DNA from: a virus | Lineage: Duplodnaviria; Caudoviricetes | IMG/VR virus record: IMGVR_UViG_3300034106_001917 | Span: 1 to 59,073 of that record | Length of the DNA stretch: 59,073 nucleotides | Direction: 5' to 3' (one strand) | In this document: positions 1 to 59,073 of the stretch, one piece after another | Numbering within the stretch: the first letter of the stretch is position 1 | How the letters are laid out: every line of letters starts with the position of its first letter | The notes under the pieces: model-generated | What the model was told of the DNA's origin: nothing | The model's database searches: none | What the model saw: only the letters and a program-made list of their open reading frames with translations | Made by a program: the position numbers and the translations under genes

Positions 1-1293
1 TTTGTTCTTTACGGACAAAATCCAAACTCAGGCACCACAATGATGATTGGTGCATCAAGACTAGCAAGACAACTCAAACTCATTCGACCCTCAATCAAAA
101 TCGTATTCATTGGATCACATGCTTCAGCATTACCATATGATGTGATTGGTTTGCCTTATGTTGATTTTGTATTCATCAACGAAGGTTTATATGGTCTATT
201 AGACTTGCTTCAAACAAATTACAAAGACAATTTAGATAAAGTTCGTGGTCTTGTTTATAAGAAGCATGGATTTGCTGCTACAGGTGCTCCAGGTGAGATT
301 GTAAAAACAGAAGACATGGATCGTGTGATGCCCGGTTATGCTTGGGACTTGTTACCAAAGAAAAGAAAATTACTAGACAAGTATCGGGCTCATTATTGGC
401 ACACAAATTTCTTAGATGAAGATCGTACACCATTTGCTGCTATCTCAACATCACTGGGCTGTTCATTTGGTTGTAACTTCTGTATGATCAATATTGTGAA
501 TCGTACATCATACGAACAAGGAACAGTATCATCAGATTCACGTGGTATGCGTTTCTGGTCACCTGAGTTGATGCTCAAAGAGTTTGAGTATTTGTATGAG
601 AATGGTGTTCGTACTGTGCGTTTGACTGATGAGATGTTCTTTTTGAATAAAAAGTATTACATACCAATTCTAGAAGGCATCAAACAACGTGGTATGGATT
701 TCAACTTTTGGGCATATGCACGTGTTGATTCTGTTCGCAAAGATCAATTAGAATTATTCAAAGAAGCAGGTGTCAATTGGCTATGTCTTGGTATCGAAGC
801 AGCAAATCAAAATGTACGACTTGAGATCGAAAAAGGTAAGTTTGAAGATGTAGATATTCGCCGAGTTGTTGCTGATGTAAAAGCAGCAGACATCAATATT
901 CTTGGCAACTACATGTTTGGTTTTCCAGAAGATACGATGGAGACAATGCAAGAAACACTAGACTTGTCACTTGAGTTGAATACTGAACACGCTAACTTCT
1001 ATGCAGCAATGGCATTACCTGGTAGTCCATTGTACATGTATGCAAAAAATAGTGGTTGGGATTTACCAGAGAAATTTGAAGAGTTTGCATTCTTATCTTA
1101 TGATTGTAAACCGCTACGCACAAAGACATTGACTGGTGCAGAAGTGTTGAAGTTCCGTGATGAAGCATGGCACAAATACTTTTCACATGAGCCATTCTTG
1201 AATCTTGTTGAAACAAAGTTTGGTGCTGATTCAAGACACAACCTTACAGAGATGTCAAAAATAAAATTGAAACGAAAAATACTTGGAGATTGA
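1..1293 (+). CDS. Cobalamin-binding radical SAM protein (5' end runs off the window)
   Basis: Frame is open from base 1 (FVLYGQNPNSGTT-MMIG). Has CxxxCxxC (CSFGCNFC), an N-terminal B12-binding-like region (GSHASALP...FINEG) and class B-type motifs (LGIEA, MFGFPEDT, LPGSPLY). Confidence 0.85.
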   Translation, partial: FVLYGQNPNSGTTMMIGASRLARQLKLIRPSIKIVFIGSHASALPYDVIGLPYVDFVFINEGLYGLLDLLQTNYKDNLDKVRGLVYKKHGFAATGAPGEIVKTEDMDRVMPGYAWDLLPKKRKLLDKYRAHYWHTNFLDEDRTPFAAISTSLGCSFGCNFCMINIVNRTSYEQGTVSSDSRGMRFWSPELMLKEFEYLYENGVRTVRLTDEMFFLNKKYYIPILEGIKQRGMDFNFWAYARVDSVRKDQLELFKEAGVNWLCLGIEAANQNVRLEIEKGKFEDVDIRRVVADVKAADINILGNYMFGFPEDTMETMQETLDLSLELNTEHANFYAAMALPGSPLYMYAKNSGWDLPEKFEEFAFLSYDCKPLRTKTLTGAEVLKFRDEAWHKYFSHEPFLNLVETKFGADSRHNLTEMSKIKLKRKILGD

Positions 1294-1295
1294 TT

Positions 1296-2066
1296 ATGGA
1301 TTTGCAAAGAAAAGCAAACTTATATCGTAAAGAATTATTTGAAAAGTTTGTTGAAGTAAAACAAGGACATCCTGGTTCTACTTTCTCAATGCTAGAGATT
1401 GTTACCACATTGTATCATGGTGGGTATGTTGGCTTTGAAGATAAAGTTATTATCAGCAAGGGTCATGCAACAGTAGCACTGTATCCTATTCTGCGTGACT
1501 TGGATATTATTCCACAAGAAGATTGGGATAATTGGGGTAAAGGTAAACCAACGTGTCTGCGTGTGTTTGGTAACATCTCAATACCAGGCATTGATATGAC
1601 ATCAGGCTCACTTGGGCATGGTATTGGTGTTGGTGCTGGTATGGCAATTGCTGATCCAAACAGTCATGTTCATGTTGTTATCTCAGAAGGTGAACTGTAT
1701 GAAGGCTCGACATGGGAAGCATTGTTGTTTGTTGCACATCGTCAAATCAAAAACATGACAATCTTTATTGACATTAATAATCTTATTATTCTTGGTAAGA
1801 CGGATGATTGTTTGATGCTCAATAGCATTCGTGAGAAGTTGTCTGGTTTCCCGTTTGACATATACTCAGTTGATGGACATAATACAAAAGAAATTACACA
1901 TGCTTTGGATGAAGTAGCATATCAACCAAAGATTATTTTATGTCATACAGTTAAAGGTAAAGGCTTCTCATTGATGGAGAACAAACCTGAATGGCATTAT
2001 ATGCAAGCAATTACACCAGAACAAATTGAACAGTGCCGTAAGGAGATTAATGATGCTACAGCGTGA
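1296..2066 (+). CDS. Transketolase, N-terminal TPP-binding subunit (split enzyme)
   Basis: GHPGS, ISKGHA, SGSLGHG, TPP motif variant SEGELYEG...N, VDGHN, HTVKGKG. ATG at 1296 follows GGAG. Confidence 0.9.
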   Translation: MDLQRKANLYRKELFEKFVEVKQGHPGSTFSMLEIVTTLYHGGYVGFEDKVIISKGHATVALYPILRDLDIIPQEDWDNWGKGKPTCLRVFGNISIPGIDMTSGSLGHGIGVGAGMAIADPNSHVHVVISEGELYEGSTWEALLFVAHRQIKNMTIFIDINNLIILGKTDDCLMLNSIREKLSGFPFDIYSVDGHNTKEITHALDEVAYQPKIILCHTVKGKGFSLMENKPEWHYMQAITPEQIEQCRKEINDATA

Positions 2067-2970
2067 TGCATTTATTGAAGAAATAAGCAAAAGATTACAA
2101 ACAGACAGAGACATTTATTTTTTGTCAGCAGATTTTGGTGCAGCAGCACTAGATTCTCTGCGTGAAATGTATCCAGATAACTTCATTCATTGTGGTATCT
2201 CAGAACAAGCAATGATTGACATTGCAACTGGTCTTGCACTTCAAGGTAAAAAAGTATTTTGTTATGCAATGGCACCATTCATCTCTCTTCGTGCAATTGA
2301 ACAAATCAAGTGTGGACCATCGATGATGAATCTACCAATTGCTATTCTTTCAGTTGGTATTGGTATTGGTTATGCCGATGCTGGTCCTACACATTACATT
2401 ACTGAAGACTTTGCATGTATGCGTTCAATTCTCAATCTGAATGTCTATACATTGGCAGATGCAAGTTCTGCAAAAAGATTAGCAAATAGTCTCTTAGACA
2501 ATCCCGAATTGTGTTATGTTCGTTTTGATCGACATGAACAACCAGAACTACCTGTAACCAACTTTACACAAGACTTGACTTATCGTTTGATGGGTGACAC
2601 AGTTACTTCAGAGAAAGTTCTTGTGATTGGTTCAGGTAAGATGTCACACATCATTGCTGATGTCTATAAAGAAACTTCAGATAAAGTTGTTGGTATTGAT
2701 TTGATTCGTGCCAAACCATTTCCTAATACACTGAATATGTTGTTAGAAGAATGTGGTGGTGTAATTGTAGTTGATGAACAAACACCATGCGGTTCTTTGG
2801 GTGCCGCTGTGCTTGAAGCAATGTCGCAGAGAAACTCACTCAATAAAAAAGTAAAAGTAATCACACTACCAGAAGAGTATTTGTTTGAGAATGGTGGTCG
2901 TGAATATCTACTAAAGAAACACGGTTTGAGCAAAGAAAATATTCTGAAAACACTCAATGATAATTTCTAG
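2050..2970 (+). CDS. Transketolase, C-terminal subunit
   Basis: LSADFG, GISEQAMI, GPTHY..ED, YVRF. ATG at 2050 follows AGGAG at 2041. Confidence 0.9.
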   Translation: MMLQRDAFIEEISKRLQTDRDIYFLSADFGAAALDSLREMYPDNFIHCGISEQAMIDIATGLALQGKKVFCYAMAPFISLRAIEQIKCGPSMMNLPIAILSVGIGIGYADAGPTHYITEDFACMRSILNLNVYTLADASSAKRLANSLLDNPELCYVRFDRHEQPELPVTNFTQDLTYRLMGDTVTSEKVLVIGSGKMSHIIADVYKETSDKVVGIDLIRAKPFPNTLNMLLEECGGVIVVDEQTPCGSLGAAVLEAMSQRNSLNKKVKVITLPEEYLFENGGREYLLKKHGLSKENILKTLNDNF

Positions 2971-3940
2971 AACACCATACAGACTATCACTGTTTGGTGG
3001 TGGAACAGATTATCCAGATTGGTTTCAATCAAGGCAGACTAAGGTAATATCTGCCGCTATGGCGCATTATTGCTACATAAATTTAAAAAAGTTACCGCCT
3101 TATTTTGATTATGTAAATAGAGTTATCTACTCTAAAATAGAAAGTGTATCTGATGTTTCGCAAATAGAGCATCCTTCTGTAAGGGAGTGTTTAAAATACT
3201 ATGGCATACCTAACGGCGTTTCTATTACTCACGATGGCGATCTTCCTGCTCGTTCTGGCATTGGATCATCTTCTTCATTTACTGTTGGACTGATTCACGC
3301 TATACTGACATCACAAGGTAAGTTGCCTACACCATATGGTTTGGCAATGGATGCTATCAATATAGAACAAAACTATATTGGTGAGTCTGTTGGTGTTCAA
3401 GATCAAATCATGGCTGCGTACGGTGGCATTCGTGTCATTGAACTTTCTGGTGCAAACATGCATGTTCGTGACCTGAGAATCAAAGACGATTATGTTTTAG
3501 ATTTAGAAGATCATATCATGTTGGGTTTTTCTGGCATTGACAGATTTTCAAATGTTCATGCTAAACAACAGATTGATGCTATCAAAGAGGGTAAATCTAA
3601 AAAGCTTCTTGAAGAAATTACAACAATTACCGAAACAGCATTGCATATTCTTGAGAATCATGGTAAAATAAAAGAGATAGGTGAATTGCTGAAGTATCAG
3701 TGGAGCCGTAAGCGTGAACTTACAGATAGTGTTACAACTGATTACATAGATACAATATACAACAAAGCAATCAATGCTGGTGCATATGGTGGTAAGTTGA
3801 TGGGTGCAGGTGGTGGTGGATTCTTTATGTTTCTTGCACCACCAGATACACATCAAAAGATAAAAGAAGCAATACCTGGAATCAATGTATGGGTGCCTTT
3901 CAAGTTTGATTTTGAAGGCTCAAAAATTATTATGGAGTAA
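2957..3940 (+). CDS. GHMP kinase, HddA-like (heptose-7-phosphate kinase family)
   Basis: ISRTPYRLSLFGGGTDYP, LPARSGIGSSSS, GVQDQ, GKLMGAGGGGF. Confidence 0.88.
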   Translation: MIISRTPYRLSLFGGGTDYPDWFQSRQTKVISAAMAHYCYINLKKLPPYFDYVNRVIYSKIESVSDVSQIEHPSVRECLKYYGIPNGVSITHDGDLPARSGIGSSSSFTVGLIHAILTSQGKLPTPYGLAMDAINIEQNYIGESVGVQDQIMAAYGGIRVIELSGANMHVRDLRIKDDYVLDLEDHIMLGFSGIDRFSNVHAKQQIDAIKEGKSKKLLEEITTITETALHILENHGKIKEIGELLKYQWSRKRELTDSVTTDYIDTIYNKAINAGAYGGKLMGAGGGGFFMFLAPPDTHQKIKEAIPGINVWVPFKFDFEGSKIIME

Positions 3941-5118
3941 TGATGAAGTATCCTTTAATGTCAGACAATATTACTAGAGAAGATTTAGATTTGGTAATAG
4001 AACATCTAAAAAAAGATAATCCTAAACTTACAAATGGACCAGAGTGCCGTGCTTTTGAAGAAGCATGGAGTAAATGGCTTGGTGTAAAGTATTCTGTGTT
4101 TGTCAACTCAGGTGCTTCTGCAAATCTGTTGTCAATGACAATGTTGAAGATCAAACATCCAGAGGGTGGTGAAGTTATCGTGCCACCATTCACATGGGTG
4201 TCTGATATTGCTTCTATACTTCAATGTGGTTTTACTCCAGTGTTTGTGGATATTGATTTAGATACACTTGGTATGAATGAGTTTGGCATACTCAATGCAA
4301 TCACTGACAAGACACGTGCAGTCTTTATTACATATGCACAAGGCTTTGATTGCTTATCTCCTAGAGTATTAGAAGTTCTACGTCATCGTAAAATACCTTT
4401 GATTGAAGACGTTTGTGAATCACACGGTGCAACACACAACGGTAAATTGTTGGGAAGTTATGGTTGGATGTCTAACTTCTCTTTCTACTTTGCACATCAC
4501 ATGTCTACTATTGAAGGTGGTATGGTGTGTACAAATGATCCTGAAGTGTATCACACAGTTCGTATGCTTCGTTCACACGGTATGGTTCGTGAATGTGGTG
4601 ACTGGATAATGGCTGACAAATATAAAGCAGAATATCCAGAGTTGAATTCAGACTTCATATTTGCCTATGCTGCCTACAATATGCGTAACAATGAAATTGG
4701 CGGTATACTTGGGCAAAATCAGTTGAAACATTTGGATGAAAATGTTAAACTACGAAATGAGAATCTATTTTACTTCTTGTCAAAACTAGATCAAAAGAAA
4801 TATAAGGTTGACTTTAGATTGATTGGTTGCAGTAACTATGCGTTCAACATTGTTTTACAGCCAGAGTATGCAAACAAAGAGTTCGTAGAGAGATTGATGG
4901 GCAAGATGCGTGATGAACAAATTGAGTTTCGTCGTGGCTCTGCTGGTGGTGGTAATCAACTACGTCAACCATACTTGAAAAACATTGTGCCAGAAGATCA
5001 TTACAAGAAATTTCCAAATACTGATCACATGCACTTTTATTCTTTTTACATTGGTAACTATCCAACATTAAGTAAAACAGCAATTGATGAAATCACAAGC
5101 GTATTGAATAGGGTATAA
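3940..5118 (+). CDS. DegT/DnrJ-fold PLP enzyme, ColD/E1-like NDP-4-keto-6-deoxysugar 3-dehydratase
   Basis: VNSGASAN and IEDVCESHGA. SFYFAHHMSTIEGG has His in place of the aminotransferase Schiff-base Lys. Confidence 0.8.
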   Translation: MMKYPLMSDNITREDLDLVIEHLKKDNPKLTNGPECRAFEEAWSKWLGVKYSVFVNSGASANLLSMTMLKIKHPEGGEVIVPPFTWVSDIASILQCGFTPVFVDIDLDTLGMNEFGILNAITDKTRAVFITYAQGFDCLSPRVLEVLRHRKIPLIEDVCESHGATHNGKLLGSYGWMSNFSFYFAHHMSTIEGGMVCTNDPEVYHTVRMLRSHGMVRECGDWIMADKYKAEYPELNSDFIFAYAAYNMRNNEIGGILGQNQLKHLDENVKLRNENLFYFLSKLDQKKYKVDFRLIGCSNYAFNIVLQPEYANKEFVERLMGKMRDEQIEFRRGSAGGGNQLRQPYLKNIVPEDHYKKFPNTDHMHFYSFYIGNYPTLSKTAIDEITSVLNRV

Positions 5119-5119
5119 T

Positions 5120-6052
5120 ATGAATATATTAGTGACTGGTGGTGCTGGCTATATTGGCTGCATTCTAACAGAATATTTGTTACAGATGGGTCATGAAGTG
5201 ACTGTCATTGACAACTTCATGTATAAGCAAATTGGATTGAGTCATCTTTGTGAAAACAAAAAACTTACTATTGTAAATGGTGACATTCGTAATCCACATC
5301 ACATGACACCTCTGTTGAAAAAAGCAGATGTGATTATACCTCTTGCTGCTCTTGTTGGTGCGCCGCTGTGTAACAAAGATGTTGTTGGTGCAGATACAAC
5401 AAACAAAGATGCAATGTTCTGGATGTTGAACAGCGTTTCAAATGAACAGCGTATCATTATGCCTACAACAAATTCGGCGTATGGCACAGGTGACGAAAAC
5501 AATTTCTGTACAGAAGAATCACCACTGCGACCAATCTCAAAGTATGCAATCGATAAAGTTGCAGTTGAAGAACGACTGATGCAACGTGAGAATTCTATCA
5601 GTTATCGGCTTGCTACAGTGTTTGGTATGTCACCACGTATGCGTACAGATTTGCTAGTAAATGATTTAGTTTATCGTGCAGTCAATGATGGTTATGTAAT
5701 TATCTTTGAAGGACATTTCAAACGTAATTATATTCACGTGCGTGATGTGTGTGAGGCATTTCTTCATGCGATGTATCAGTTTGAAGAGATGAAGAGTAAC
5801 ATCTACAATGTGGGCTTATCATCGGCCAACGTGTCTAAACTAGAACTCTGTGACATTATCAAGAAACACATTCCAAGTTTCACAGTTGTGGAAGGTGATA
5901 TCAAGAAAGATCCAGATCAACGTAACTACATTGTCTCTAATGAAAAGTTAGAAGCAACTGGTTGGATGCCTTACTACACACTAGATAATGGTGTAGAAGA
6001 ACTCATCAAGGGTTATACATACTTGAAGAATAATATTTACGGTAATGTATAA
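5120..6052 (+). CDS. NAD-dependent sugar epimerase/dehydratase (extended SDR)
   Basis: TGGAGYIG, YAIDK (YxxxK), RLATVFG, RNYIHVRD. Confidence 0.9.
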   Translation: MNILVTGGAGYIGCILTEYLLQMGHEVTVIDNFMYKQIGLSHLCENKKLTIVNGDIRNPHHMTPLLKKADVIIPLAALVGAPLCNKDVVGADTTNKDAMFWMLNSVSNEQRIIMPTTNSAYGTGDENNFCTEESPLRPISKYAIDKVAVEERLMQRENSISYRLATVFGMSPRMRTDLLVNDLVYRAVNDGYVIIFEGHFKRNYIHVRDVCEAFLHAMYQFEEMKSNIYNVGLSSANVSKLELCDIIKKHIPSFTVVEGDIKKDPDQRNYIVSNEKLEATGWMPYYTLDNGVEELIKGYTYLKNNIYGNV

Positions 6053-6591
6053 TGACCACATCAAATCACTACGTCAATAATGCAGATTTTCTGGCAGCAC
6101 TTGTCAAGTATCGGACAGATTGTGCTACCGCTAAAGAAAAAAACAAACCAGAACCAAAGATACCTGATTACATTGGTGAATGCTTTCTAAAGATTGCAGA
6201 ACATCTATCACGTAAACCAAACTTTATCTCATACACATATCGTGATGAGATGATATCGGATGGTGTAGAAAACTGTCTGATGTATTTTCGTAACTTTGAT
6301 CCTGCTAAGTCTAAGAATCCATTTGCTTACTTCACACAGATAATTTACTATGCCTTTCTGCGTAGAATTATGCGTGAGAAGAAACAACTGTATGTGAAGT
6401 ACAAAGCCACACAGCAGTTTGGTTTACTTGACGAAGGTGAGATGTATGAAGATGAAAATGGCAACATGAAACAGTTTGAGTTATATGACAACATCTCAGA
6501 GTTCATTCATAACTTTGAGGAAAACAAGAAGAAGAAAAAGGAAAAGAAGTCAGAGGGGCTTGAACAGTTTCTAGATGATGATGTAGAATAG
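6052..6591 (+). CDS. gp55: T4-like late-transcription sigma factor gp55
   Basis: HYVNN..F, YTYRDEMISDG.ENC, NPFAYFTQI, acidic C-terminal tail (LEQFLDDD); lies upstream of gp47/gp46. Confidence 0.95.
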   Translation: MTTSNHYVNNADFLAALVKYRTDCATAKEKNKPEPKIPDYIGECFLKIAEHLSRKPNFISYTYRDEMISDGVENCLMYFRNFDPAKSKNPFAYFTQIIYYAFLRRIMREKKQLYVKYKATQQFGLLDEGEMYEDENGNMKQFELYDNISEFIHNFEENKKKKKEKKSEGLEQFLDDDVE

Positions 6592-6605
6592 ATTGGAGTT
6601 ATAGT

Positions 6606-7067
6606 ATGATAATTGTGCCAGATGATATGATAGGTAAACCAGTAGGCTTTACTTGTTCGACTTTTGATTTGTTACACGCAGGACATATTCTTATGCTTGC
6701 CGAGTGTAAGCAAGTGTGTGATCATTTGATTGTTGGATTACAAACTGATCCAACCATAGATCGACCAGATACCAAAAACAAACCAATTCAATCAGTCGTT
6801 GAACGTTATGTTCAATTGTCTGCCGTAAAGTATGTAGATTCAATCGTTGTATATGAAACAGAAAAAGACCTAGAAGATTTGTTGATGTTTCTTCCAATCA
6901 CCATTCGCATTTGTGGTGAAGAATATGAAAACAAACATCTAACTGGCAAAGATATTTGTGACAGAAGAGGAATCAAAACTTACTATAACTCCAGAAAGCA
7001 TAGATTTAGTTCTACCGAGTTGAGATATAGAATTCACAAAACTGAAGAAGACAAGAAATACAAATGA
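6606..7067 (+). CDS. Cytidylyltransferase (TagD/RfaE-II-like, HIGH family)
   Basis: STFDLLHAGH, LIVGLQTD, RFSSTELR. Confidence 0.85.
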   Translation: MIIVPDDMIGKPVGFTCSTFDLLHAGHILMLAECKQVCDHLIVGLQTDPTIDRPDTKNKPIQSVVERYVQLSAVKYVDSIVVYETEKDLEDLLMFLPITIRICGEEYENKHLTGKDICDRRGIKTYYNSRKHRFSSTELRYRIHKTEEDKKYK

Positions 7068-8140
7068 AAATATGTGTATTGGGTGATACTCATTTTGGAA
7101 TGAGAGGGGATTCTTTAGATTTTCATAAATACATTGAGAAGTTCTACGATAACGTGTTCTTCCCATATCTAAAGGATCACAATGTTACAACCGTTGTACA
7201 ACTTGGTGATCTTTTCGACCGCCGTAAGTTTATTAACTTCAATTCACTCTATTTGTGTCGTAAATATTTCTTTGATAAACTACAACAAAATGGCATCACG
7301 TTCATCACATTTCTTGGTAACCACGATGTTGCGTTCAAAAACACCCTTCAGGTTAATTCCTCCACGTTACTCTTAAACGGGTATGATAATATTACTGTAC
7401 TGGATACTTTTACTACAATGCAGTTTGGGGGCATTGATGTTGATCTGGTACCTTGGATCTGTGACGATAACGAAGTTGAAACTCTTCAAAAGATAAAAGA
7501 CTCTAAGTCACAGATTGCTTTTGGTCATTTTGAAATAGCAGGCTTTGAAATGGATCGTGGCAACATCTGTCACGAAGGCACAGACAAATCAATATTCAAT
7601 AAGTATGATGTAGTTTTATCTGGTCACTTTCATCATCGTTCTGATGATGGTCATATCTATTATGTTGGTTCACCAAATGAAATGACATGGGCAGATTACA
7701 ACGATCCACGTGGGTTTGTTATCTTTGACACTCACACACGTGAACAAGAGTTTATTCCTAATCCTTACAAAATGTTTCATAAGTTGAGTTACAATGATGA
7801 ACTCGAACACTTTGCTGAGGGATATAAATCAAAATTCATGGACTATTCAATCTATGAAGGTTGTTATGTCAAGGTTGTGGTAGTCAACAAACTAAATCCG
7901 TTTCTATTTGACTTTGTGATTGATAGCATATACAAAGCGGGTGCGGCTGATGTATCAATTGTAGAAGACTTTTCCGATACAACAAACGATGTTGATCAAG
8001 AATTGGTAGATCAGGCAGAAGATACGGTAACAATACTGTCTAAGTACATAGATAATTTGACACTCAATGTTGAAAATGATAAACTGAAAAGTCTCATGCG
8101 TGAACTTTACGTGGAAGCATTGAACACAGAAATTGAATGA
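7064..8140 (+). CDS. gp47: Recombination endonuclease subunit gp47 (Mre11/SbcD-like)
   Basis: GDTHFG, LGDLFD, GNHD and SGHFH metallophosphoesterase motifs; adjacent to gp46. Confidence 0.95.
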   Translation: MKICVLGDTHFGMRGDSLDFHKYIEKFYDNVFFPYLKDHNVTTVVQLGDLFDRRKFINFNSLYLCRKYFFDKLQQNGITFITFLGNHDVAFKNTLQVNSSTLLLNGYDNITVLDTFTTMQFGGIDVDLVPWICDDNEVETLQKIKDSKSQIAFGHFEIAGFEMDRGNICHEGTDKSIFNKYDVVLSGHFHHRSDDGHIYYVGSPNEMTWADYNDPRGFVIFDTHTREQEFIPNPYKMFHKLSYNDELEHFAEGYKSKFMDYSIYEGCYVKVVVVNKLNPFLFDFVIDSIYKAGAADVSIVEDFSDTTNDVDQELVDQAEDTVTILSKYIDNLTLNVENDKLKSLMRELYVEALNTEIE

Positions 8141-9846
8141 TATTATTTAAAAATCTTCGTTGGAAGAATCTATTATCCACAGGCAATTACTTTACCGAGG
8201 TAGCACTCAACAGTAACGCCAATACACTAATCGTTGGCACAAATGGCTCAGGCAAGTCAACAATGCTTGACGCTCTGTGTTTTGCTTTATTTGGTAAACC
8301 ATTTCGCAATGTCAACAAACCAAATCTGTTGAATAGCATTAATGGTAGAGATTGTGTTGTTGAGATAGAATTTTCTATTGGTAATAAAGAGTATAAGATT
8401 GTTCGTGGTATTAAACCAAACATCTTTGAAATTTATCAAGACAAAGTTTTGCTGAATCAAGATGCGGCTGTAAGAGATTATCAAGACTATCTAGAGAGGT
8501 TTATTCTCAAACTAAACTACAAGTCTTTTACACAGATTGTTATTCTTGGTTCAGCATCCTTTACACCATTCATGCAGTTATCTTCTGCTGATCGTCGTGC
8601 GATCATTGAGGATTTGTTAGACATTCAAATCTTCTCTACAATGAATGGTTTAGTAAAAGAAAGACTGTCAAACAATAAAGACTTAACTGTAGAAAAAAAG
8701 AATGATGTATCACTATTGTTTCAAAAATATGAGTTGAAGAAAGAGCATCAAGACAAACTCATTCAAGACAACGAAGAGAAGGTAAAAGAGTATGAGAAAG
8801 AGATACTTCTGTATAGAGAAACCATACGCACCTTACATGATGACATTAACAACTTGGAGCAAACCAAGCAAACCTTATCGGAAATCTGTGCTAAAATTCC
8901 TGAGAATGAAAAGAAGATTACTTCGTTTAAAAAAGTTGAATCTCAGATTGAAAGCAAAATATCCAAAGTGGGTACGGATAGAGAGTTCTATGAACACAAT
9001 GCTGATTGTCCAACCTGTAGGCAAGCCATTACCTTGGAGTTTAAAGAGGGGCAAATGGTCGAACTTCTATCAAAAGAACATGAACTCATTAATGGTTTGA
9101 CAGAACTTCAAGCAAAAATTACAGCACAAGAAAATATTGTTGCCGAACTGCGTGAGAAAGAAAAAGAATTATCAAATGTTCGTATTCAGTTAGCCACGAC
9201 ACAGACCAGTGTAAAAGGTTTAAATGATTCAATTACGAAATTACAAAAACAAATTGAACAGGTAGGAAAAATAAAACAAGAAAACATTGATGAGAGTGAA
9301 TTGAAAACAATCCAAAATCAAATTGAAGAAGCACAGAAAGAACTCAAAGTTTTAATTGAAGAAAAATCTTATCTTGACGTTGCTTCAGTATTACTTAAAG
9401 ACACTGGCATCAAAACAAATATCATCAAACAATATCTGCCCGTGATAAACAAGTTGGTAAACAAGTATTTGACAAGCATGGATTTCTTTGTGAACTTCAA
9501 TCTTGATGAATCGTTTAAAGAAACAATTAAGTCACGCCATCGTGATGACTTTTCTTATCACAACTTCTCAGAAGGTGAGAAACAAAGAATCGATATGGCA
9601 TTGATGTTGACATGGAGAGCAATTGCTAAGTTAAAGAACTCTACCAATACAAATCTTTTGATACTTGATGAAGTGTTCGACTCAAGTTTAGATAGCACAG
9701 GCACTGAAGAATTGATGAAGATTCTTCACAGTTTAGATGATGTAAATCTATTTGTAATTAGTCACAAAGGTGATATACTACAAGATAAGTTTGCGAACAC
9801 AATTAGGTTTGATAAGATTAAAAACTTTTCAAGGATAGTGAAATGA
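8137..9846 (+). CDS. gp46: Recombination endonuclease subunit gp46 (Rad50/SbcC-like)
   Basis: Walker A GTNGSGKS, coiled coil with CPTC zinc hook, FSEGEK signature, LILDEVFD, ISH. Confidence 0.95.
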   Translation: MILFKNLRWKNLLSTGNYFTEVALNSNANTLIVGTNGSGKSTMLDALCFALFGKPFRNVNKPNLLNSINGRDCVVEIEFSIGNKEYKIVRGIKPNIFEIYQDKVLLNQDAAVRDYQDYLERFILKLNYKSFTQIVILGSASFTPFMQLSSADRRAIIEDLLDIQIFSTMNGLVKERLSNNKDLTVEKKNDVSLLFQKYELKKEHQDKLIQDNEEKVKEYEKEILLYRETIRTLHDDINNLEQTKQTLSEICAKIPENEKKITSFKKVESQIESKISKVGTDREFYEHNADCPTCRQAITLEFKEGQMVELLSKEHELINGLTELQAKITAQENIVAELREKEKELSNVRIQLATTQTSVKGLNDSITKLQKQIEQVGKIKQENIDESELKTIQNQIEEAQKELKVLIEEKSYLDVASVLLKDTGIKTNIIKQYLPVINKLVNKYLTSMDFFVNFNLDESFKETIKSRHRDDFSYHNFSEGEKQRIDMALMLTWRAIAKLKNSTNTNLLILDEVFDSSLDSTGTEELMKILHSLDDVNLFVISHKGDILQDKFANTIRFDKIKNFSRIVK

Positions 9847-10415
9847 GTGAGATATTAACAATTGATACTTCTGCTGGAATACAGCAGATAGAAAAGGTTG
9901 ATCCTTTACGTGTTTTTGGTGAAGACTATTTTATGCTTGGGCAAAAGATACCAGAATACAGTGGTGGATTTCCAGCGCCGGCGTTAGTGACATTAGCCAA
10001 AAGATTGAAGATGACAATGAAACTGTATGCTGGTTTAGGTTTGTCTGCCAATCAATGTGGTGTTGCTGAAAGAATGTTTGTTATTGGCACAGAAGAGTTT
10101 CAGTTAGTGTGTATCAATCCCAAAATCATTGATCAAGGGCCTTTAGTAAAAGATAAAGAAGGTTGTCTTTCTTTTCCTGGTTTGTTTTTGAATGTCGATA
10201 GACCCTCATGGATTGAGGTAGAGTTTACAGATGAAAATGGTAACGTAAATCAAGTAAAACTTCATGGATTATCTGCACGTTGTTTTCTTCATGAACTTGA
10301 TCATTTGAACGGAATAAGATATACTAATCTTGTAAAACCACTTGCATTGAAAATGGCAAGACAAAAGGCAAACAAAATCGTAAAGAAAATTGTAAGGGAA
10401 AATAAAAAACAATGA
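9843..10415 (+). CDS. def: Peptide deformylase
   Basis: GLGLSANQCG, EGCLS, HELDHLNG. Confidence 0.93.
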   Translation: MSEILTIDTSAGIQQIEKVDPLRVFGEDYFMLGQKIPEYSGGFPAPALVTLAKRLKMTMKLYAGLGLSANQCGVAERMFVIGTEEFQLVCINPKIIDQGPLVKDKEGCLSFPGLFLNVDRPSWIEVEFTDENGNVNQVKLHGLSARCFLHELDHLNGIRYTNLVKPLALKMARQKANKIVKKIVRENKKQ

Positions 10416-11218
10416 TAGATAAACTTCTTGAAAAGATCATACAAGAAAAAGTTCACGACAAAGAGGTCGCTGTTTTACTGTCTGGTGGTGCTGATTCATT
10501 GTCAGTTGCTCTTGCTGCACATAGGTTAGGATATGATGTACATGCTTATTCATTTCATCTAAAAGACTTACCGACTTATGATGCCAGTAAAGCGGAAGAT
10601 TCTTCAAGCAAGATGGGTTGGAAGTTTACTAAAGTAATTGTTCCAGTAGATAATCTTGTAGAAGATTTTCACACATTAAGAAAAAAGTTTGAGTGTGTAA
10701 AGAAAACACAGTATGAATGTACGTTTCCTTTTCTGTATATTTTTCCACAGATAAAAGAGAAAAATATTCTTTCAGGTTTTGCTGCTGATGGACACTATGG
10801 TGTTTCGAAAAAAGCATGTATACATTTTAAGCAGCCTAAAGAATTGTTCGATCAGTTTCGTTCCAGTTATCTAAGTGATCCTCCAGGTTTAAGACAACAA
10901 TTGGCACTAAGCAAATACTATAATAAAGAGTATATAACACCATATACGGATCAAAGAGTGATTGATTACTTTCATCAGTTTGATTGGTTTCAGGTTAATC
11001 AACCTTATCAGAAGCATCATGTAGTGGAAGCGTTTACCGAATTTAAAACAATAGGTAAACCTAAACATCATATCAATCTTCAATTAGGCTCTGGTATTGA
11101 CAAGGCATTTGAAAGCCTGCTAGAATGTAATGAAATAAATTACAAAAGACGAAATCGAATGTTAGACGTTTATAGAGATTGGAAAGATCGTGGCGAAATA
11201 CGAACACTATTTGATTGA
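10412..11218 (+). CDS. Asparagine-synthetase-like (PP-loop) ATP-dependent amide ligase, no glutaminase domain
   Basis: LSGGADS PP-loop; SGFAADGHYG resembles AsnB SGEGADELFG; TPYTDQRV resembles VPFLD; LQLGSG. Confidence 0.75.
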   Translation: MIDKLLEKIIQEKVHDKEVAVLLSGGADSLSVALAAHRLGYDVHAYSFHLKDLPTYDASKAEDSSSKMGWKFTKVIVPVDNLVEDFHTLRKKFECVKKTQYECTFPFLYIFPQIKEKNILSGFAADGHYGVSKKACIHFKQPKELFDQFRSSYLSDPPGLRQQLALSKYYNKEYITPYTDQRVIDYFHQFDWFQVNQPYQKHHVVEAFTEFKTIGKPKHHINLQLGSGIDKAFESLLECNEINYKRRNRMLDVYRDWKDRGEIRTLFD

Positions 11219-12428
11219 AGATGTAAGAAAATCTTCCGCACGTGAATTGTTTACCGTTGTTAGCACATTTGCTGGCGGCGGTGGTAGTTCTACGGGTTAT
11301 CGTTTGGCTGGTGGTAAAGTCATTGCTATCAACGAGTTTGTTGAAGAAGCAATAAAAACTTATTCTACAAATTTTCCAGACACAAAAATCATACCTGGTG
11401 ATATTAAAAAACTTAATGGGAAAGATTTTCTTGAAGTAGCGAATCTAAAAGAAGGTGAACTCGACATACTTGATGGTTCACCACCATGCTCTGCTTTCTC
11501 TGTTGCTGGTAAAAGAGAAAAGAATTGGAAGGGTGCAGTTCATTACGAATCAGATAGTTACTTTGACTTTGACACAGGTGAAATGGTTACTGTTGGTGGC
11601 TATGAAGTCAAAGATGGTGTCAAAAAATATTCTGACGATCAAGTAGTTGAAGCAATTGAAGATTTGTTTCTTGAGTTCATTCGTATTGCTAAAGACATTA
11701 AGCCCAAAGTAATCATTGCTGAAAATGTCAAAGGCATCACGATGGGTAAAGCAAGAGATAAACTACATCAATTTCAAAATGAATTTGAAAAGATTGAGCC
11801 TGGTTATTTGGTCACGCATCATGTATTGAACGCTGCTGATTACGGTGTACCGCAAGCACGTGAAAGATTGTTCTTTGTTTGTGTTCGTCAAGATGTTGCT
11901 GACAAGGTTGGATTAAACTTTTTGAACATGAACACAATGACTTTTCCAATTCCCTCAACACCAAAACACATTAGCATTAAGACTGCCATTGATAATGTTG
12001 TGAATGATCCCGACGAAGAAAAAGAGTTGCTTGACTTTGTTGAAGGTTCTTTCCAAAAGAAATTTATTGAACTGTTACCGTTCAATCCAACAAAGCATAC
12101 GAAGCCATCTGATCCAGAGTTTCGTGACAAGAATCCAAAAGGTTCATGCTTTAATATGATTCGACCAGCAATCAATTTACCATCACCGACTTTGACACAA
12201 GCAGGTCAACAGAAAGGTGTGAGTGGCGTTTTTCATTATGCAAAGAATCGTAAGTTGACTATCAAAGAATTGAAGATACTGATGAGCATTCCTGATGACT
12301 ATGTACTAACGGGTAAGTTCGATCAGCAAGCAGAAAGATTGGGTAGAATGGTTGCACCTAAGATGATGGCTGCATTGTCATCACACGTGTATGAAAACAT
12401 TCTGAAACCATACAAGGAATCGTTATGA
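11190..12428 (+). CDS. C5 DNA cytosine methyltransferase-family enzyme (predicted carboxymethyltransferase)
   Basis: Motif I FAGGGG, IV GSPPC, VI ENV, VIII QARER, IX RKLTIKE. Motif X reads LGRMV instead of the usual GN(A/S)V. Confidence 0.9.
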   Translation: MAKYEHYLIEDVRKSSARELFTVVSTFAGGGGSSTGYRLAGGKVIAINEFVEEAIKTYSTNFPDTKIIPGDIKKLNGKDFLEVANLKEGELDILDGSPPCSAFSVAGKREKNWKGAVHYESDSYFDFDTGEMVTVGGYEVKDGVKKYSDDQVVEAIEDLFLEFIRIAKDIKPKVIIAENVKGITMGKARDKLHQFQNEFEKIEPGYLVTHHVLNAADYGVPQARERLFFVCVRQDVADKVGLNFLNMNTMTFPIPSTPKHISIKTAIDNVVNDPDEEKELLDFVEGSFQKKFIELLPFNPTKHTKPSDPEFRDKNPKGSCFNMIRPAINLPSPTLTQAGQQKGVSGVFHYAKNRKLTIKELKILMSIPDDYVLTGKFDQQAERLGRMVAPKMMAALSSHVYENILKPYKESL

Positions 12429-13105
12429 CTAAGTTTACGTTTGCACAAAGAGAAGAAGGCTTTGACAATCACATAGAACATTCTATTCGTGGTTACACAA
12501 ATCTTTGGAATGATGTGTTGAAGTATTCTGAATACTTTGTTGAAGATGATACAAATGTTGTTGACATTGGTTGCTCTACAGGTAAGTTGCTTAAGGCAAT
12601 GATCGACCAAAACACTTTTGCACCACGTGCCAACTATGTTGGTATTGAAGTAGAAGAAGATTTTTTTGACACATATGATGCTGATGAAAAGCAATTTCAA
12701 TATTTGTCTTATCATCGTGGAGATGTTCGTGACTTTAAGTTTGAAAACTGTAGTTTGATAACATCAATTTTTACCTTACAGTTCATACAAGAAAAAGAAA
12801 GAACCGCAATCATCAAACAAATTTATGATGGCTTGAATCCTGGTGGTGCTTTTATCTTTGCTGAAAAAACAATTGCAGAATGTTCTAAGATACAAGACAT
12901 AAGAACGTTTACCTACTACGATTACAAACGTGAACACTTTACCTCAGATGACATACTCAATAAAGAAAAACAATTACGTCACATGATGAAGTTGAATACC
13001 CGAAAAGAACTCATCAATAAATGTGGCACGGCAGGGTTTTCGTTTGATCGTATCGATTCCTTCTGGCAAAACCATAGCTTTACCGCATTTGTTGCCATAA
13101 AGTAA
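12425..13105 (+). CDS. cmoA: CmoA-like carboxy-S-adenosylmethionine synthase
   Basis: FDNHIEHSIRGY resembles CmoA FPDMIQRSVPGY; also DIGCSTG, FTLQFI, IYDGLNPGGAFIFAEK. Confidence 0.8.
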   Translation: MTKFTFAQREEGFDNHIEHSIRGYTNLWNDVLKYSEYFVEDDTNVVDIGCSTGKLLKAMIDQNTFAPRANYVGIEVEEDFFDTYDADEKQFQYLSYHRGDVRDFKFENCSLITSIFTLQFIQEKERTAIIKQIYDGLNPGGAFIFAEKTIAECSKIQDIRTFTYYDYKREHFTSDDILNKEKQLRHMMKLNTRKELINKCGTAGFSFDRIDSFWQNHSFTAFVAIK

Positions 13106-13109
13106 ACAC

Positions 13110-13138
13110 TTGACAAAGTAGTTGTTTCACGATACAAT
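13110..13138 (+). promoter_or_regulatory. sigma70-type (early) promoter
   Basis: TTGACA-17 bp-TACAAT. Confidence 0.8.
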
Positions 13139-13186
13139 ATACCTCTGATATATAAGAGGGATACAAAGATGTCAATTCCGCAACAC

Positions 13187-13215
13187 TTGACAAACCCCAG
13201 TATCCCATGTATAAT
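13187..13215 (+). promoter_or_regulatory. sigma70-type (early) promoter, perfect consensus
   Basis: TTGACA-17 bp-TATAAT upstream of the 13245 ATG. Confidence 0.88.
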
Positions 13216-13244
13216 GTATGTTCAGTGACAGTCGAGGTTATCGA

Positions 13245-15536
13245 ATGAGCAACATTCAAAATCAAAAGTCCGGTCTTGCCAAACTCATGGCAACCGAGAA
13301 TCTTATTGTTCAACATGCCAAAGTACCAACGGCATCGTTTGATCCTAAAAACCGTGTTCTAACTTGTCCCATTTGGGAACAAATGTCGGGCGATCTTTAT
13401 GATTTGCTAATGGGTCATGAAGTTGGTCATGCCATTGACACACCTGCCGATGGCTGGCATGGTGCTGTACATGATCGTGGTCTAAACTACAAAGGCTTTT
13501 TGAATGTAGTTGAAGATGCACGTATCGAAAAACGACAGAAGCGCCGTTACCCTGGTCTGCGCCGTTCGTTTGTGAACGGCTTCAATGAACTCATGGCCAA
13601 AGACTTTTTTGGTCTGTCTGGTCGTAGTGTCAATGCACTACCATTCATTGATCGTTTGAATATCTACACAAAGTCTAGTTATTCTTTGGACATTCAGTTC
13701 AATGCAAAAGAACAGGAATTTGTTGATCGTGTTCAGGCTTGCGAAACTTGGGATGATGTTCTCAAAGTTACAAATGAGATTTGGGACTATTCAAAAGAAG
13801 AACAGTCTCAGACTAACACACCTCAAGATAACTTTGAGTATGATGAGGGTGATGACGATTACGAAACAGAACCAGGCTCAAATGAAGGCGATGCTGAGAC
13901 TGATGGTCAAGGTGAACAAAAATCTAAGACCAAAGCCAAAGGTGAAGATGGTGATCAAGAGCAAGAATCATCGGCAAGTGGTGATGAAGAGGCTGATGAA
14001 GAAGGTGATGGTGAAGGTGAAGACAAAGATGGTGTAAATCGCACCAAAGAATCTCAGAGTGTACGTGAGGATCAAAGTTCTGAACCACGGTGTGAGACTG
14101 ATGAAAACTTCCGCAACAATGAAAGCAAACTCATTGCGAAACATGCACGTGAGTATATTTACATTGATATACCTAAACCGAATCTTGCAAAGATTGTTAC
14201 ACCAGCAAAACGTGTGCAAGAAGTTCTGACTGAAGAGTTTTCGAAACAGCGACCTTCTGACTATCAAACTCTTGCCAATACTCTGTACAATGATTTTCGC
14301 CGTAAGAACGAACGATTCATTTCATTGTTGGCAAAAGAGTTTGAGATGCGTAAGGCTGCCGATAAGTTTTCTAAAGCGAAAACATCGTCAACTGGTGACA
14401 TTGATGTAAGCCGTGTCTTCAAATATCAGATTGATGATAGCATTTTCAAAAAAGTTATGCGTGTGCCTAAAGGCAAATCACATGGCTTGATTCTGTTGCT
14501 TGATAAGTCTGGTTCAATGTCTGAGAATCTTGGTGCATCATATGAACAGATACTTGTGTTGGCTACCTTCTGCCGCAAAGTAAACATACCGTTTTCGGCG
14601 TACGGTTTTGGCAATGCTGATCATGTTCGTGAAATGATCGATTTTCGTGGTGAAGAACCTGGTGCGGGTAAATCTTATGGTTGTTTCTCTGAAAACAATC
14701 GTGAGATGCACTTGTCTTCGGTGTATCTACGTGAGATGATCAATTCTAAAATGAGTAACTCAGAATTTTCTAAAGCAACAAAGAATATTCTGTGTCTCAT
14801 GAATGCATGGTCTGGTGGTCGTTATTCTAGAGGTTCAAGTTTTTATCGACCAACTTCAGATTCACTGTCCAACACACCGTTGACAGAGGCAATGATTGCT
14901 TGTCAATCGATCATCAAAGAGTTCCGCACTGTGAACAATCTTGATATTGTAAACTTGTGTGTGGTTCATGATGGTGATGCTGATGATATCAATTCGTATC
15001 ACAATCTGAATGAGAGTGCAAGCATTTCGAGCAATCGAACTTTTTTCAATGCAAACTATCACAATGTTTTTCTGACTGATAAGAAAAACAAAATTCAACA
15101 AGAGGTGCCTGAAGGTGATGATGGTGTTCGTATTGCTATCAGTAATTGGTTGACAAAAACAACTGGTGTGAAAATCATCGGCTTCTATTTGTCGCCCAAC
15201 TACAATATGAAAAATGCTGTTCGCCGCCGTTTGTTCAATGCTGAACTTGATGAACTGCGTAAAGCACCACGTGAGAATTATCTTCAAATCAAAGAAACCT
15301 ATGCCAAGTATATCAAACTGATTCGCAAAGATAAGTTTCTCGAATCAAGAAACCCTGGTTACGAATCATTCTTTATTCTACCGGGTGGTGGTGATTTGAG
15401 TATTGAAGATGAAGACTTTGAGGCACCAACAAAAGTTACCACGGCAACTTTGACTAAAGCATTCGGCAAGTATACTAAGAATCGCCAAGTCAATCGTGTT
15501 CTGGTATCACGTTTCATCGGTATGATAGCAGTTTGA
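13245..15536 (+). CDS. CobT-like protein: N-terminal HExxH metallopeptidase-like domain, acidic linker, vWA domain
   Basis: HEVGH, NVVEDARIE, D/E-rich linker, MIDAS LLDKSGSM...TPL...HDGD. ATG at 13245 follows GAGGT. Confidence 0.8.
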   Translation: MSNIQNQKSGLAKLMATENLIVQHAKVPTASFDPKNRVLTCPIWEQMSGDLYDLLMGHEVGHAIDTPADGWHGAVHDRGLNYKGFLNVVEDARIEKRQKRRYPGLRRSFVNGFNELMAKDFFGLSGRSVNALPFIDRLNIYTKSSYSLDIQFNAKEQEFVDRVQACETWDDVLKVTNEIWDYSKEEQSQTNTPQDNFEYDEGDDDYETEPGSNEGDAETDGQGEQKSKTKAKGEDGDQEQESSASGDEEADEEGDGEGEDKDGVNRTKESQSVREDQSSEPRCETDENFRNNESKLIAKHAREYIYIDIPKPNLAKIVTPAKRVQEVLTEEFSKQRPSDYQTLANTLYNDFRRKNERFISLLAKEFEMRKAADKFSKAKTSSTGDIDVSRVFKYQIDDSIFKKVMRVPKGKSHGLILLLDKSGSMSENLGASYEQILVLATFCRKVNIPFSAYGFGNADHVREMIDFRGEEPGAGKSYGCFSENNREMHLSSVYLREMINSKMSNSEFSKATKNILCLMNAWSGGRYSRGSSFYRPTSDSLSNTPLTEAMIACQSIIKEFRTVNNLDIVNLCVVHDGDADDINSYHNLNESASISSNRTFFNANYHNVFLTDKKNKIQQEVPEGDDGVRIAISNWLTKTTGVKIIGFYLSPNYNMKNAVRRRLFNAELDELRKAPRENYLQIKETYAKYIKLIRKDKFLESRNPGYESFFILPGGGDLSIEDEDFEAPTKVTTATLTKAFGKYTKNRQVNRVLVSRFIGMIAV

Positions 15537-15540
15537 TAAC

Positions 15541-15574
15541 ATACCGCTACTTGACAAAGTGGCGGTATCCTTTT
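15541..15574 (+). terminator. Hairpin/terminator overlapping a promoter
   Basis: ATACCGCTACTT-GACA-AAGTGGCGGTAT followed by CCTTTT, directly after the stop at 15536. Confidence 0.65.
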
Positions 15575-15579
15575 ATAAT
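15551..15579 (+). promoter_or_regulatory. sigma70-type promoter
   Basis: TTGACA-17 bp-TATAAT. Confidence 0.85.
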
Positions 15580-15611
15580 AGTAGTTCCTATAGTGATGGA
15601 GAATTTATATT

Positions 15612-16802
15612 ATGACAACTCGTTCTGACAAACGACAAGCTTTTATTGATGCTCTTTTGGCAACAAAAAAATCTACGCTAACCCGTACAGAGGTACGTAA
15701 TGTTGCTAAAAAACTAGGCATATCAACTCCGCAATGGTTCATCAAAGATGAGTCTAACAAAATTAGTCGGGGTCTGTATAAAGTACCCGCTGCTGGCGTT
15801 CAGACGGCTCCACAGCCCGCTATTGAACTCTCAGCACAGGTAATCCCTATGTCAAAACCCGAACCCGTACAAGGCAGTCGCATTGCTAATGTGACAACTG
15901 ATCTTGAACTTGAGAATCTGGTTCCTTCTCAATATGACAACTATGTTCCTTTTGGCAACTTTGATGATGTGTTGTCAATTGTGAAATCAAAACAATTCTT
16001 TCCTGTGTTCATCACTGGTCAGTCTGGTAACGGTAAGACCATGAGTATCGAACAGGCTTGCGCCAAAGCAAAACGCAAATTCGTTTGCGTATCAATGACA
16101 CCCGATTCTGATGAGGGTGACTTGCTTGGTAACTATGTTTTGATCAATGGTCAGATGGAATGGCGTGACGGTCCTGTGACTGTTGCTGCCCGTCAAGGTG
16201 CTGTACTCTGTATTGATGAGATTGATTACGGCGCTCAGAATCTTTCCTGCTTGCAACGGGTACTTGAGGGTAAGCCATTCTTGCTAAAGAAAAAGAATGA
16301 ACTAGTTGTACCTGCACCTGGCTTTACTGTGTTTGCTACTGCTAACACAAAAGGTAAAGGCTCAGAAGATGGTCGCTATATGTTTACCAATGTATTGAAT
16401 GAAGCGTTTCTTGAACGTTTCCCAAATACAATGGAACAAGAGTTTCCACCTGCACGTATTGAAGAGAAGATTGTAAACAAAGAACTTGATTCGGTTGGTC
16501 GTTCTGATGATGTATTCGCCAAGAATCTAGTTACTTGGGCAAATACGATTCGTAATACATTTGCCGATGGTGGTTGCGATGAAGTTATTTCGACCCGCCG
16601 TCTGGTACATATTGTCAAAACTTTCGGTATCTACGGTGATAAGAAAAAGGCAATTGAGTATTGCTTGAATCGTTTTGATGCCGATACTAAGATTACCTTC
16701 ATTGATCTGTACACTAAAATTGATGCTGGTATTGATCCCAATGAACCAGCGGCAACTGAACAGGCCGAACCAGTAACAACTTCTGACGAACATCCGTTCT
16801 AA
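15612..16802 (+). CDS. CobS-like MoxR-family AAA+ ATPase
   Basis: GQSGNGKT, LCIDEID, ATANTKG, NEAFLERF, ISTRRL; paired with the upstream vWA protein. Confidence 0.88.
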   Translation: MTTRSDKRQAFIDALLATKKSTLTRTEVRNVAKKLGISTPQWFIKDESNKISRGLYKVPAAGVQTAPQPAIELSAQVIPMSKPEPVQGSRIANVTTDLELENLVPSQYDNYVPFGNFDDVLSIVKSKQFFPVFITGQSGNGKTMSIEQACAKAKRKFVCVSMTPDSDEGDLLGNYVLINGQMEWRDGPVTVAARQGAVLCIDEIDYGAQNLSCLQRVLEGKPFLLKKKNELVVPAPGFTVFATANTKGKGSEDGRYMFTNVLNEAFLERFPNTMEQEFPPARIEEKIVNKELDSVGRSDDVFAKNLVTWANTIRNTFADGGCDEVISTRRLVHIVKTFGIYGDKKKAIEYCLNRFDADTKITFIDLYTKIDAGIDPNEPAATEQAEPVTTSDEHPF

Positions 16803-16822
16803 GGTAATCTTTCACTTTTGCC

Positions 16823-16854
16823 AGAGAGAGTGTTGACACACTCTCTCTTTTTTT
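16823..16854 (+). terminator. Intrinsic terminator overlapping a promoter
   Basis: AGAGAGAGTGT-TGAC-ACACTCTCTCT (11-bp perfect stem) followed by a T tract. Confidence 0.85.
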
Positions 16855-16861
16855 GTATAAT
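16833..16861 (+). promoter_or_regulatory. sigma70-type promoter
   Basis: TTGACA-17 bp-TATAAT. Confidence 0.85.
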
Positions 16862-16870
16862 ATACAGTAT

Positions 16871-16911
16871 GTAGAGAAAAGTCGCCTCTACTTTTTATTT
16901 TTCGTGCGACT
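16871..16911 (+). promoter_or_regulatory. Predicted H-type pseudoknot in a 5' leader
   Basis: Stem 1 GTAGAG/CTCTAC; loop bases AGTCGC are complementary to GCGACT at 16906-16911. Confidence 0.5.
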
Positions 16912-16932
16912 AATTTTTATGGAGTAAATTGA

Positions 16933-17196
16933 ATGTCTGCTAAAGAGAAAATTCTAAAGTTCCTTTCTAAGGATGGTCCTTACAATACTTTGACTGCTGC
17001 ACAAGCACGTGCCCGTTTTGGTATCGTAAACGTTGGTGCCCGCATTGAAGAACTTCGTGCAGAGGGTTACTGCATCTATACCAACAAGAAAACTCTTGCT
17101 GATGGTCGTCGCATCACTTACTACAAACTTGGTAAGCCAACCAAGAAAATGATTGCTGCCGCCCACGCAGTTCTAGGTGGTCAAGCGTTTGCCTAA
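16933..17196 (+). CDS. Small basic winged-helix DNA/RNA-binding protein
   Basis: KILKFL...LTAAQARARFGI.NVGARIEELRAEGY.I...YYKL fits a wHTH pattern; SD GGAG. Confidence 0.7.
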   Translation: MSAKEKILKFLSKDGPYNTLTAAQARARFGIVNVGARIEELRAEGYCIYTNKKTLADGRRITYYKLGKPTKKMIAAAHAVLGGQAFA

Positions 17197-17215
17197 ATTG
17201 GGCTAAAAACTGGCG

Positions 17216-17254
17216 GAGTGAGAGCATATATATTATGTGTTCTCACTCTTTTTT
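17216..17254 (+). terminator. Intrinsic terminator
   Basis: GAGTGAGAGCATATA-TAT-TATGTGTTCTCACTC followed by TTTTTT. Confidence 0.8.
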
Positions 17255-17265
17255 ATGGATAGATT

Positions 17266-18081
17266 ATGCAAATACAAGTCGATATTGAACAACTAAGAAA
17301 AAATAAACTGTTCGTTGCCACGCCAATGTATGGTGGAATGAATCACGGTTTATATATGAAGTCATGTCTTGATCTTCAAACCGTTATGATTCGTTATGGC
17401 ATTGAAACAAAGTTTTCATTCCTCTTCAACGAATCTCTCATTACAAGAGCAAGAAATTACCTAGTAGATGAATTTCTACGCACAGATTTTACACACATGA
17501 TGTTTATCGATTCGGACATTCACTTTGATCCGAATGATATCGTAGCACTAATGGCACTTGATAAAGATGTTATCGGTGGTCCGTATCCAAAGAAGTCAAT
17601 CAACTGGGGCAACATTGCTGAAACTGCTCGTCGCCATCCTGATCTAAATCCAAAAGAACTTGAGAATCTTGTTGGTGAGTATGTGTTCAATGTGGTAAAA
17701 GGTACATCACAATTTCAAGTATCTGATCCATTAGAAGTAATGGAAATTGGTACAGGTCACATGATGATCAAACGTGGTGTGTTCGATAAGATGAAAGAGG
17801 CATATCCTCAAATCAAATACAAACCCGATCACATTGGTCAAGCACACTTCGATGGCTCACGCTATATTCATGCATACTTTGATACTGTGATTGATACTGT
17901 TGATTCATGTGTTGGTGGTGGCTCTGAACGTTATCTATCAGAAGACTATATGTTCTGTCAGATGTGGCGCAAGATTGGTGGACAGGTTTGGTTGTGTCCT
18001 TGGATGCGAACACAGCATATTGGTACATACGCATTTACTGGCAACATGCCCGCTGTTGCTCAGTATACTGGTAGATTGTGA
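17266..18081 (+). CDS. GT-A fold glycosyltransferase-like protein
   Basis: ATPMYGG, ESLITRARN, FIDSDI (DxD), GTGHMMI, SEDYMFC. Confidence 0.65.
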   Translation: MQIQVDIEQLRKNKLFVATPMYGGMNHGLYMKSCLDLQTVMIRYGIETKFSFLFNESLITRARNYLVDEFLRTDFTHMMFIDSDIHFDPNDIVALMALDKDVIGGPYPKKSINWGNIAETARRHPDLNPKELENLVGEYVFNVVKGTSQFQVSDPLEVMEIGTGHMMIKRGVFDKMKEAYPQIKYKPDHIGQAHFDGSRYIHAYFDTVIDTVDSCVGGGSERYLSEDYMFCQMWRKIGGQVWLCPWMRTQHIGTYAFTGNMPAVAQYTGRL

Positions 18082-18347
18082 TCGACTACAAGTACAGTGA
18101 AGACCGTATTCTTAAAGAGTTAAAAGATTACGTCGATAAGACATACGGTCAACACTATTCCCTAAACAAATTTCAAACCTCCGAATTCATCATTGACTGT
18201 GGGCACGGTGAAGGATTCTTTATTGGTAACATCATCAAATACGCACAACGTTACGGTAAAAAGAATGGTTACAATCGTGATGACTTGATGAAAGTTGTAC
18301 ATTATGCTATAATGGCTTTACACAACCATGATTTGACGAGGAAATAA
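18078..18347 (+). CDS. DUF3310/SaV-like phage protein
   Basis: HY...GFFIGNIIKYAQRYGKK...DLMK..HY pattern. Confidence 0.7.
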   Translation: MIDYKYSEDRILKELKDYVDKTYGQHYSLNKFQTSEFIIDCGHGEGFFIGNIIKYAQRYGKKNGYNRDDLMKVVHYAIMALHNHDLTRK

Positions 18348-18350
18348 ATT

Positions 18351-19031
18351 ATGAAACTTTCAAATGAAACACTATCTGTGTTGAAAAACTTTGCCAGCAT
18401 CAATCAAGGCATTCTGTTCAAACCAGGCAAAACAATTCGTACTATCTCAACTCATAAGAATATTCTTGCCGAGGCTGTTGTCTCTGAAGAAATTCCAAAA
18501 GAGTTTGGTGTTTATGATCTGAACAATTTTTTGTCTGTTCTTTCTCTACACAAAGAAGAGCCAGTCATTGACTTTGATGAGGCAAATGTTCTTATCTCTG
18601 GTCTACAAGGTCGTAGCAAAATCAAGTATCGTTTCTGTGCATCAAGCATGATTGTTGCTGCACCAGACAAGAATCTTGAACTCAGCAATCCAGAAATCAA
18701 ATTTGATTTGAGTGCTGAAGACTTTGATTGGATTCTTCGTGCAGCCAATGTTCTTTCTTCACCACACATTGCTATTGAATCTGATGGCAGTAAAGTCTCC
18801 GTAACTGCATTTGATTTGCAGAATGATGCAGCACACACAGAGTCTCTTGAAGTATCAAAGAGTAATGGTGACAAGTATAAGATGCTGTTCAAAACAGAGA
18901 ATTTGAAGATGCTTGCTGGTGCATATTCAGTGACTATCTCTTCAAAAGGCATTGCACACTTCAAACACAAATCAATGAGCATTCAGTATTGGATCGCTAC
19001 TGAAGCTGGTTCAAAATATGAGAAAGGTTAA
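18351..19031 (+). CDS. gp45: Sliding clamp gp45
   Basis: MKLS.ETL.VLKNFASINQGI, FGVYDLNNFLS, YWIATE. Confidence 0.95.
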   Translation: MKLSNETLSVLKNFASINQGILFKPGKTIRTISTHKNILAEAVVSEEIPKEFGVYDLNNFLSVLSLHKEEPVIDFDEANVLISGLQGRSKIKYRFCASSMIVAAPDKNLELSNPEIKFDLSAEDFDWILRAANVLSSPHIAIESDGSKVSVTAFDLQNDAAHTESLEVSKSNGDKYKMLFKTENLKMLAGAYSVTISSKGIAHFKHKSMSIQYWIATEAGSKYEKG

Positions 19032-19033
19032 TC

Positions 19034-19249
19034 ATGGGTAAATTTGTTGTTTTTACAAATGCTTCATTAAATCACGATGGTGATTCGATTGCTATTAACA
19101 AAGACATTGTTGCATCAGTCTTTGAGTTGATTCAACCGGACACAAATGCACAATTGCAACCAAGAACAGTTATTTACGGTGTCAATAATATTGATTGGCA
19201 AGTTAAAGAACCATATCTTGAAGTGCTTGCAGCATTGAACGCTGACTGA
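19034..19249 (+). CDS. Hypothetical small protein (weak FlbD-like pattern)
   Basis: Tightly packed ORF with AAAGG upstream; IAIN.D.V...T.I...QVKEPY.EV pattern. Confidence 0.55.
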   Translation: MGKFVVFTNASLNHDGDSIAINKDIVASVFELIQPDTNAQLQPRTVIYGVNNIDWQVKEPYLEVLAALNAD

Positions 19250-19255
19250 TATAAT
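19227..19255 (+). promoter_or_regulatory. sigma70-type promoter with extended -10 upstream of gp44
   Basis: TTGCAG-17 bp-TATAAT, with TGn before the -10. Confidence 0.6.
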
Positions 19256-19287
19256 ATACTACATTATGATTTTTGTGAAAGGTTACC

Positions 19288-20217
19288 ATGGAACATCTTC
19301 TGTGGACAGAAAAGTATCGACCACGAACAGTGGAAGATTGTATTCTACCAGAACGTTTGAAAGCAGTATTCCAACAGTACGTGAACCAGAAGGAGATACC
19401 AAATCTTCTTCTGGCTGGTGGAGCGGGCGTAGGCAAGACGACAATCGCCAAAGCCATGTGCAACGAGATCGGTTGCGACTACATGGTAATCAATGGTTCT
19501 GATGAGAATGGTGTCGATACAATTCGTGTCAAAATCAAAAACTATGCATCATCCGTTTCACTGTCTGGTGGCCGCAAAGTCATCATTCTAGATGAAGCAG
19601 ATTATCTAACACCAAACGCACAAGCAATTTTGCGTAATGCGATTGAAGAGTTTGCTGCAAACTGTTCTTTCATTTTTACCTGTAACTACAAAAACAAAAT
19701 CATTGATCCACTACACAGTCGTTGTGCGGTGATTGAATTTGGTTTGAAGAATGGTGAAAAAGCACAAATGGCTTCTGCGTTTTTCAAACGCATCACACAC
19801 ATACTCAATACAGAGAAAGTGGAGTTTGACGAAAAGGTAATTGCTGAAGTAGTCAAGAAACACTTTCCAGATTTTCGTCGTGTTATCAATGAACTTCAAC
19901 GCTATTCCAAACTCGGCAAGATTGATGTAGGCATCCTCTCTCAGATTGGTGATATTTCTCTAACACAGATTGTCAAACATTTGAAAGAAAAAGACTTTAC
20001 GTCCGTCCGTAAATGGGCAGCAACGTCGGAAATTGATAACACGACATTCTTTCGCAAACTCTATGATGCTTTGTATGACATTGTAAAGCCTCAGAGTATA
20101 CCACAAGCAGTTCTAATTCTTGCTGACTATCAGTATAAGCAAGCCTTTGTTGCCGATCACGAAATCAATCTTGTTGCTTGTTTGACAGAGATTATGGCTA
20201 ATGTGGAGTTCAAATAG
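19288..20217 (+). CDS. gp44: Clamp loader ATPase subunit gp44
   Basis: LWTEKYRP, GGAGVGKTT, ILDEAD, SRC motif. Confidence 0.95.
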   Translation: MEHLLWTEKYRPRTVEDCILPERLKAVFQQYVNQKEIPNLLLAGGAGVGKTTIAKAMCNEIGCDYMVINGSDENGVDTIRVKIKNYASSVSLSGGRKVIILDEADYLTPNAQAILRNAIEEFAANCSFIFTCNYKNKIIDPLHSRCAVIEFGLKNGEKAQMASAFFKRITHILNTEKVEFDEKVIAEVVKKHFPDFRRVINELQRYSKLGKIDVGILSQIGDISLTQIVKHLKEKDFTSVRKWAATSEIDNTTFFRKLYDALYDIVKPQSIPQAVLILADYQYKQAFVADHEINLVACLTEIMANVEFK

Positions 20218-20226
20218 GAGTTTGAA

Positions 20227-20832
20227 ATGTATTTACATCATGGTGGTGGAAATTCTTTAGGATGGTTTGATAGAGAAGAGTTGAAGAGGGTACAGAACTC
20301 AGTGTTTGGTGCAGTTTATTCTTTTGCTTTTTTGAGCAAAAAACCTGATATTAAAATCTTGCCCTATGAACTTGAAGAGACTTTTTATATTGGTTTATCT
20401 GGTGGTGCGGAAAATAGCAATTCACTAATTTATGATCAAAAAGATAAAAAGAAAAAAAGAGGTATGTATTATACACTCTTTGCAAAAAGAATGAATCAAC
20501 ACTTTTCTCAGTTTAGAAATGATAGAGAGAAGCATTTAGAAAAAAAATATGAACTTTTTAAAGAACACTTTTTACCTTCTTTAAATCCCGACAAGAAAAT
20601 CTATACTAATATTTGTGTGCCTGGACCAGTTACCAAAGATTATTTGATAAGAGCCCATTTGAGTTTGGTTGAGTCGGAATTCATTTACTGTTATGCCCAA
20701 AGATTTGATGATTTGCCTCTGATGAACATTGATGAGAATAAGCAAAAACATAGAAGTCAAAAAGAGACCTCTATTTCTAAAAGACAAATAGAATCTATTG
20801 CTTATGGTAATTTGGAGAAGTTTCTGGTATGA
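20227..20832 (+). CDS. Putative GIY-YIG-like nuclease inserted between gp44 and gp62
   Basis: AVYSF...FYIGLS...KRMNQH...E.EFI...PLMN matches the order of GIY-YIG motifs; visibly more AT-rich than its neighbours. Confidence 0.5.
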   Translation: MYLHHGGGNSLGWFDREELKRVQNSVFGAVYSFAFLSKKPDIKILPYELEETFYIGLSGGAENSNSLIYDQKDKKKKRGMYYTLFAKRMNQHFSQFRNDREKHLEKKYELFKEHFLPSLNPDKKIYTNICVPGPVTKDYLIRAHLSLVESEFIYCYAQRFDDLPLMNIDENKQKHRSQKETSISKRQIESIAYGNLEKFLV

Positions 20833-21215
20833 GCAACCCATTCGACTATGCCACAGCTATTCTACAGACTAAGAAGCAACTGATTGTAGATGATATAACT
20901 GAGAAAGACTATGCGCCTTTTCTAGTCAATCGTGCTTTGTCTCAACACAAAGACTGTCTGGCTTTTGCAAACGAGATGAATAGTAGGCACTATCTTGAGA
21001 AGAAGCTACAATTCGACTATTTACTAAATACTGTCAGGTCTATGAAAAGACCGTTTGCGAAGTGGGCTAAGGCTGAAAAAAACGATGATTTGGAATGTGT
21101 CAAACTGGTCTATGGCCTGTCCGATTCCAAAGCACGTGAGGCTTTGAGACTACTCAGCAAAGAACAAATCCAACAAATAAAAGAAAAAACCCAGAGGGGT
21201 GGATTAGGAAAATGA
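20829..21215 (+). CDS. gp62: Clamp loader small subunit gp62
   Basis: PFDY, YAPFLVNRALS, ANEMN, LQFDYLLN, YGLS..KA.EAL; sits before regA. Confidence 0.92.
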   Translation: MSNPFDYATAILQTKKQLIVDDITEKDYAPFLVNRALSQHKDCLAFANEMNSRHYLEKKLQFDYLLNTVRSMKRPFAKWAKAEKNDDLECVKLVYGLSDSKAREALRLLSKEQIQQIKEKTQRGGLGK

Positions 21216-21216
21216 C

Positions 21217-21621
21217 ATGGTGGATCTATCTAAGTTTGTTGAAGTCGTTCTTGTAGAAGAGGACGACTTTTTAAAAGTACGAGAAACTCTAACACGAATT
21301 GGAGTATCATCAAGAAAAGAAAAGGTACTGTATCAATCTTGCCATATTCTGCATAAGCAGGGCAAGTATTACATAGTACACTTTAAAGAGTTGTTTGCAT
21401 TAGATGGTAAGCCATCTACAATTACCGAAAATGATATACAAAGACGTAATGCTATTGCCAATTTACTTGAAGAATGGGGCTTGCTAAAAATCATAAACTA
21501 TGATATAGTAGAGAATAACATGGCTCCGATTCATCAGATTAAGATCATTGCTTTCAAAGAAAAGGATGATTGGGACTTAGTTGCTAAATATAACATAGGT
21601 AAAAAAGGAAGAACCGAATAA
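21217..21621 (+). CDS. regA: Translational repressor RegA
   Basis: DDFLKVRETLTRIG, LYQSCHILHKQGKYYIVHFKELF. Confidence 0.96.
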   Translation: MVDLSKFVEVVLVEEDDFLKVRETLTRIGVSSRKEKVLYQSCHILHKQGKYYIVHFKELFALDGKPSTITENDIQRRNAIANLLEEWGLLKIINYDIVENNMAPIHQIKIIAFKEKDDWDLVAKYNIGKKGRTE

Positions 21622-21633
21622 CGGTGGCACATC

Positions 21634-21816
21634 ATGAGCAAAGTGAAAAACAATGCGATTAAACTGGTTAACAAGTATACCAAAGAAGAAGTGTATACTA
21701 GAGATTACGACAACGTGATTAAAGAAGGTAACAATGAGTTTATCAAAGTCTTTAATCAAAGTAATCCACAAAGAACTTATCTTGTCAACCGCACAGCGTT
21801 TGTGGTTGCCAAGTAA
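21634..21816 (+). CDS. Hypothetical protein
   Basis: 60-aa ORF filling the regA-hsp20 gap, with GGTGG upstream. Confidence 0.6.
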   Translation: MSKVKNNAIKLVNKYTKEEVYTRDYDNVIKEGNNEFIKVFNQSNPQRTYLVNRTAFVVAK

Positions 21817-21874
21817 GTCGTGATGCCTTCGGGGTCACGCATTTTAAACTTGCTTATTAAAGGAGAAAACTATG
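21817..21874 (+). promoter_or_regulatory. ROSE-like RNA thermometer leader of hsp20
   Basis: A cUUCGg hairpin (GTGATGCC-TTCG-GGGTCAC) is followed by CTTGCTT-ATTA-AAGGAG, where UUGCU pairs with the SD leaving a bulged G. Confidence 0.6.
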
Positions 21875-22348
21875 ACAGTAGGACGTATTGCTTTTGGACC
21901 ATTGTTTCATCAAACTTTGGGATTTGAAAATTTTCTACGTGATGTTGAAAGCATTCTCAACGAATCAAAACCCGTAGCAAACTTTCCTCCACATAACATC
22001 ATTAAACTTGATGATAACAAGTATGTGGTAGAATTGGCTGTTGCTGGTTTTGGTAAAGATGAAATTGATATTCAAGTGCAAGAAAACACTTTGACTATCA
22101 AGGGTGACAAACAAGACAAAGACAGTCATCAATATCTACATCGTGGAATTGGTACACGTTCTTTCACTAAGTCAATCACTATTGCTGACACCATTGAAGT
22201 AAAAGGTGCAGAATATAAAGACGGTATTCTACGCATTGGACTTGAGAACATCATTCCAGAGCATAAGAAACCACGCAAGATTGAAATTGGTAATGAACTA
22301 AAAACATTTAAGCCTCAACTTCTGCAAGAAGAAAAGCAGGCTGCGTAA
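21872..22348 (+). CDS. hsp20: Small heat-shock protein (Hsp20/IbpA-like)
   Basis: FPPHNII, ELAVAGF, YLHRGIGTRSF, AEYKDGIL, IPEHKKPRKIEI. Confidence 0.95.
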   Translation: MTVGRIAFGPLFHQTLGFENFLRDVESILNESKPVANFPPHNIIKLDDNKYVVELAVAGFGKDEIDIQVQENTLTIKGDKQDKDSHQYLHRGIGTRSFTKSITIADTIEVKGAEYKDGILRIGLENIIPEHKKPRKIEIGNELKTFKPQLLQEEKQAA

Positions 22349-22350
22349 TC

Positions 22351-22372
22351 AGTGGGGCGCAAGCCCCACTTT
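22351..22372 (+). terminator. Intrinsic terminator (GNRA loop)
   Basis: AGTGGGGC-GCAA-GCCCCACT followed by TT, just after the hsp20 stop. Confidence 0.7.
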
Positions 22373-22381
22373 GAAAGATAC

Positions 22382-22960
22382 ATGATGGACAAAGACTTAC
22401 GATCATATCTCAAAATCTATTCTGATTGGCTAACTCCAGAAGTGTGCCAAGAAACTGTTGACGAACTTGAACTAGTAGAAGGCCAGTTTCAGACACATCA
22501 GTTCTATGACTATCATGCTGATTCTCATCATTCTTACAACAATGAACTTGCCGTTACATGGTCAAATGTAAAGCATAAGAATTATATTATGCAAAGAATT
22601 TGGGATGGTCTGAAAAGATATCATGAAGAACTTGCTGAATGGGGTTGTGATTGGTACGCTTCTTGGCAAGGGTATACTGAGGTTCGTTTCAATCGTTACC
22701 GTGAAGATACACAAATGAAACTTCACTGTGATCACATTCATTCAATGTTTGATGGTCAACGTAAAGGTATACCAACACTCACCATTCTTGGTGGTTTGAA
22801 TGGTGGCTACGAAGGTGGTGATCTGGTATTTTGGCAAGACACTCCAATAACTTTGAAAGCTGGTGAGATTATGATTTTCCCATCAAATTTTCTTTATCCA
22901 CACAGAGTAGACTTGGTGACGAAAGGCACACGATACTCTTACGTTTCTTGGACATGGTAA
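22382..22960 (+). CDS. 2OG-Fe(II) oxygenase (prolyl-hydroxylase-like)
   Basis: HCD...YEGGDL...FPSNFLYPHRV...GTRYS. ATG at 22382 preferred over the GTG inside the hairpin. Confidence 0.88.
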   Translation: MMDKDLRSYLKIYSDWLTPEVCQETVDELELVEGQFQTHQFYDYHADSHHSYNNELAVTWSNVKHKNYIMQRIWDGLKRYHEELAEWGCDWYASWQGYTEVRFNRYREDTQMKLHCDHIHSMFDGQRKGIPTLTILGGLNGGYEGGDLVFWQDTPITLKAGEIMIFPSNFLYPHRVDLVTKGTRYSYVSWTW

Positions 22961-23124
22961 TGAAATCGAATTCAAACTTTAAAATGAGCAAAGAATTGAA
23001 GGTTCTACTTTCAGGTCTTAGGGGCACACACAAGACTGACTACAAGCGTGAGATGATTCAAGCAACCATTGCTCCACGCATCGAATTCAAAAAGAAGAAA
23101 AAAGAAGAGACACAAGATGACTGA
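22960..23124 (+). CDS. Hypothetical 54-aa basic protein (not in the ORF track)
   Basis: MKSNSNFKMSKELKVLL...KKKKEETQDD. Overlaps the upstream stop (TAATG) and the downstream start. Confidence 0.6.
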   Translation: MKSNSNFKMSKELKVLLSGLRGTHKTDYKREMIQATIAPRIEFKKKKKEETQDD

Positions 23125-23932
23125 TCTATTGATGGTAAGTCACTTTCATAAGGACTTTCCGTTTAATCACGAATCGTCTTGGTTGAAAGCCGCATACGCC
23201 GGCTCACATGCGCCATATGGTTGGCACGCTCCGGGACCAGGCAATTGGATCAACACTTCACACCACAAAAGTGTTTATGAGTATCGACATTACTACGGAA
23301 CACTAAATGAAGATGATTTTCTTCGTGCGCTAGGCCAACAAGCGTCTGAATACTATTTGTGGAAAAATGGTCGTGCTGACTTCATCGGCTGTACCACATA
23401 TCGTCGCTATCTTGATTTCAAATGTGATTTGGGAACAAATGTGTTGAAGGCATCAATGCCACCAACACAAGAAAGTGCTAACTATCTGTCATCTGATGAG
23501 CAAAAAGCGGCAGCACTCAAACTGCTTGAGACACATGATGCAATCACAAATCCAATTACACCAATGCCATATTCGGTACGTGAACAATATCTACAGTCAC
23601 AGCCAGCAGAGTATCTGAATTTGTTTCTAGAGGGTATCGAAAAATTATTACCCGACTACAGAGAGAGCATGAGTTGGTGGGATGAACGTGGGGCAAGTTT
23701 TGAAACATGCTATGTCATGCGTAAACAACTGTTCAGAAAGTATGCATCCGAGTTATTCGAACTTTTAGAATATGTGTGGCAGAATACAAATAAAACATAC
23801 CCAACACAACCGACAACAGCAGAGCCATTACCATGGCGCTATCCAGGATTTCTTGGTGAAAGATTTCTTCCATTCTTTTTACATGCTAACAATGTAAACG
23901 TAGCTAGAGTGCCACTTATCATTCTAGAATAG
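23117..23932 (+). CDS. DUF4422-like glycosyltransferase domain protein
   Basis: IGCTTYRRYL and RYPGFLGERFL resemble the DUF4422 HYRRY / GFLSERL motifs. Confidence 0.65.
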   Translation: MTDLLMVSHFHKDFPFNHESSWLKAAYAGSHAPYGWHAPGPGNWINTSHHKSVYEYRHYYGTLNEDDFLRALGQQASEYYLWKNGRADFIGCTTYRRYLDFKCDLGTNVLKASMPPTQESANYLSSDEQKAAALKLLETHDAITNPITPMPYSVREQYLQSQPAEYLNLFLEGIEKLLPDYRESMSWWDERGASFETCYVMRKQLFRKYASELFELLEYVWQNTNKTYPTQPTTAEPLPWRYPGFLGERFLPFFLHANNVNVARVPLIILE

Positions 23933-23984
23933 TCAAAATGATTTTTTCGTCGTGCGTTACGAATGAAGTGAGTGCTTACTTATT

Positions 23985-24482
23985 ATGAAAGAAAAATACG
24001 TAAAAGCCCATATGAAAGCGGCAAGTGTTTATGCTGAACTTTCTACCGCAAAGAGATTACAGGTAGGCTGCGTAATCGTCAAAGACAATACTATTATCGG
24101 TATTGGTTACAATGGTATGCCATCTGGTTGGGATAACAACTGTGAAGAAGTTGAGTATATTCTTAAAGAAGAATGCCAAGAAACCGATAAATGGATGACA
24201 CACAATGGCTATACTGAGACTGCTCATGGATGGACAAGACTCAAATCTAAACCGGAAGTTTTACATGCTGAATCGAACTGTTTGGCAAAAGTTTCCCGGT
24301 CAACAAACTCAAGTGATGGGGCAATAATGTTTATTACCCACGCACCGTGCTTAGAATGTGCTAAAATGATATATCAGTCGGGAATCAAGGAGGTCTATTA
24401 CAAAAACGCCTACAGAAGTGAAAACGGTATTAATTTTCTCAAAAAGTGTGATGTTAAAGTCGTTCAGTACAATGAGGAGTAA
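23985..24482 (+). CDS. dCMP deaminase
   Basis: VGCVIV, GYNGMP, HAE, PCLEC. Confidence 0.93.
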   Translation: MKEKYVKAHMKAASVYAELSTAKRLQVGCVIVKDNTIIGIGYNGMPSGWDNNCEEVEYILKEECQETDKWMTHNGYTETAHGWTRLKSKPEVLHAESNCLAKVSRSTNSSDGAIMFITHAPCLECAKMIYQSGIKEVYYKNAYRSENGINFLKKCDVKVVQYNEE

Positions 24483-24716
24483 ATGATGAGCAATATTACA
24501 AAAGTGGCAAAACAATTGGCAGAGGCAAACTCTAAACTTCCTAAAGCATACAAGTATGATCTTGTTATGCGTGAGTTTGATAACAAGATTGAATTGATTG
24601 GTCTTGTTGATGATCCAACATATGACATTTCAGATTTCGTTGGTCGTGAAATGTTGTTTCCAAAAAAGTGGGTAACACTAGATGTTTTTGAACCAAATAC
24701 AAGGGTAGCAGTATGA
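24483..24716 (+). CDS. Hypothetical protein
   Basis: SD GAGGAG; coupled to the flanking genes. Confidence 0.65.
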   Translation: MMSNITKVAKQLAEANSKLPKAYKYDLVMREFDNKIELIGLVDDPTYDISDFVGREMLFPKKWVTLDVFEPNTRVAV

Positions 24717-25021
24717 ATAACGTAAAATGTTTTACATTCAAAACACACCAAACTATTATGGGTGAAGTGGTCGAAGACTGGGATACTGGATTTGCACTTA
24801 AAAATCCAATGCAAGTAATTCCTGTGCCACCACGTGCTGCAAATGATTCTGGTGGAATTGGATTTGCACCATATCTTGCATTTGTTGAGGAATTTGACAA
24901 AGGTATCACTTTCAATTCTGAAGATGTATTAACAGTCAACACACCTGTGTCTGATTTGCTGGCACAATACACAAGAATGTTTAGCCGCATTGAAATCGCA
25001 CCACCAGGTCTAAAACTTTAA
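24713..25021 (+). CDS. Conserved hypothetical protein upstream of gp43 (possibly Sm-like fold)
   Basis: IMGEV...LKNPM...IGFAPY...Y..MFS.I; overlaps both neighbours. Confidence 0.65.
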   Translation: MNNVKCFTFKTHQTIMGEVVEDWDTGFALKNPMQVIPVPPRAANDSGGIGFAPYLAFVEEFDKGITFNSEDVLTVNTPVSDLLAQYTRMFSRIEIAPPGLKL

Positions 25022-27549
25022 TGTCAAAATATTATACAAATGTTTGCGTTCACGGCAATAACATTCTTTTTCGTGGAGTAAACAATGGACGGAGAGTAAA
25101 GAGCAAAGTCAAATACTCTCCGTCGTTGTTTATACAATCTAATAAACAATCTCAGTGGCGTTCATTGTTCAATGAGCCATTAGAGCCTATGACTTTTGAT
25201 ACTATTCGGGAGGCACGTGATTTTGTCAAACGTTATGAAGATGTTTCAAACTTTAAAATCTACGGCAATACACGCTATGAATACGCATTCATTGCTGATA
25301 ATTTTAGAGGCATTGTTGATTGGGATATTTCTCATCTCTCTGTCGTTTTCATAGACATTGAGGTTGGTTCTGAAAATGGATTTCCCGATCCATATAAGGC
25401 TACTGAGCCGATTACAGCAATCGCTATTCATCAATTGAATGGCGGTACTACAGTTTATGGTTATGGTGATTATGAGGTAAAAGGTGAAGAAACTTACATT
25501 CGCTGCGAAGATGAAATCGATTTGTGTGAGCGGTTTATTACTGACTGGTCAAGCAATTGGCCTGACGTTGTTACTGGTTGGAATATCAAGTTCTTTGATG
25601 TTCCTTACCTTGTCAATCGCTTCTCACGTTTATTTGGCGATGATGTAGTAAACAAGTTATCACCATGGTCGGTCTATTCAGAAAGAAAGACCATGTTCAA
25701 AGGTAAAGAACAGATTGTCTATGATCTTGTTGGCATCTCTGTTCTTGATTACCTTGAACTATATCAGTGGTATGCGCCTGGTGGTAAGAACATTGAAAAC
25801 TATCGTCTTGAGACAGTTGCAAGTGTAGAACTTGGTGAAAGTAAATTATCATATGATGAGTATGATAATCTTCATCAGTTATACAAACTTGATCATCAAA
25901 AATTTATTGAGTATAACATTAAAGATGTACATCTTGTGTTGAAACTCGAAGATAAATTGAAGTTGATTGAACTGGCATTGACTCTGGCATATGACACCAA
26001 AACAAATTATGATGACATCTTTGCACAAACAAGAATGTGGGATGCTCTGATATATAACTATTTGCTTGAGCGTAAGATTGTTGTTCCACCACGCCGTGTT
26101 GCCAAGAAGAATGAAGCGTTTGAAGGTGCATATGTCAAAGAACCACAGATTGGTTTGCACAATTGGGTTGCATCATTTGACTTGAACAGTCTGTATCCAC
26201 ATTTGATCATGCAGTACAACATCTCACCAGAAACATTGGTTGAGAAAGAAGATTACACAGATGATATGCGTCGGCTCTCTACGCAAGCATCAGTAGAAAG
26301 TTTGCTCGACAGAGAACTTGATACAAGTGTGATGAACAATGTGACAATTACACCAAACGGTCAGTTCTTTCGCACAGACAAACAAGGCTTCTTGCCAGCC
26401 ATGATGATTGAGATGTATGAAGATCGTAAAAAGTTCAAGAAGTTGATGCTGAAGGAACAACAAGACTATGAAAATGAAAAAGATGTAACTAAACGAAAAG
26501 AAATTGAAAAGCTAATTGCCAGATATAACAATCTACAGTTGGCTAAAAAAGTTTCGTTGAACTCTGCTTATGGTGCAATGGGTTCACAGTATTTTCGGTT
26601 CTATGATTTGAGACAAGCACTTGCTGTTACACAAGCAGGTCAATTGTCAATTCGTTGGATTGAAAACAAACTCAACGAATATCTAAACAAATTATTGAAA
26701 ACCGACAAAGACTATGTTATTGCTTCAGATACAGATTCGATCTATCTCAATCTTGGTCCACTGGTTGACTCTGTGTATAAAGAAAAACCAGAGGCTCAGA
26801 AAGTTATCACCTTCATGGACAAAATCTGTGAAGAGAAAATTCAACCATACATTGATAAGAGTTATCAAGACCTTGCTGAATATGTTCATGCGTTCGACCA
26901 AAAGATGCAAATGAAACGTGAAGGCTTGTCCGATAAAGGTATTTGGACAGCAAAGAAACGTTATATTCTGAATGTGTACAACAATGAAGGTGTGCAGTAT
27001 GCCAAGCCAAAACTCAAGGTCATGGGTCTTGAGATGGTTAAGTCATCAACACCTACCGTTGTGCGTGACAAGATGTATAAACTGGTTGACTTGATTGTGA
27101 ACACGGATGAAGAAACTGTACAAAAATTTGTGTCAGACTTCAGAGAAGAGTTTCGTAAACTGCCGGTTGAAGATATTTCTTTCCCAAGAGGTTGCAATGG
27201 CTTGAAAGAGTATGCTGATTCTGTTACAATATACAGAAAAGGCACACCAATTCATGTGAAAGGTGCGATACTCTACAATCATTTCCTTAAGCAGCATAAT
27301 TTGTTGACTAAGTATCCTTTGATACAAGAGGGTGAGAAGTTGAAGTTTACCTATCTCAAAACGCCGAATCCTTTCAGAGATATGGTAGTTTCGTTCCCAA
27401 CAAGATTGCCTAAAGAGTTTAATCTACAAGAATATATTGATTACGAAACTCAATTTGAAAAATCTTTTGTAGAACCGATTAAATCAATTCTTGATTGTAT
27501 TGGTTGGCAAACAGAGAAACAGTATACACTCGAATCATTCTTCACATGA
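25021..27549 (+). CDS. gp43: DNA polymerase, family B (gp43)
   Basis: DIEV, FDVPY, YNIKD, SFDLNSLYP, KVSLNSAYG, SDTDS, KKRY; C-terminal clamp-binding peptide TLESFF. Confidence 0.98.
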   Translation: MSKYYTNVCVHGNNILFRGVNNGRRVKSKVKYSPSLFIQSNKQSQWRSLFNEPLEPMTFDTIREARDFVKRYEDVSNFKIYGNTRYEYAFIADNFRGIVDWDISHLSVVFIDIEVGSENGFPDPYKATEPITAIAIHQLNGGTTVYGYGDYEVKGEETYIRCEDEIDLCERFITDWSSNWPDVVTGWNIKFFDVPYLVNRFSRLFGDDVVNKLSPWSVYSERKTMFKGKEQIVYDLVGISVLDYLELYQWYAPGGKNIENYRLETVASVELGESKLSYDEYDNLHQLYKLDHQKFIEYNIKDVHLVLKLEDKLKLIELALTLAYDTKTNYDDIFAQTRMWDALIYNYLLERKIVVPPRRVAKKNEAFEGAYVKEPQIGLHNWVASFDLNSLYPHLIMQYNISPETLVEKEDYTDDMRRLSTQASVESLLDRELDTSVMNNVTITPNGQFFRTDKQGFLPAMMIEMYEDRKKFKKLMLKEQQDYENEKDVTKRKEIEKLIARYNNLQLAKKVSLNSAYGAMGSQYFRFYDLRQALAVTQAGQLSIRWIENKLNEYLNKLLKTDKDYVIASDTDSIYLNLGPLVDSVYKEKPEAQKVITFMDKICEEKIQPYIDKSYQDLAEYVHAFDQKMQMKREGLSDKGIWTAKKRYILNVYNNEGVQYAKPKLKVMGLEMVKSSTPTVVRDKMYKLVDLIVNTDEETVQKFVSDFREEFRKLPVEDISFPRGCNGLKEYADSVTIYRKGTPIHVKGAILYNHFLKQHNLLTKYPLIQEGEKLKFTYLKTPNPFRDMVVSFPTRLPKEFNLQEYIDYETQFEKSFVEPIKSILDCIGWQTEKQYTLESFFT

Positions 27550-28457
27550 TACATGTAGTATTACCATTTATAACTGCAATTGCACTGTCTGGTATCGCAG
27601 CATACTATTCAGTGATTGGTCTTGCACAGATATTTCCAGGTTCATACTGGCCTATTATCATTATGGGTTCCGTGCTTGAAGCAGCAAAATTGGTAACTGT
27701 ATCGTGGGTATACAATCACTGGAAGACAACATTCTCTGCACTCAAACTTTATTTTCTCATTGCTGTGGTGTTGTTGATGGGCATCACATCAATGGGTATT
27801 TTTGGTTATCTGTCGAAAGCACATATTGAACATTCAAGCACCATAGCACCACAAGTAGCAAAGGTAGAAATCTATGATGAAAAGATCAAAGTTATTCAAT
27901 CGCAAATTGAGAGGAACAACAAGAACCTTAGTCAGTATGATGAGGCTGTCGATCAAGTTATGGGCCGCTCGAAAGACGAAAAGGGTGCCGAACGGGCGAA
28001 CCAAATCCGCAAAGCCCAACAGAAAGACCGTGAGAGAATCATTGCTGAGACTAAAAGGCTTCAAAAAGAGATACAGATACTCACAGAGGAAAAGCTACCT
28101 TTATCCTTGGAAGTTAAGAAGGCTGAATCGGATTTGGGGCCTATAAAATATGTGGCCGAAGTGGTTTATGGCACACAAGATCGTGATCTAATCGACAAAG
28201 CAGTACGATTGGTTATCTTTATCATTATCATTGTATTCGATCCTTTGGCAGTATTGTTACTGATTGCAGCAAATCAAACATACCGAAGAATCAAAGAAGA
28301 TAAAGATGAGATTGAACCAATCAAAAAGGTTATAAAGAAGAAAAAACTTGACAGCACACCATCACGCACGTTAGAATCATTCTTTGTGGATGATAAGCAC
28401 ACCGTAATACCAAAAGACAAAATTGCAGATATTGGAGATATGAATGAGCGTACTTGA
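27546..28457 (+). CDS. Membrane protein with coiled coil (conserved phage hypothetical)
   Basis: Three N-terminal hydrophobic helices, a coiled coil, then a TM segment IIIVFDPLAVLLLIAA. ATG overlaps the gp43 stop. Confidence 0.7.
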   Translation: MIHVVLPFITAIALSGIAAYYSVIGLAQIFPGSYWPIIIMGSVLEAAKLVTVSWVYNHWKTTFSALKLYFLIAVVLLMGITSMGIFGYLSKAHIEHSSTIAPQVAKVEIYDEKIKVIQSQIERNNKNLSQYDEAVDQVMGRSKDEKGAERANQIRKAQQKDRERIIAETKRLQKEIQILTEEKLPLSLEVKKAESDLGPIKYVAEVVYGTQDRDLIDKAVRLVIFIIIIVFDPLAVLLLIAANQTYRRIKEDKDEIEPIKKVIKKKKLDSTPSRTLESFFVDDKHTVIPKDKIADIGDMNERT

Positions 28458-29505
28458 CAAATTGAAGAAGGCATCGACAATCAAAGAAACGTCGGTGCTT
28501 TCTAAATCGAAGTTCTTTACAGAAAAAGATATGATTCAAACTGATGTGCCTATCGTTAATGTGGCACTATCAGGCAATCTAGATGGGGGCTTGACACCAG
28601 GTCTGACGATGTTTGCTGGTCCATCAAAACATTTCAAAACAGCATTTGCTTTATTGATGGCAAAATCATACATGAACAAGTATGATGATGCTGTTGTTTT
28701 GTTTTATGATTCAGAGTTTGGTACACCACAAAGTTACTTTGATGCATTTGGTATTGATACTGAACGTGTGCTTCACACACCAATTACTGATGTTGAACAA
28801 TTGAAACACGACATCATGAATCAGTTACAGAATATTGAAAAGACTGACAAAGTAATTATTGTTCTAGATTCGATTGGTAATCTGGCATCAAAGAAAGAAG
28901 TTGAAGATTCAATCGAAGGTAAATCTGTTGCTGACATGAGCAGAGCAAAACAGATGAAATCATTGTTTCGTATGGTCACACCACATTTGACAATCAAAGA
29001 TATTCCAATGGTTGTTGTCAATCACACATACAAAGAGATTGGTATGTTCCCAAAGGACATCGTTGGTGGTGGCACAGGTTCTTATTACTCAGCAGACACA
29101 ATCTGGATTCTTGGTCGTCAACAAGACAAAGATGGCACAGAGATTGTCGGCTATAACTTTATCATCAATGTAGAAAAAAGTAGATATGTCAGAGAAAAAT
29201 CTAAAATACCTGTTACTGTATCTTTTGGTGGTGGTATTAACAAGTGGTCTGGTCTACTTGATATTGCACTCGAAGGTAATTTCGTATCCAAACCAAGCAA
29301 CGGTTGGTACGCCAAAGTAGATCAAGAAACTGGTGAAGTGCTTGAGAAGAAACGATTCGCAGATACACAAACAGAAGAATTCTGGAAAGATATTCTTGCT
29401 GATGAACGTTTCAAAGAATTCGTAAGGAAGAAATATGAAATCACTTATAGTAGCATTATGGGCGAAACTGAAACCTTGGAAGAAGAAACCGAAGTATCTG
29501 ATTGA
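28444..29505 (+). CDS. uvsX: RecA-like recombinase UvsX
   Basis: AGPSKHFKT, FYDSEFG, DSIGNLAS, VNHTY, GGGTG. Confidence 0.95.
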   Translation: MSVLDKLKKASTIKETSVLSKSKFFTEKDMIQTDVPIVNVALSGNLDGGLTPGLTMFAGPSKHFKTAFALLMAKSYMNKYDDAVVLFYDSEFGTPQSYFDAFGIDTERVLHTPITDVEQLKHDIMNQLQNIEKTDKVIIVLDSIGNLASKKEVEDSIEGKSVADMSRAKQMKSLFRMVTPHLTIKDIPMVVVNHTYKEIGMFPKDIVGGGTGSYYSADTIWILGRQQDKDGTEIVGYNFIINVEKSRYVREKSKIPVTVSFGGGINKWSGLLDIALEGNFVSKPSNGWYAKVDQETGEVLEKKRFADTQTEEFWKDILADERFKEFVRKKYEITYSSIMGETETLEEETEVSD

Positions 29506-29803
29506 CGAAGACTTTCATTTTCTACCGTCTGAAGAAGACAACAAGACAGACATCGGCATACTCAAAGGAAAGTATGCTGGTGTCATCTATCAATATGGCA
29601 AGGCAAGTATAGTTGAAGAAGGTAGTTTTGCTCGACTTGCTTTTGACTACACAATCATAAATCCATCATCTTTTGATATAGATGACTTGCAAAATGATGA
29701 AGAGTTTGTTACAATGATTGGTGACATTCTCACGGAAATACTTTTGGAAAAGCCTGATGAAAAGACTCGAAACTACCATACTGAAGAACTTAATTTTCAA
29801 TGA
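29435..29803 (+). CDS. gp40-like head vertex assembly chaperone
   Basis: Lies between uvsX and gp41 as in T4; GVIYQYG...FDY...IGDIL pattern. Confidence 0.55.
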   Translation: MKSLIVALWAKLKPWKKKPKYLIDEDFHFLPSEEDNKTDIGILKGKYAGVIYQYGKASIVEEGSFARLAFDYTIINPSSFDIDDLQNDEEFVTMIGDILTEILLEKPDEKTRNYHTEELNFQ

Positions 29804-31163
29804 AGACTTCACAAGAAAAATTATTCCCTTCATACAAACAGAATACTTCACAGATCAAACGGAAAAAATTCTGTTTGACGAAATCAACGATCACGTAGAA
29901 CAATTCAATCATCTTCCCACATACGAATCTCTTGTAATTAATTTTACTGAATCACGCAAACTGACTGAAGATCAAATCAGAAAAGCGGTCGAAATGATTC
30001 GTGAAATCAATGCAGATAAAGACAATCCAACTGATGTAGATTGGCTTATCAAGCAAACAGAAAAGTTTTGTCAAGACAAGGCAATCTACAATGCGATCAT
30101 GAAATCTGTCAAGATTCTTGATGACAAAGCAAACAAAGAAGACAAAGGCATGATACCAAAGTTGTTGAGTGACGCACTTGGTGTGTCATTTGACAGGTCT
30201 GTTGGTCACGATTACATTGATGACTCCGATAATCGATTTGAGTTTTATCATCGTCATGAAACAAAGATACCTTTTGACCTTGATCTATTCAATAAGATTA
30301 CCAAAGGCGGTTTACCAAAGAAAACATTGAATATTGCACTTGCTGGTACTGGTGTTGGTAAATCTTTGTTCATGTGTCATGTTGCTGGTTCTTGTTTGGC
30401 ACAAGGTCTGAATGTATTGTATATCACAATGGAGATGGCTGAAGAGAGAATTGCTGAACGAATTGATGCGAATCTTTTGAATATCGATATTGCCGATCTG
30501 AACTCAATTTCTAAGCAAGACTATGATCGAAAGTTCTCGGCACTCAAAGTGAAAACACATGGTAAACTCATCATCAAAGAGTATCCAACAGCAGCGGCAT
30601 CAGCGTTGCATTTTCGAGCATTGTTAAATGAATTGCAACTCAAGAAAAGTTTCAAACCTGACATCATTTTCATTGACTATCTTAACATTTGTGCAAGTGC
30701 TAGAATCAAGCCCGGTGCTAACGTAAATAGTTATTCTTATGTTAAGGCAATTGCAGAAGAATTGCGGGGTCTAGCGGTCGAGTTTGATGTTCCCATAGTA
30801 TCAGCCACACAGACCACTAGAAGCGGCTTCACAAGCTCAGATCCCGGCTTAGAAGACACTTCTGAATCGTTCGGCTTGCCAGCCACAGCAGACTTTATGT
30901 TCGCTTTGATAAGTACCGAAGAGTTGCAACAATTGAATCAGATACTAATTAAGCAACTAAAGAATCGTTACAATGATCCCAACTATTTCAAGCGATTTGT
31001 TGTGGGTATTGACAGAGCCAAAATGAAACTGTATGATGTAGAACAGTCAGCACAAGAAGATTTGGTAGATACCGGTCAAGTTGATGACAAGCCACTGAAC
31101 ACATTTGGTGACCGTGAACGTCAGTCAGGAATGAAAAACAAGTTCGGGGGTTTTAAAGTATAA
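29757..31163 (+). CDS. gp41: Replicative DNA helicase gp41
   Basis: AGTGVGKS, ITMEMAEE, IKEYPT, IDYLNI, SATQTTR, KQLKNRY. Confidence 0.96.
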   Translation: MKRLETTILKNLIFNEDFTRKIIPFIQTEYFTDQTEKILFDEINDHVEQFNHLPTYESLVINFTESRKLTEDQIRKAVEMIREINADKDNPTDVDWLIKQTEKFCQDKAIYNAIMKSVKILDDKANKEDKGMIPKLLSDALGVSFDRSVGHDYIDDSDNRFEFYHRHETKIPFDLDLFNKITKGGLPKKTLNIALAGTGVGKSLFMCHVAGSCLAQGLNVLYITMEMAEERIAERIDANLLNIDIADLNSISKQDYDRKFSALKVKTHGKLIIKEYPTAAASALHFRALLNELQLKKSFKPDIIFIDYLNICASARIKPGANVNSYSYVKAIAEELRGLAVEFDVPIVSATQTTRSGFTSSDPGLEDTSESFGLPATADFMFALISTEELQQLNQILIKQLKNRYNDPNYFKRFVVGIDRAKMKLYDVEQSAQEDLVDTGQVDDKPLNTFGDRERQSGMKNKFGGFKV

Positions 31164-31166
31164 ATA
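31159..31166 (+). promoter_or_regulatory. T4-type late promoter
   Basis: TATAAATA overlapping the gp41 stop, about 20 nt before the next ATG; gp55 is encoded in this window. Confidence 0.75.
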
Positions 31167-31188
31167 CTCTATTATCTAGGGAGTATTG

Positions 31189-32253
31189 ATGGCTTTATCC
31201 ACAGAACAATATTTAAAAATAGGTGAATTTTTTAATTCTATTCTAAAGTCATACAACTATCAAGTTGCACCTCTTGCTCCATCTGGCAAACCGGGCAAGA
31301 TCGTAAAAACTGTACGAGAGTATAGATTGCAACTAATTGATAAAAATAAAGACACATCTGCAAAATTGGTTGACGACTTAGGAAAACTATTAAGATCAGC
31401 ATCTAAAGATATAAGTTCAATACAGTATAATCAAATTTCACCAAACAGTTCAAAATTTCCAAGTTATACTTTTAAGTATGATGGGCAGGGTTTTGATTTA
31501 ATAATTGGAAGAGGTGCAAACAAAGGTGAAAATTTTGAGACAAATACTGTAACTGGATTAGCAAAAGCGTTTGCGACAAGTAAAACCTCTAGTGACTATA
31601 GCAGTGTTATTCAGCAATTAAATGAATCGAATAAAGATTTTGCTTCGGTTGAAATCAAATCTGTAAGCCAAAGAAAAGGTTCAACAAAAAAAGAAGGCGT
31701 GCCAATTGAGAAGTTGGGTGCAATTATTGGAGATATTGTTTTAACAGATACGACAAACAATAACTGGTTTATTTCTTTAAAAGATGTAAACGGAGATACG
31801 TTTAGTTCTTATTCAGGTGCAGCATCCCTTTTTAATGCAACAGGTGAATTGCAACCAAAATCTGCGGGAGCAGAATTTCTAAATGCTTTTGGTGTAGATT
31901 TGAATAAAATTCAAGAAGGTTTTGACATAAGAAACAAGAAAAAAGCGTTAAGAAAAAAAATTAAAGTTGAGAAGGCTAATCCGACAGAAATAAAAAAAAT
32001 CTTTGAACGAGCCTGGGGTATGAATTATTTTTATGTAAGGAAACAAACTCAAGGATGGAAAGTATTTTGGTTGGATAGAAAAAAATTAAATGAATTGACA
32101 AGCAACATTCAAGTTACTGATATTAGATATCCCAATCCCAAATCTAAACAAATAACAATTTATTGTGGAAATAGATTTCAAAGTTATGTTATTGAATTGA
32201 GAAACTCAAAAGCCGGTGAATACCCTAACGACACAAAGTTCAAAGTAAAATGA
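31189..32253 (+). CDS. Hypothetical protein with a possible PD-(D/E)XK-like nuclease core
   Basis: GENFE...GDIVL...FISLK spacing; Lys-rich and AT-rich; SD GGGAG. Confidence 0.55.
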   Translation: MALSTEQYLKIGEFFNSILKSYNYQVAPLAPSGKPGKIVKTVREYRLQLIDKNKDTSAKLVDDLGKLLRSASKDISSIQYNQISPNSSKFPSYTFKYDGQGFDLIIGRGANKGENFETNTVTGLAKAFATSKTSSDYSSVIQQLNESNKDFASVEIKSVSQRKGSTKKEGVPIEKLGAIIGDIVLTDTTNNNWFISLKDVNGDTFSSYSGAASLFNATGELQPKSAGAEFLNAFGVDLNKIQEGFDIRNKKKALRKKIKVEKANPTEIKKIFERAWGMNYFYVRKQTQGWKVFWLDRKKLNELTSNIQVTDIRYPNPKSKQITIYCGNRFQSYVIELRNSKAGEYPNDTKFKVK

Positions 32254-33473
32254 AATTCATGGATTATATAAAAGAGAGTAAAGAAGGCAAGAATGTTCAC
32301 TTAGAACATCTTGAAGATAACGTATTAAATGGTGGTGTTTCAGGTGCCCGTGAGTCAATAGATTTTCTTCGTTCACTACGCAATATGCTTGCTGGTCATA
32401 CGGGTTCGAAAATAAATGTGACTACAAAGTGGGATGGCGCACCCGCTATCTTTGCTGGCACAAATCCAGAAAACGGTAAATTTTTTGTTGGTACAAAATC
32501 AGTGTTTGCAAAAAATGCAAAATTGAATTATACTGATGAAGATATAGATGCAAATCATCCGGGTGAAGGTTTAAACCAAAAACTAAAACTTGCACTTGCA
32601 TTCTTACCTAAGTTAGGCATCAAGGGTGTATTGCAAGGTGACATGATGTTTAGTAAAGGTGACATCAAGAAAGAAACAATTGCTGGTGAAGAATATATTA
32701 TTTTTCAACCAAACACAATTGTATATGCTGTGCCAATAAAATCAAAACTAGCACAGACAATGTTGGCTGCACAAATTGGTGTCGTGTTTCATACATCGTA
32801 TTCTGGTAAAACATTAGAGACAATGAAGGCATCATACAACATTGACATTGGACATTTGAAGCCAACGAAAGATGTTTGGTTTCGTGATGCTTCGTTTACT
32901 GATGCGTCAGGCTCAGTTACATTTACTGAAGAAGAGACAGCAGCAATTACATCTATTCTTTCAAATGCAGGCAGAGTCTTCAATTCAATACCCGCATTGA
33001 CATTGAATCGTATTGCTGCATCGGATGTTTTTCTTACACAAATCAAAACATTCAATAATACAAAAGTTCGTGAAGGTAAAAAGATTGCTGACACCAGAAT
33101 TCATACACAAGAGTTGATAAACTGGGTTGAAGCAAAACTGAATAAAGAAATTCTAGCAGCAAAGAAAGAAGATACAAAACAAAAACGTATCAAAGAAAAA
33201 AATGAAGTCATGCGTTTTTACCGTTCAAATGCAATTCAATTGAAACAAGCATTCGATTTGATGAACCTTATTGTTGATGCCAAGTTAATGATCATTCGTA
33301 AGTTAGAAACCATCAAAAGCATTGGCACATTTGTACGCACAGATGATGGTTTCCGTATTACAGCACCAGAAGGTTTTGTTGCAGTAGATCATCTTGGCAA
33401 AGCATTGAAACTGGTAGATAGATTAGAATTCAGTAGACAAAATTTCAACGCACAGAAAGCATGGGATAAGTAA
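32250..33473 (+). CDS. Conserved T4-like phage protein with ligase-like KxDG motif (DUF6267-like)
   Basis: HLEHLED, TTKWDGAPA, LQGDMMF, PEGFV, KLVDRLEFS; N-terminus MKFMDYIKE. Confidence 0.7.
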   Translation: MKFMDYIKESKEGKNVHLEHLEDNVLNGGVSGARESIDFLRSLRNMLAGHTGSKINVTTKWDGAPAIFAGTNPENGKFFVGTKSVFAKNAKLNYTDEDIDANHPGEGLNQKLKLALAFLPKLGIKGVLQGDMMFSKGDIKKETIAGEEYIIFQPNTIVYAVPIKSKLAQTMLAAQIGVVFHTSYSGKTLETMKASYNIDIGHLKPTKDVWFRDASFTDASGSVTFTEEETAAITSILSNAGRVFNSIPALTLNRIAASDVFLTQIKTFNNTKVREGKKIADTRIHTQELINWVEAKLNKEILAAKKEDTKQKRIKEKNEVMRFYRSNAIQLKQAFDLMNLIVDAKLMIIRKLETIKSIGTFVRTDDGFRITAPEGFVAVDHLGKALKLVDRLEFSRQNFNAQKAWDK

Positions 33474-33745
33474 TGGAATACGATATCAATAAAATTTTAG
33501 CAGAATATGCAGACGATGACTTTGGCTTCAGTGCTGTAGATGAAGTTGAATATCAAGCAGTCATTGCGGAGAAAGATGAAACTGTTGAAGAATACAAAGC
33601 AAGACTTCAGCAAGTAGAAAAAATTATTATGCCATTTCTGACAAATCTGTACAAGACCGCAAGTCAACCATACATCCACTGGCCAAATCGTGGACCAATC
33701 ATTGAGAAGCAAATGCAAAAAGTATTGAAACTGACGAGGGGATAA
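33473..33745 (+). CDS. Hypothetical protein
   Basis: DDFGFSAV...YIHWPNR; coupled by TAATG on both sides. Confidence 0.7.
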
Positions 33746-34068
33746 TGATTACTATATCTGATTCTGCCGTAAAGAAAATCAAAACAATTATTGCTGAAGA
33801 AGATCCAGACTTGAAGTTGAGGGTTTTCGTTCAAGGTGGTGGTTGTTCTGGCTTTCAGTACGGTTTTACATTAGAAGAATTGCCAGCAGCAGATGATGAC
33901 TTTACATTTGAAAGAGATGGTGTTGGAGTTGTCATAGATAGTATGAGTATGCAATATATGAATGAAGCCGTGATTGATTATAAAGAAGATTTGATGGGTG
34001 CTTCATTTACAATCAAAAATCCAAACGTAACTGCAACTTGTGGTTGTGGTTCATCATTCACGATATGA
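33745..34068 (+). CDS. A-type Fe-S cluster carrier (ErpA/IscA/HesB family)
   Basis: [29 protein letters not shown]. Confidence 0.95.
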
Positions 34069-34250
34069 AAACATTCAAAGATTACCTCAAGACAAACAAA
34101 GATAGCAGGCAAGAGTTTGTGTCGAAGGCTGGTGCTGGTGAGTGGGGTAGACCAGAAACGACCGCTAAATATCTTGATGACACGCCCGGTCAAAGTCAAC
34201 AACAATATAAAAAATACACAGGAAGCTGGGCAACAACAGACATAAAATAA
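34065..34250 (+). CDS. Small protein with internal-protein-like N-terminus
   Basis: MKTFKDYLK...GAGEWG....YLDDTPGQ; ATGA overlap. Confidence 0.65.
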
Positions 34251-34265
34251 ATTATTGGAGATATT

Positions 34266-35108
34266 ATGAAAGATGTGATTGTAGGCTGTGCCAACAACTA
34301 TGATTGGTCCAAACTAAAATATTGGGTCAATTCTATCAATCAATCAGGCTTTGAAGGTGACAAAGTTCTGATTCTCATGAACTGTGATAAAGATACCGTA
34401 CAAAAAGTATCTAACGCAGGCTTCTCAATCATTGCATTCAATCAAGACACTGAAGGTAATTTGAAGTATCAATCGAATCTTATGGTTCACGTTGAACGTT
34501 TTGTTCACATTTACAAATTACTCAAAAGCAATGATTATCGGTATGTAATTACTACTGACGTAAGAGATGTTATCTTTCAAAAGAATCCTGTAGAATGGTT
34601 AGAAGAGAATCTTTCAGCACAAGAAGATTTGGTATTCTCTTCTGAGAGTATGAAATATAAAGATGAGCCATGGGGTCGTGAAAATATCACACAATGTTAT
34701 GGTCAAGGCATCTATGATGATTTCAAGAACAACACGATCTTCAATGTGGGTGTTCTTGCTGGTCGAGGTCATGCAATGAGAGACCTGGTGCTACAGTTAT
34801 TTTTGAACTGTATCAACAGACCAATTCCAATTGTAGATCAGGCAGTATTCAACGTAATGGTATCAAGACATCCATATGTGAAAACATCAATGTACATGAA
34901 ATCCGAAGAAGGCTGGGCATGTCAATTAGGCACAACTGCCGATCCAAGTAAGATCGAACAATTCAGACCACATCTTTTAGAACCATCACCGAAATTAGAA
35001 GGTGATAAGGTTGTAACTTCAACAGGAATAGAGTATACTATTGTACATCAGTATGATCGTGTGCCAGAATGGCGTAAAGTGATTGAGGCAAAATATGACG
35101 ACAAATAG
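34266..35108 (+). CDS. Glycosyltransferase-like protein (GT-A)
   Basis: TDVRDVIFQ.NP, NVGV, DQAVFN, VHQYDR. Confidence 0.65.
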   Translation: MKDVIVGCANNYDWSKLKYWVNSINQSGFEGDKVLILMNCDKDTVQKVSNAGFSIIAFNQDTEGNLKYQSNLMVHVERFVHIYKLLKSNDYRYVITTDVRDVIFQKNPVEWLEENLSAQEDLVFSSESMKYKDEPWGRENITQCYGQGIYDDFKNNTIFNVGVLAGRGHAMRDLVLQLFLNCINRPIPIVDQAVFNVMVSRHPYVKTSMYMKSEEGWACQLGTTADPSKIEQFRPHLLEPSPKLEGDKVVTSTGIEYTIVHQYDRVPEWRKVIEAKYDDK

Positions 35109-35775
35109 AATCAAAGAACTATTTTGGGAATTAGAAAAACCATCTACTAAATGGTCAGGCTACTTTGATGTTTATGAAAGACATCTAAAGAAGTTTGTGG
35201 GTAAAGCACCACGCATACTTGAAATTGGTGTACTTGGTGGCGGCTCAATTGAAATGTGGCTGAAATACTTTGGACCAGATACATCAGTTGTTGCCATTGA
35301 CATCAACGAAGAATGTTTGAAATATGAGTATACTGGTGATGTCAAGATTGTGATGGGTGATCAAGGCGACCCAGAGTTTTGGGATGAGTTTCTCAAAACA
35401 CAAAACAAGTTTGACATTGTAATTGATGATGGCTCACATGTAATGAATCATCAAATCACTACACTCAACAAAGTTTTTCCACACATCAAAGAGGGTGGTG
35501 TATACATTTGTGAAGACACTCACACAAGTTATTGGCCACAGCCATGGGGTGGTGTATTTCGTGGTGCTGGCACATTCACCGAACACTGTAAGCGGGCAAC
35601 TGATATAGTCAATCAGCAGCACTTTCAAGGCTCACCAATTTCACAAGATGCACTAGATGCATATCACAATCTGTATTCTGTAGCATTCTACAACAGTATG
35701 GTTGTGATGGAAAAAGAACAACTCAAGCCATTTGGCATCACAGACAACAAAGCAAACGTGGGGCGTGAACTATGA
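35095..35775 (+). CDS. Class I SAM-dependent methyltransferase (sugar O-methyltransferase-like)
   Basis: KW..YF..YERH, LEIGVLGGGS, GDQ, IDDGSH, GGVYICED. Confidence 0.85.
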   Translation: MTTNRIKELFWELEKPSTKWSGYFDVYERHLKKFVGKAPRILEIGVLGGGSIEMWLKYFGPDTSVVAIDINEECLKYEYTGDVKIVMGDQGDPEFWDEFLKTQNKFDIVIDDGSHVMNHQITTLNKVFPHIKEGGVYICEDTHTSYWPQPWGGVFRGAGTFTEHCKRATDIVNQQHFQGSPISQDALDAYHNLYSVAFYNSMVVMEKEQLKPFGITDNKANVGREL

Positions 35776-36485
35776 GAATAGCACTCTGTATCTCTGGCCA
35801 ACCAAGAATGTGGGAAAAAGGCCATGCATATCATTACGAAAATATTATCAAAGATAATGATGTAACTGTCTTTCTGCATTCATGGGAAATGCCCGCTGAA
35901 GAGATGCAAAAGATTTCTTCAAAGTATAATGCATACAGTTTCAAAACATCACCAAATCCTACAGTTGATTTGTCAAAGTATACAAACACACCACCACCAT
36001 CACCAAATTGGAAAGTCAAAGATGGTCGTATGTCAACATATGCTCAGTTGTATGCAATCAGAGAATGCATGAAAACAAAGTATGAATATGAAAAATACTT
36101 TGAAATGAAGTTTGATTGGGTCATTCGTTCACGATTCGACTTTGCTATTAACACTCGTATACCATTTGAAGAACTAGACAATAGTAAGTTGTACATACCA
36201 AACTGTCGCATGACACCAGAACGTGACTTTGGTAATGATCAGTTTGCGTTCTCATCATCCGAAAATATGGACAAGTATGCTGATGCTTACAATCACATTG
36301 ATGAGTTCTACAATTCTGGTGTGCAATACATGATGGAAGATTTCATGAGTGCCAACTGGAAGAGACACAATCTTGTTGGTGAAAATCTTGTATATTGCGA
36401 TGTCAATCATCCGTTTTCACCAGGAGAATATAACAGCACATGGCATTCTCTTTTGAGAAATGATATGGAAGAATGGCTCAAATGA
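35772..36485 (+). CDS. Glycan-modification/GT-like protein
   Basis: MRIALCISGQPR, FLHSW, IRSRFD, NDQFAF pattern, typical of glycan-island proteins. Confidence 0.55.
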   Translation: MRIALCISGQPRMWEKGHAYHYENIIKDNDVTVFLHSWEMPAEEMQKISSKYNAYSFKTSPNPTVDLSKYTNTPPPSPNWKVKDGRMSTYAQLYAIRECMKTKYEYEKYFEMKFDWVIRSRFDFAINTRIPFEELDNSKLYIPNCRMTPERDFGNDQFAFSSSENMDKYADAYNHIDEFYNSGVQYMMEDFMSANWKRHNLVGENLVYCDVNHPFSPGEYNSTWHSLLRNDMEEWLK

Positions 36486-37204
36486 ATCTGATAATCTGTA
36501 TGGCGGGTTACAACACCCGTTTCCATGACGTTGGCTTTGACATACCAAAATATCTTTTGCCTTGGAATGGCAAAACAATCATATACGATATTTTGAAGAA
36601 TCTTGGTTGGGTCAATCAACTTATTCTTGTGGCCAACAAAAGAGACATTTATTTCAAAGAGCAACTTGTTGAAGCAATCAAGCCATTGGGATGGAACGAA
36701 AGTAATATTCTTTATATCGGTGATACAAAAGGTCAAGCACACACAGCAGCGATTGGAATTGAACAACTGAACAACAAGAACTTACCAACATTTGTACACA
36801 ATGCAGATACAATCATCAAGGGTCGTCGTATAGATTTTATTGCCGATGACTTGACCGCAAAGCATGATGCATACATTGATGTGTTTGTGGGTAATTCACC
36901 AAAGTATTCTTATGTTCGTGCATTTGAAAACACGGTAATTGAAATTGTGGAAAAGAAACAAATCTCACCTTATGCATCATCGGGCTTCTATGGTTTTCTA
37001 ACTGGTCATCTTTACCTAGAATATTATAACAAGTTAGCCGAAAAAGATGGTGAATTGTATATTGCAGATGTGATACAAAGTATGATACAATCTAATAAAC
37101 AAGTATTCATGAATCCTCTTGGCAGCAATCAAGAAACGATTGTGCTAGGCAGTCCTCAAGAATACGGTATTGAGATAGCAAGGCAAACACTAGGTGCAAA
37201 ATGA
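36482..37204 (+). CDS. Sugar-phosphate nucleotidyltransferase (NTP transferase family)
   Basis: MAGYNTRF...PKYLL, TKGQAHT, NAD, EKKQIS, ELYIA, LGSP. Confidence 0.82.
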   Translation: MNLIICMAGYNTRFHDVGFDIPKYLLPWNGKTIIYDILKNLGWVNQLILVANKRDIYFKEQLVEAIKPLGWNESNILYIGDTKGQAHTAAIGIEQLNNKNLPTFVHNADTIIKGRRIDFIADDLTAKHDAYIDVFVGNSPKYSYVRAFENTVIEIVEKKQISPYASSGFYGFLTGHLYLEYYNKLAEKDGELYIADVIQSMIQSNKQVFMNPLGSNQETIVLGSPQEYGIEIARQTLGAK

Positions 37205-38154
37205 CAACTATACCATTGAAAGGTGGCTCACTCAGTAAAACTTACTGGCTACCAGATGAGAAGATTGTTCGCAAAGAAATCTCACGTATAAAAAATCGTG
37301 AATATGGTTTCATGCGTTGGTATTCTCAGTTGAAGAAGTTACAAGAATATAACACACTGTATCCTGGTTTGTTTCCTAAAGTTGTAAATGTAGATTCTAC
37401 TAGTGTTGAAGCATGGTTTGATTTGGAATATCTTGAAGGCTTTCGTGATATCAAAAGCATTCTTAGTAAAGACACACTGAGTGAAGAACAAATCTTCAGA
37501 ATGAGTCAAGCAGTCTGGAGAGGACTGAATACACTTCACTCAATCAGAAAAGAACCTATTGCTGGCACACCAAAACTTTATTTTGTTGAAGAGATACAAC
37601 AGAAGATTGAAGATGCCATCAAAATAAAAGAGTTTGAAGATTTCTTCTATTATGGCACTTACCATTTCAATGGTGAAGTTGTTACAGGTATAGGTGGTTA
37701 TCTTCATGTTCTGAAAGAATACTTTGCAGAATTAGAAAATGATGATGAGTGTAACATTCACGGTAATCCTACACTAGAAAATATCATGTATTCATTTAAT
37801 GAAGATCGTGTTGTCTTCATTGACTTATATGATGAGAGTATGTGGAACACCAAGTATCTTGACTATGCACAAGTGTTACAATGTTCTCGTAGTCACTATG
37901 GCTTCATCAACGATCATGATGTTCGTGTAAAAGGAATTGATGTGTCTATTTCTCATGGTGGTGTGGATCACTTTGAGACATTCAACAAACACTTTATCTC
38001 TGAGTTACCAGAAGATAAAATGAAACTCATAGATATACTAGAAGCATCACAGTTCATTCGTATGCTTCCGTTCAAACTGCTTGCTGGTGATATTGATAAA
38101 GCAAAATATTTTTATGTTCATGCATGTAAACTGTTTAGTAAGGCGATGAAATGA
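37201..38154 (+). CDS. Aminoglycoside/choline-kinase-like phosphotransferase
   Basis: GGSLS Gly loop, VRK, LEYLEG, HGNPTLENI, FID. Confidence 0.7.
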   Translation: MTTIPLKGGSLSKTYWLPDEKIVRKEISRIKNREYGFMRWYSQLKKLQEYNTLYPGLFPKVVNVDSTSVEAWFDLEYLEGFRDIKSILSKDTLSEEQIFRMSQAVWRGLNTLHSIRKEPIAGTPKLYFVEEIQQKIEDAIKIKEFEDFFYYGTYHFNGEVVTGIGGYLHVLKEYFAELENDDECNIHGNPTLENIMYSFNEDRVVFIDLYDESMWNTKYLDYAQVLQCSRSHYGFINDHDVRVKGIDVSISHGGVDHFETFNKHFISELPEDKMKLIDILEASQFIRMLPFKLLAGDIDKAKYFYVHACKLFSKAMK

Positions 38155-39287
38155 GTTTAGACTTTATGATGGATTATGACAAGTTCAAACGAACTTGGTC
38201 AGTCAAAACAGAACTACCAGTAGAATTCAAACTTACATACTCTGCTGACATCTTCAGCCCAAGTAATCAAGATATTGTAAACATCACGAACAGTGATCGT
38301 AGAATTATTGTTATTGATTCTGAAGTGCATGATCTATACAAAGATAGCATTGCAGCATACTTTGGCGCTGTCAAGTTGAGTTGCAAAATACTTTGTGTAG
38401 ACTGCAAAGAAGAAAATAAAAACTGGAAGAATGTAGATCGTATCTTAGACTTTTTTGAACAGAATGGAGTGTTACGCCGTGAACCGATTATCGCAATTGG
38501 CGGGGGTGTCCTGCTTGACATTGTTGGCTTTGCTTGCAGCATTTATCGTCGTGGAATTCCATATATCAAAATCCCCACAACACTTCTGGCGATTGTTGAT
38601 GCATCAGTCGGCTCAAAAGTAGGTGTCAATCATTTAGGTAGACGCAATCGTATTGGTGCGTACTATCCACCATTGGCGACATATATTGATAAGAAGTTTA
38701 TTCGCACACAGAGTGAACGTGAGATTGTCAATGGCATTGCAGAGATATTCAAACTTGCAGTCATCAAATCACCAGAACTATTTCATCTGCTAGAAGAAAA
38801 TGCAGAGATATTGATTGATGAAAAGTTTCAGTATGGTGCAGTGCCAGTTCGTGTAATCAATCTTGCTATCACAGATATGATTGCAGAACTAGGACCAAAC
38901 CTGTGGGAAAAACGATTAGATCGTTGTGTAGATTTTGGTCACACATTTAGTCCTGTGATTGAGATGGCTAACATACCAGAGTTGTTACATGGTGAAGCAG
39001 TAGCGTTAGACTGCTTGTATAGTTCGTGTATTTCATTCATTCGTGGTTACATTGACACAGTTCAATTGAAACGAATCTTTGGTGTTGCAAAGAGATTGAA
39101 ACTAAAAACATTTCATAAAGACTTCACAAACATGAAGTATTTGTTAGAAAGTCTGCGTGATGCAACCAAACATCGTAATGGCGATCAGTATGCACCACTA
39201 CCTATTGCAATTGGCAACTACAAGATTGTCAATGATATCACAGAAGATGAAATGAAATTGGCTATTGATCTTTTTGAGGAGATATGA
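38151..39287 (+). CDS. Sedoheptulose-7-phosphate cyclase, EEVS-type (DHQS superfamily)
   Basis: GGGVLLDIVGF, PTTLLAIVDASVG.K, AEIFK, ELGPNLWE...RCVDFGHTFSP, LLHGEAV. Confidence 0.85.
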   Translation: MSLDFMMDYDKFKRTWSVKTELPVEFKLTYSADIFSPSNQDIVNITNSDRRIIVIDSEVHDLYKDSIAAYFGAVKLSCKILCVDCKEENKNWKNVDRILDFFEQNGVLRREPIIAIGGGVLLDIVGFACSIYRRGIPYIKIPTTLLAIVDASVGSKVGVNHLGRRNRIGAYYPPLATYIDKKFIRTQSEREIVNGIAEIFKLAVIKSPELFHLLEENAEILIDEKFQYGAVPVRVINLAITDMIAELGPNLWEKRLDRCVDFGHTFSPVIEMANIPELLHGEAVALDCLYSSCISFIRGYIDTVQLKRIFGVAKRLKLKTFHKDFTNMKYLLESLRDATKHRNGDQYAPLPIAIGNYKIVNDITEDEMKLAIDLFEEI

Positions 39288-39958
39288 TGCGTAAGGTTGC
39301 TGTAGTCACTGGTTGTAGTTATGGTCTTGGTTATGATATAGCAGGTAGATTAATTGATGAGGGCTATTTTGTTTATGGTCTATCACGTTCACAACCACCT
39401 ATGGACTTGTATTCATATCCCGATACATTTGAATGGGTTGAATGCGACATAACAAAGTCAAAACAAGTTGAAGATGCATTTAAAACAATTGGCACATACA
39501 TTGATGTGCTTGTAAACAATGCTGGTGTGTATGAGTGGGGATTGTTCAAAGACGAACTTTCATTTGAATCGATAGACAAGATTATTGATTTGAATGTCAA
39601 AGGCACGATGTATGTAACACTAAAAGCACTCAAGTTACTGAATAAAGGTAGCGACATTTTCTTCATCAATTCTGTTGCTGGTCTAAAAGAGATGGAATGG
39701 GAAGCAGTTTACTCAGCATCTAAACATGCCATCACAGCATTTGCTGGTGCATTGGGTGCAGAATTACACACACAGATGAATGAGATTCGTGTCACAAGCA
39801 TTCATCCTGGTGGTATACAAACACCTATGCAAAAAGATCACCCAGATAGAAAGAAGTTTTTAGAACCAAAAGAAGTAAGTGACACGATTGTTCATGTCAT
39901 TAAATCAAAAGCAACTTACAAAACAATCAAACTATTTTCGGATGTAGAATGGCACTAA
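39284..39958 (+). CDS. Short-chain dehydrogenase/reductase
   Basis: TGCSYGLG, NNAG, YSASK, HPG. Confidence 0.9.
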   Translation: MMRKVAVVTGCSYGLGYDIAGRLIDEGYFVYGLSRSQPPMDLYSYPDTFEWVECDITKSKQVEDAFKTIGTYIDVLVNNAGVYEWGLFKDELSFESIDKIIDLNVKGTMYVTLKALKLLNKGSDIFFINSVAGLKEMEWEAVYSASKHAITAFAGALGAELHTQMNEIRVTSIHPGGIQTPMQKDHPDRKKFLEPKEVSDTIVHVIKSKATYKTIKLFSDVEWH

Positions 39959-40656
39959 TACCCTCACAACAGATGTTCATTGTAACATCTGCACTCAACC
40001 CAAATATGGGCATACTCAATCGCCAAGAAAGACTTGAACAAACGATTGAAGGTCTTGTGTCACTCAGACGAAAATGTCCAGACGCCATTGTTATTTTGGC
40101 TGATGGTTCACCAGAGCCAGTAGAAAGAGAAAAATATGACAGTATGAGTCAATTTGTCAATCTGATTGTTGATTTTTCTGGTGATAGGGAAATAGCACAA
40201 TTTGCGTCAATTGGCCGTAAAAGTGAAGCAGAGAATGTGTTGATGTTAAAAGTGATGATGCTTTTAAAACAATCAGCGAACATGATGCGATTGATGCATT
40301 CTGTTAGTAGAATTTATAAATTTTCAGCACGGACCGTATTTCTTGATGATTTTGATATAACTGAACATGATCACTTTGGAAAATATGTGTTCAAAAAAAG
40401 AATGCCAACTTGGATGGGCGGTGAAGTTGCTGAAACATTTACTGATTTACTGATTACTCGTTTTTTCTCATTTTGTCCGAGTCTGATTGATGATTATTCA
40501 ATTGTTTGTAGAAGAAATGTTGATGTAATTCAAAATACTAGAGTTGACACTGAACATGCTCATTTCTTCAACATTGAGTCTGACCGTCTTGTAGAACTTG
40601 ATAAAATACACTGTCAAGGTGTCATGGCCAGCACAGGAGCAACGGAAATCTACTAA
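39949..40656 (+). CDS. Hypothetical GT-like protein
   Basis: IVTSAL...R.EQT...LADGS...KS.AE...YKFSAR pattern, within the glycan island. Confidence 0.55.
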   Translation: MALIPSQQMFIVTSALNPNMGILNRQERLEQTIEGLVSLRRKCPDAIVILADGSPEPVEREKYDSMSQFVNLIVDFSGDREIAQFASIGRKSEAENVLMLKVMMLLKQSANMMRLMHSVSRIYKFSARTVFLDDFDITEHDHFGKYVFKKRMPTWMGGEVAETFTDLLITRFFSFCPSLIDDYSIVCRRNVDVIQNTRVDTEHAHFFNIESDRLVELDKIHCQGVMASTGATEIY

Positions 40657-40666
40657 ATACTAAATA
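40653..40666 (+). promoter_or_regulatory. Tandem late-promoter-like motifs
   Basis: CTAAATA-CTAAATA about 30 nt upstream of the 40699 ATG. Confidence 0.55.
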
Positions 40667-40698
40667 ACAGAAACAACTGCCGCAGAGGTAGAGGGATT

Positions 40699-43215
40699 AT
40701 GAAATTTAGAGATTTTCTACGTGAACAGAAAGAGAAACATGCCGTCCTAGCATTTGGCCGCATGAATCCGATTACAAACGGTCACGAAAAACTAGTCAAT
40801 AAAGTCAAAGAGATTGCCGACAAAGTTGGTGGCTCACATCACATCGTTCTGTCACACTCACAGGACGCTAAGAAAAATCCCCTTACAGCAGATCAAAAAG
40901 TCAAACACGCTAAACGTGCATTTCCTGGCACGAACTTCACAGCAGCATCCAAAGATAAACCAACATTCTTTGATCATGCAGAAGCACTTCACAAGAAAGG
41001 TGTAACTCATCTTCATATGGTTGGTGGCTCTGACCGCACAGAAGAATATCACAAACTGTTACACAAGTACAATGGCACACATGAGGGTGCCCGTTTCAAT
41101 TTCAAATCAATCAAAGTACACTCAGCAGGTGAACGTGATCCTGATGCTGAAGGTGTAACTGGTATCTCTGCTTCAAAGATGCGTGAACATGCAAAGAGTG
41201 GCGATCTTGATTCTTTCAAGAAAGGCGCACCATCGTCAATGTCTCATGCCCATGTCAAACAAATGTTCAATGATGTACGTAAAGGTATGAGACTACACGA
41301 AGAAATCATTCGTGAGGGTGTTCACGACAAAGGTATTTTCAAAGCAGTGTTTCTTGGCGGCGGTCCAGGCTCAGGTAAAGATTATGTGTTGAGTAAAACA
41401 CTAGACGGTCATGGGCTGACAGAAATCAATTCAGACAAGGCACTTGAGTATTTGATGGACAAAGAAGGTCTTGATAAGAGAATGCCTGAAGATGAAGAAG
41501 CACAGCGTAATGCTGTTCGTAAACGTGCAAAGAATGTTACAGAGTTGCGTCAACGTTTAGCATTACATGGTCGCAATGGATTGATCATCAATGGTACAGG
41601 TGATGATCCAGAAAAATATGCCAAGATCAAAGACATGCTTGAGAAGTTGGGCTATGAAACTTCGATGATCATGGTCAATACTGCTGATGAAGTATCAAAA
41701 GAAAGAAACATCGAACGTGGTCAACGTGGTGGTCGTACAGTACCAGAAGACATTCGTAAAGAGAAATGGGATTCAGTACAAGCGGCACGACCAATGTTTG
41801 GCAAACTGTTTCGTGACAACTATGTTGAGTTTGATAACTCTGAAGATTTGCGTACAGCCGCACCAGAAGTTGTAGAAGCAAAGACAAAAGAACTAGACGG
41901 CATTTTCAAAAACATACAAAAGTTTGTAGGTAAGCCACCAAAGAATGATTCGGCAAAAGGCTGGATTGCCACAGAGTTGGGTAAGAAAGATACGGCACCA
42001 ATTCGTACTGACATGAAGCCACATAAAGATGCTGGCACACACGATGACATGAATACCATGGGTCTAGAGTATTATGGTTTTGGTCGTTATGGTAAAGATG
42101 GTAAAGTTACACATCGTTCAGTACATGGTAGTCTAGTACCAGTAGAAAAGATTGCAAAGACTGTTGAAACTCATCAAAACAAAATGGCTAAGATGAATGA
42201 AGCCGTTACAGTTTCAGTCACAGGCGATACAGTAGAAGAAGTTACACGTACACTTCGTTTACTCAAGTCGGATGAAGAAGACATGGTAGAAGAAGAGGAA
42301 GTAAATACAATGTCTGATCCTGGTGCATACAATCTACTGATGCTTGGCAAAAGCATGATTAAAGAAGATTTGCGTCAATGGTTTGATCCTAAACATCCCA
42401 AGGGTGGTTGGAAGCGTATCAATAGTAAAGGTGAAGCAATTGGTCCATGTGCCAGAGAACCGGGTGAAGCAAAGCCTAAGTGCATGTCAAATGAAAAGAG
42501 AGCAATGCTATCAAAGAAAGAACGTGCTTCTGCTGTAAAAGCAAAGCGCCGCCATGATCCAAATCCAGAACGCAAAGGCGCACCAATTAATGTGTCGAGT
42601 TTTGGTAAAGGTAAGATTAGTGAAGAAACAGAGAAGAAACAAAAGTTGTTGACAGATAAAAATGGTAAAACACGATTGTTTTATATTCGTGGTTCAGCGG
42701 CAAAAGAAGCACACCAGAAAGGTGGCACAGTAGCAAAAGTAGGCAATAGATATGTTGTCAAACTAAAAGAGGACTTACATGAAATACATTCACCTGATAA
42801 TTCTGCGATTGAAGCAATTTATGGACAGAATAGTTCCACCCCATCAGCCAAAGAACTTGGAAAAGTTAGAACCGGTACTGGAAGAAAAGATCGACCAGCC
42901 CTTGACAAGCCCGTTGCCGAAGGAAGAAGAACAATCAGTCTTGCCAGCATCAAAGAAAACTTCCAGAAAAAAGTCGAAGAATCAATCGACAAAGGCATAG
43001 AACCTGGTATTTCAATGGCGGGTGCTGGTGAATCTCCTGCTAGAGACATGGGTGAGAAGTTGAGCAAGAAAGGCAAAGCAACACAAGTTGTACCAAAGAA
43101 CATTAGTGAACTTACTGGCGATACAACCACAGCATCAATCGGTGATCAAAAAGAAGATGAATTGAAGAAAAAAGGTATCTCACTTATAACATTTAAAAAG
43201 AGAAACTACATATGA
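40699..43215 (+). CDS. Multidomain putative internal virion protein: HIGH-family nucleotidyltransferase, P-loop (zeta-toxin/Pnk-like) kinase and small C-terminal modules
   Basis: FGRMNPITNGH/GSDR/ISASKMR; GGPGSGKD/INSD/IINGTG/RN..R..R; N-terminus MKFRDFLRE. Confidence 0.75.
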   Translation: MKFRDFLREQKEKHAVLAFGRMNPITNGHEKLVNKVKEIADKVGGSHHIVLSHSQDAKKNPLTADQKVKHAKRAFPGTNFTAASKDKPTFFDHAEALHKKGVTHLHMVGGSDRTEEYHKLLHKYNGTHEGARFNFKSIKVHSAGERDPDAEGVTGISASKMREHAKSGDLDSFKKGAPSSMSHAHVKQMFNDVRKGMRLHEEIIREGVHDKGIFKAVFLGGGPGSGKDYVLSKTLDGHGLTEINSDKALEYLMDKEGLDKRMPEDEEAQRNAVRKRAKNVTELRQRLALHGRNGLIINGTGDDPEKYAKIKDMLEKLGYETSMIMVNTADEVSKERNIERGQRGGRTVPEDIRKEKWDSVQAARPMFGKLFRDNYVEFDNSEDLRTAAPEVVEAKTKELDGIFKNIQKFVGKPPKNDSAKGWIATELGKKDTAPIRTDMKPHKDAGTHDDMNTMGLEYYGFGRYGKDGKVTHRSVHGSLVPVEKIAKTVETHQNKMAKMNEAVTVSVTGDTVEEVTRTLRLLKSDEEDMVEEEEVNTMSDPGAYNLLMLGKSMIKEDLRQWFDPKHPKGGWKRINSKGEAIGPCAREPGEAKPKCMSNEKRAMLSKKERASAVKAKRRHDPNPERKGAPINVSSFGKGKISEETEKKQKLLTDKNGKTRLFYIRGSAAKEAHQKGGTVAKVGNRYVVKLKEDLHEIHSPDNSAIEAIYGQNSSTPSAKELGKVRTGTGRKDRPALDKPVAEGRRTISLASIKENFQKKVEESIDKGIEPGISMAGAGESPARDMGEKLSKKGKATQVVPKNISELTGDTTTASIGDQKEDELKKKGISLITFKKRNYI

Positions 43216-43739
43216 AATCGTTCAAAGATTACATGACAGAAAGATGCTGGCCAGGTTACAAACCAGCACCGGGCAAAAAAGCATATGCCAAAGGCTCATG
43301 TGTAAAAGAAGAGAGAGAAGGTGATGCTGGTGGTGCAGACAATCCCGTATTCACAAAGCCAAAGATGAAGATGGGTGTCAACAAAGCGATTGCTAAAATT
43401 TCAAAAGAAGAATATGAAGCCGACGATGGTCCATTGACAGAAGATCAGTTGAATCAGTTAAAAGAAGGTGAAGCATGGACACGCAAAGAAGGACAGTCTG
43501 AGTCTGGCGGTTTGAATCGTAAAGGTATTGAATCATATCGTCGTGCTAACCCAGGTTCAAAATTATCGATGGCTGTAACAACAAAACCAAGCAAACTGAA
43601 GCCAGGTTCAAAAGCAGCGAATCGTCGTAAATCATTCTGTGCAAGAATGGGCGGGATGAAGCGTAGACTAACATCAGCAAAGACAGCACGTGATCCAGAT
43701 TCACGTATCAATAAAGCCTTAAGAAAATGGAATTGCTGA
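43212..43739 (+). CDS. Putative internal head protein (DUF6321-like C-terminal module)
   Basis: MKSFKDYMTE|RCWPGY...; AWTRKEG...GGLN.KG...RRKSFCARM...RKWNC. Confidence 0.7.
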   Translation: MKSFKDYMTERCWPGYKPAPGKKAYAKGSCVKEEREGDAGGADNPVFTKPKMKMGVNKAIAKISKEEYEADDGPLTEDQLNQLKEGEAWTRKEGQSESGGLNRKGIESYRRANPGSKLSMAVTTKPSKLKPGSKAANRRKSFCARMGGMKRRLTSAKTARDPDSRINKALRKWNC

Positions 43740-43966
43740 TGAAAACATTTAAATCCTTCATAGTTGAAGAAAAGAAAGCAACAATAACTAAGAAAGAAAG
43801 TTATCGTGGCAGAACAACAGCCGATGTTGAATATAATGTGCATGATGAAAATGGCCGTCTTATTAGAACCACAAAAACTAAAAGAGAAGCAAAAATGTGG
43901 AAAGATATGCATGAACTATCAAGGGAAGAAATGCATAAAAAATATCCGGAGTTAAAGCCAAAATGA
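43739..43966 (+). CDS. Putative small internal head protein
   Basis: Starts MKTFKSFIVE; TGATG coupling. Confidence 0.65.
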   Translation: MKTFKSFIVEEKKATITKKESYRGRTTADVEYNVHDENGRLIRTTKTKREAKMWKDMHELSREEMHKKYPELKPK

Positions 43967-44241
43967 AAACTTTCAAACAACATTTAGAAGAAGCAACATA
44001 TCAGGGTAAAGAAGTACCATTGAACAAGCCTATGCCGGGTGACGTAAAGAAATCAAAAGTTTACGTCGATCCGGATGGTGATGGTAAAGCACAAAAAATA
44101 AATTTTGGTGATAAGAATCTGTCAATCAAAAAAGATCAACCAGCACGTAAGAAATCATACTGTGCTAGATCAGGCGGCATTAAAGGTACAAGTGATAAGA
44201 CTTCAGCAAATTATTGGTCAAGAAAGGCATGGGACTGCTAA
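43963..44241 (+). CDS. Putative small internal head protein
   Basis: MKTFKQHLEE|ATYQG...KINFGD...RKKSYCAR...ANYWS. Confidence 0.7.
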   Translation: MKTFKQHLEEATYQGKEVPLNKPMPGDVKKSKVYVDPDGDGKAQKINFGDKNLSIKKDQPARKKSYCARSGGIKGTSDKTSANYWSRKAWDC

Positions 44242-45552
44242 GTGGCACAATTTAGAACCGACCTACACAAGATAGATTCTGGACAAGTATTCACTCGTTA
44301 TGAAGTGAATATGATGTCTGATCGTCTTACGCCATCTGGTACTATGACAGATGCGTTTGGTCGTTTACGTATATCACAACCACTTACTCTTTTCGACAGC
44401 ACACATCGTTTTGCTGATAATGGATTATGGGTAACAGCAAATACAGCAGGAAATAGTTCATATGCCTTTGTGAACAATCAAAGTATGATTACAATGACTG
44501 TAGGAACAACTGCAAATGCTGAAGTCATTCGTGAGACAACAAAAGTATTTTCATACCAGCCAGGTAAATCTTTGTTGATTATGTCAACATTTGCTATGAA
44601 CACACCAAAGGCAAATGTGCGTCAAAGAGTTGGATATCATGGCGCAGAGAACGGAATCTATCTTGAGAATGACGGAACAACAAATTACTTTGTATTAAGA
44701 AGCAACACATCAGGTACGATTACAGAAGAAAGAGTTGCACAATCAAACTGGAATATAGACAAGTTTGACGGCACAGGATACTCAGCACAAAGCGGTGGTG
44801 CAGAACACACTGGTGGACTTGATGTAAGCAAAACAAATATTCTTTGGATGGATATTGAATGGCTCGGTGTTGGTGATGTTCGTTGTGGATTTGTCGTTGA
44901 TGGTAAACTAACTCCGGCACACATATTCCATAACGATAATGTAAACACAGTTCCCTACATGACAACTGCAACATTACCGTTGCGATATGAAATCAAGAAT
45001 ACTGGAGTTACCGCAAGTAATTCTACTTTGAAACAAATCTGCTCAACAGTAATTTCTGAAGGTGGCTACGAATTATATGGTACACAACAGGCCATTCAAA
45101 CACCTGTTGATACTCCGATTGATTTACCTGTTGCAGGAACATATTACAATCTAATTTCTCTGAGACTCAAATCAACAAGATTGGATGCAATTGCTATTCT
45201 TACTGCGATATCTTTATTAGCCGTAACGAACAATTCATATTATAATTGGCAAATTAGAGCAGGCGGCACAACAACTGGTGGAACATGGGTGAGTGCGGGA
45301 GATAATTCTGCCGTAGAGTATAAGATAGATGCCGCAACAATTACTGGTGGAAGAGTGTTAGCATCAGGCTTTACAACTTCTACTACACAAAGTTCTATGC
45401 CAGTAGATATTCTTAGAGAAGCACTATTCAAGTTTCAATTAGAGAGAAATGGTTTAACGAATACCCCATACGAAATCACATTGTGTGTAGCAGCATCATT
45501 TGCTGGTTCTGATATTTTTGCAGCAATGGATTGGGAAGAAGTCACAAGATAA
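44242..45552 (+). CDS. Putative virion structural protein (beta-rich)
   Basis: DAFGRLRIS, YQPGKS, WLGVG.VR.GF; T/S/G/N-rich; GTG start directly after the previous stop. Confidence 0.65.
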   Translation: MAQFRTDLHKIDSGQVFTRYEVNMMSDRLTPSGTMTDAFGRLRISQPLTLFDSTHRFADNGLWVTANTAGNSSYAFVNNQSMITMTVGTTANAEVIRETTKVFSYQPGKSLLIMSTFAMNTPKANVRQRVGYHGAENGIYLENDGTTNYFVLRSNTSGTITEERVAQSNWNIDKFDGTGYSAQSGGAEHTGGLDVSKTNILWMDIEWLGVGDVRCGFVVDGKLTPAHIFHNDNVNTVPYMTTATLPLRYEIKNTGVTASNSTLKQICSTVISEGGYELYGTQQAIQTPVDTPIDLPVAGTYYNLISLRLKSTRLDAIAILTAISLLAVTNNSYYNWQIRAGGTTTGGTWVSAGDNSAVEYKIDAATITGGRVLASGFTTSTTQSSMPVDILREALFKFQLERNGLTNTPYEITLCVAASFAGSDIFAAMDWEEVTR

Positions 45553-45575
45553 TAAAACTAAATCAGGAGAACAAC

Positions 45576-46415
45576 ATGTCAATTTTCAATGACAAAGCAC
45601 TGAAAGGTGTAGCAGCAGAAGTAGCAAAGATCATGGCTGAAACAAGTCATGGCTCACAACCAAAAACAGACAAAGAGAAATCTTTGGCAGCACTGGCACA
45701 TCCAAAAGATAAGATCACACACAAAGATGTGTTAGTTGGTCGTGGTGTACTGAAGAAAGAAGAGAAAGAACAACTGGATGAAGCATTTCCAACAGTAGCA
45801 GATGCCAAGAAGCGTATGGATGCTGGTAAGACTGCAACAGGCTCAGTCACAAAAACAGCAACAGGTCTTGTACATAAGCGTGACTACAAAGACGATGATG
45901 CTGATGAAGCACCAAAGAAAAACACAGGTTACGGTGCCCGTCAAAACTTCAAGCGTTCAACACGTGTAAATGAATCAACATCATTTACGAAAATGCTTGA
46001 ACTGTACAATGAACATGGTCTGAAAGTTTTGGCACCAATTGAAACTGAAGAAGAACAAATTGGTGATCACACAATTCAAGTCATTGATGCTGACAAAGTA
46101 AATGGCGTTGTTGAGACAATCGTTGAAGAGCCAACAAATGATGAGTTCACAAAAGAATATGAAGATCAAAAAGCAAGTTTTGAAGGTAAAAAGAAACAAC
46201 CAAAAGTTGCTGCTGGTAAGACAACTGGCGTAAAAGAAATGCCTGAAAGTTATCAGCAAATTGATGAACGTGAACTGACAAAAGGTGAAGCCAAGAAGAA
46301 AGAAGAATATGTAAAAGGTATGAAAAAAGGTCTTTCTGGTTTCAAACAGCGTTATGGTGAAAGAGCAAAATCGGTAATGTATGCTACGGCTACAAAAATG
46401 GCTAAAAAGGACTAA
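45576..46415 (+). CDS. Modular charged protein, putative internal head protein
   Basis: SD AGGAG; modules separated by EQLDE, VNE, IVEE and QIDE; C-terminal RYGERAKSVMYATATK. Confidence 0.7.
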   Translation: MSIFNDKALKGVAAEVAKIMAETSHGSQPKTDKEKSLAALAHPKDKITHKDVLVGRGVLKKEEKEQLDEAFPTVADAKKRMDAGKTATGSVTKTATGLVHKRDYKDDDADEAPKKNTGYGARQNFKRSTRVNESTSFTKMLELYNEHGLKVLAPIETEEEQIGDHTIQVIDADKVNGVVETIVEEPTNDEFTKEYEDQKASFEGKKKQPKVAAGKTTGVKEMPESYQQIDERELTKGEAKKKEEYVKGMKKGLSGFKQRYGERAKSVMYATATKMAKKD

Positions 46416-46417
46416 TC

Positions 46418-48205
46418 ATGTCAGTCGCCGATAAGTTACATCAACGACAAATGGCTCTGCGTAAGAAGTCGGGACTACCACATCCCGACTATTACAAAGA
46501 GTTGGGTCATTCTTACGGTATTTCTGATGACAAAGAGAGACTTGCAAAGCAGGCAGAAATCAAAAAGAAATACAAAGTTGAAGAAGTTGAACAACTTGAT
46601 GAGATGCCAGAGTCGAGCATGAAGACACGTGATGTTCATGCACATCTTCGTAAATCAGGTTGGACATTGAAGCGTACAGGTGGTGGACATGATGTATATG
46701 CTCATCCAAAGTCAAAAGAACACATTGCTGTTCCAAGACATAAACAACTCAAAGCACCATTGATTCGTGGTATTATGAAAGCATCAAGAGTCTCCGAAGA
46801 GACAGAGATTGATGAACAATTAGAAAAGAAAGGACGATTCGTGTCTGGACCAGTTAAAAAACCTTTTAAGTCTTCTACGATTGTTTCACCAATTAAAGAG
46901 GCAAAAGACCCACGTGAGTATGATTATGAGGGCGACATGGCAATGTCACAACTTCGTTCACTAGTTTTCAATGCAGAAGACTTGATTGAAATGATGGATG
47001 AAAATACAAATCTTCCTGAGTGGGTACAATCAAAGATTACACTTGCTGAAGATTATATCTCTACAGCAGCAAACTATCTGCGTGGCGAATTGACCGAAGC
47101 AGCAAATCCCGCACAACAAGCAGCGATTGCAATCAACATGAAGAAAAAAGGTATCAAGCCTAAAAACGAAGAAGTTGAACATCTTGATGAGATTAGTTCT
47201 GATACAGCTAAATCATATCTTGACAAGGTTCGATTTAAGCAGGCAAAAAGAGCAGTAAAGGCAAACATAGGCGCACCAAGAGAAAAGCCATTGGCTGCTG
47301 CTGCTCTTGACAGAACAGCCAAGAGTATGGAACTTGCTCGTAAGCGTGTAAAAGAAGAAGTTGAACTTCAAGAAGGTCGCCCATCACAGCGTCATCCACT
47401 AGAAGGTCACGATTATCACAAGAAATCCAATGAAGCGTTAGTTCATATTGCCAAAGATGCTCATGAAGCAGCAGAAGCAATGAAGAGTCATAATACAACA
47501 GCAGAAAACAAATATCGTGATCAAGCAAATGATTCTGCAACTGTAAGACACTGGAGAAAAAAGAATGGTATGCCTGATTGGTATAAAAAGAAGTATGGGC
47601 ATGTCAACGAAGAATTTGAACTTGATGAGGGTATGGAAGGTGGAACATATGTGCGCCGAGACTTATCAGGTAGACCTATTGCTCCAAAATCAACTCTGTC
47701 ATTCAGAAAATATGCTGTTAAATCTGACGGAACTCAAGGTAAAGAACTTAAAGTTGGTACTTTGACACCATACACAGATAAAGAAAAAAGAGAAAGAGAT
47801 AGTGAAGAGGTACGCTCTGGGCACATTTCGGCAGATAAGTATAAAGAACACATGAAAAAGTATGGTCATCTTTACAAGAAAGAAGAATTTGAGTACCTTG
47901 AAGAGAAGAATGAACCAACCAATCCAGCACTTTGGTCAAAAGCAAAATCATTAGCACGTTCTAAGTTTGATGTATATCCATCAGCATACGCCAACGGTTG
48001 GGCCGCAAAGTGGTACAAGTCAAAAGGTGGTGGTTGGAAGACTGTAAGTGAAGATGTTGATGATCCAAGTGCAGCAGCAAGAACTCTGTCACGCAAGGCT
48101 CAGATTGTTAAAGATGCTGCAAAAGGAAAAAAACAAGAACAAGAACAGGCATCGGATAAGTTTCAAAAAGACCCCGAATTGTCTAGCGATATACAGAAAA
48201 CATAA
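46418..48205 (+). CDS. Modular polyprotein with a HicA-like domain, putative internal head protein
   Basis: aa 68-125 read LRKSGW.LKRTGGGHDVYAHP...IAVPRH...LIRGIMK; repeated EE(V/F)ExLDE linkers. Confidence 0.75.
   Translation: MSVADKLHQRQMALRKKSGLPHPDYYKELGHSYGISDDKERLAKQAEIKKKYKVEEVEQLDEMPESSMKTRDVHAHLRKSGWTLKRTGGGHDVYAHPKSKEHIAVPRHKQLKAPLIRGIMKASRVSEETEIDEQLEKKGRFVSGPVKKPFKSSTIVSPIKEAKDPREYDYEGDMAMSQLRSLVFNAEDLIEMMDENTNLPEWVQSKITLAEDYISTAANYLRGELTEAANPAQQAAIAINMKKKGIKPKNEEVEHLDEISSDTAKSYLDKVRFKQAKRAVKANIGAPREKPLAAAALDRTAKSMELARKRVKEEVELQEGRPSQRHPLEGHDYHKKSNEALVHIAKDAHEAAEAMKSHNTTAENKYRDQANDSATVRHWRKKNGMPDWYKKKYGHVNEEFELDEGMEGGTYVRRDLSGRPIAPKSTLSFRKYAVKSDGTQGKELKVGTLTPYTDKEKRERDSEEVRSGHISADKYKEHMKKYGHLYKKEEFEYLEEKNEPTNPALWSKAKSLARSKFDVYPSAYANGWAAKWYKSKGGGWKTVSEDVDDPSAAARTLSRKAQIVKDAAKGKKQEQEQASDKFQKDPELSSDIQKT
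46580..47905 (+). repeat. Dispersed in-frame linker repeats GAAGAA(G/T)TTGA...(G/C)A(T/A)GA(G/A)
   Basis: Copies at 46580-46605 and 47168-47193 (25/26 identical), with variants at 47354, 47609 and 47882. Confidence 0.7.
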
Positions 48206-48208
48206 ATA
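48201..48208 (+). promoter_or_regulatory. Late-promoter-like motif
   Basis: CATAAATA about 30 nt before the 48238 ATG. Confidence 0.6.
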
Positions 48209-48237
48209 ACTAATCAAAGATTTATAGGAGAAAACTC

Positions 48238-48606
48238 ATGTCACTATGGGGTAATTTAGATGCTGCTAACAATGCGCCAATTTTTGGTCCTACTGGTGGA
48301 ATTGGATTAACAGCAAACACGCAAGCACTTTATGGTAACACAACCTTTGCGACAACAGACAGTGATTTAGGTCGCTCTGGTCAAGCAATTGGCGTTTTTG
48401 GTGTTGATGCAGCAGAAGCAGCGAACACAGTAAGCACCGCAAATACAGCAGGCGCACATGCCGGTTGGATTCTGAGAAAAGAAGGTACAGGTGGTCGTGC
48501 TGGTCGCATTCAAACCGAAACTTTAGTTGCTATGGGTTCCATGTACGGTGATCCAGATACAACTGGAGCCGGCGATGGTGGTGAAGACGCTACACTTGAA
48601 CCTTAA
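48238..48606 (+). CDS. Putative virion structural protein
   Basis: MSLWG...FGVD..E...HAGW...GGRAGRIQ.ETLVAM; SD AGGAG; late motif upstream and terminator downstream. Confidence 0.7.
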   Translation: MSLWGNLDAANNAPIFGPTGGIGLTANTQALYGNTTFATTDSDLGRSGQAIGVFGVDAAEAANTVSTANTAGAHAGWILRKEGTGGRAGRIQTETLVAMGSMYGDPDTTGAGDGGEDATLEP

Positions 48607-48615
48607 CTGATTGAA

Positions 48616-48644
48616 GCGGCTGGCTTCGGTCAGCCGCATTTATT
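48616..48644 (+). terminator. Intrinsic terminator (UUCG loop)
   Basis: GCGGCTGGC-TTCG-GTCAGCCGC followed by ATTTATT. Confidence 0.75.
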
Positions 48645-49037
48645 ATGTCTTTTGAGAATCTAACCGATGATAATATAATGTTGTACGCTGCCAAGGCCTA
48701 TGATAGGCCTAATTGCGTTATGAGTGAATTCACTGAAGACATGAAACGATTGAATTATCTCAAACGATTGTTCAGGCGTTATCAAAAACATGGTGAAATG
48801 CGTGAGCGTCTGATACTCAATCACATTGTAGTTCTATACAATATTTTTGGTCCAGAAGTGTCAACAAGAATATTGTTTTACAATACAAATAAAGAAGACT
48901 ATAGTATACTGAAAACATACTTGTTGTTTTTGAATCTTATGCCAGAAAAAGTTCGTGGCATCAACGGCACAGACATTATATCATCAGAAATACCAGTTGA
49001 TATGAATGTCGCAGAAGTTCTAAGAAATCTAAAATGA
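48645..49037 (+). CDS. Conserved T4-like phage hypothetical protein
   Basis: YAAKAYD.P.C..EF.ED.KR..YLKRL...ERLILNHI. Confidence 0.75.
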   Translation: MSFENLTDDNIMLYAAKAYDRPNCVMSEFTEDMKRLNYLKRLFRRYQKHGEMRERLILNHIVVLYNIFGPEVSTRILFYNTNKEDYSILKTYLLFLNLMPEKVRGINGTDIISSEIPVDMNVAEVLRNLK

Positions 49038-49750
49038 TAATTGGACCAGGCATAACAATCACTGGCGGCATCTATGTTGATTCACAGATACCGATTAGTG
49101 GTGTTTATACGCTAAACACCGGAACAAAAGCACCAGTTCTTGGTGCTGGTGCCCAAAGTCCTTTTCCTGCGTCTGGTTGGACATCTATCATATCCGCAAC
49201 AGGTGATGATGCGAACACAAACGTATCACTTCCATTTACTTGGACATATAATAATACAGGCTATACAAACTTCTTTCCCAATTCAAATTATTATGTAACA
49301 TTTGGTTTGGGTTCAACTGTGTTCAATAGTTTGAGTGCAAGCAACCCAGCACTCAATAAAATATTTTTTGCTGGTGCTGACAACTCTTGGCAGAGAGTCT
49401 CAACCATTGTTTCGGGTACAGATTATAGAAGGTTACGTTGGGAAGGCACAGCCTCTACTTCTGGCACACCTGGCAACCCAAACATGGTTTATGAATTGAC
49501 ATTCTTCAATCCAAGTTTGACTGGTGGTAATCCGTGGCTTGAATTACTTGTTGGTGTACAAGCAAGAGGAAATTCAAATCCTGCTGTTATTTCAGGTCTA
49601 TATGGTCAAGCCGCAAAACTGACAGGTGGCGATTTGGGTCCATCAAATCGTGGTGTGACTGCCAATCAGAGTTATGTTATGGTGGGAAATAGCACAGGAA
49701 CATCATGGACTGTATATACTGGCTATAATGTTGGTGGTACAGGGTACTAA
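49034..49750 (+). CDS. Putative virion-associated/adhesin-like protein
   Basis: G/T/S/N-rich composition; N-terminus MIIGPGITITGG. Confidence 0.6.
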   Translation: MIIGPGITITGGIYVDSQIPISGVYTLNTGTKAPVLGAGAQSPFPASGWTSIISATGDDANTNVSLPFTWTYNNTGYTNFFPNSNYYVTFGLGSTVFNSLSASNPALNKIFFAGADNSWQRVSTIVSGTDYRRLRWEGTASTSGTPGNPNMVYELTFFNPSLTGGNPWLELLVGVQARGNSNPAVISGLYGQAAKLTGGDLGPSNRGVTANQSYVMVGNSTGTSWTVYTGYNVGGTGY

Positions 49751-49754
49751 TACA

Positions 49755-49762
49755 TATAAATA
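49755..49762 (+). promoter_or_regulatory. T4-type late promoter
   Basis: TATAAATA 5 nt before the 49768 ATG, heading the lysis cluster. Confidence 0.7.
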
Positions 49763-49767
49763 GAACT

Positions 49768-50001
49768 ATGTCAAACGAATTCAAAAAAGAATGTGGTCAA
49801 GGTTATTATTGGTGTAGCACTGATAAAACCTGTAAGCCACTCAAAGAAGATGCTGGTGCTATGGGTGCGCCGGCGAACGCCGTAGGTGGTGGAGCTATTG
49901 CTGGTCTTGGCGTAGGACCACAAGGTGAACCTGGCGTAAAGAAACGCAAAACTGCAACATTCATCTCATTCATAAAGAGAAAGTCAAATGTGGCTTCTTA
50001 G
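49768..50001 (+). CDS. Hypothetical protein
   Basis: CxxGYYWC...C module, LKE|D, then APAN.VG.G.IAG...EPGV. Confidence 0.65.
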   Translation: MSNEFKKECGQGYYWCSTDKTCKPLKEDAGAMGAPANAVGGGAIAGLGVGPQGEPGVKKRKTATFISFIKRKSNVAS

Positions 50002-50425
50002 TTTTTTGCCATCAGGCTTTCTTTTATTCATTATCAACACAGTTTTAGTTTGTGGTGTTATCGGCACCATTTTAGGTTTTGTAGGTAGCAGATTGCTATT
50101 CATTAGCAGCTATGCTAACATTATCAAATATGTTTCCATAGCACTGCTCTGTATCGGTATATACTGGAAAGGAGGCTATAGCGTCGAGCAAGAGTGGCGT
50201 CAACGAGTGGCTGAACTAGAGGAGAAAGTGAAAGATGCAGAAAAGAAATCACAGCAGACAAATGTTGTTATTGAAACGCAGATCAGAGAGAGAACAAAGA
50301 GAGTCGTTGAAAAACGAGAGATTGTTGTCCAAAAGATTAAAGAAGTGGAAAAAGTTATTGATGCGAAATGCGAACTTGATCCCAACGTAATAAGTATTTT
50401 GAACGAAGCAGCCAAGAAGCCATGA
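49988..50425 (+). CDS. Inner-membrane spanin (Rz-like)
   Basis: N-terminal TM helices, a coiled coil and a C-terminal Cys; overlaps a lipoprotein gene. Confidence 0.7.
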   Translation: MWLLSFLPSGFLLFIINTVLVCGVIGTILGFVGSRLLFISSYANIIKYVSIALLCIGIYWKGGYSVEQEWRQRVAELEEKVKDAEKKSQQTNVVIETQIRERTKRVVEKREIVVQKIKEVEKVIDAKCELDPNVISILNEAAKKP

Positions 50426-50682
50426 AAAAATTACTTATAGTTTTATTGCTGAGTGGCTGTAGTACAACAGTACCAGTGGCTCGCAAGTTTCCCGAAATGC
50501 CAGAATCATTAGGGAGACCTTGCCCGCCACTGACGCAAGTGCAAGAAGGCACGACCAAACTGAGTGAAGTGATTACGGTCGTATCTGATAACTACATGGA
50601 GTATCATAAGTGTAGTGACAAAGTTGACATGTGGATAGAATGGTATAGATTACAAAAGGAGATTTTTGATTCCGTAAAATAA
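50422..50682 (+). CDS. Outer-membrane spanin lipoprotein (Rz1-like)
   Basis: MKKLLIVLLLSGC lipobox; Pro-rich FPEMPESL..PCPPL...NY..YH.C. Confidence 0.75.
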   Translation: MKKLLIVLLLSGCSTTVPVARKFPEMPESLGRPCPPLTQVQEGTTKLSEVITVVSDNYMEYHKCSDKVDMWIEWYRLQKEIFDSVK

Positions 50683-50697
50683 TACCTGAGGATACAC

Positions 50698-51315
50698 ATG
50701 GAACTCACAAAAGAACAATTAAAACAATTACTACCAAAAAACCCATACATTGATCAGTGGCACAAAGCATTAAGCCAATTACTTCCAGATTATGAAATCA
50801 ATACTCCACAGCGTATTGCTGCATTTATTGCACAGTGCGCTCATGAGTCTGGTGGTTTTGTTTTTCTTACAGAGAATCTGAACTACAAAGCCGAGAGCCT
50901 AACAAAGTTGTTTGGAAAATATTTTCCTAACTTGGCTGTCGCTAAAGAATACGAAAGAAAACCAGAGAAGATTGCCAATCGCATTTATGCCAATCGTATG
51001 GGCAATGGCGACGAAGCATCTGGTGACGGCTACAAATATCGTGGTCGTGGACTGATTCAGTTGACTGGCAAAACAAATTATACTTGGTTTGCCGCATCAC
51101 TTGAAATTTCTCCAGAAGAAGCAGCAGAATATACGCAAACATTCGAAGGCGCTGCACAATCTGCATGTTGGTTTTGGGAAACAAACAAAATCAATGCATT
51201 CGCAGATAAGGGTGATATTCTTGGTATGACCAAGAGAATCAATGGTGGAACCATAGGACTTGAAGATCGTAAGAAACATTATGAACACGCCCTTCATGTT
51301 CTAGGAGTTCACTAA
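50698..51315 (+). CDS. Glycoside hydrolase family 19 endolysin
   Basis: AAFIAQCAHESGGF..L.ENLNY, YRGRGLIQLTGK.NY, TKRINGG..GL.DR. Confidence 0.92.
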   Translation: MELTKEQLKQLLPKNPYIDQWHKALSQLLPDYEINTPQRIAAFIAQCAHESGGFVFLTENLNYKAESLTKLFGKYFPNLAVAKEYERKPEKIANRIYANRMGNGDEASGDGYKYRGRGLIQLTGKTNYTWFAASLEISPEEAAEYTQTFEGAAQSACWFWETNKINAFADKGDILGMTKRINGGTIGLEDRKKHYEHALHVLGVH

Positions 51316-51539
51316 TGAGATATCTGGTACTATTACTATTACCATTGTTAGTTGCTTGTCAGGAAAACTATCGTTATCCTTGCCAAGACCCAGAGAACTG
51401 GGATACAAAACAATGTAAAAAACCCTATTGTAGCGCAAACGGGACTTGTCCAGAAGACTTGACACATTACGAAAAGAATAAAATTGGTCAGCCTTCAGCA
51501 CAAATGCAACAAGTGCCATTTAGAGGAGATTGCAGATGA
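51315..51539 (+). CDS. Small Cys-rich lipoprotein
   Basis: LLLLPLLVAC lipobox; YRYPCQDP.NW...C..P.C...G.CP. Confidence 0.75.
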   Translation: MRYLVLLLLPLLVACQENYRYPCQDPENWDTKQCKKPYCSANGTCPEDLTHYEKNKIGQPSAQMQQVPFRGDCR

Positions 51540-52018
51540 TAAAGGAATTATGGTCAGGAGAAAGATATACAACTGAAGAACTGAATGCACGACTCAAGTT
51601 TTTCATCGGTATTATTTTAGGTCTTACACTGTTTGGTATTGTATTTGTTGTTTTGTACAGTTTGATTTTTGTCACTCAGCCAATGAATGGCATGAGTCCT
51701 GTAGACAACAAATTTTTTGAATTGATTATTCCAATTGCTACATTCTTGACTGGTACGCTGTCAGGTATTATGTTAGCAGGTGATGATAAAGAGTTGAGAG
51801 CAAAGGCACTTGAAGCAGCAAACAAGCCACCGCCACCATCTCCACCACCAGCGCCAGTAAGTTCGATGGGCTTTAGTTCACCAATGAGCATGGCTGGGTT
51901 TGCAGCACCAATGGGTATGTCTGCTGGATTTGATGCATTTGCATCATTTGCACCAACAGTAGCAACAGGTTTTGGTGGTAAAGAAGCACCAGCACAGCCA
52001 CCACATCCAGAACTGTGA
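51536..52018 (+). CDS. Two-TM membrane protein with Pro-rich tail (holin candidate)
   Basis: Two hydrophobic helices, PPPPSPPPAP; SD GAGGAG. Confidence 0.65.
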   Translation: MIKELWSGERYTTEELNARLKFFIGIILGLTLFGIVFVVLYSLIFVTQPMNGMSPVDNKFFELIIPIATFLTGTLSGIMLAGDDKELRAKALEAANKPPPPSPPPAPVSSMGFSSPMSMAGFAAPMGMSAGFDAFASFAPTVATGFGGKEAPAQPPHPEL

Positions 52019-52242
52019 AAAAATTTATGATACAAATGCTCACCGCTGAAGGTGAGCAACAGCCTAGCAGCAAAAGGTTCATTACTTTTTTGGCGTTTCT
52101 TTTGCTTGCTACTGGCTTCATTGCCGAATTGTTTTTTGAAAAGAAATTGAATCCACAGACACTTGATGTTATAATGTATGTTGTGCTTGGTGGATTGGGA
52201 TTTACCGCAACCGAAAAATTTGTTTCGAAGGAAGAAAAATGA
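52015..52242 (+). CDS. Small two-TM membrane protein (holin-like)
   Basis: SSKRFITFLAF...GLGFTATEKF; inside the lysis cluster. Confidence 0.6.
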   Translation: MKKFMIQMLTAEGEQQPSSKRFITFLAFLLLATGFIAELFFEKKLNPQTLDVIMYVVLGGLGFTATEKFVSKEEK

Positions 52243-52436
52243 AAAAAGAAATAGCATTTATCTCAATGATTTTGTTTCTGCTTTTTGCACCACTGACCAA
52301 CGCTGCGTTTGCCGCTGAAGAAAAGAAAGTATGTGTCAAAGAGTTTGACAACAAAACTAAAAAAGAAAAAGAAGTTTGTAAAACAATCAAAGTGCATAAG
52401 AAATTAGAAGGCACAAAGATTCCAGAGAAGAAATAA
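52239..52436 (+). CDS. Small secreted protein
   Basis: Signal peptide ending AFA|A; KKVC...EVCK Cys pair. Confidence 0.65.
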   Translation: MKKEIAFISMILFLLFAPLTNAAFAAEEKKVCVKEFDNKTKKEKEVCKTIKVHKKLEGTKIPEKK

Positions 52437-52437
52437 A

Positions 52438-52866
52438 ATGGACGGAGAAGTAGCACTCAAAGTGGAAGTTGGCGTTCTCAAAGAAAAAGTCTATACGCTT
52501 GTAGACCTTTGTGAGAAGATGGACCGTGTTATTGAGAAACTTACGGACAATAACGCTACCGTGGTCAACCAAATTTACAACGACATGGAAAAAAGAAGAG
52601 AAGATACCGCAAGTGATATCAAAGAACTCCATTCAAGAATAACTACCGTGGACAGAAATCTATCAGATAAGATTGAACTGACTGAACGTAGAATTATGGA
52701 TGAAATCAAATCACTCCGTGATCATATTACCGAACACAATCAAAAAGAAGATGATGACCTAAAGTCGTTGATGCAGTGGAAGTGGATGGTTGCCGGTGGT
52801 GTTGTCGTTGTTGCATGGGTTATTTCTAACATAAAATTTGAATATCTGGCAAAATTTTTTAGTTGA
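52438..52866 (+). CDS. Coiled-coil protein with C-terminal TM anchor
   Basis: Heptad-rich body followed by WKWMVAGGVVVVAWVI. Confidence 0.7.
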   Translation: MDGEVALKVEVGVLKEKVYTLVDLCEKMDRVIEKLTDNNATVVNQIYNDMEKRREDTASDIKELHSRITTVDRNLSDKIELTERRIMDEIKSLRDHITEHNQKEDDDLKSLMQWKWMVAGGVVVVAWVISNIKFEYLAKFFS

Positions 52867-52895
52867 TTGCTTTTTGTGAGTAGTAATGTTATAAT
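52867..52895 (+). promoter_or_regulatory. sigma70-type promoter with extended -10; likely leaderless primase mRNA
   Basis: TTGCTT-17 bp-TATAAT with TGn; ATG 7 nt after the -10 and no SD. Confidence 0.65.
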
Positions 52896-52901
52896 GAGTT
52901 T

Positions 52902-53951
52902 ATGGCCTTATACATTGATGCGAAATATGTGAGAATGGTTTCTTCCCGCTTGCGTAACTTCAAGCAGAAGAATACTAACTTGTGGAATTTTTCATGCCCT
53001 TATTGTGGCGATTCCAAAACGAACACACTCAAAGCCCGAGGCTATGTATTTGCCAAGGGCAATGATTTATTTTACCGTTGTCATAACTGTGGAGTAGGAA
53101 CAAATGTCGCCAATTTCCTCAAGCACATCGACCCATCCTTACATGGAGAGTATGTACTCGAAAAATACAAGTCGGGCACAACCGGAGTTGCCAACACGTA
53201 TCACAGAAAGAGTGAAGTATCACCACGAATCGTCACCAACCCACCCAAATTTGGTCACATCAAAAAGCGCAGCATATTTGAACATGGGGAATGGCTCAGT
53301 AGTTTACCAAGTGGACATTTTTGTCTAACATATGCAGAAAATCGGCTAATCCCCGAAGAACATTATGATAAGTTGTTGTTCACTTCAAACTATAAAGCAT
53401 TTTGTGATGCGCTAATTCCAAATCACGATAAAAATCTAGTTGAAGACGCTAGACTAGTTATACCGTATTTCAATTATCAGAACGAACTCATTGCAGTGAG
53501 TGGTCGTGCATTAGAGACAAGCGACCGCACACTACGCTATGTTACATTGAGAACAAATGATTCTGATAATAAGCTTGTTTATGGTATGGATCGTCTGAAT
53601 CTGAAGGAGCGTGTGTATCTTGTTGAAGGTCCACTAGATAGTTTGTTTCTGAAGAATTGTGTAGCGTCGGGTGATGCGAATTTATCTTTGACGGTGAAAA
53701 ATATTCAAGCAGAAAAAATTACGCTTGTATTTGACAATGAACCAAGAAATAAAGAAGTGTGTAAGTTGATTGAAAATGCTATCAAATCGAATCATAATGT
53801 TGTGATTTGGCCAGATAACATTGATGGTAAAGATATTAATGAGATGGTGTTGAATGGTTTTTCATCTGGCGAAATCCAAGAGATTATAGATAGTAATACA
53901 TTTTATGGTCTTGAAGCTATAGCCAAATTTACTTTTTGGAAGAAATTATGA
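52902..53951 (+). CDS. gp61: DNA primase gp61
   Basis: CPYCGDS...CHNCG zinc finger, RLVIP, VEGPLDSLF, FDNEPRN, KDINEM. Confidence 0.95.
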   Translation: MALYIDAKYVRMVSSRLRNFKQKNTNLWNFSCPYCGDSKTNTLKARGYVFAKGNDLFYRCHNCGVGTNVANFLKHIDPSLHGEYVLEKYKSGTTGVANTYHRKSEVSPRIVTNPPKFGHIKKRSIFEHGEWLSSLPSGHFCLTYAENRLIPEEHYDKLLFTSNYKAFCDALIPNHDKNLVEDARLVIPYFNYQNELIAVSGRALETSDRTLRYVTLRTNDSDNKLVYGMDRLNLKERVYLVEGPLDSLFLKNCVASGDANLSLTVKNIQAEKITLVFDNEPRNKEVCKLIENAIKSNHNVVIWPDNIDGKDINEMVLNGFSSGEIQEIIDSNTFYGLEAIAKFTFWKKL

Positions 53952-54601
53952 ATGTGAAGTTAGTTGGTGTAACCGCACCAATAAATGGTTACGGCTCTGC
54001 TGAAGATTTGATTGTACACATGGCACGTGTGTCAAATCCAAGCAATCAGGGAATGAACAGTGATCCCGCTAGATTGATTCGTTATCTTATCAAAAATCAA
54101 CATTGGTCACCATTTGAAATGGTCAGTGTCGTTATGGAAATAAACACTACACGTGACATTGCAAGACAAATCTTGCGACATCGTAGTTTTTCTTTTCAAG
54201 AGTTCAGCCAAAGATATGCTGATCCGACAAAAGATTTAGGCTTTGAACTACGAGAGGCAAGATTACAAGATACAAAGAATCGTCAAAACTCTATTGAGAC
54301 TGACGACAATGATTTGCAGTCGGAATGGAAAATAAAGCAAGTCAATCTGATTGCAGAAGTGAAAGCAGCATATGATTGGGCGATAACAAATGGTATCGCA
54401 AAAGAGCAGGCACGTGTAGTATTACCAGAAGGCAACACACAGTCACGTATGTACATGAACGGTACATTACGTAGTTGGATTCATTACTGTCAGTTGCGTA
54501 TGGAAAATGGCACACAAAAAGAACACATGGAAGTAGCACAAGCTTGTTGGAAAGTTATAGCAGATAAATTTCCAAATGTGGTAGTAGCACTAGAACAATA
54601 A
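53948..54601 (+). CDS. thyX: Flavin-dependent thymidylate synthase ThyX
   Basis: HWSPFE, RQILRHRSFSFQEFSQRY, ARVVLP, TQKEH. Confidence 0.96.
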   Translation: MNVKLVGVTAPINGYGSAEDLIVHMARVSNPSNQGMNSDPARLIRYLIKNQHWSPFEMVSVVMEINTTRDIARQILRHRSFSFQEFSQRYADPTKDLGFELREARLQDTKNRQNSIETDDNDLQSEWKIKQVNLIAEVKAAYDWAITNGIAKEQARVVLPEGNTQSRMYMNGTLRSWIHYCQLRMENGTQKEHMEVAQACWKVIADKFPNVVVALEQ

Positions 54602-54614
54602 CAATGGAGAAGAA

Positions 54615-56408
54615 ATGGTAGATAAGAGCAGCATTACAATAGACCTAGAAAGAGATAAATTATTCGATGAACTCGGAATCAAAAGACTCAAAGAATCATA
54701 TATGCGTGAAGACGAAACAAGTCCTCAAGAAAGATTTGCGTTTGTATCCGCTGCTTTTGGAACTGATGAGGCTCATGCTCAACGTTTGTACGATTACAGT
54801 AGTAAGCATTGGCTATCTTATTCTACTCCTATTTTATCTTTCGGTCGCTCTAAGCGTGGCTTGCCTATTAGCTGCTTTCTTCCCTATTTGGATGATTCAG
54901 CAGAAGGTTTGGTCAATACTCTTTCAGAAGTAAATTGGCTGTCAATGCTAGGGGGTGGTGTTGGAATCGGTTTGGGTATTCGTTCTGCTGATGATAAGTC
55001 CGTTGGTATCATGCCTCATCTACGTACTTACGATGCATCTTCATTGGCATATAGACAAGGTCGTACAAGGCGTGGCTCTTATGCTGCTTATCTTGACATT
55101 TCTCATCCTGACATTATCAATTTCTTAGAGATGAGAAAGCCTACGGGTGATCCTAATCTACGCACATTGAATCTACATCACGGCATTAACATCACTGATG
55201 ATTTTATGTTGTTGATTGAAAAGTGTATGCTTGATCATGATGCCGATGATACATGGGAACTCAAAGATCCACATAGTGGTGAAGTGCGTGATAAAGTAAG
55301 CGCACGTGAATTGTGGCAGCGCATTCTTGAAACACGTATGTTGACTGGTGAACCATACATTCACTTTATTGATACGAGTAATCGTTTGATGCCAGAGTTT
55401 CAAAAGCAAAAAGGCTTGAGCATCAAACAATCTAATTTGTGTTCAGAAATTATTTTACCTACAGATAAACAGCGTACAGCAGTTTGCTGCCTATCATCTG
55501 TAAACTTGGAGTATTATGATGATTGGAAGAGTAATGAACTTTTTCTGCGGGACGTGGCGGAAATGCTTGATAATGTACTTCAGTATTTTATTGACAATGC
55601 TCCTGATGTTATTCACCGAGCCAGGTTCTCTGCTCAACAAGAGCGCAGTATTGGTGTGGGGGCTCTTGGTTATCATGCTCTTCTTCAGAAAAAAAATATT
55701 GCGTTTGAATCAGCAGTAGCAAAGTCATTCAACAATCAAGTATTCAAACATATTCGTGAGAGACTAGATGATGCAAACATCCAATTGGGAAAAGAAAGAG
55801 GTGAGGCTCCTGATGCTGTTGGTTCAGGTAAAAGGTTTAGCCATATGCTTGCCATTGCTCCTAATGCTTCAAGTTCCATTATCATGGGCAATACTAGTCC
55901 CTCCGTTGAGCCTTATCGTGCTAATGCTTATAGACAAGACACTCTTTCGGGTGCTTTTCTAAACAAAAATAAATTCTTGGATAAAATCATCAAGGAGAAA
56001 TGTGATGCAGACAACAAATTGGACTATCAAGAAATCTGGTCAAGTATCATTGCAAACGACGGTTCCGTCCAGCACTTGGATTTCTTGGATGACTACACCA
56101 AAGATGTCTACAAAACTGGTATGGAAATTGACCAAAGATGGGTTGTGGACCACGCCGCTGACAGACAGCATTACATTGACCAGGCGCAATCCATTAACCT
56201 CTTTTTTAGACCTGATGTGAATGTTAAATACTTACATGCAGTACACTTTCAGGCATGGAAACAAGGCTTGAAGACGTTGTATTACTGCCGTTCAGAGAAA
56301 CTAGCAAAGGCTGACAAAGTATCCAAAAAGATTGAACGTGAGATTATACAAGAAATCGATTTGAAGCAACTGGCTACTGAGGAGGTCTGTTTAGCGTGTG
56401 AGGGCTAA
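54615..56408 (+). CDS. nrdA: Class I ribonucleotide reductase alpha subunit (compact, no ATP cone seen)
   Basis: PISCF, GGGVG, SNLCSEI, VCCLSS, IAPNASSS, KTLYY, C-terminal CLACEG. Confidence 0.96.
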   Translation: MVDKSSITIDLERDKLFDELGIKRLKESYMREDETSPQERFAFVSAAFGTDEAHAQRLYDYSSKHWLSYSTPILSFGRSKRGLPISCFLPYLDDSAEGLVNTLSEVNWLSMLGGGVGIGLGIRSADDKSVGIMPHLRTYDASSLAYRQGRTRRGSYAAYLDISHPDIINFLEMRKPTGDPNLRTLNLHHGINITDDFMLLIEKCMLDHDADDTWELKDPHSGEVRDKVSARELWQRILETRMLTGEPYIHFIDTSNRLMPEFQKQKGLSIKQSNLCSEIILPTDKQRTAVCCLSSVNLEYYDDWKSNELFLRDVAEMLDNVLQYFIDNAPDVIHRARFSAQQERSIGVGALGYHALLQKKNIAFESAVAKSFNNQVFKHIRERLDDANIQLGKERGEAPDAVGSGKRFSHMLAIAPNASSSIIMGNTSPSVEPYRANAYRQDTLSGAFLNKNKFLDKIIKEKCDADNKLDYQEIWSSIIANDGSVQHLDFLDDYTKDVYKTGMEIDQRWVVDHAADRQHYIDQAQSINLFFRPDVNVKYLHAVHFQAWKQGLKTLYYCRSEKLAKADKVSKKIEREIIQEIDLKQLATEEVCLACEG

Positions 56409-56534
56409 ATGTCATTCGAATTAAATCCAAAGAAACCAAAGCCGCATCCGAAGCGACCGATATACAAAGAAAAAACTCCTGCTCCGTCAAAAGAGCAGGA
56501 GAAAAAAGACAATAATAAAAACAAAGAAAAGTGA
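56409..56534 (+). CDS. Hypothetical 41-aa Lys/Pro-rich peptide (not in the ORF track)
   Basis: ATG directly after the nrdA stop; GTGA overlap with the next gene. Confidence 0.45.
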   Translation: MSFELNPKKPKPHPKRPIYKEKTPAPSKEQEKKDNNKNKEK

Positions 56535-57169
56535 AAACAATTGCGTTATTTTTACACCAACCTAAATGTTCGGTTCAATCTGGAAATGGAATAATTAAAG
56601 CGTTACATCCGTTTTATAAATTTAAGATATTCACTAAGCATGAACTTGAAGACAATTTTTTTGATGATGTTGATATGGTTTGTTTTCCTGGTGGCGTTGG
56701 CGATTCCGATAGTTGGGATCGCTTACTTAAATCTCATGTTGACGGCATCCGTAAGTTCATTGCTGGTGGTGGGCGTTACTTGGGTATATGCATGGGAGCA
56801 TATTGGGCGGGAACTGACTACTTTGACATTCTTAATGATGTTGGAATAAGTCAATACATAACTCGACCTAACACAGACACAAGACGCCCTCATGCAAAAC
56901 AAATGAAAGTTATATGGGATGATAAACCCGAAGAACTTTTCTTTTATGATGGCTGTGCAATTTTTGGTGATGAATCGAAGTATGATGTAATAGCAAGATA
57001 TCCTAACGGTGATGCGATGGCTATCATGCAGGGCAATATTGGTTTGATTGGGTGTCATCCCGAAGCACAACAACATTGGTATGAAGATTATTCTTGGATG
57101 AAGAAAAGATGGAATGGTAGTAAAGAATATTTACTGTTAGATTTTGTGAACAGAATGATGGAAAAATGA
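56531..57169 (+). CDS. Class I glutamine-amidotransferase-like protein (BPL-N-like)
   Basis: FPGG, YLGICMGAY nucleophile elbow, GCHPE. Confidence 0.75.
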   Translation: MKTIALFLHQPKCSVQSGNGIIKALHPFYKFKIFTKHELEDNFFDDVDMVCFPGGVGDSDSWDRLLKSHVDGIRKFIAGGGRYLGICMGAYWAGTDYFDILNDVGISQYITRPNTDTRRPHAKQMKVIWDDKPEELFFYDGCAIFGDESKYDVIARYPNGDAMAIMQGNIGLIGCHPEAQQHWYEDYSWMKKRWNGSKEYLLLDFVNRMMEK

Positions 57170-57170
57170 T

Positions 57171-57299
57171 ATGATACTTGAAATTGTTATGTGGGGTTTC
57201 TTTTCAGCATGGGGCTGGTTCGGGGCCAATTATATCAAAGATCAAATTTGGCCACCTGAGCCACCAACAGCAGAAAAGAAAGTTGAAGAGAAAAAATAA
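57171..57299 (+). CDS. Hypothetical 42-aa membrane peptide (not in the ORF track)
   Basis: MILEIVMWGFFSAWGWFGANYIKDQIWPPEPP...; TAATG coupling to the next gene. Confidence 0.6.
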   Translation: MILEIVMWGFFSAWGWFGANYIKDQIWPPEPPTAEKKVEEKK

Positions 57300-57553
57300 T
57301 GTGGGCATATATTTTTACATTTGTCTGTATGTTTGTTACAGACATTGTTTATACGCAGTTACTTAAATCCGTACAAAATGATAGACCATTAGCATCAAGT
57401 ATTTGGGCATCAGCAATTACATTTTTGGGTGGTGTAGCAATTATCAACTACACGAACGATAACACGATGATTATACCAGCAGTTCTTGGTGCATTTGCAG
57501 GAACATATGTTGGTATGAAGTTTCACTTACATGAGAAAAAATGGCACATCTAG
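57299..57553 (+). CDS. Small three-TM membrane protein
   Basis: Hydrophobic throughout; LGAFAGTYVG. Confidence 0.7.
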   Translation: MWAYIFTFVCMFVTDIVYTQLLKSVQNDRPLASSIWASAITFLGGVAIINYTNDNTMIIPAVLGAFAGTYVGMKFHLHEKKWHI

Positions 57554-58173
57554 TCGCAAACATACCACCAGTACACTGTTACATAAGAAAAGAATTTCTG
57601 TATGACTTTGAGAAAGGTCACGGTGAGTATGAGCCGTGTATCTGGATTTCAATCAAAAGCATCAGAGGACAAGCATTTAGAATAGAGGCATATCTACCAA
57701 ACTATGGCGCACTTTACGATAAACTACCATTACATGCTTTTGTTAGCAGAACGGATAATCTCCCAAAAACTTTTTTACCTTTAGACACATTGCAAATCTG
57801 GGACTGTTTCAGTTATGATTTCACAGTAATACAAAAAGCATTTTTACGAAATCTTACATGTAAGTTTTATGCCAAGGACAAACAGTTCTATGAAGGCAAT
57901 TACATGTTTACTGTTGATCACTCAGCGCCAGATTTGAACATCATAGATACAAGTTATGCAGAATGGCCAGAAGATCACAAGAGTTTCAACTTCATTGAAT
58001 TGTACAATGGTCAGTATGCAGCACAACCAAACAATCGTTGCTTGTTCTTAGATGCAGCAAGCAATCCAAAAGAATTGAAGTTTCCAGACTTCAAAGTTTG
58101 CACCAAGAAGTATGTTGTAGAACAAAAGCCCAAATGGTCTTTGGGTGATACTGAAACTGTAATGTATGAATAG
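57541..58173 (+). CDS. Conserved phage hypothetical protein
   Basis: LVANIPP...EFLYD...YGALYDKLPLHAF...LQIWDCFS...NGQYAAQPNNR. Confidence 0.75.
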   Translation: MAHLVANIPPVHCYIRKEFLYDFEKGHGEYEPCIWISIKSIRGQAFRIEAYLPNYGALYDKLPLHAFVSRTDNLPKTFLPLDTLQIWDCFSYDFTVIQKAFLRNLTCKFYAKDKQFYEGNYMFTVDHSAPDLNIIDTSYAEWPEDHKSFNFIELYNGQYAAQPNNRCLFLDAASNPKELKFPDFKVCTKKYVVEQKPKWSLGDTETVMYE

Positions 58174-58181
58174 GAGAAGTT

Positions 58182-58319
58182 ATGTCAGTAAAAGCACCTA
58201 ACGTGAGCAAACATAAATCAGTTCATAAAAGAACAAAGCAAGGCGGTCACAAGAAAACAGCAAGTATGAGTAAACACGAAAAGCGTTCACATAAAAAATA
58301 TAGAGGTCAGGGCAAATGA
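58182..58319 (+). CDS. 45-aa highly basic peptide ending KKYRGQGK (not in the ORF track)
   Basis: SD AGGAG; ATGA overlap with thioredoxin. Confidence 0.7.
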   Translation: MSVKAPNVSKHKSVHKRTKQGGHKKTASMSKHEKRSHKKYRGQGK

Positions 58320-58561
58320 AAAAAGTAGTACGATTTACGGCATCGTGGTGTGGACCATGTAAGATGTTAGCCAAAACATTAGAAGAAGTAAAAACGAGTG
58401 TACCAATTGAAGTGATTGATATTGATTCACAACCTGATATCGCAGCAGAATTTGGCATTCGTGGTGTACCAACATTGGTGATGATGGAAGATAATGTAGC
58501 AACAAAAAGATTAGTAGGAAATAAAACAAAACAAGAACTAGAGGCATTCATCAATGATTAA
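58316..58561 (+). CDS. trxA: Thioredoxin
   Basis: ASWCGPCK, IRGVPTL. Confidence 0.93.
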   Translation: MKKVVRFTASWCGPCKMLAKTLEEVKTSVPIEVIDIDSQPDIAAEFGIRGVPTLVMMEDNVATKRLVGNKTKQELEAFIND

Positions 58562-59073
58562 AAAGCACGAAACAAGACTAACAGACGAAAGAACATCATT
58601 CAAACCATTTGCATATCCTTGGGCATACGAAAGTTGGCTAAAGCATGAACAATCACACTGGCTTCACACTGAAGTGCCAATGCTTGAGGATGTTAAAGAT
58701 TGGAAGAATAAACTTACGCAGAACGAAAAGAATTTTCTCACTCATATATTCAGATTTTTTACTCAGGGTGACATTGATGTTGCAGGTGGTTATGTTAATA
58801 ATTACTTACCTTATTTTCCTCAGCCAGAAGTAAGAATGATGTTGTTGGGTTTTGCAGCACGTGAAGCACTACACATCGCAGCATACTCACATCTGATTGA
58901 AACACTTGGTATGCCTGACACGACATACACAGAGTTTCTTGAATACCAAGCAATGAAAGACAAACATGATTACGTTCTTAATCTTAGCGCACAGAATGGC
59001 GATAGGGCTTCTACTGCTGCTCATATTGCAGTATTCTCTGCTTTCACCGAAGGGATGCAACTATTCAGTTCCT
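58554..59073 (+). CDS. nrdB: Ribonucleotide reductase beta subunit (3' end runs off the window)
   Basis: Translates as MIKKHETRLTDERTSFKPFAYPWAY...HW..TEV...D.KDW...FFTQGD...EALHIAAYSHL...FTEGMQLFSS. Confidence 0.95.
   Translation, partial: MIKKHETRLTDERTSFKPFAYPWAYESWLKHEQSHWLHTEVPMLEDVKDWKNKLTQNEKNFLTHIFRFFTQGDIDVAGGYVNNYLPYFPQPEVRMMLLGFAAREALHIAAYSHLIETLGMPDTTYTEFLEYQAMKDKHDYVLNLSAQNGDRASTAAHIAVFSAFTEGMQLFSS

Follow-up and report, generated by a model that had tools for sequence, protein, structure and literature searches.

The 59-kb stretch of viral DNA analysed here (the window) very probably carries, judged by homology, a cmoY-cmoX-cmoA module of the kind characterized in Synechococcus phage S-B43, which would make a modified cytosine. 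Since the CmoA-CmoX-CmoY system of S-B43 has already been published and all three proteins of the window match it closely, the cassette adds an instance to a known system rather than defining a new one. A preliminary description of this DNA had identified three overlapping genes between positions 10412 and 13105, encoding an AsnB-like PP-loop protein, a protein with the C5-methyltransferase (MTase) fold and a CmoA-like protein, and both the open reading frames and the family matches agree with it; its remark that a similar phage cassette had recently been reported was correct (S-B43; PMC12783734). The two phages encode the same three protein families with 48–49% full-length identity, and pairwise matches to the S-B43 trio are far beyond chance (E values of 1e-87 for CmoY, 2e-124 for CmoX and 2e-76 for CmoA). 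Every function proposed below is assigned by homology, with identities near 48%. As the preliminary description suspected, whatever is new in this clade would lie in its target motif and its amine.

CmoY, CmoX and CmoA of S-B43 were described by Yang et al. (Nat Commun 2025; PMC12783734), whose report covers the pathway, the structure, the key arginine and the spread over thousands of phage contigs; it was published in December 2025, and its survey included IMG/VR, the source collection of the present record. In that pathway CmoA produces carboxy-SAM (Cx-SAM), CmoX forms 5-carboxymethylcytosine at GC, and CmoY ligates glycine with the use of ATP. LC-MS detected Cx-SAM, 5cxmdC (m/z 286.1) and 5gcxmdC (m/z 343.1), the glycine-ligated nucleoside corresponding to dC+115; S-B43 virion DNA contains 5gcxmdC, and the modified DNA was resistant to HhaI (PMC12783734). 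In the crystal structure of SpCmoX (PDB 8YF3), R350 contacts the carboxylate of Cx-SAM, at the position corresponding to HhaI N304, the motif X Asn of 5mC enzymes, and F25, E47, F48 and D69 touch the adenine and ribose. Wild-type SpCmoX takes Cx-SAM only and refuses SAM, the R350N variant accepts neither, and the SPPC motif (S95-C98) served as a search criterion for CmoX (PMC12783734).

The window comes from an uncultured T4-like myovirus, and its cassette (Table 1) lies among the replication genes of that phage, within their module. The genes cmoY and cmoX overlap by 29 nt and cmoX and cmoA by 4 nt (ATGA), and an upstream peptide deformylase gene overlaps cmoY by 4 nt (ATGA); the overlaps couple the cassette genes translationally. 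S-B43 is likewise a T4-like myovirus with a tightly packed same-strand cluster, but its gene order is cmoA-cmoY-cmoX in contrast to cmoY-cmoX-cmoA in the window. The DNA polymerase of the uncultured phage is ~52% identical to that of its nearest cultured phage relative, and identity to the CmoX of the window does not exceed 49% in any of the cultured phages in the collection. A near-identity DNA search of positions 1–25000 against cultured phages gave a sole match of 188 b, in a translation-repressor gene.

Table 1. Features of the cmoY-cmoX-cmoA cassette, with functions assigned by homology
Feature	Position	Strand	Description
cmoY	10412..11218	+	268 aa, ATG start; homologue of stand-alone AsnB-type ATP-dependent amide ligases
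CmoY PP-loop S-G-G-A-D-S, aa 24-29	10481..10498	+	ATP pyrophosphatase signature, seen in the translation
cmoX	11190..12428	+	412 aa, GTG start; DNA cytosine C5-carboxymethyltransferase homologue
CmoX motif IV S-P-P-C, aa 97-100	11478..11489	+	C100 is the putative catalytic nucleophile, equivalent to SpCmoX C98 by alignment
CmoX variable insert past the PC motif, aa 109-150	11514..11639	+	from alignments of relatives, SpCmoX and HaeIII
CmoX six extra residues Q-Q-K-G-V-S, aa 340-345	12207..12224	+	directly 3' of the conserved P-T-L-T motif, in the target-recognition region
CmoX motif X G-R-M-V, aa 385-388	12342..12353	+	R386 corresponds to SpCmoX R350 by alignment
cmoA	12425..13105	+	226 aa, ATG start; carboxy-SAM synthase homologue
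Promoter TTGACA-17-TATAAT, perfect	13187..13215	+	in the 112-nt gap 3' of cmoA

CmoX belongs to the Pfam DNA_methylase family (PF00145; E 3e-53) and is 49% identical to SpCmoX over the full length. Its best match in the PDB was SpCmoX with Cx-SAM (8yf3; E 7e-106, residues 7–406 aligned to 5–370), followed by the HaeIII MTase (E 4e-21). Motif X was confirmed as the previously noted G-R-M-V (G385-R386-M387-V388), so that Arg386 occupies the place of the Asn found in canonical 5mC MTases of the Dcm, HhaI and HaeIII type (G-N-x-V). The SPPC nucleophile and the motif X Arg are common to the window and S-B43, as are the four checked adenine and ribose contacts of Cx-SAM, with F27, E49, F50 and D71 aligned to F25, E47, F48 and D69. 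Among the 78 full-length CmoX relatives, both SPPC and the motif X Arg are kept in every one. A regular-expression search had suggested Tyr at motif X (G-Y-Q/E-V) in 18 relatives; this was an artefact, as the alignment places the match elsewhere in the protein and Arg at motif X in 78/78. The long insert after the PC motif, pointed out earlier, is real, with ~40 extra residues relative to HaeIII (residues 79–89 of HaeIII correspond to 108–158 of the window protein), but it is not a hallmark of activity: it was present in 61/78 full-length relatives and missing from 17/78, and SpCmoX, which is active, has a version with ~20 fewer residues. Carboxymethyl transfer would thus not need the insert, which by these alignments is a lineage-variable indel.

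CmoA aligned over its full length with both the biochemically verified SpCmoA (48% identity) and the E. coli CmoA structure 4gek (residues 4–226; E 1e-25), and it fell into PHROG 4752 (E 8e-59). Its best NCBIfam match was TIGR00740, the CmoA equivalog (E 2e-31), where its 109.4 bits lie below the cut-off of 193.3 bits. The verified SpCmoA scored 115.6 bits on the same model, likewise under the cut-off, so the TIGR00740 threshold is unfit for the phage clade and the low score is uninformative rather than negative evidence. We further examined linkage in 80 related IMG/VR viral loci, 78 of them with a full-length CmoX. CmoA lies beside CmoX in 74/80; five of the six loci lacking CmoA end 0–1115 b past cmoX. 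CmoY was found in 69/80. No substitute ligase was found in the loci without CmoY, where we observed the order deformylase-CmoX-CmoA (L047, L052), a 180–186-aa ORF with no Pfam match (L066–L069), or a clamp loader and a TauD-family dioxygenase (L071).

These observations bear on the reading in which CmoX is an ordinary 5mC methyltransferase, the CmoA-like protein acts elsewhere, in host tRNA cmo5U formation or by SAM depletion as an anti-defence measure, and their linkage is incidental. SAM depletion is raised as an untested side effect in the published work (PMC12783734), and the CmoA score under the NCBIfam cut-off could be taken in the same direction; the verified SpCmoA, however, falls equally below it. 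Since motif X carries Arg where 5mC enzymes have Asn, wild-type SpCmoX uses Cx-SAM only and not SAM (PMC12783734), and the exceptions to CmoA–CmoX linkage are, in 5/6 cases, truncated contigs, we consider an ordinary 5mC enzyme extremely improbable. CmoB (TIGR00452), which the tRNA pathway would call for, had no match in the 59-kb record, and neither ParB nor any MTase other than the cmoX product, the sole C5-MTase of the record, was found there; the record is estimated to be 32% complete, so these absences hold for these 59 kb alone. It had also been suggested that reversion of the Arg to Asn would yield 5mC, but the published R350N variant of SpCmoX is inactive with both cofactors (PMC12783734), and no switch to 5mC is therefore to be expected.

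CmoY matched the Pfam Asn_synthase family over residues 3–129 only (E 3e-11), and no glutaminase domain was detected in it by Pfam or by fold search. Like its S-B43 counterpart, it consists of a synthetase domain alone and contains a PP-loop, and the two are 48% identical over 266 aa (249 bits). Across 64 CmoY sequences, and in SpCmoY as well, the PP-loop residues S24, G26, D28 and S29 do not vary, and SpCmoY has 38/39 of the columns that are invariant across the window protein and 63 viral CmoYs. A search of the PDB by sequence gave only a marginal PP-loop match (3k32; E 0.0075), and it was the fold search that placed CmoY. The AF2 model (pLDDT 91.3) found, as its best Foldseek matches, beta-lactam synthetase (1mc1; E 2e-10, TMq 0.71) and AsnB (1ct9; TMq 0.74), in both cases over the synthetase domain only, and it also superposes on the synthetase domain of carbapenam synthetase.

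For the cassette of the window, we propose that CmoA would convert SAM and host prephenate to Cx-SAM. By the standard C5-MTase mechanism, Cys100 of CmoX would attack C6 of cytosine while R386 holds the carboxylate of the cofactor, and the carboxymethyl group would pass from Cx-SAM to C5 of cytosine in phage dsDNA after replication, giving 5-carboxymethylcytosine. CmoY would then adenylate the carboxylate of this base with ATP and couple a free amine, most likely glycine, to give 5-glycylcarboxymethylcytosine, and the modified DNA would resist restriction endonucleases. The chain from CmoA through 5-carboxymethylcytosine to amidation as an anti-restriction measure, put forward in the preliminary description, is supported by the S-B43 homologues, for which it was shown experimentally (PMC12783734) and with which the window proteins share 48–49% identity and the defining residues. 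Homology, conserved catalytic and cofactor residues, fold and gene linkage are what the analysis shows, and the module very probably encodes the activities that form 5cxmC. The lineage that carries it is T4-like, uncultured and distant from S-B43. The module also points to two questions that the published work leaves for study: whether an insertion in the recognition region of CmoX alters the target motif and whether recombining CmoY alleles alter the amine.

The proposed pathway can be compared with three other systems. The engineered M.MpeI N374K has the C5-MTase fold and a basic residue in place of the motif X Asn, which allows it to use Cx-SAM and form 5cxmC (PMC12783734); by its description there, it is set apart from the window CmoX as an engineered enzyme with Lys instead of Arg, a CG target and no dedicated CmoA or ligase. 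In the bacterial CmoA/CmoB pathway to tRNA cmo5U34, the product of E. coli CmoA is the same as that predicted for the CmoA of the window, Cx-SAM; CmoB is missing from the 59-kb record, and the consumer of Cx-SAM is a homologue of DNA C5-MTases, so the substrate would be DNA cytosine and not tRNA uridine. AsnB, beta-lactam and carbapenam synthetases constitute a class of ATP-dependent, acyl-adenylate-forming amide-bond enzymes, whose C-terminal synthetase domain, PP-loop included, resembles the modelled CmoY (TMq 0.64–0.74). In contrast to them, CmoY is about half as long, without their N-terminal glutaminase domain (TMt ~0.4), shares only 14–21% identity, and has as its predicted carboxylate substrate a modified base in DNA.

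Whether the CmoX of the window recognizes GC, as SpCmoX does, is in our estimate an even call from sequence comparison. The target-recognition region (aa 236–355) is 34% identical to that of SpCmoX, compared to 60–63% in the catalytic blocks, and after P-T-L-T it contains a 6-residue insertion that SpCmoX lacks, together with further indels; the insertion was seen in all eight clade representatives printed (the window and 7 loci). GC specificity is for this reason not secure, and an enzyme with the same chemistry reading a longer or different motif, and thereby modifying another, perhaps smaller, share of the cytosines, comes only slightly behind it in likelihood. Such divergence would accord with the authors' own statement that the specificities of further CmoX enzymes are yet to be determined (PMC12783734). 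On the other side, the core elements P-x-P-T-L-T and F-N-x-x-R are common to the window CmoX and SpCmoX. Base composition is uninformative either way, with an unremarkable GpC frequency in the window (rho* 1.05). The 59 kb contain 2233 GpC sites, and if GC is the target, up to ~20% of the phage cytosines could carry the modification. CmoX is 40 aa longer than SpCmoX, with a post-PC insert that is ~20 aa larger and the 6-aa insertion in the recognition region.

Among closely related phages, cmoY has the structure of a recombination mosaic. The window and L002 share a tract of ~1 kb with 99–100% identity on a backbone of 83–92%, and the CmoY core has 54–70% nucleotide identity to that of L003, L006 and L008 on a backbone of 82–90%. 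Two groups of CmoY alleles are separated by 52 fixed differences.

Glycine is the probable amine coupled by the CmoY of the window, on the strength of its homology to SpCmoY. Coupling of another amine to 5-carboxymethylcytosine, whether a different amino acid, a polyamine or free ammonia, which would leave a final base other than 5gcxmC, appears unlikely to us. It would fit with an identity to SpCmoY of only 48% and with the CmoY core, which among close relatives diverges and is exchanged more than any other part of the locus, but both allele types keep all the family-invariant residues, of which SpCmoY has all but one. Moreover, the pairwise E of 1e-87 at 48% identity lies within the threshold of the published CmoY sequence network (E 1e-56, about 30% identity; PMC12783734), at which the window CmoY would link directly to SpCmoY, although the pairwise E scale differs from that of an all-against-all search. 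The earlier proposal named ammonia or an amine; the characterized ligase adds glycine (dC+115), not ammonia (dC+57; PMC12783734), and the CmoY of the window has no glutaminase domain that could deliver ammonia. That the clade has diversified at both specificity points, with a CmoX motif other than GC and interchangeable CmoY alleles attaching different amines, seems quite improbable; if true, near-identical phages in one population would differ in the chemistry of their cytosine hypermodifications, which recombination would exchange as part of an arms race against modification-dependent nucleases.

On the 3' side of cmoA, the perfect promoter starts the next transcription unit and thus marks the 3' boundary of the unit that contains the cassette. 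Sigma-70-like sites of all grades around the cassette numbered 33, compared to 33.6 in shuffled sequences, and only the perfect TTGACA-17-TATAAT sites were significant, with three in the window against 0.01 expected (100 shuffles).

The three ORFs of the cassette were recovered at exactly the positions first assigned to them, all on the plus strand, and family scans bore out the assignment of their products to Asn_synthase, C5-cytosine DNA methylase and CmoA. The same pathway has already been published for the homologs of Synechococcus phage S-B43 (Yang et al., Nat Commun 2025, PMC12783734). In that account, SpCmoA converts SAM and prephenate to carboxy-SAM (Cx-SAM); SpCmoX, a C5-MTase homolog accepting Cx-SAM as its only cofactor, writes 5-carboxymethylcytosine (5cxmC) at GC sites; and SpCmoY, an asparagine-synthetase homolog, joins glycine to 5cxmC with ATP. 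S-B43 virion DNA is described there as containing the glycine adduct nucleoside 5gcxmdC and no 5cxmdC, with modification at ~10% of C and 75% of GC sites. A literature search on CmoX returned no further relevant paper among the matches listed. The preliminary description was right in both its observation and its interpretation, Cx-SAM-dependent cytosine hypermodification, and the cassette is a further example of the published system, in an uncultured T4-like lineage.

Positions of the features in the window
Feature	Position	Strand	Remarks
cmoY (ORF1)	10412-11218	+	268 aa, ATG start
cmoX (ORF2)	11190-12428	+	412 aa, GTG start
cmoA (ORF3)	12425-13105	+	226 aa, ATG start
Six-residue insertion in CmoX	12207-12224		aa 340-345
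Perfect TTGACA-17-TATAAT site	13187-13215	+	intergenic gap, coding strand
Perfect TTGACA-17-TATAAT site	15551-15579	+	intergenic gap, coding strand
Perfect TTGACA-17-TATAAT site	16833-16861	+	intergenic gap, coding strand
Terminator-like hairpin	15541-15568		overlaps -35 hexamer
Terminator-like hairpin	16823-16848		overlaps -35 hexamer
772-aa ORF	13218-15536		PHROG 459, annotated 'peptidase'
Sugar-nucleotide genes, group 1	2957-6052		within replication module
Sugar-nucleotide genes, group 2	34266-43215		within replication module
595-aa ORF	46418-48205		partial match to PHROG 353

ORF2 is a C5-cytosine DNA methylase (PF00145, E 3e-53) with 49% identity to SpCmoX (194/400, E 2e-124, pairwise). 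Among all PDB sequences its best match was the SpCmoX structure 8YF3 (E 7e-106, residues 7–406), followed by HaeIII methylase (E 4e-21). The G-R-M-V previously read at motif X was confirmed as G385-R386-M387-V388, and R386 aligns with SpCmoX R350, the residue that touches the cofactor carboxylate in 8YF3 at 1.9 Å and is equivalent to HhaI N304; SpCmoX R350N is reported to accept neither cofactor (PMC12783734). The alignment also places S97-P98-P99-C100 on SpCmoX S95–C98, and F27, E49, F50 and D71 on F25, E47, F48 and D69, the Cx-SAM adenine/ribose contacts. SPPC and the motif-X Arg were retained in all 78 full-length CmoX relatives (two partial matches were left out), and the Arg is preceded by G in 75 of them, by A in one and by C in the other two. 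Only 10 cultured-phage records contain a CmoX relative, at 39–49% identity.

The best NCBIfam match of ORF3 was the CmoA equivalog TIGR00740 (E 2e-31); the protein is 48% identical to SpCmoA (110/229, E 2e-76, pairwise) and aligns with E. coli CmoA 4gek over its full length (E 1e-25). Its TIGR00740 score of 109 bits is below the curated cut-off of 193 bits, as is that of the verified SpCmoA (115.6 bits), and the cut-off therefore does not discriminate in this phage clade.

CmoY is 48% identical to SpCmoY (129/266, E 1e-87, pairwise) and contains the PP-loop SGGADS. It matched Pfam Asn_synthase at residues 3–129 only (E 3e-11), and the family scan found no glutaminase domain in it. A sequence search against the PDB gave no informative match; AlphaFold2, given 31 viral homologs, produced a confident model (pLDDT 91.3, pTM 0.88), and Foldseek returned 41 matches at E ≤ 0.001, including 1mc1 (beta-lactam synthetase; E 2e-10, TMq 0.71), 1ct9 (AsnB; TMq 0.74) and carbapenam synthetase, in each case to the synthetase domain. 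In contrast to CmoY, these three enzymes have N-terminal glutaminase domains, for which the model has no counterpart (TMt ~0.4). Since the synthetase fold is present and the glutaminase part is absent, the model fits an acyl-adenylate amide ligase whose nitrogen donor would be a free amine rather than ammonia released from glutamine. That amine is probably glycine: SpCmoY has 38 of the 39 columns that are invariant across the window protein and 63 viral CmoY sequences, columns which served as a proxy for the glycine-binding residues given in a supplementary figure of the S-B43 report (PMC12783734).

To follow the linkage of these genes, IMG/VR was scanned with the window CmoX, yielding 104 candidate stretches, of which 96 were confirmed and 80 loci kept (56–98% identity); neighboring genes were located by local tblastn with the window CmoY, CmoX and CmoA. 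CmoA was present in 74 of 80 loci, a sample of the query's nearest relatives that speaks for this clade and not for all GRxV enzymes. Frequent occurrence of GRMV-type MTases without cmoA, which the preliminary description held would argue against its reading, is thus not seen within the clade. Five of the loci without CmoA (L038, L070, L075, L074 and L078) end 0–1115 b past cmoX and, with cmoA beginning ~1.1 kb downstream in the loci most closely related to L074 and L078, are not assessable. The sole assessable exception to the linkage is L071, where 5 kb of downstream and 2.9 kb of upstream sequence contain no cmoA. The CmoX relative at this locus (L071:2941-5938) reads C-R-M-V at motif X, and the genes after it encode a clamp loader and a TauD-family dioxygenase. 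The wider published survey covered 5615 CmoX sequences and reports 4257 CmoA on their contigs (PMC12783734).

CmoY was present in 69 of 80 loci. It was not found within 5 kb on each side in L052 and L066–L069, so a two-gene form consisting of cmoX and cmoA exists; one flank was short in the remaining 6 of the 11 loci. In four of these two-gene loci (L066:6211-6753, L069:6235-6795, also L067 and L068), an ORF of 180–186 aa with no Pfam match lies between cmoX and cmoA, and could be an unrecognized accessory of the system. The tblastn range matching CmoY at L053:4193-5014, found likewise at L054:842-1663, includes one in-frame stop codon in L053; this may reflect disruption of the ligase gene or an alignment that overruns a shorter C-terminus. 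The window's order, Y-X-A, occurred in 46 of 80 loci, followed by X-Y-A (15), X-A only (9), X-A-Y (4), Y-X only (4) and X only (2), whereas S-B43 has A-Y-X.

The long insert noted after the PC motif is present, with CmoX having ~40 residues more than HaeIII. Because this insert (aa 109–150), found in 61 of 78 relatives, is missing in 17 and ~20 residues shorter in SpCmoX, it is dispensable for the chemistry. Identity to SpCmoX is 63% over aa 1–108, 60% over aa 151–235, 44% over aa 356–412 and 34% over the recognition region, aa 236–355. In the target-recognition region, the conserved P-T-L-T is directly followed by six extra residues that the aligned clade representatives share and SpCmoX lacks; these residues could change the sequence specificity of CmoX. 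If the target is GC, the 2233 GpC sites of the window, which hold 20% of all cytosines, are candidate CmoX targets.

Judging from nucleotide identity in sliding 120-nt windows, cmoY is a recombination mosaic. L002 is 99–100% identical to the window over ~10,200–11,200, spanning the deformylase 3' end and all of cmoY, against a backbone of 83–92%; its CmoY is 100% identical and the neighboring proteins 82–98%. Conversely, L003, L006, L007 and L008 are 97% identical to the window in CmoX and 92% in CmoA, and only 68–69% in CmoY. In L003, L006 and L008, the loci that reach the deformylase (89% identity), the cmoY core at ~10,530–11,010 falls to 54–70%, against a backbone of 82–90%. The two CmoY allele groups have 52 fixed amino acid differences, concentrated in aa 41–200. 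The pattern of exchange gives a low probability of a substrate difference between the alleles; the retention of all family-invariant residues in both groups argues for the same chemistry.

The cassette is the end of a run of overlapping genes: cmoY overlaps the stop codon of the upstream peptide deformylase by 4 nt (ATGA), cmoY and cmoX overlap by 29 nt, and cmoX and cmoA by 4 nt. The 112-nt gap 3' of cmoA contains the first of three perfect TTGACA-17-TATAAT sites, with 0.01 expected in the window. At the other two, the hairpin overlaps give a putative terminator–promoter arrangement between early genes. The listed ATG of the 772-aa ORF is 3 nt past the -10 hexamer of the first perfect site; ATG 13245 (residue 10) is a more likely start, and the PHROG match starts from residue 13.

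The record is linear, 59,073 b long and estimated to be 32% complete. PHROG scans revealed a T4-like replication module comprising a gp47/gp46-type nuclease pair, peptide deformylase, CobS-like AAA ATPase, clamp loader, DNA polymerase, UvsX, DnaB-like helicase, primase and ribonucleotide reductase. The DNA polymerase is ≤52% identical to that of any cultured phage, with cyanomyoviruses closest. CmoX is the one C5-MTase in the record, in which CmoB, ParB_N, N6_N4_Mtase and Dam families had no match. The two sugar-nucleotide groups include PHROG matches to an aminotransferase, a nucleotide-sugar epimerase, a glycosyltransferase and an 838-aa cytidylyltransferase fusion. The 595-aa ORF, with no annotated match elsewhere along its length, matches PHROG 353, annotated 'toxin', at residues 66–124 (E 3e-12).

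Follow-up and report, generated by a model that had tools for sequence, protein, structure and literature searches.

A conserved phage gene island encoding a candidate pathway to an activated C7 cyclitol

RESULTS

An uncultured phage from lake water carries an island of eight genes, four of which (those for a nucleotidyltransferase, a kinase-like protein, a sugar-phosphate cyclase, and an SDR) form a recurrent core whose product is probably a C7 cyclitol in phosphorylated or nucleotide-activated form. The fuller reading, in which an activated C7 cyclitol is both made and transferred to an acceptor, has about an even chance of being correct, and the choice of a virion protein as that acceptor is tentative. 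If the fuller reading holds, a virus pathway would turn a host sugar phosphate into an attached, nucleotide-activated, ring-shaped sugar mimic; consistent with the initial annotation of this DNA, which was made from the sequence alone, we found no description of a phage cyclitol pathway in the literature searched. The pathway interpretation given in that annotation is partly supported by the evidence below.

An accessory island fixed in a freshwater phage lineage

The window analyzed here is a single stretch of 59,073 nucleotides, in which positions 34266 to 40656 are filled by eight overlapping plus-strand open reading frames (overlaps between neighbors, 4 to 26 nt), as first annotated.

ORF1, 34266..35108, plus strand: possible GT-A-type transferase, 280 aa, soluble (phrog_1579, weak leads)
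ORF2, 35083..35775, plus strand: predicted SAM-dependent O-methyltransferase, 230 aa (Pfam Methyltransf_24)
ORF3, 35772..36485, plus strand: DUF7796-like protein, 237 aa (subthreshold Pfam DUF7796)
ORF4, 36473..37204, plus strand: predicted small sugar-phosphate nucleotidyltransferase, 243 aa (Pfam NTP_transferase); core gene
ORF5, 37201..38154, plus strand: protein-kinase-like/APH-like phosphotransferase, 317 aa (Pfam APH); core gene
ORF6, 38151..39287, plus strand: predicted sugar-phosphate cyclase, 378 aa (PF01761 and PF24621); core gene
ORF7, 39284..39958, plus strand: classical SDR, 224 aa (Pfam adh_short); core gene
ORF8, 39949..40656, plus strand: predicted GT-A-fold protein, 235 aa, soluble (AlphaFold model and Foldseek)

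The order ORF1 to ORF8 is kept in 39 IMG/VR loci at 52 to 100% identity, a synteny that indicates genuine genes rather than chance ORFs. Gene content, family assignments, conservation, and linkage were observed directly. The phage belongs to an abundant uncultured freshwater lineage, T4-related and Kyanoviridae-like, in which the eight genes are fixed as an accessory island. When presence was counted in 80 loci anchored on the upstream DUF6267 gene, the island was found in all 41 informative loci. It sits among replication genes and is absent from the corresponding site of Pelagibacter phage HTVC008M, the closest cultured relative for one neighboring gene.

ORF6 is predicted to be an EEVS-type cyclase of a distinct clade

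ORF6 carries the Pfam DHQ_synthase and DHQS_C domains, and its sequence points to an EEVS-type sedoheptulose-7-phosphate cyclase. In the PDB, it matched the EEVS ValA (4p53) at 284.4 bits, the DDGS 5tpr at 224.1 bits, and the best DHQS at 143.3 bits. The motifs ELGPNLWE, VDFGHTFSP, and RNRIG are all present in the translation, and the contrasts drawn from them earlier were visible in HMMER alignments: ValA has PNLWE and VDFGHSFSP, sharing PNLWE and VDFGH with ORF6, whereas the DDGS 5tpr has PNLHE and IAYGHTWSP and the DHQS 3okf has LNLGHTFGH. Scores and motifs together uphold the initial assignment of ORF6 to EEVS rather than to DHQS or DDGS. The Arg of RNRIG, noted at the outset as replacing the usual Lys, proved to be a clade signature, being present in 39/39 ORF6-clade members; among 200 other relatives, 179 have Lys and 21 have Arg. 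The counterpart of ValA D281 is kept in 39/39 clade members, and the presumed metal ligands E198, H264, and H280 are invariant across alignment A1.

The cyclase phylogeny placed ORF6 in a separate clade (n = 39; SH-like support, 97), and IQ-TREE recovered 38 of the 39 members as a pure clade (SH-aLRT, 96). Since we know of no characterized member of this "RNR" clade, the product of ORF6 may differ from 2-epi-5-epi-valiolone. Among 10 of the nearest ORF6 representatives, a Pfam scan identified five ROK-kinase::cyclase fusions and one cyclase::NTP_transferase fusion.

Close ORF6 homologs are sometimes annotated as 3-dehydroquinate synthase, and ORF6 matches the NCBIfam aroB equivalog at 214.6 bits, as might be expected of an ordinary DHQS that aids host aromatic amino acid synthesis and has unrelated neighbors. 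However, this score is under the aroB cutoff of 305, ORF6 scores twice as high against ValA as against any DHQS, VDFGH in ORF6 contrasts with LNLGH in DHQS, and the gene is constantly linked to kinase-like, SDR, and nucleotidyltransferase genes, all of which make a DHQS scarcely credible. The EEVS-type assignment also brings to mind EboD of the ebo cluster, described in PMC5133447 as an uncharacterized sugar phosphate cyclase lineage near EEVS and DDGS, with S7P as its predicted substrate and spread by horizontal transfer. This likeness to ORF6, as an uncharacterized lineage near EEVS, is one of description, and the UbiA prenyltransferase and other partner genes reported there for the ebo cluster are absent from the phage island.

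The other core genes and their linkage to the cyclase

ORF4 matched NTP_transferase at 44.1 bits (cutoff, 21.2) and the NDP-sugar pyrophosphorylase 4evw in the PDB (1.4e-19); G12, R16, P25-K26, D84, D112, and E160-K161 are invariant in 12 phage and bacterial homologs. ORF7, the presumed cyclitol ketoreductase, matched adh_short at 137.8 bits and has the motifs TGxxxGxG, NNAG, and S...YSASK. The reductase step is retained even when the SDR is swapped for a nonhomologous enzyme, as an aldo-keto reductase takes its place in bacterial locus L064 and a member of the same family (F5) does so in L042 and L067.

ORF5 had been called a kinase, and its membership in an APH-like family stood (24.4 bits; cutoff, 23.2), but the canonical catalytic Asp did not: N189 sits at that position in 19/19 aligned sequences, so that the loop reads HGN rather than HxD, while K25, E34, N194, and D208 are invariant in the same set. 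A single-sequence search of the PDB matched nothing, and the best match of a profile search was the JAK2 JH2 pseudokinase (E = 1e-3), which shares the HGN. Given that Asn replaces the catalytic Asp and that the sole PDB likeness is to a pseudokinase, phosphoryl transfer by ORF5 is not assured, and we presume it to be a candidate cyclitol kinase with an atypical catalytic loop.

Sequence comparison indicates that these four genes are the invariant core of the island. They were found again in several phage lineages and lie side by side in a second viral set of 41 loci, where the kinase-like gene is present in 39/41 and the nucleotidyltransferase gene in 36/41, all of the misses being loci truncated on the upstream side. 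Of 80 bacterial loci examined, 10 also have the core, which is complete in 7 of them, has three genes in 2, and has two genes in 1; these 10 come from Gammaproteobacteria, Magnetovibrionaceae, Myxococcota, Desulfobulbaceae, Fibrobacteria, Holophagaceae, and a Prochlorococcus single-cell contig. One protein (P0124) is a natural kinase-like::cyclase fusion that matches ORF5 at 35% identity (E = 9e-45). This recurrence and the fusion bear out the earlier proposal that the reductase, kinase-like protein, and nucleotidyltransferase belong with the cyclase. Since homologs of ORF1, ORF2, ORF3, and ORF8 were found in none of the 80 bacterial loci, the core is independent of those partners.

Candidate glycosyltransferases and a methyltransferase

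Among the three ORFs initially labeled GT-like, a confident GT-A model was obtained for ORF8 only (pLDDT, 81; pTM, 0.84). ORF8 has no Pfam, NCBIfam, or PHROG family and no homolog in INPHARED, and its modeled fold appears to be GT-A, nearest to retaining GT6 and GT8 glycosyltransferases. Foldseek matched it in the PDB to alpha-1,3-galactosyltransferase, ABO transferases, BoGT6a, and glycogenin (E, 1e-6 to 4e-5; TM, ~0.5) and in BFVD to two uncharacterized phage proteins (TM, 0.8), with giant-virus glycosyltransferases next.

ORF3 is probably a GT-A-fold transferase, although the leads are weak. It falls short of the Pfam DUF7796 cutoff (24.1 bits versus 27), matches phrog_13607, and was linked by the Atlas to viral clusters labeled DUF7796 and "capsular polysaccharide biosynthesis protein," the label that depositors also gave to cyanomyovirus genes 24 to 28% identical to it. 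Its structure model was poor (pLDDT, 62), and Foldseek found nothing at an E value of ≤0.001. In a structure comparison, the best 50 rows were mainly GT-A glycosyltransferases, interspersed with nucleotidyltransferases of the same fold (Z, 4.8 to 6.9), and included the PBCV-1 capsid glycosyltransferase 2p6w (Z, 5.4). Three further viral lineages (L171, L186, and L192) have ORF3 paralogs adjoining the core, and this family is the commonest companion of the core in distant viral lineages.

ORF1 may be a GT-A-type transferase. It has no family in Pfam or NCBIfam, and its profile matched nothing in the PDB; the leads are phrog_1579 "glycosyltransferase" (E = 2.6e-6), an Atlas cluster of viral proteins in which 10% of members carry PF03407, and a sub-cutoff match of a 63%-identical relative (L158) to PF25342 GT_PLOD (E = 4e-4). 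ORF1 is conserved across 35 loci, with an invariant TTDVxD stretch. Known pseudoglycosyltransferases are GT-B enzymes, and the GT-A-like ORF1, ORF3, and ORF8 are unlike them.

ORF2 is predicted to be a sugar O-methyltransferase of the MycE/TylE type, with matches to Methyltransf_24 (28.1 bits; cutoff, 26.3), phrog_21658 methyltransferase (2.4e-22), and, in the PDB, 3ssm (1e-25) and demethylmacrocin O-methyltransferase 8ia9 (7.8e-20). It is an accessory gene and the least conserved of the eight, being missing in 4/39 close loci and placed elsewhere in a second phage group.

[quoted passage not shown] In the phage, however, the methyltransferase is the dispensable gene, lost or moved in relatives and absent from 80/80 bacterial loci, and it is of another family, homologous to MycE and TylE, whereas the kinase-like protein and nucleotidyltransferase are invariant, though superfluous for gadusol synthesis. 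We consider such a product very unlikely.

A proposed route to an NDP-cyclitol

In the route that we propose, the EEVS-type cyclase would convert host sedoheptulose 7-phosphate to a 2-epi-5-epi-valiolone-type C7 keto-cyclitol, the SDR would reduce the ring ketone, the kinase-like protein would phosphorylate the resulting cyclitol, and the nucleotidyltransferase would convert the cyclitol phosphate to an NDP-cyclitol. With this donor, and perhaps with ordinary NDP-sugars as well, the three soluble GT-A-like proteins would decorate a cytoplasmic acceptor, and ORF2 would O-methylate a hydroxyl of the (pseudo)sugar. Substrate, product, and step order are as we infer them, as are the acceptor and the form, cyclitol or cyclitol phosphate, of the unit transferred.

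Pairs of an anomeric kinase and a small nucleotidyltransferase (AmgK-MurU, LicA-LicC, and NahK-type salvage) convert a free alcohol or sugar to its activated form by two successive reactions. They resemble the phage pair in setting an APH-fold kinase beside an NTP_transferase of ~230 to 240 aa; they differ from it in that the phage substrate would be made de novo by the linked cyclase and reductase and in that the phage kinase-like protein lacks the catalytic Asp. If ORF5 and ORF4 act like LicA and LicC, the transferred unit would be a cyclitol phosphate rather than a cyclitol.

A close parallel for the core in outline is validamycin and acarbose biosynthesis (ValA/AcbC), with which it shares the cyclase type (284 bits to ValA). 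PMC9200736 describes a ring-ketone reductase, a kinase, and a cyclitol-phosphate nucleotidyltransferase, followed by transfer, with C1 ketoreduction, 1-phosphorylation by AcbU, and nucleotidylation by AcbR/VldB as precedents for C7 cyclitols. The initial analogy to these routes held for the cyclase, reductase, kinase-like protein, and nucleotidyltransferase but not for the steps to a reactive unsaturated donor: the island has no dehydratase, epimerase, ROK 7-kinase, phosphatase, or known type of pseudoglycosyltransferase. The phage system also differs in that its cyclase has Arg for Lys and belongs to a clade of its own, its kinase is PKL/APH-like with HGN rather than ROK (the Actinoplanes utahensis cyclase in L106 had no ORF5 homolog within 10 kb), its nucleotidyltransferase is a 243-aa RmlA-like enzyme, its transferase candidates are GT-A-like rather than GT-B, and its carrier is a virus rather than an actinomycete. 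Because the dehydratase, epimerase, 7-kinase, and phosphatase are missing, the donor would be a saturated carbasugar. Neither an oxocarbenium-like nor an allylic transition state is available to such a compound, and it serves poorly as a glycosyl donor; the characterized pseudoglycosyltransferases take unsaturated GDP-valienol (PMC9200736).

Possible acceptors and fates of the cyclitol

None of the eight island proteins has a transmembrane (TM) segment, so the acceptor would be cytoplasmic. The likeliest one would be a phage structural protein, modified before assembly. Viruses are known to glycosylate virions, as in chlorovirus PBCV-1, whose A064R has GT-A and methyltransferase domains, and in mycobacteriophages with glycosylated capsids and tails. 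These systems resemble the island in their soluble virus-encoded GT-A enzymes and sugar O-methyltransferase and differ from it in using ordinary NDP-sugars; we know of no virus-encoded virion glycosylation system that makes a carbocyclic sugar. The glycosidase resistance initially suggested for such a decoration is conjectural.

Phage DNA was another acceptor raised at the outset. Soluble transferases encoded amid the replication genes of a T4-related phage would suit it, by analogy to glucose on T4 hydroxymethylcytosine. The thymidylate-synthase family includes dCMP and dUMP hydroxymethylases, yet a gene of this family is absent from the window and from the ≥90% complete relatives G001 (172,439 bp, with terminal repeats) and G003, and was found in 1/5 records searched, of a different lineage. 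Since complete relatives lack hydroxymethylase-type genes, a DNA acceptor is highly improbable.

Some bacterial cores adjoin polysaccharide genes, namely, those for a Wzz chain-length determinant (L053), a GT2 (L041), a GT61 (L042), and a sulfotransferase (L064). Together with the depositors' label for the cyanophage ORF3 relatives, this favors a glycan of the host envelope (LPS, capsule, or S layer) as the acceptor, modified at the cytoplasmic face. Such a change would alter the surface of the infected cell and could, for instance, block further phage adsorption. Against this, the island encodes neither a flippase, polymerase, or Und-P transferase nor any TM protein, the label is putative, and the phage resembles lytic T4-type phages, for which we know of little precedent for surface conversion. 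We regard an envelope acceptor as unlikely.

A soluble small molecule, either an NDP-cyclitol or a methylated pseudo-oligosaccharide, is also a rather unlikely outcome, albeit one with several points in its favor. By analogy to validamycin, acarbose, streptol, and kirkamide, it might inhibit glycosidases or glycosyltransferases during infection or act there as a signal or solute. The bacterial four-gene cores are mostly isolated, with no conserved transferase neighbor; the known EEVS products are all small molecules (PMC12904256 and PMC9200736); and a saturated NDP-carbasugar would by its nature mimic an NDP-sugar without being transferable. However, the island encodes no exporter or other membrane protein, no pseudoglycosyltransferase homolog was found in it, some bacterial cores are housed in the Wzz, GT2, or GT61 loci, and three GT-A-like genes with a postglycosylation-type O-methyltransferase suit glycan building at least equally. 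Sister phage clusters add genes for an NDP-sugar 4,6-dehydratase/epimerase, a DegT aminotransferase, a 2OG oxygenase, and a carbamoyltransferase. The first two recall in outline the enzymes for the amino-deoxyhexose half of acarviosin, a point for a small molecule; consistent with transfer to an acceptor, the additions as a whole have the makeup of a variable glycan locus.

A putative EEVS-type cyclase of a separate clade

The island consists of eight overlapping genes, four of which form what we call the core: a nucleotidyltransferase (NT; ORF4), a kinase-like protein (ORF5), a cyclase (ORF6), and an SDR (ORF7).

34266-40656, + strand: ORF1 to ORF8, which fill the island, with overlaps of 4-26 nt between neighbours

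Two DHQS-type domains were detected in ORF6 (PF01761, 123.1 bits, and PF24621, 68.8 bits). [quoted passage not shown] Alignments showed that the motifs PNLWE and VDFGH(T/S)FSP are common to the cyclase and ValA, whereas DDGS carries PNLHE and AYGHTWSP and DHQS carries LNLGHTFGH. The aroB equivalog model scored the cyclase at 214.6 bits, below its cut-off of 305. The motifs quoted in the initial annotation are present in the ORF6 translation, and its assignment of the enzyme to EEVS rather than DHQS or DDGS agrees with both the ranking of the matches and the ValA-like motifs.

For phylogenetic analysis, we assembled 240 cyclases, namely, 142 representatives from a search of 1.84 billion proteins, 80 sequences from bacterial loci, 17 viral rows, and a Salmonella AroB outgroup; EEVS-type motifs occur in nearly all of them. 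FastTree recovered one clade of 39 sequences (SH-like support of 97) that took in every viral cyclase (17), every bacterial cyclase linked to a kinase-like gene (10), and 12 representatives, and into which none of the other 70 bacterial cyclases, mostly actinomycete, fell. In a quick IQ-TREE run on 75 rows, 38 of the 39 members stayed together as a pure clade (SH-aLRT of 96), with the representative P0166 placed outside. The cyclase phylogeny proposed in the initial annotation therefore yields a clade that is separate among EEVS-motif proteins, the trees having been built from rows without labelled EVS, DDGS, or EboD sequences.

The Arg of RNRIG, which had been singled out at first as standing where Lys is usual, was present in every one of the 39 clade members, whereas the 200 sequences outside the clade had Lys in 179 cases and Arg in 21, making Arg a signature of what we refer to as the "RNR" clade. 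Of the active-site residues that distinguish EEVS from DDGS, an Asp was found in 39/39 members at the position that presumably corresponds to D281 of ValA (counted along the alignment), and the Trp of PNLWE was found in 35/39. By its best match and motifs, ORF6 is predicted to be an EEVS-type cyclase acting on sedoheptulose 7-phosphate (S7P) within a separate "RNR" subclade, with EEV as its predicted product. We know of no characterized member of this clade.

Other phage cyclases were considered and set aside. A tblastn search of INPHARED returned 15 records, all at 25.7 to 30.6% identity, none of them EEVS-like; most carry no annotation, and those that do are labelled aroB or 3-dehydroquinate synthase.

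ORF5 is kinase-like but lacks the usual catalytic Asp

All four enzymes of the core are small, soluble proteins. NT matched PF00483 with 44.1 bits (cut-off, 21.2) and the NDP-sugar pyrophosphorylase structure 4evw with an E value of 1.4e-19, and its signature residues G12, R16, P25-K26, and E160-K161 are invariant. The SDR (adh_short, 137.8 bits) contains GCSYGLG at residue 10 (TGxxxGxG), NNAG, and YSASK at residue 143, and it has the Ser-Tyr-Lys catalytic residues of a classical SDR.

ORF5 exceeded the cut-off of the Pfam APH family by a narrow margin (24.4 versus 23.2 bits). The initial annotation of this protein as a kinase holds for its ATP/Mg-binding residues K25, E34, N194, and D208, which are invariant in 19/19 phage and bacterial homologues, but not for its catalytic loop (H187-G-N189-P-T-L-E-N194), in which Asn replaces the catalytic Asp of HxDxxxxN in the same 19/19. 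The sole resemblance found by profile search of the PDB was to the JAK2 JH2 pseudokinase, which likewise has HGN. Given the Asp-less loop and this pseudokinase resemblance, we filed ORF5 as kinase-like rather than as a canonical APH protein. A kinase is nevertheless the most economical role that we can predict for it, since NT requires a substrate that bears a phosphate, and the cyclase strips the phosphate from its own substrate. The HGN family, which includes proteins from the bacterial loci L041 to L064 and the representative P0124, could be an active small-molecule kinase that works without the usual base, or it could carry out different chemistry.

The four-gene core recurs in phages and bacteria

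Among close relatives, all eight genes were found in the same order in 39 IMG/VR loci at 52 to 100% identity (tblastn), and the methyltransferase gene alone was missing from 4 loci. A profile scan yielded 119 viral stretches, 80 of which were kept, and 41 more distant loci were analyzed. The kinase-like gene adjoins the cyclase gene in 39 of these 41 loci and the NT gene is present in 36, with each miss falling in a locus cut off upstream. A second large group of T4-related phages (cyclase identity of 58 to 68%) keeps the order ORF1, ORF3, NT, kinase-like, cyclase, SDR, and ORF8, with the methyltransferase gene relocated or lost. The viral lineages L167, L171, L177, L186, and L190 to L192 keep the four-gene core alone, with different neighbours.

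In bacteria, examined with one genome per species, the kinase-like gene lies beside the cyclase gene in 10 of the best 80 cyclase loci, and the full core is present in 7. The sources of the 10 are a gammaproteobacterial MAG, Magnetovibrionaceae, four Myxococcota, Desulfobulbaceae, Fibrobacteria, Holophagaceae, and a Prochlorococcus single-cell contig. Homologues of ORF1, ORF2, ORF3, and ORF8 were found in 0/80 bacterial loci. Some of the bacterial cores adjoin Wzz, GT2, GT61, or sulfotransferase genes, such that the search for the core in other phages and LPS-type loci suggested in the initial annotation located it in several viral lineages and, in some bacteria, near polysaccharide genes. The SDR gene is exchanged for one of another family in three bacterial loci (aldo-keto reductase in L064), and the reduction step is thus retained through nonhomologous replacement. 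Natural fusions were also observed: P0124 (728 aa) joins a kinase-like domain (35% identity, E = 9e-45) to a cyclase, and among ten representatives scanned with Pfam, ROK-kinase::cyclase fusions account for five and a cyclase::NTP_transferase fusion for one. Taken together, linkage, synteny, reductase replacement, and fusions provide strong comparative evidence for a single pathway in which the cyclase, the reductase, the kinase-like protein, and NT take part.

Two of the bacterial loci deserve description. In the gammaproteobacterial MAG (L041:8299-11810), the core has a GT2 gene on one side and, on the other, a gene for a protein of >2,200 aa that belongs to no Pfam family, with citrate synthase nearby. 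At 63% identity, the L041 cyclase nests in the viral clade, suggesting that the genes were transferred between phage and bacterium. The 10-kb Prochlorococcus single-cell contig (L064:1338-8042) encodes NT, the kinase-like protein, the cyclase, and an aldo-keto reductase, and the flanking genes are for a sulfotransferase and a TPR protein.

Sister clusters carry further genes beside the core. Two of them add two NDP-sugar 4,6-dehydratase/epimerase-type genes, a DegT/DnrJ aminotransferase gene, and a 2OG-Fe(II) oxygenase gene, and a more distant viral cluster has a RuBisCO-like protein (PF00016, 113 bits) between NT and the kinase-like gene and a NodU/CmcH-type carbamoyltransferase after the SDR.

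L150:4483-5610, 10470-11798, 11977-12792, and 13432-14214: genes added in one sister cluster; L166 is alike
L192:5940-7058 and L192:9841-11364: RuBisCO-like and carbamoyltransferase genes of the distant viral cluster

By analogy, these gene additions behave like those of a variable glycan locus. The set added in L150 and L166 consists of amino-deoxyhexose enzymes and recalls the second half of acarviosin.

The island is fixed in a lineage of T4-related phages

By gene content, the virus belongs among the T4-related phages. The family-B DNA polymerase shares 52% identity with its cyanomyovirus counterparts, and the window also encodes UvsX, a gp41-type helicase, a CobS-like ATPase, a phrog_459 peptidase, ribonucleotide reductase, and a virion protein. 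Every long ORF lies on the + strand, GC content ranges from 0.34 to 0.41, and CheckV estimates the completeness of the 59-kb window at 32%. Neither a Photo_RC (psbA) gene nor a transaldolase gene was found in the 5 related records searched for each, so the phage is probably atypical as a cyanomyovirus and S7P would have to be supplied by the host.

The island is flanked by the following genes.

32250-33473: DUF6267 gene, upstream of the island
33745-34068: gene next to the island on its upstream side, for an IscA-like Fe-S cluster biosynthesis protein (PF01521, 75.8 bits)
40699-43215: 838-aa protein of the downstream flank, with a cytidylyltransferase-like N-terminus, a Zeta-toxin/AAA_33-type P-loop kinase domain, and a C-terminal half without assignment

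The best match of the 838-aa protein is in Pelagibacter phage HTVC008M, whose equivalent neighbourhood comprises UvsX, the helicase, two hypothetical proteins, and then the cytidyltransferase. Since cyclitol genes are absent from that neighbourhood, the island is an insertion relative to HTVC008M. The cytidylyltransferase-like N-terminus is kept in 540 phage records, including those of cyanophages and HTVC008M, and the 838-aa protein appears not to be island specific. PHROG 455 unites this protein with the upstream DUF6267 family.

When loci were anchored on DUF6267 (80 loci at 73 to 99% identity), island genes were present in all 41 that reach at least 2.5 kb downstream and are therefore informative. 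The island is fixed within the window's own phage lineage. Near-identical DNA was found in 20 sequencing runs of 16 studies, possibly including the source sample; most were lake-water or freshwater metagenomes, and some were labelled viral, aquatic, estuary, or "metagenome." No RNA run was among the runs listed. A megablast search of INPHARED with the island gave no match. The small IscA-like gene is kept in most close relatives and is missing from the second phage group, and the 198-nt gap before ORF1 holds, by eye, a short open frame of ~61 codons (34066-34250).

A sugar O-methyltransferase homologue and GT-A-like proteins accompany the core

ORF2 belongs to the Methyltransf_24 family and matched 3ssm (1e-25 over residues 29 to 213) and 8ia9 (7.8e-20), the latter titled demethylmacrocin O-methyltransferase; we take these structures to be MycE and TylE. 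Judged from these matches, ORF2 is a homologue of MycE/TylE-type sugar O-methyltransferases over the catalytic domain. Enzymes of this type methylate sugar hydroxyls once the sugar sits on its aglycone.

The three remaining ORFs had all been described as glycosyltransferase-like, a description that fared best for ORF8. Although ORF8 has no family in Pfam, NCBIfam, or PHROG and no match in INPHARED, its structural model (pLDDT of 81, pTM of 0.84) gave as best PDB matches the retaining GT-A enzymes of GT6 and GT8 (E values of 1e-6 to 4e-5, probability of 1.0, TM score of ~0.5). Compared with viral models, it matched two uncharacterized phage proteins (TM score of 0.8) and then giant-virus glycosyltransferases. 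ORF8 is thus predicted by modelling to have the GT-A (nucleotide-diphospho-sugar transferase) fold.

For ORF3 and ORF1, the leads are fainter. ORF3 matched DUF7796 below threshold, and Foldseek returned nothing at an E value of ≤0.001 with its weak model (pLDDT of 62). In an exhaustive VIA search, GT-A glycosyltransferases made up the majority of the top 50, interspersed with nucleotidyltransferases of the same fold, at Z scores of 4.8 to 6.9 that were rated middling. Three other viral lineages also have the ORF3 family next to the core, and distant relatives occur in cyanomyoviruses. ORF1 has no Pfam or NCBIfam family and no match in a profile search of the PDB, and its GT-A leads are sub-threshold or indirect. 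A homologue search with ORF1 found 3,485 proteins at an E value of ≤0.001, the 120 listed being close "hypothetical" relatives (84 to 98% identity) without a Pfam family; in INPHARED, Virus Rctr41k alone matched, at 26%. Candidate acidic motifs for a DxD-type site that binds metal and nucleotide-sugar are TTDVRD in ORF1 and ADGS in ORF8. Profile comparisons gave no sign of paralogy among ORF1, ORF3, and ORF8.

Comparison with characterized cyclitol pathways

In outline, the phage system resembles the early part of validamycin and acarbose biosynthesis joined to a viral glycosylation set. Characterized routes are described as leading to the unsaturated donor GDP-valienol through extra kinase, epimerase, dehydratase, and phosphatase steps, with dedicated pseudoglycosyltransferases coupling this donor (PMC9200736). 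Among the eight island ORFs, Pfam and NCBIfam searches detected no ROK 7-kinase, epimerase, dehydratase, or phosphatase family, and no GT-B family match was obtained with Pfam, NCBIfam, or PHROG. The pseudoglycosyltransferases VldE and AcbS are GT-B enzymes, whereas ORF8 of the phage is GT-A by its modelled fold. Since several defining steps were looked for and not found, the island is not of the acarbose/validamycin pathway type.

On established chemical grounds, saturated NDP-carbasugars serve poorly as glycosyl donors. Given this property and the lack of genes for the extra steps, four outcomes are conceivable. The "RNR"-clade cyclase may yield a product other than EEV; the transferases may move a cyclitol phosphate, as in CDP-alcohol systems; the GT-A-like enzymes may use a new mechanism; or the NDP-cyclitol itself may be the end product.

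Candidate acceptors and significance

Virion proteins, DNA, and host envelope glycans had been named as acceptors in the initial annotation. DNA is unlikely, because a thymidylate-synthase-family gene is absent from the window and from both relatives that are at least 90% complete, one of which is a 172-kb genome with terminal repeats. No membrane segment was predicted in any of the eight island proteins, and this lack of a membrane component argues against classic envelope-glycan assembly; action on lipid-linked intermediates is possible. A cytoplasmic protein acceptor, e.g., a virion protein, fits best, and its main rival is a soluble product made instead of a decoration.

The boldest reading, which we advance tentatively and regard as rather unlikely to hold in all its parts, is as follows. 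An undescribed four-enzyme module (an Arg-type EEVS, a ketoreductase, an Asp-less HGN kinase-like enzyme, and a small NT) would make a nucleotide-activated saturated C7 carbasugar and would have been passed by gene transfer among phages and bacteria of at least six phyla. In an abundant lineage of T4-related lake phages, the module would be fixed alongside GT-A-like enzymes specific to viruses and a sugar O-methyltransferase, and these would decorate virion proteins with a methylated carbocyclic pseudo-sugar or with its phosphate.

Known C7 cyclitols include actinomycete drugs (acarbose and validamycin), plant-symbiont metabolites, and animal sunscreens; to our knowledge, they are not known as virus-made building blocks. 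Full-text literature searches found no report of a phage or viral C7-cyclitol pathway, in line with the initial statement that none had been described, and no paper on DUF7796. The text of a 2026 review of cyclitols nowhere mentions phages or viruses (PMC12904256). The predicted pathway is fixed in a phage lineage found by 16 studies in lake and freshwater metagenomes, and its four-gene core is a portable module common to phages and diverse bacteria that brings with it an unusual kinase-like enzyme and an uncharacterized cyclase clade. If an activated carbasugar is made and transferred, the products would be a new class of glycosidase-resistant glycoconjugates, the enzymes would be useful in glycoengineering, and the pathway would represent a new phage auxiliary metabolism drawing on the host pentose-phosphate pathway. 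If virion proteins are decorated in this way, the result would be the first virus-made carbasugar glycoconjugate and a new transfer chemistry for GT-A-fold enzymes.

Other features of the window

Across 33400-41000, sigma-70 promoter-like sites (29 versus 26.5 expected) and terminator-like sites (4 versus 3.8 expected, 0 on the + strand) occurred at chance levels. The T4 late-promoter octamer was found twice in the window (2.9 expected) and not at the island, and no tRNA genes were found in the window. A 595-aa ORF at 46418-48205 matches phrog_353, labelled "toxin," over residues 66 to 124.
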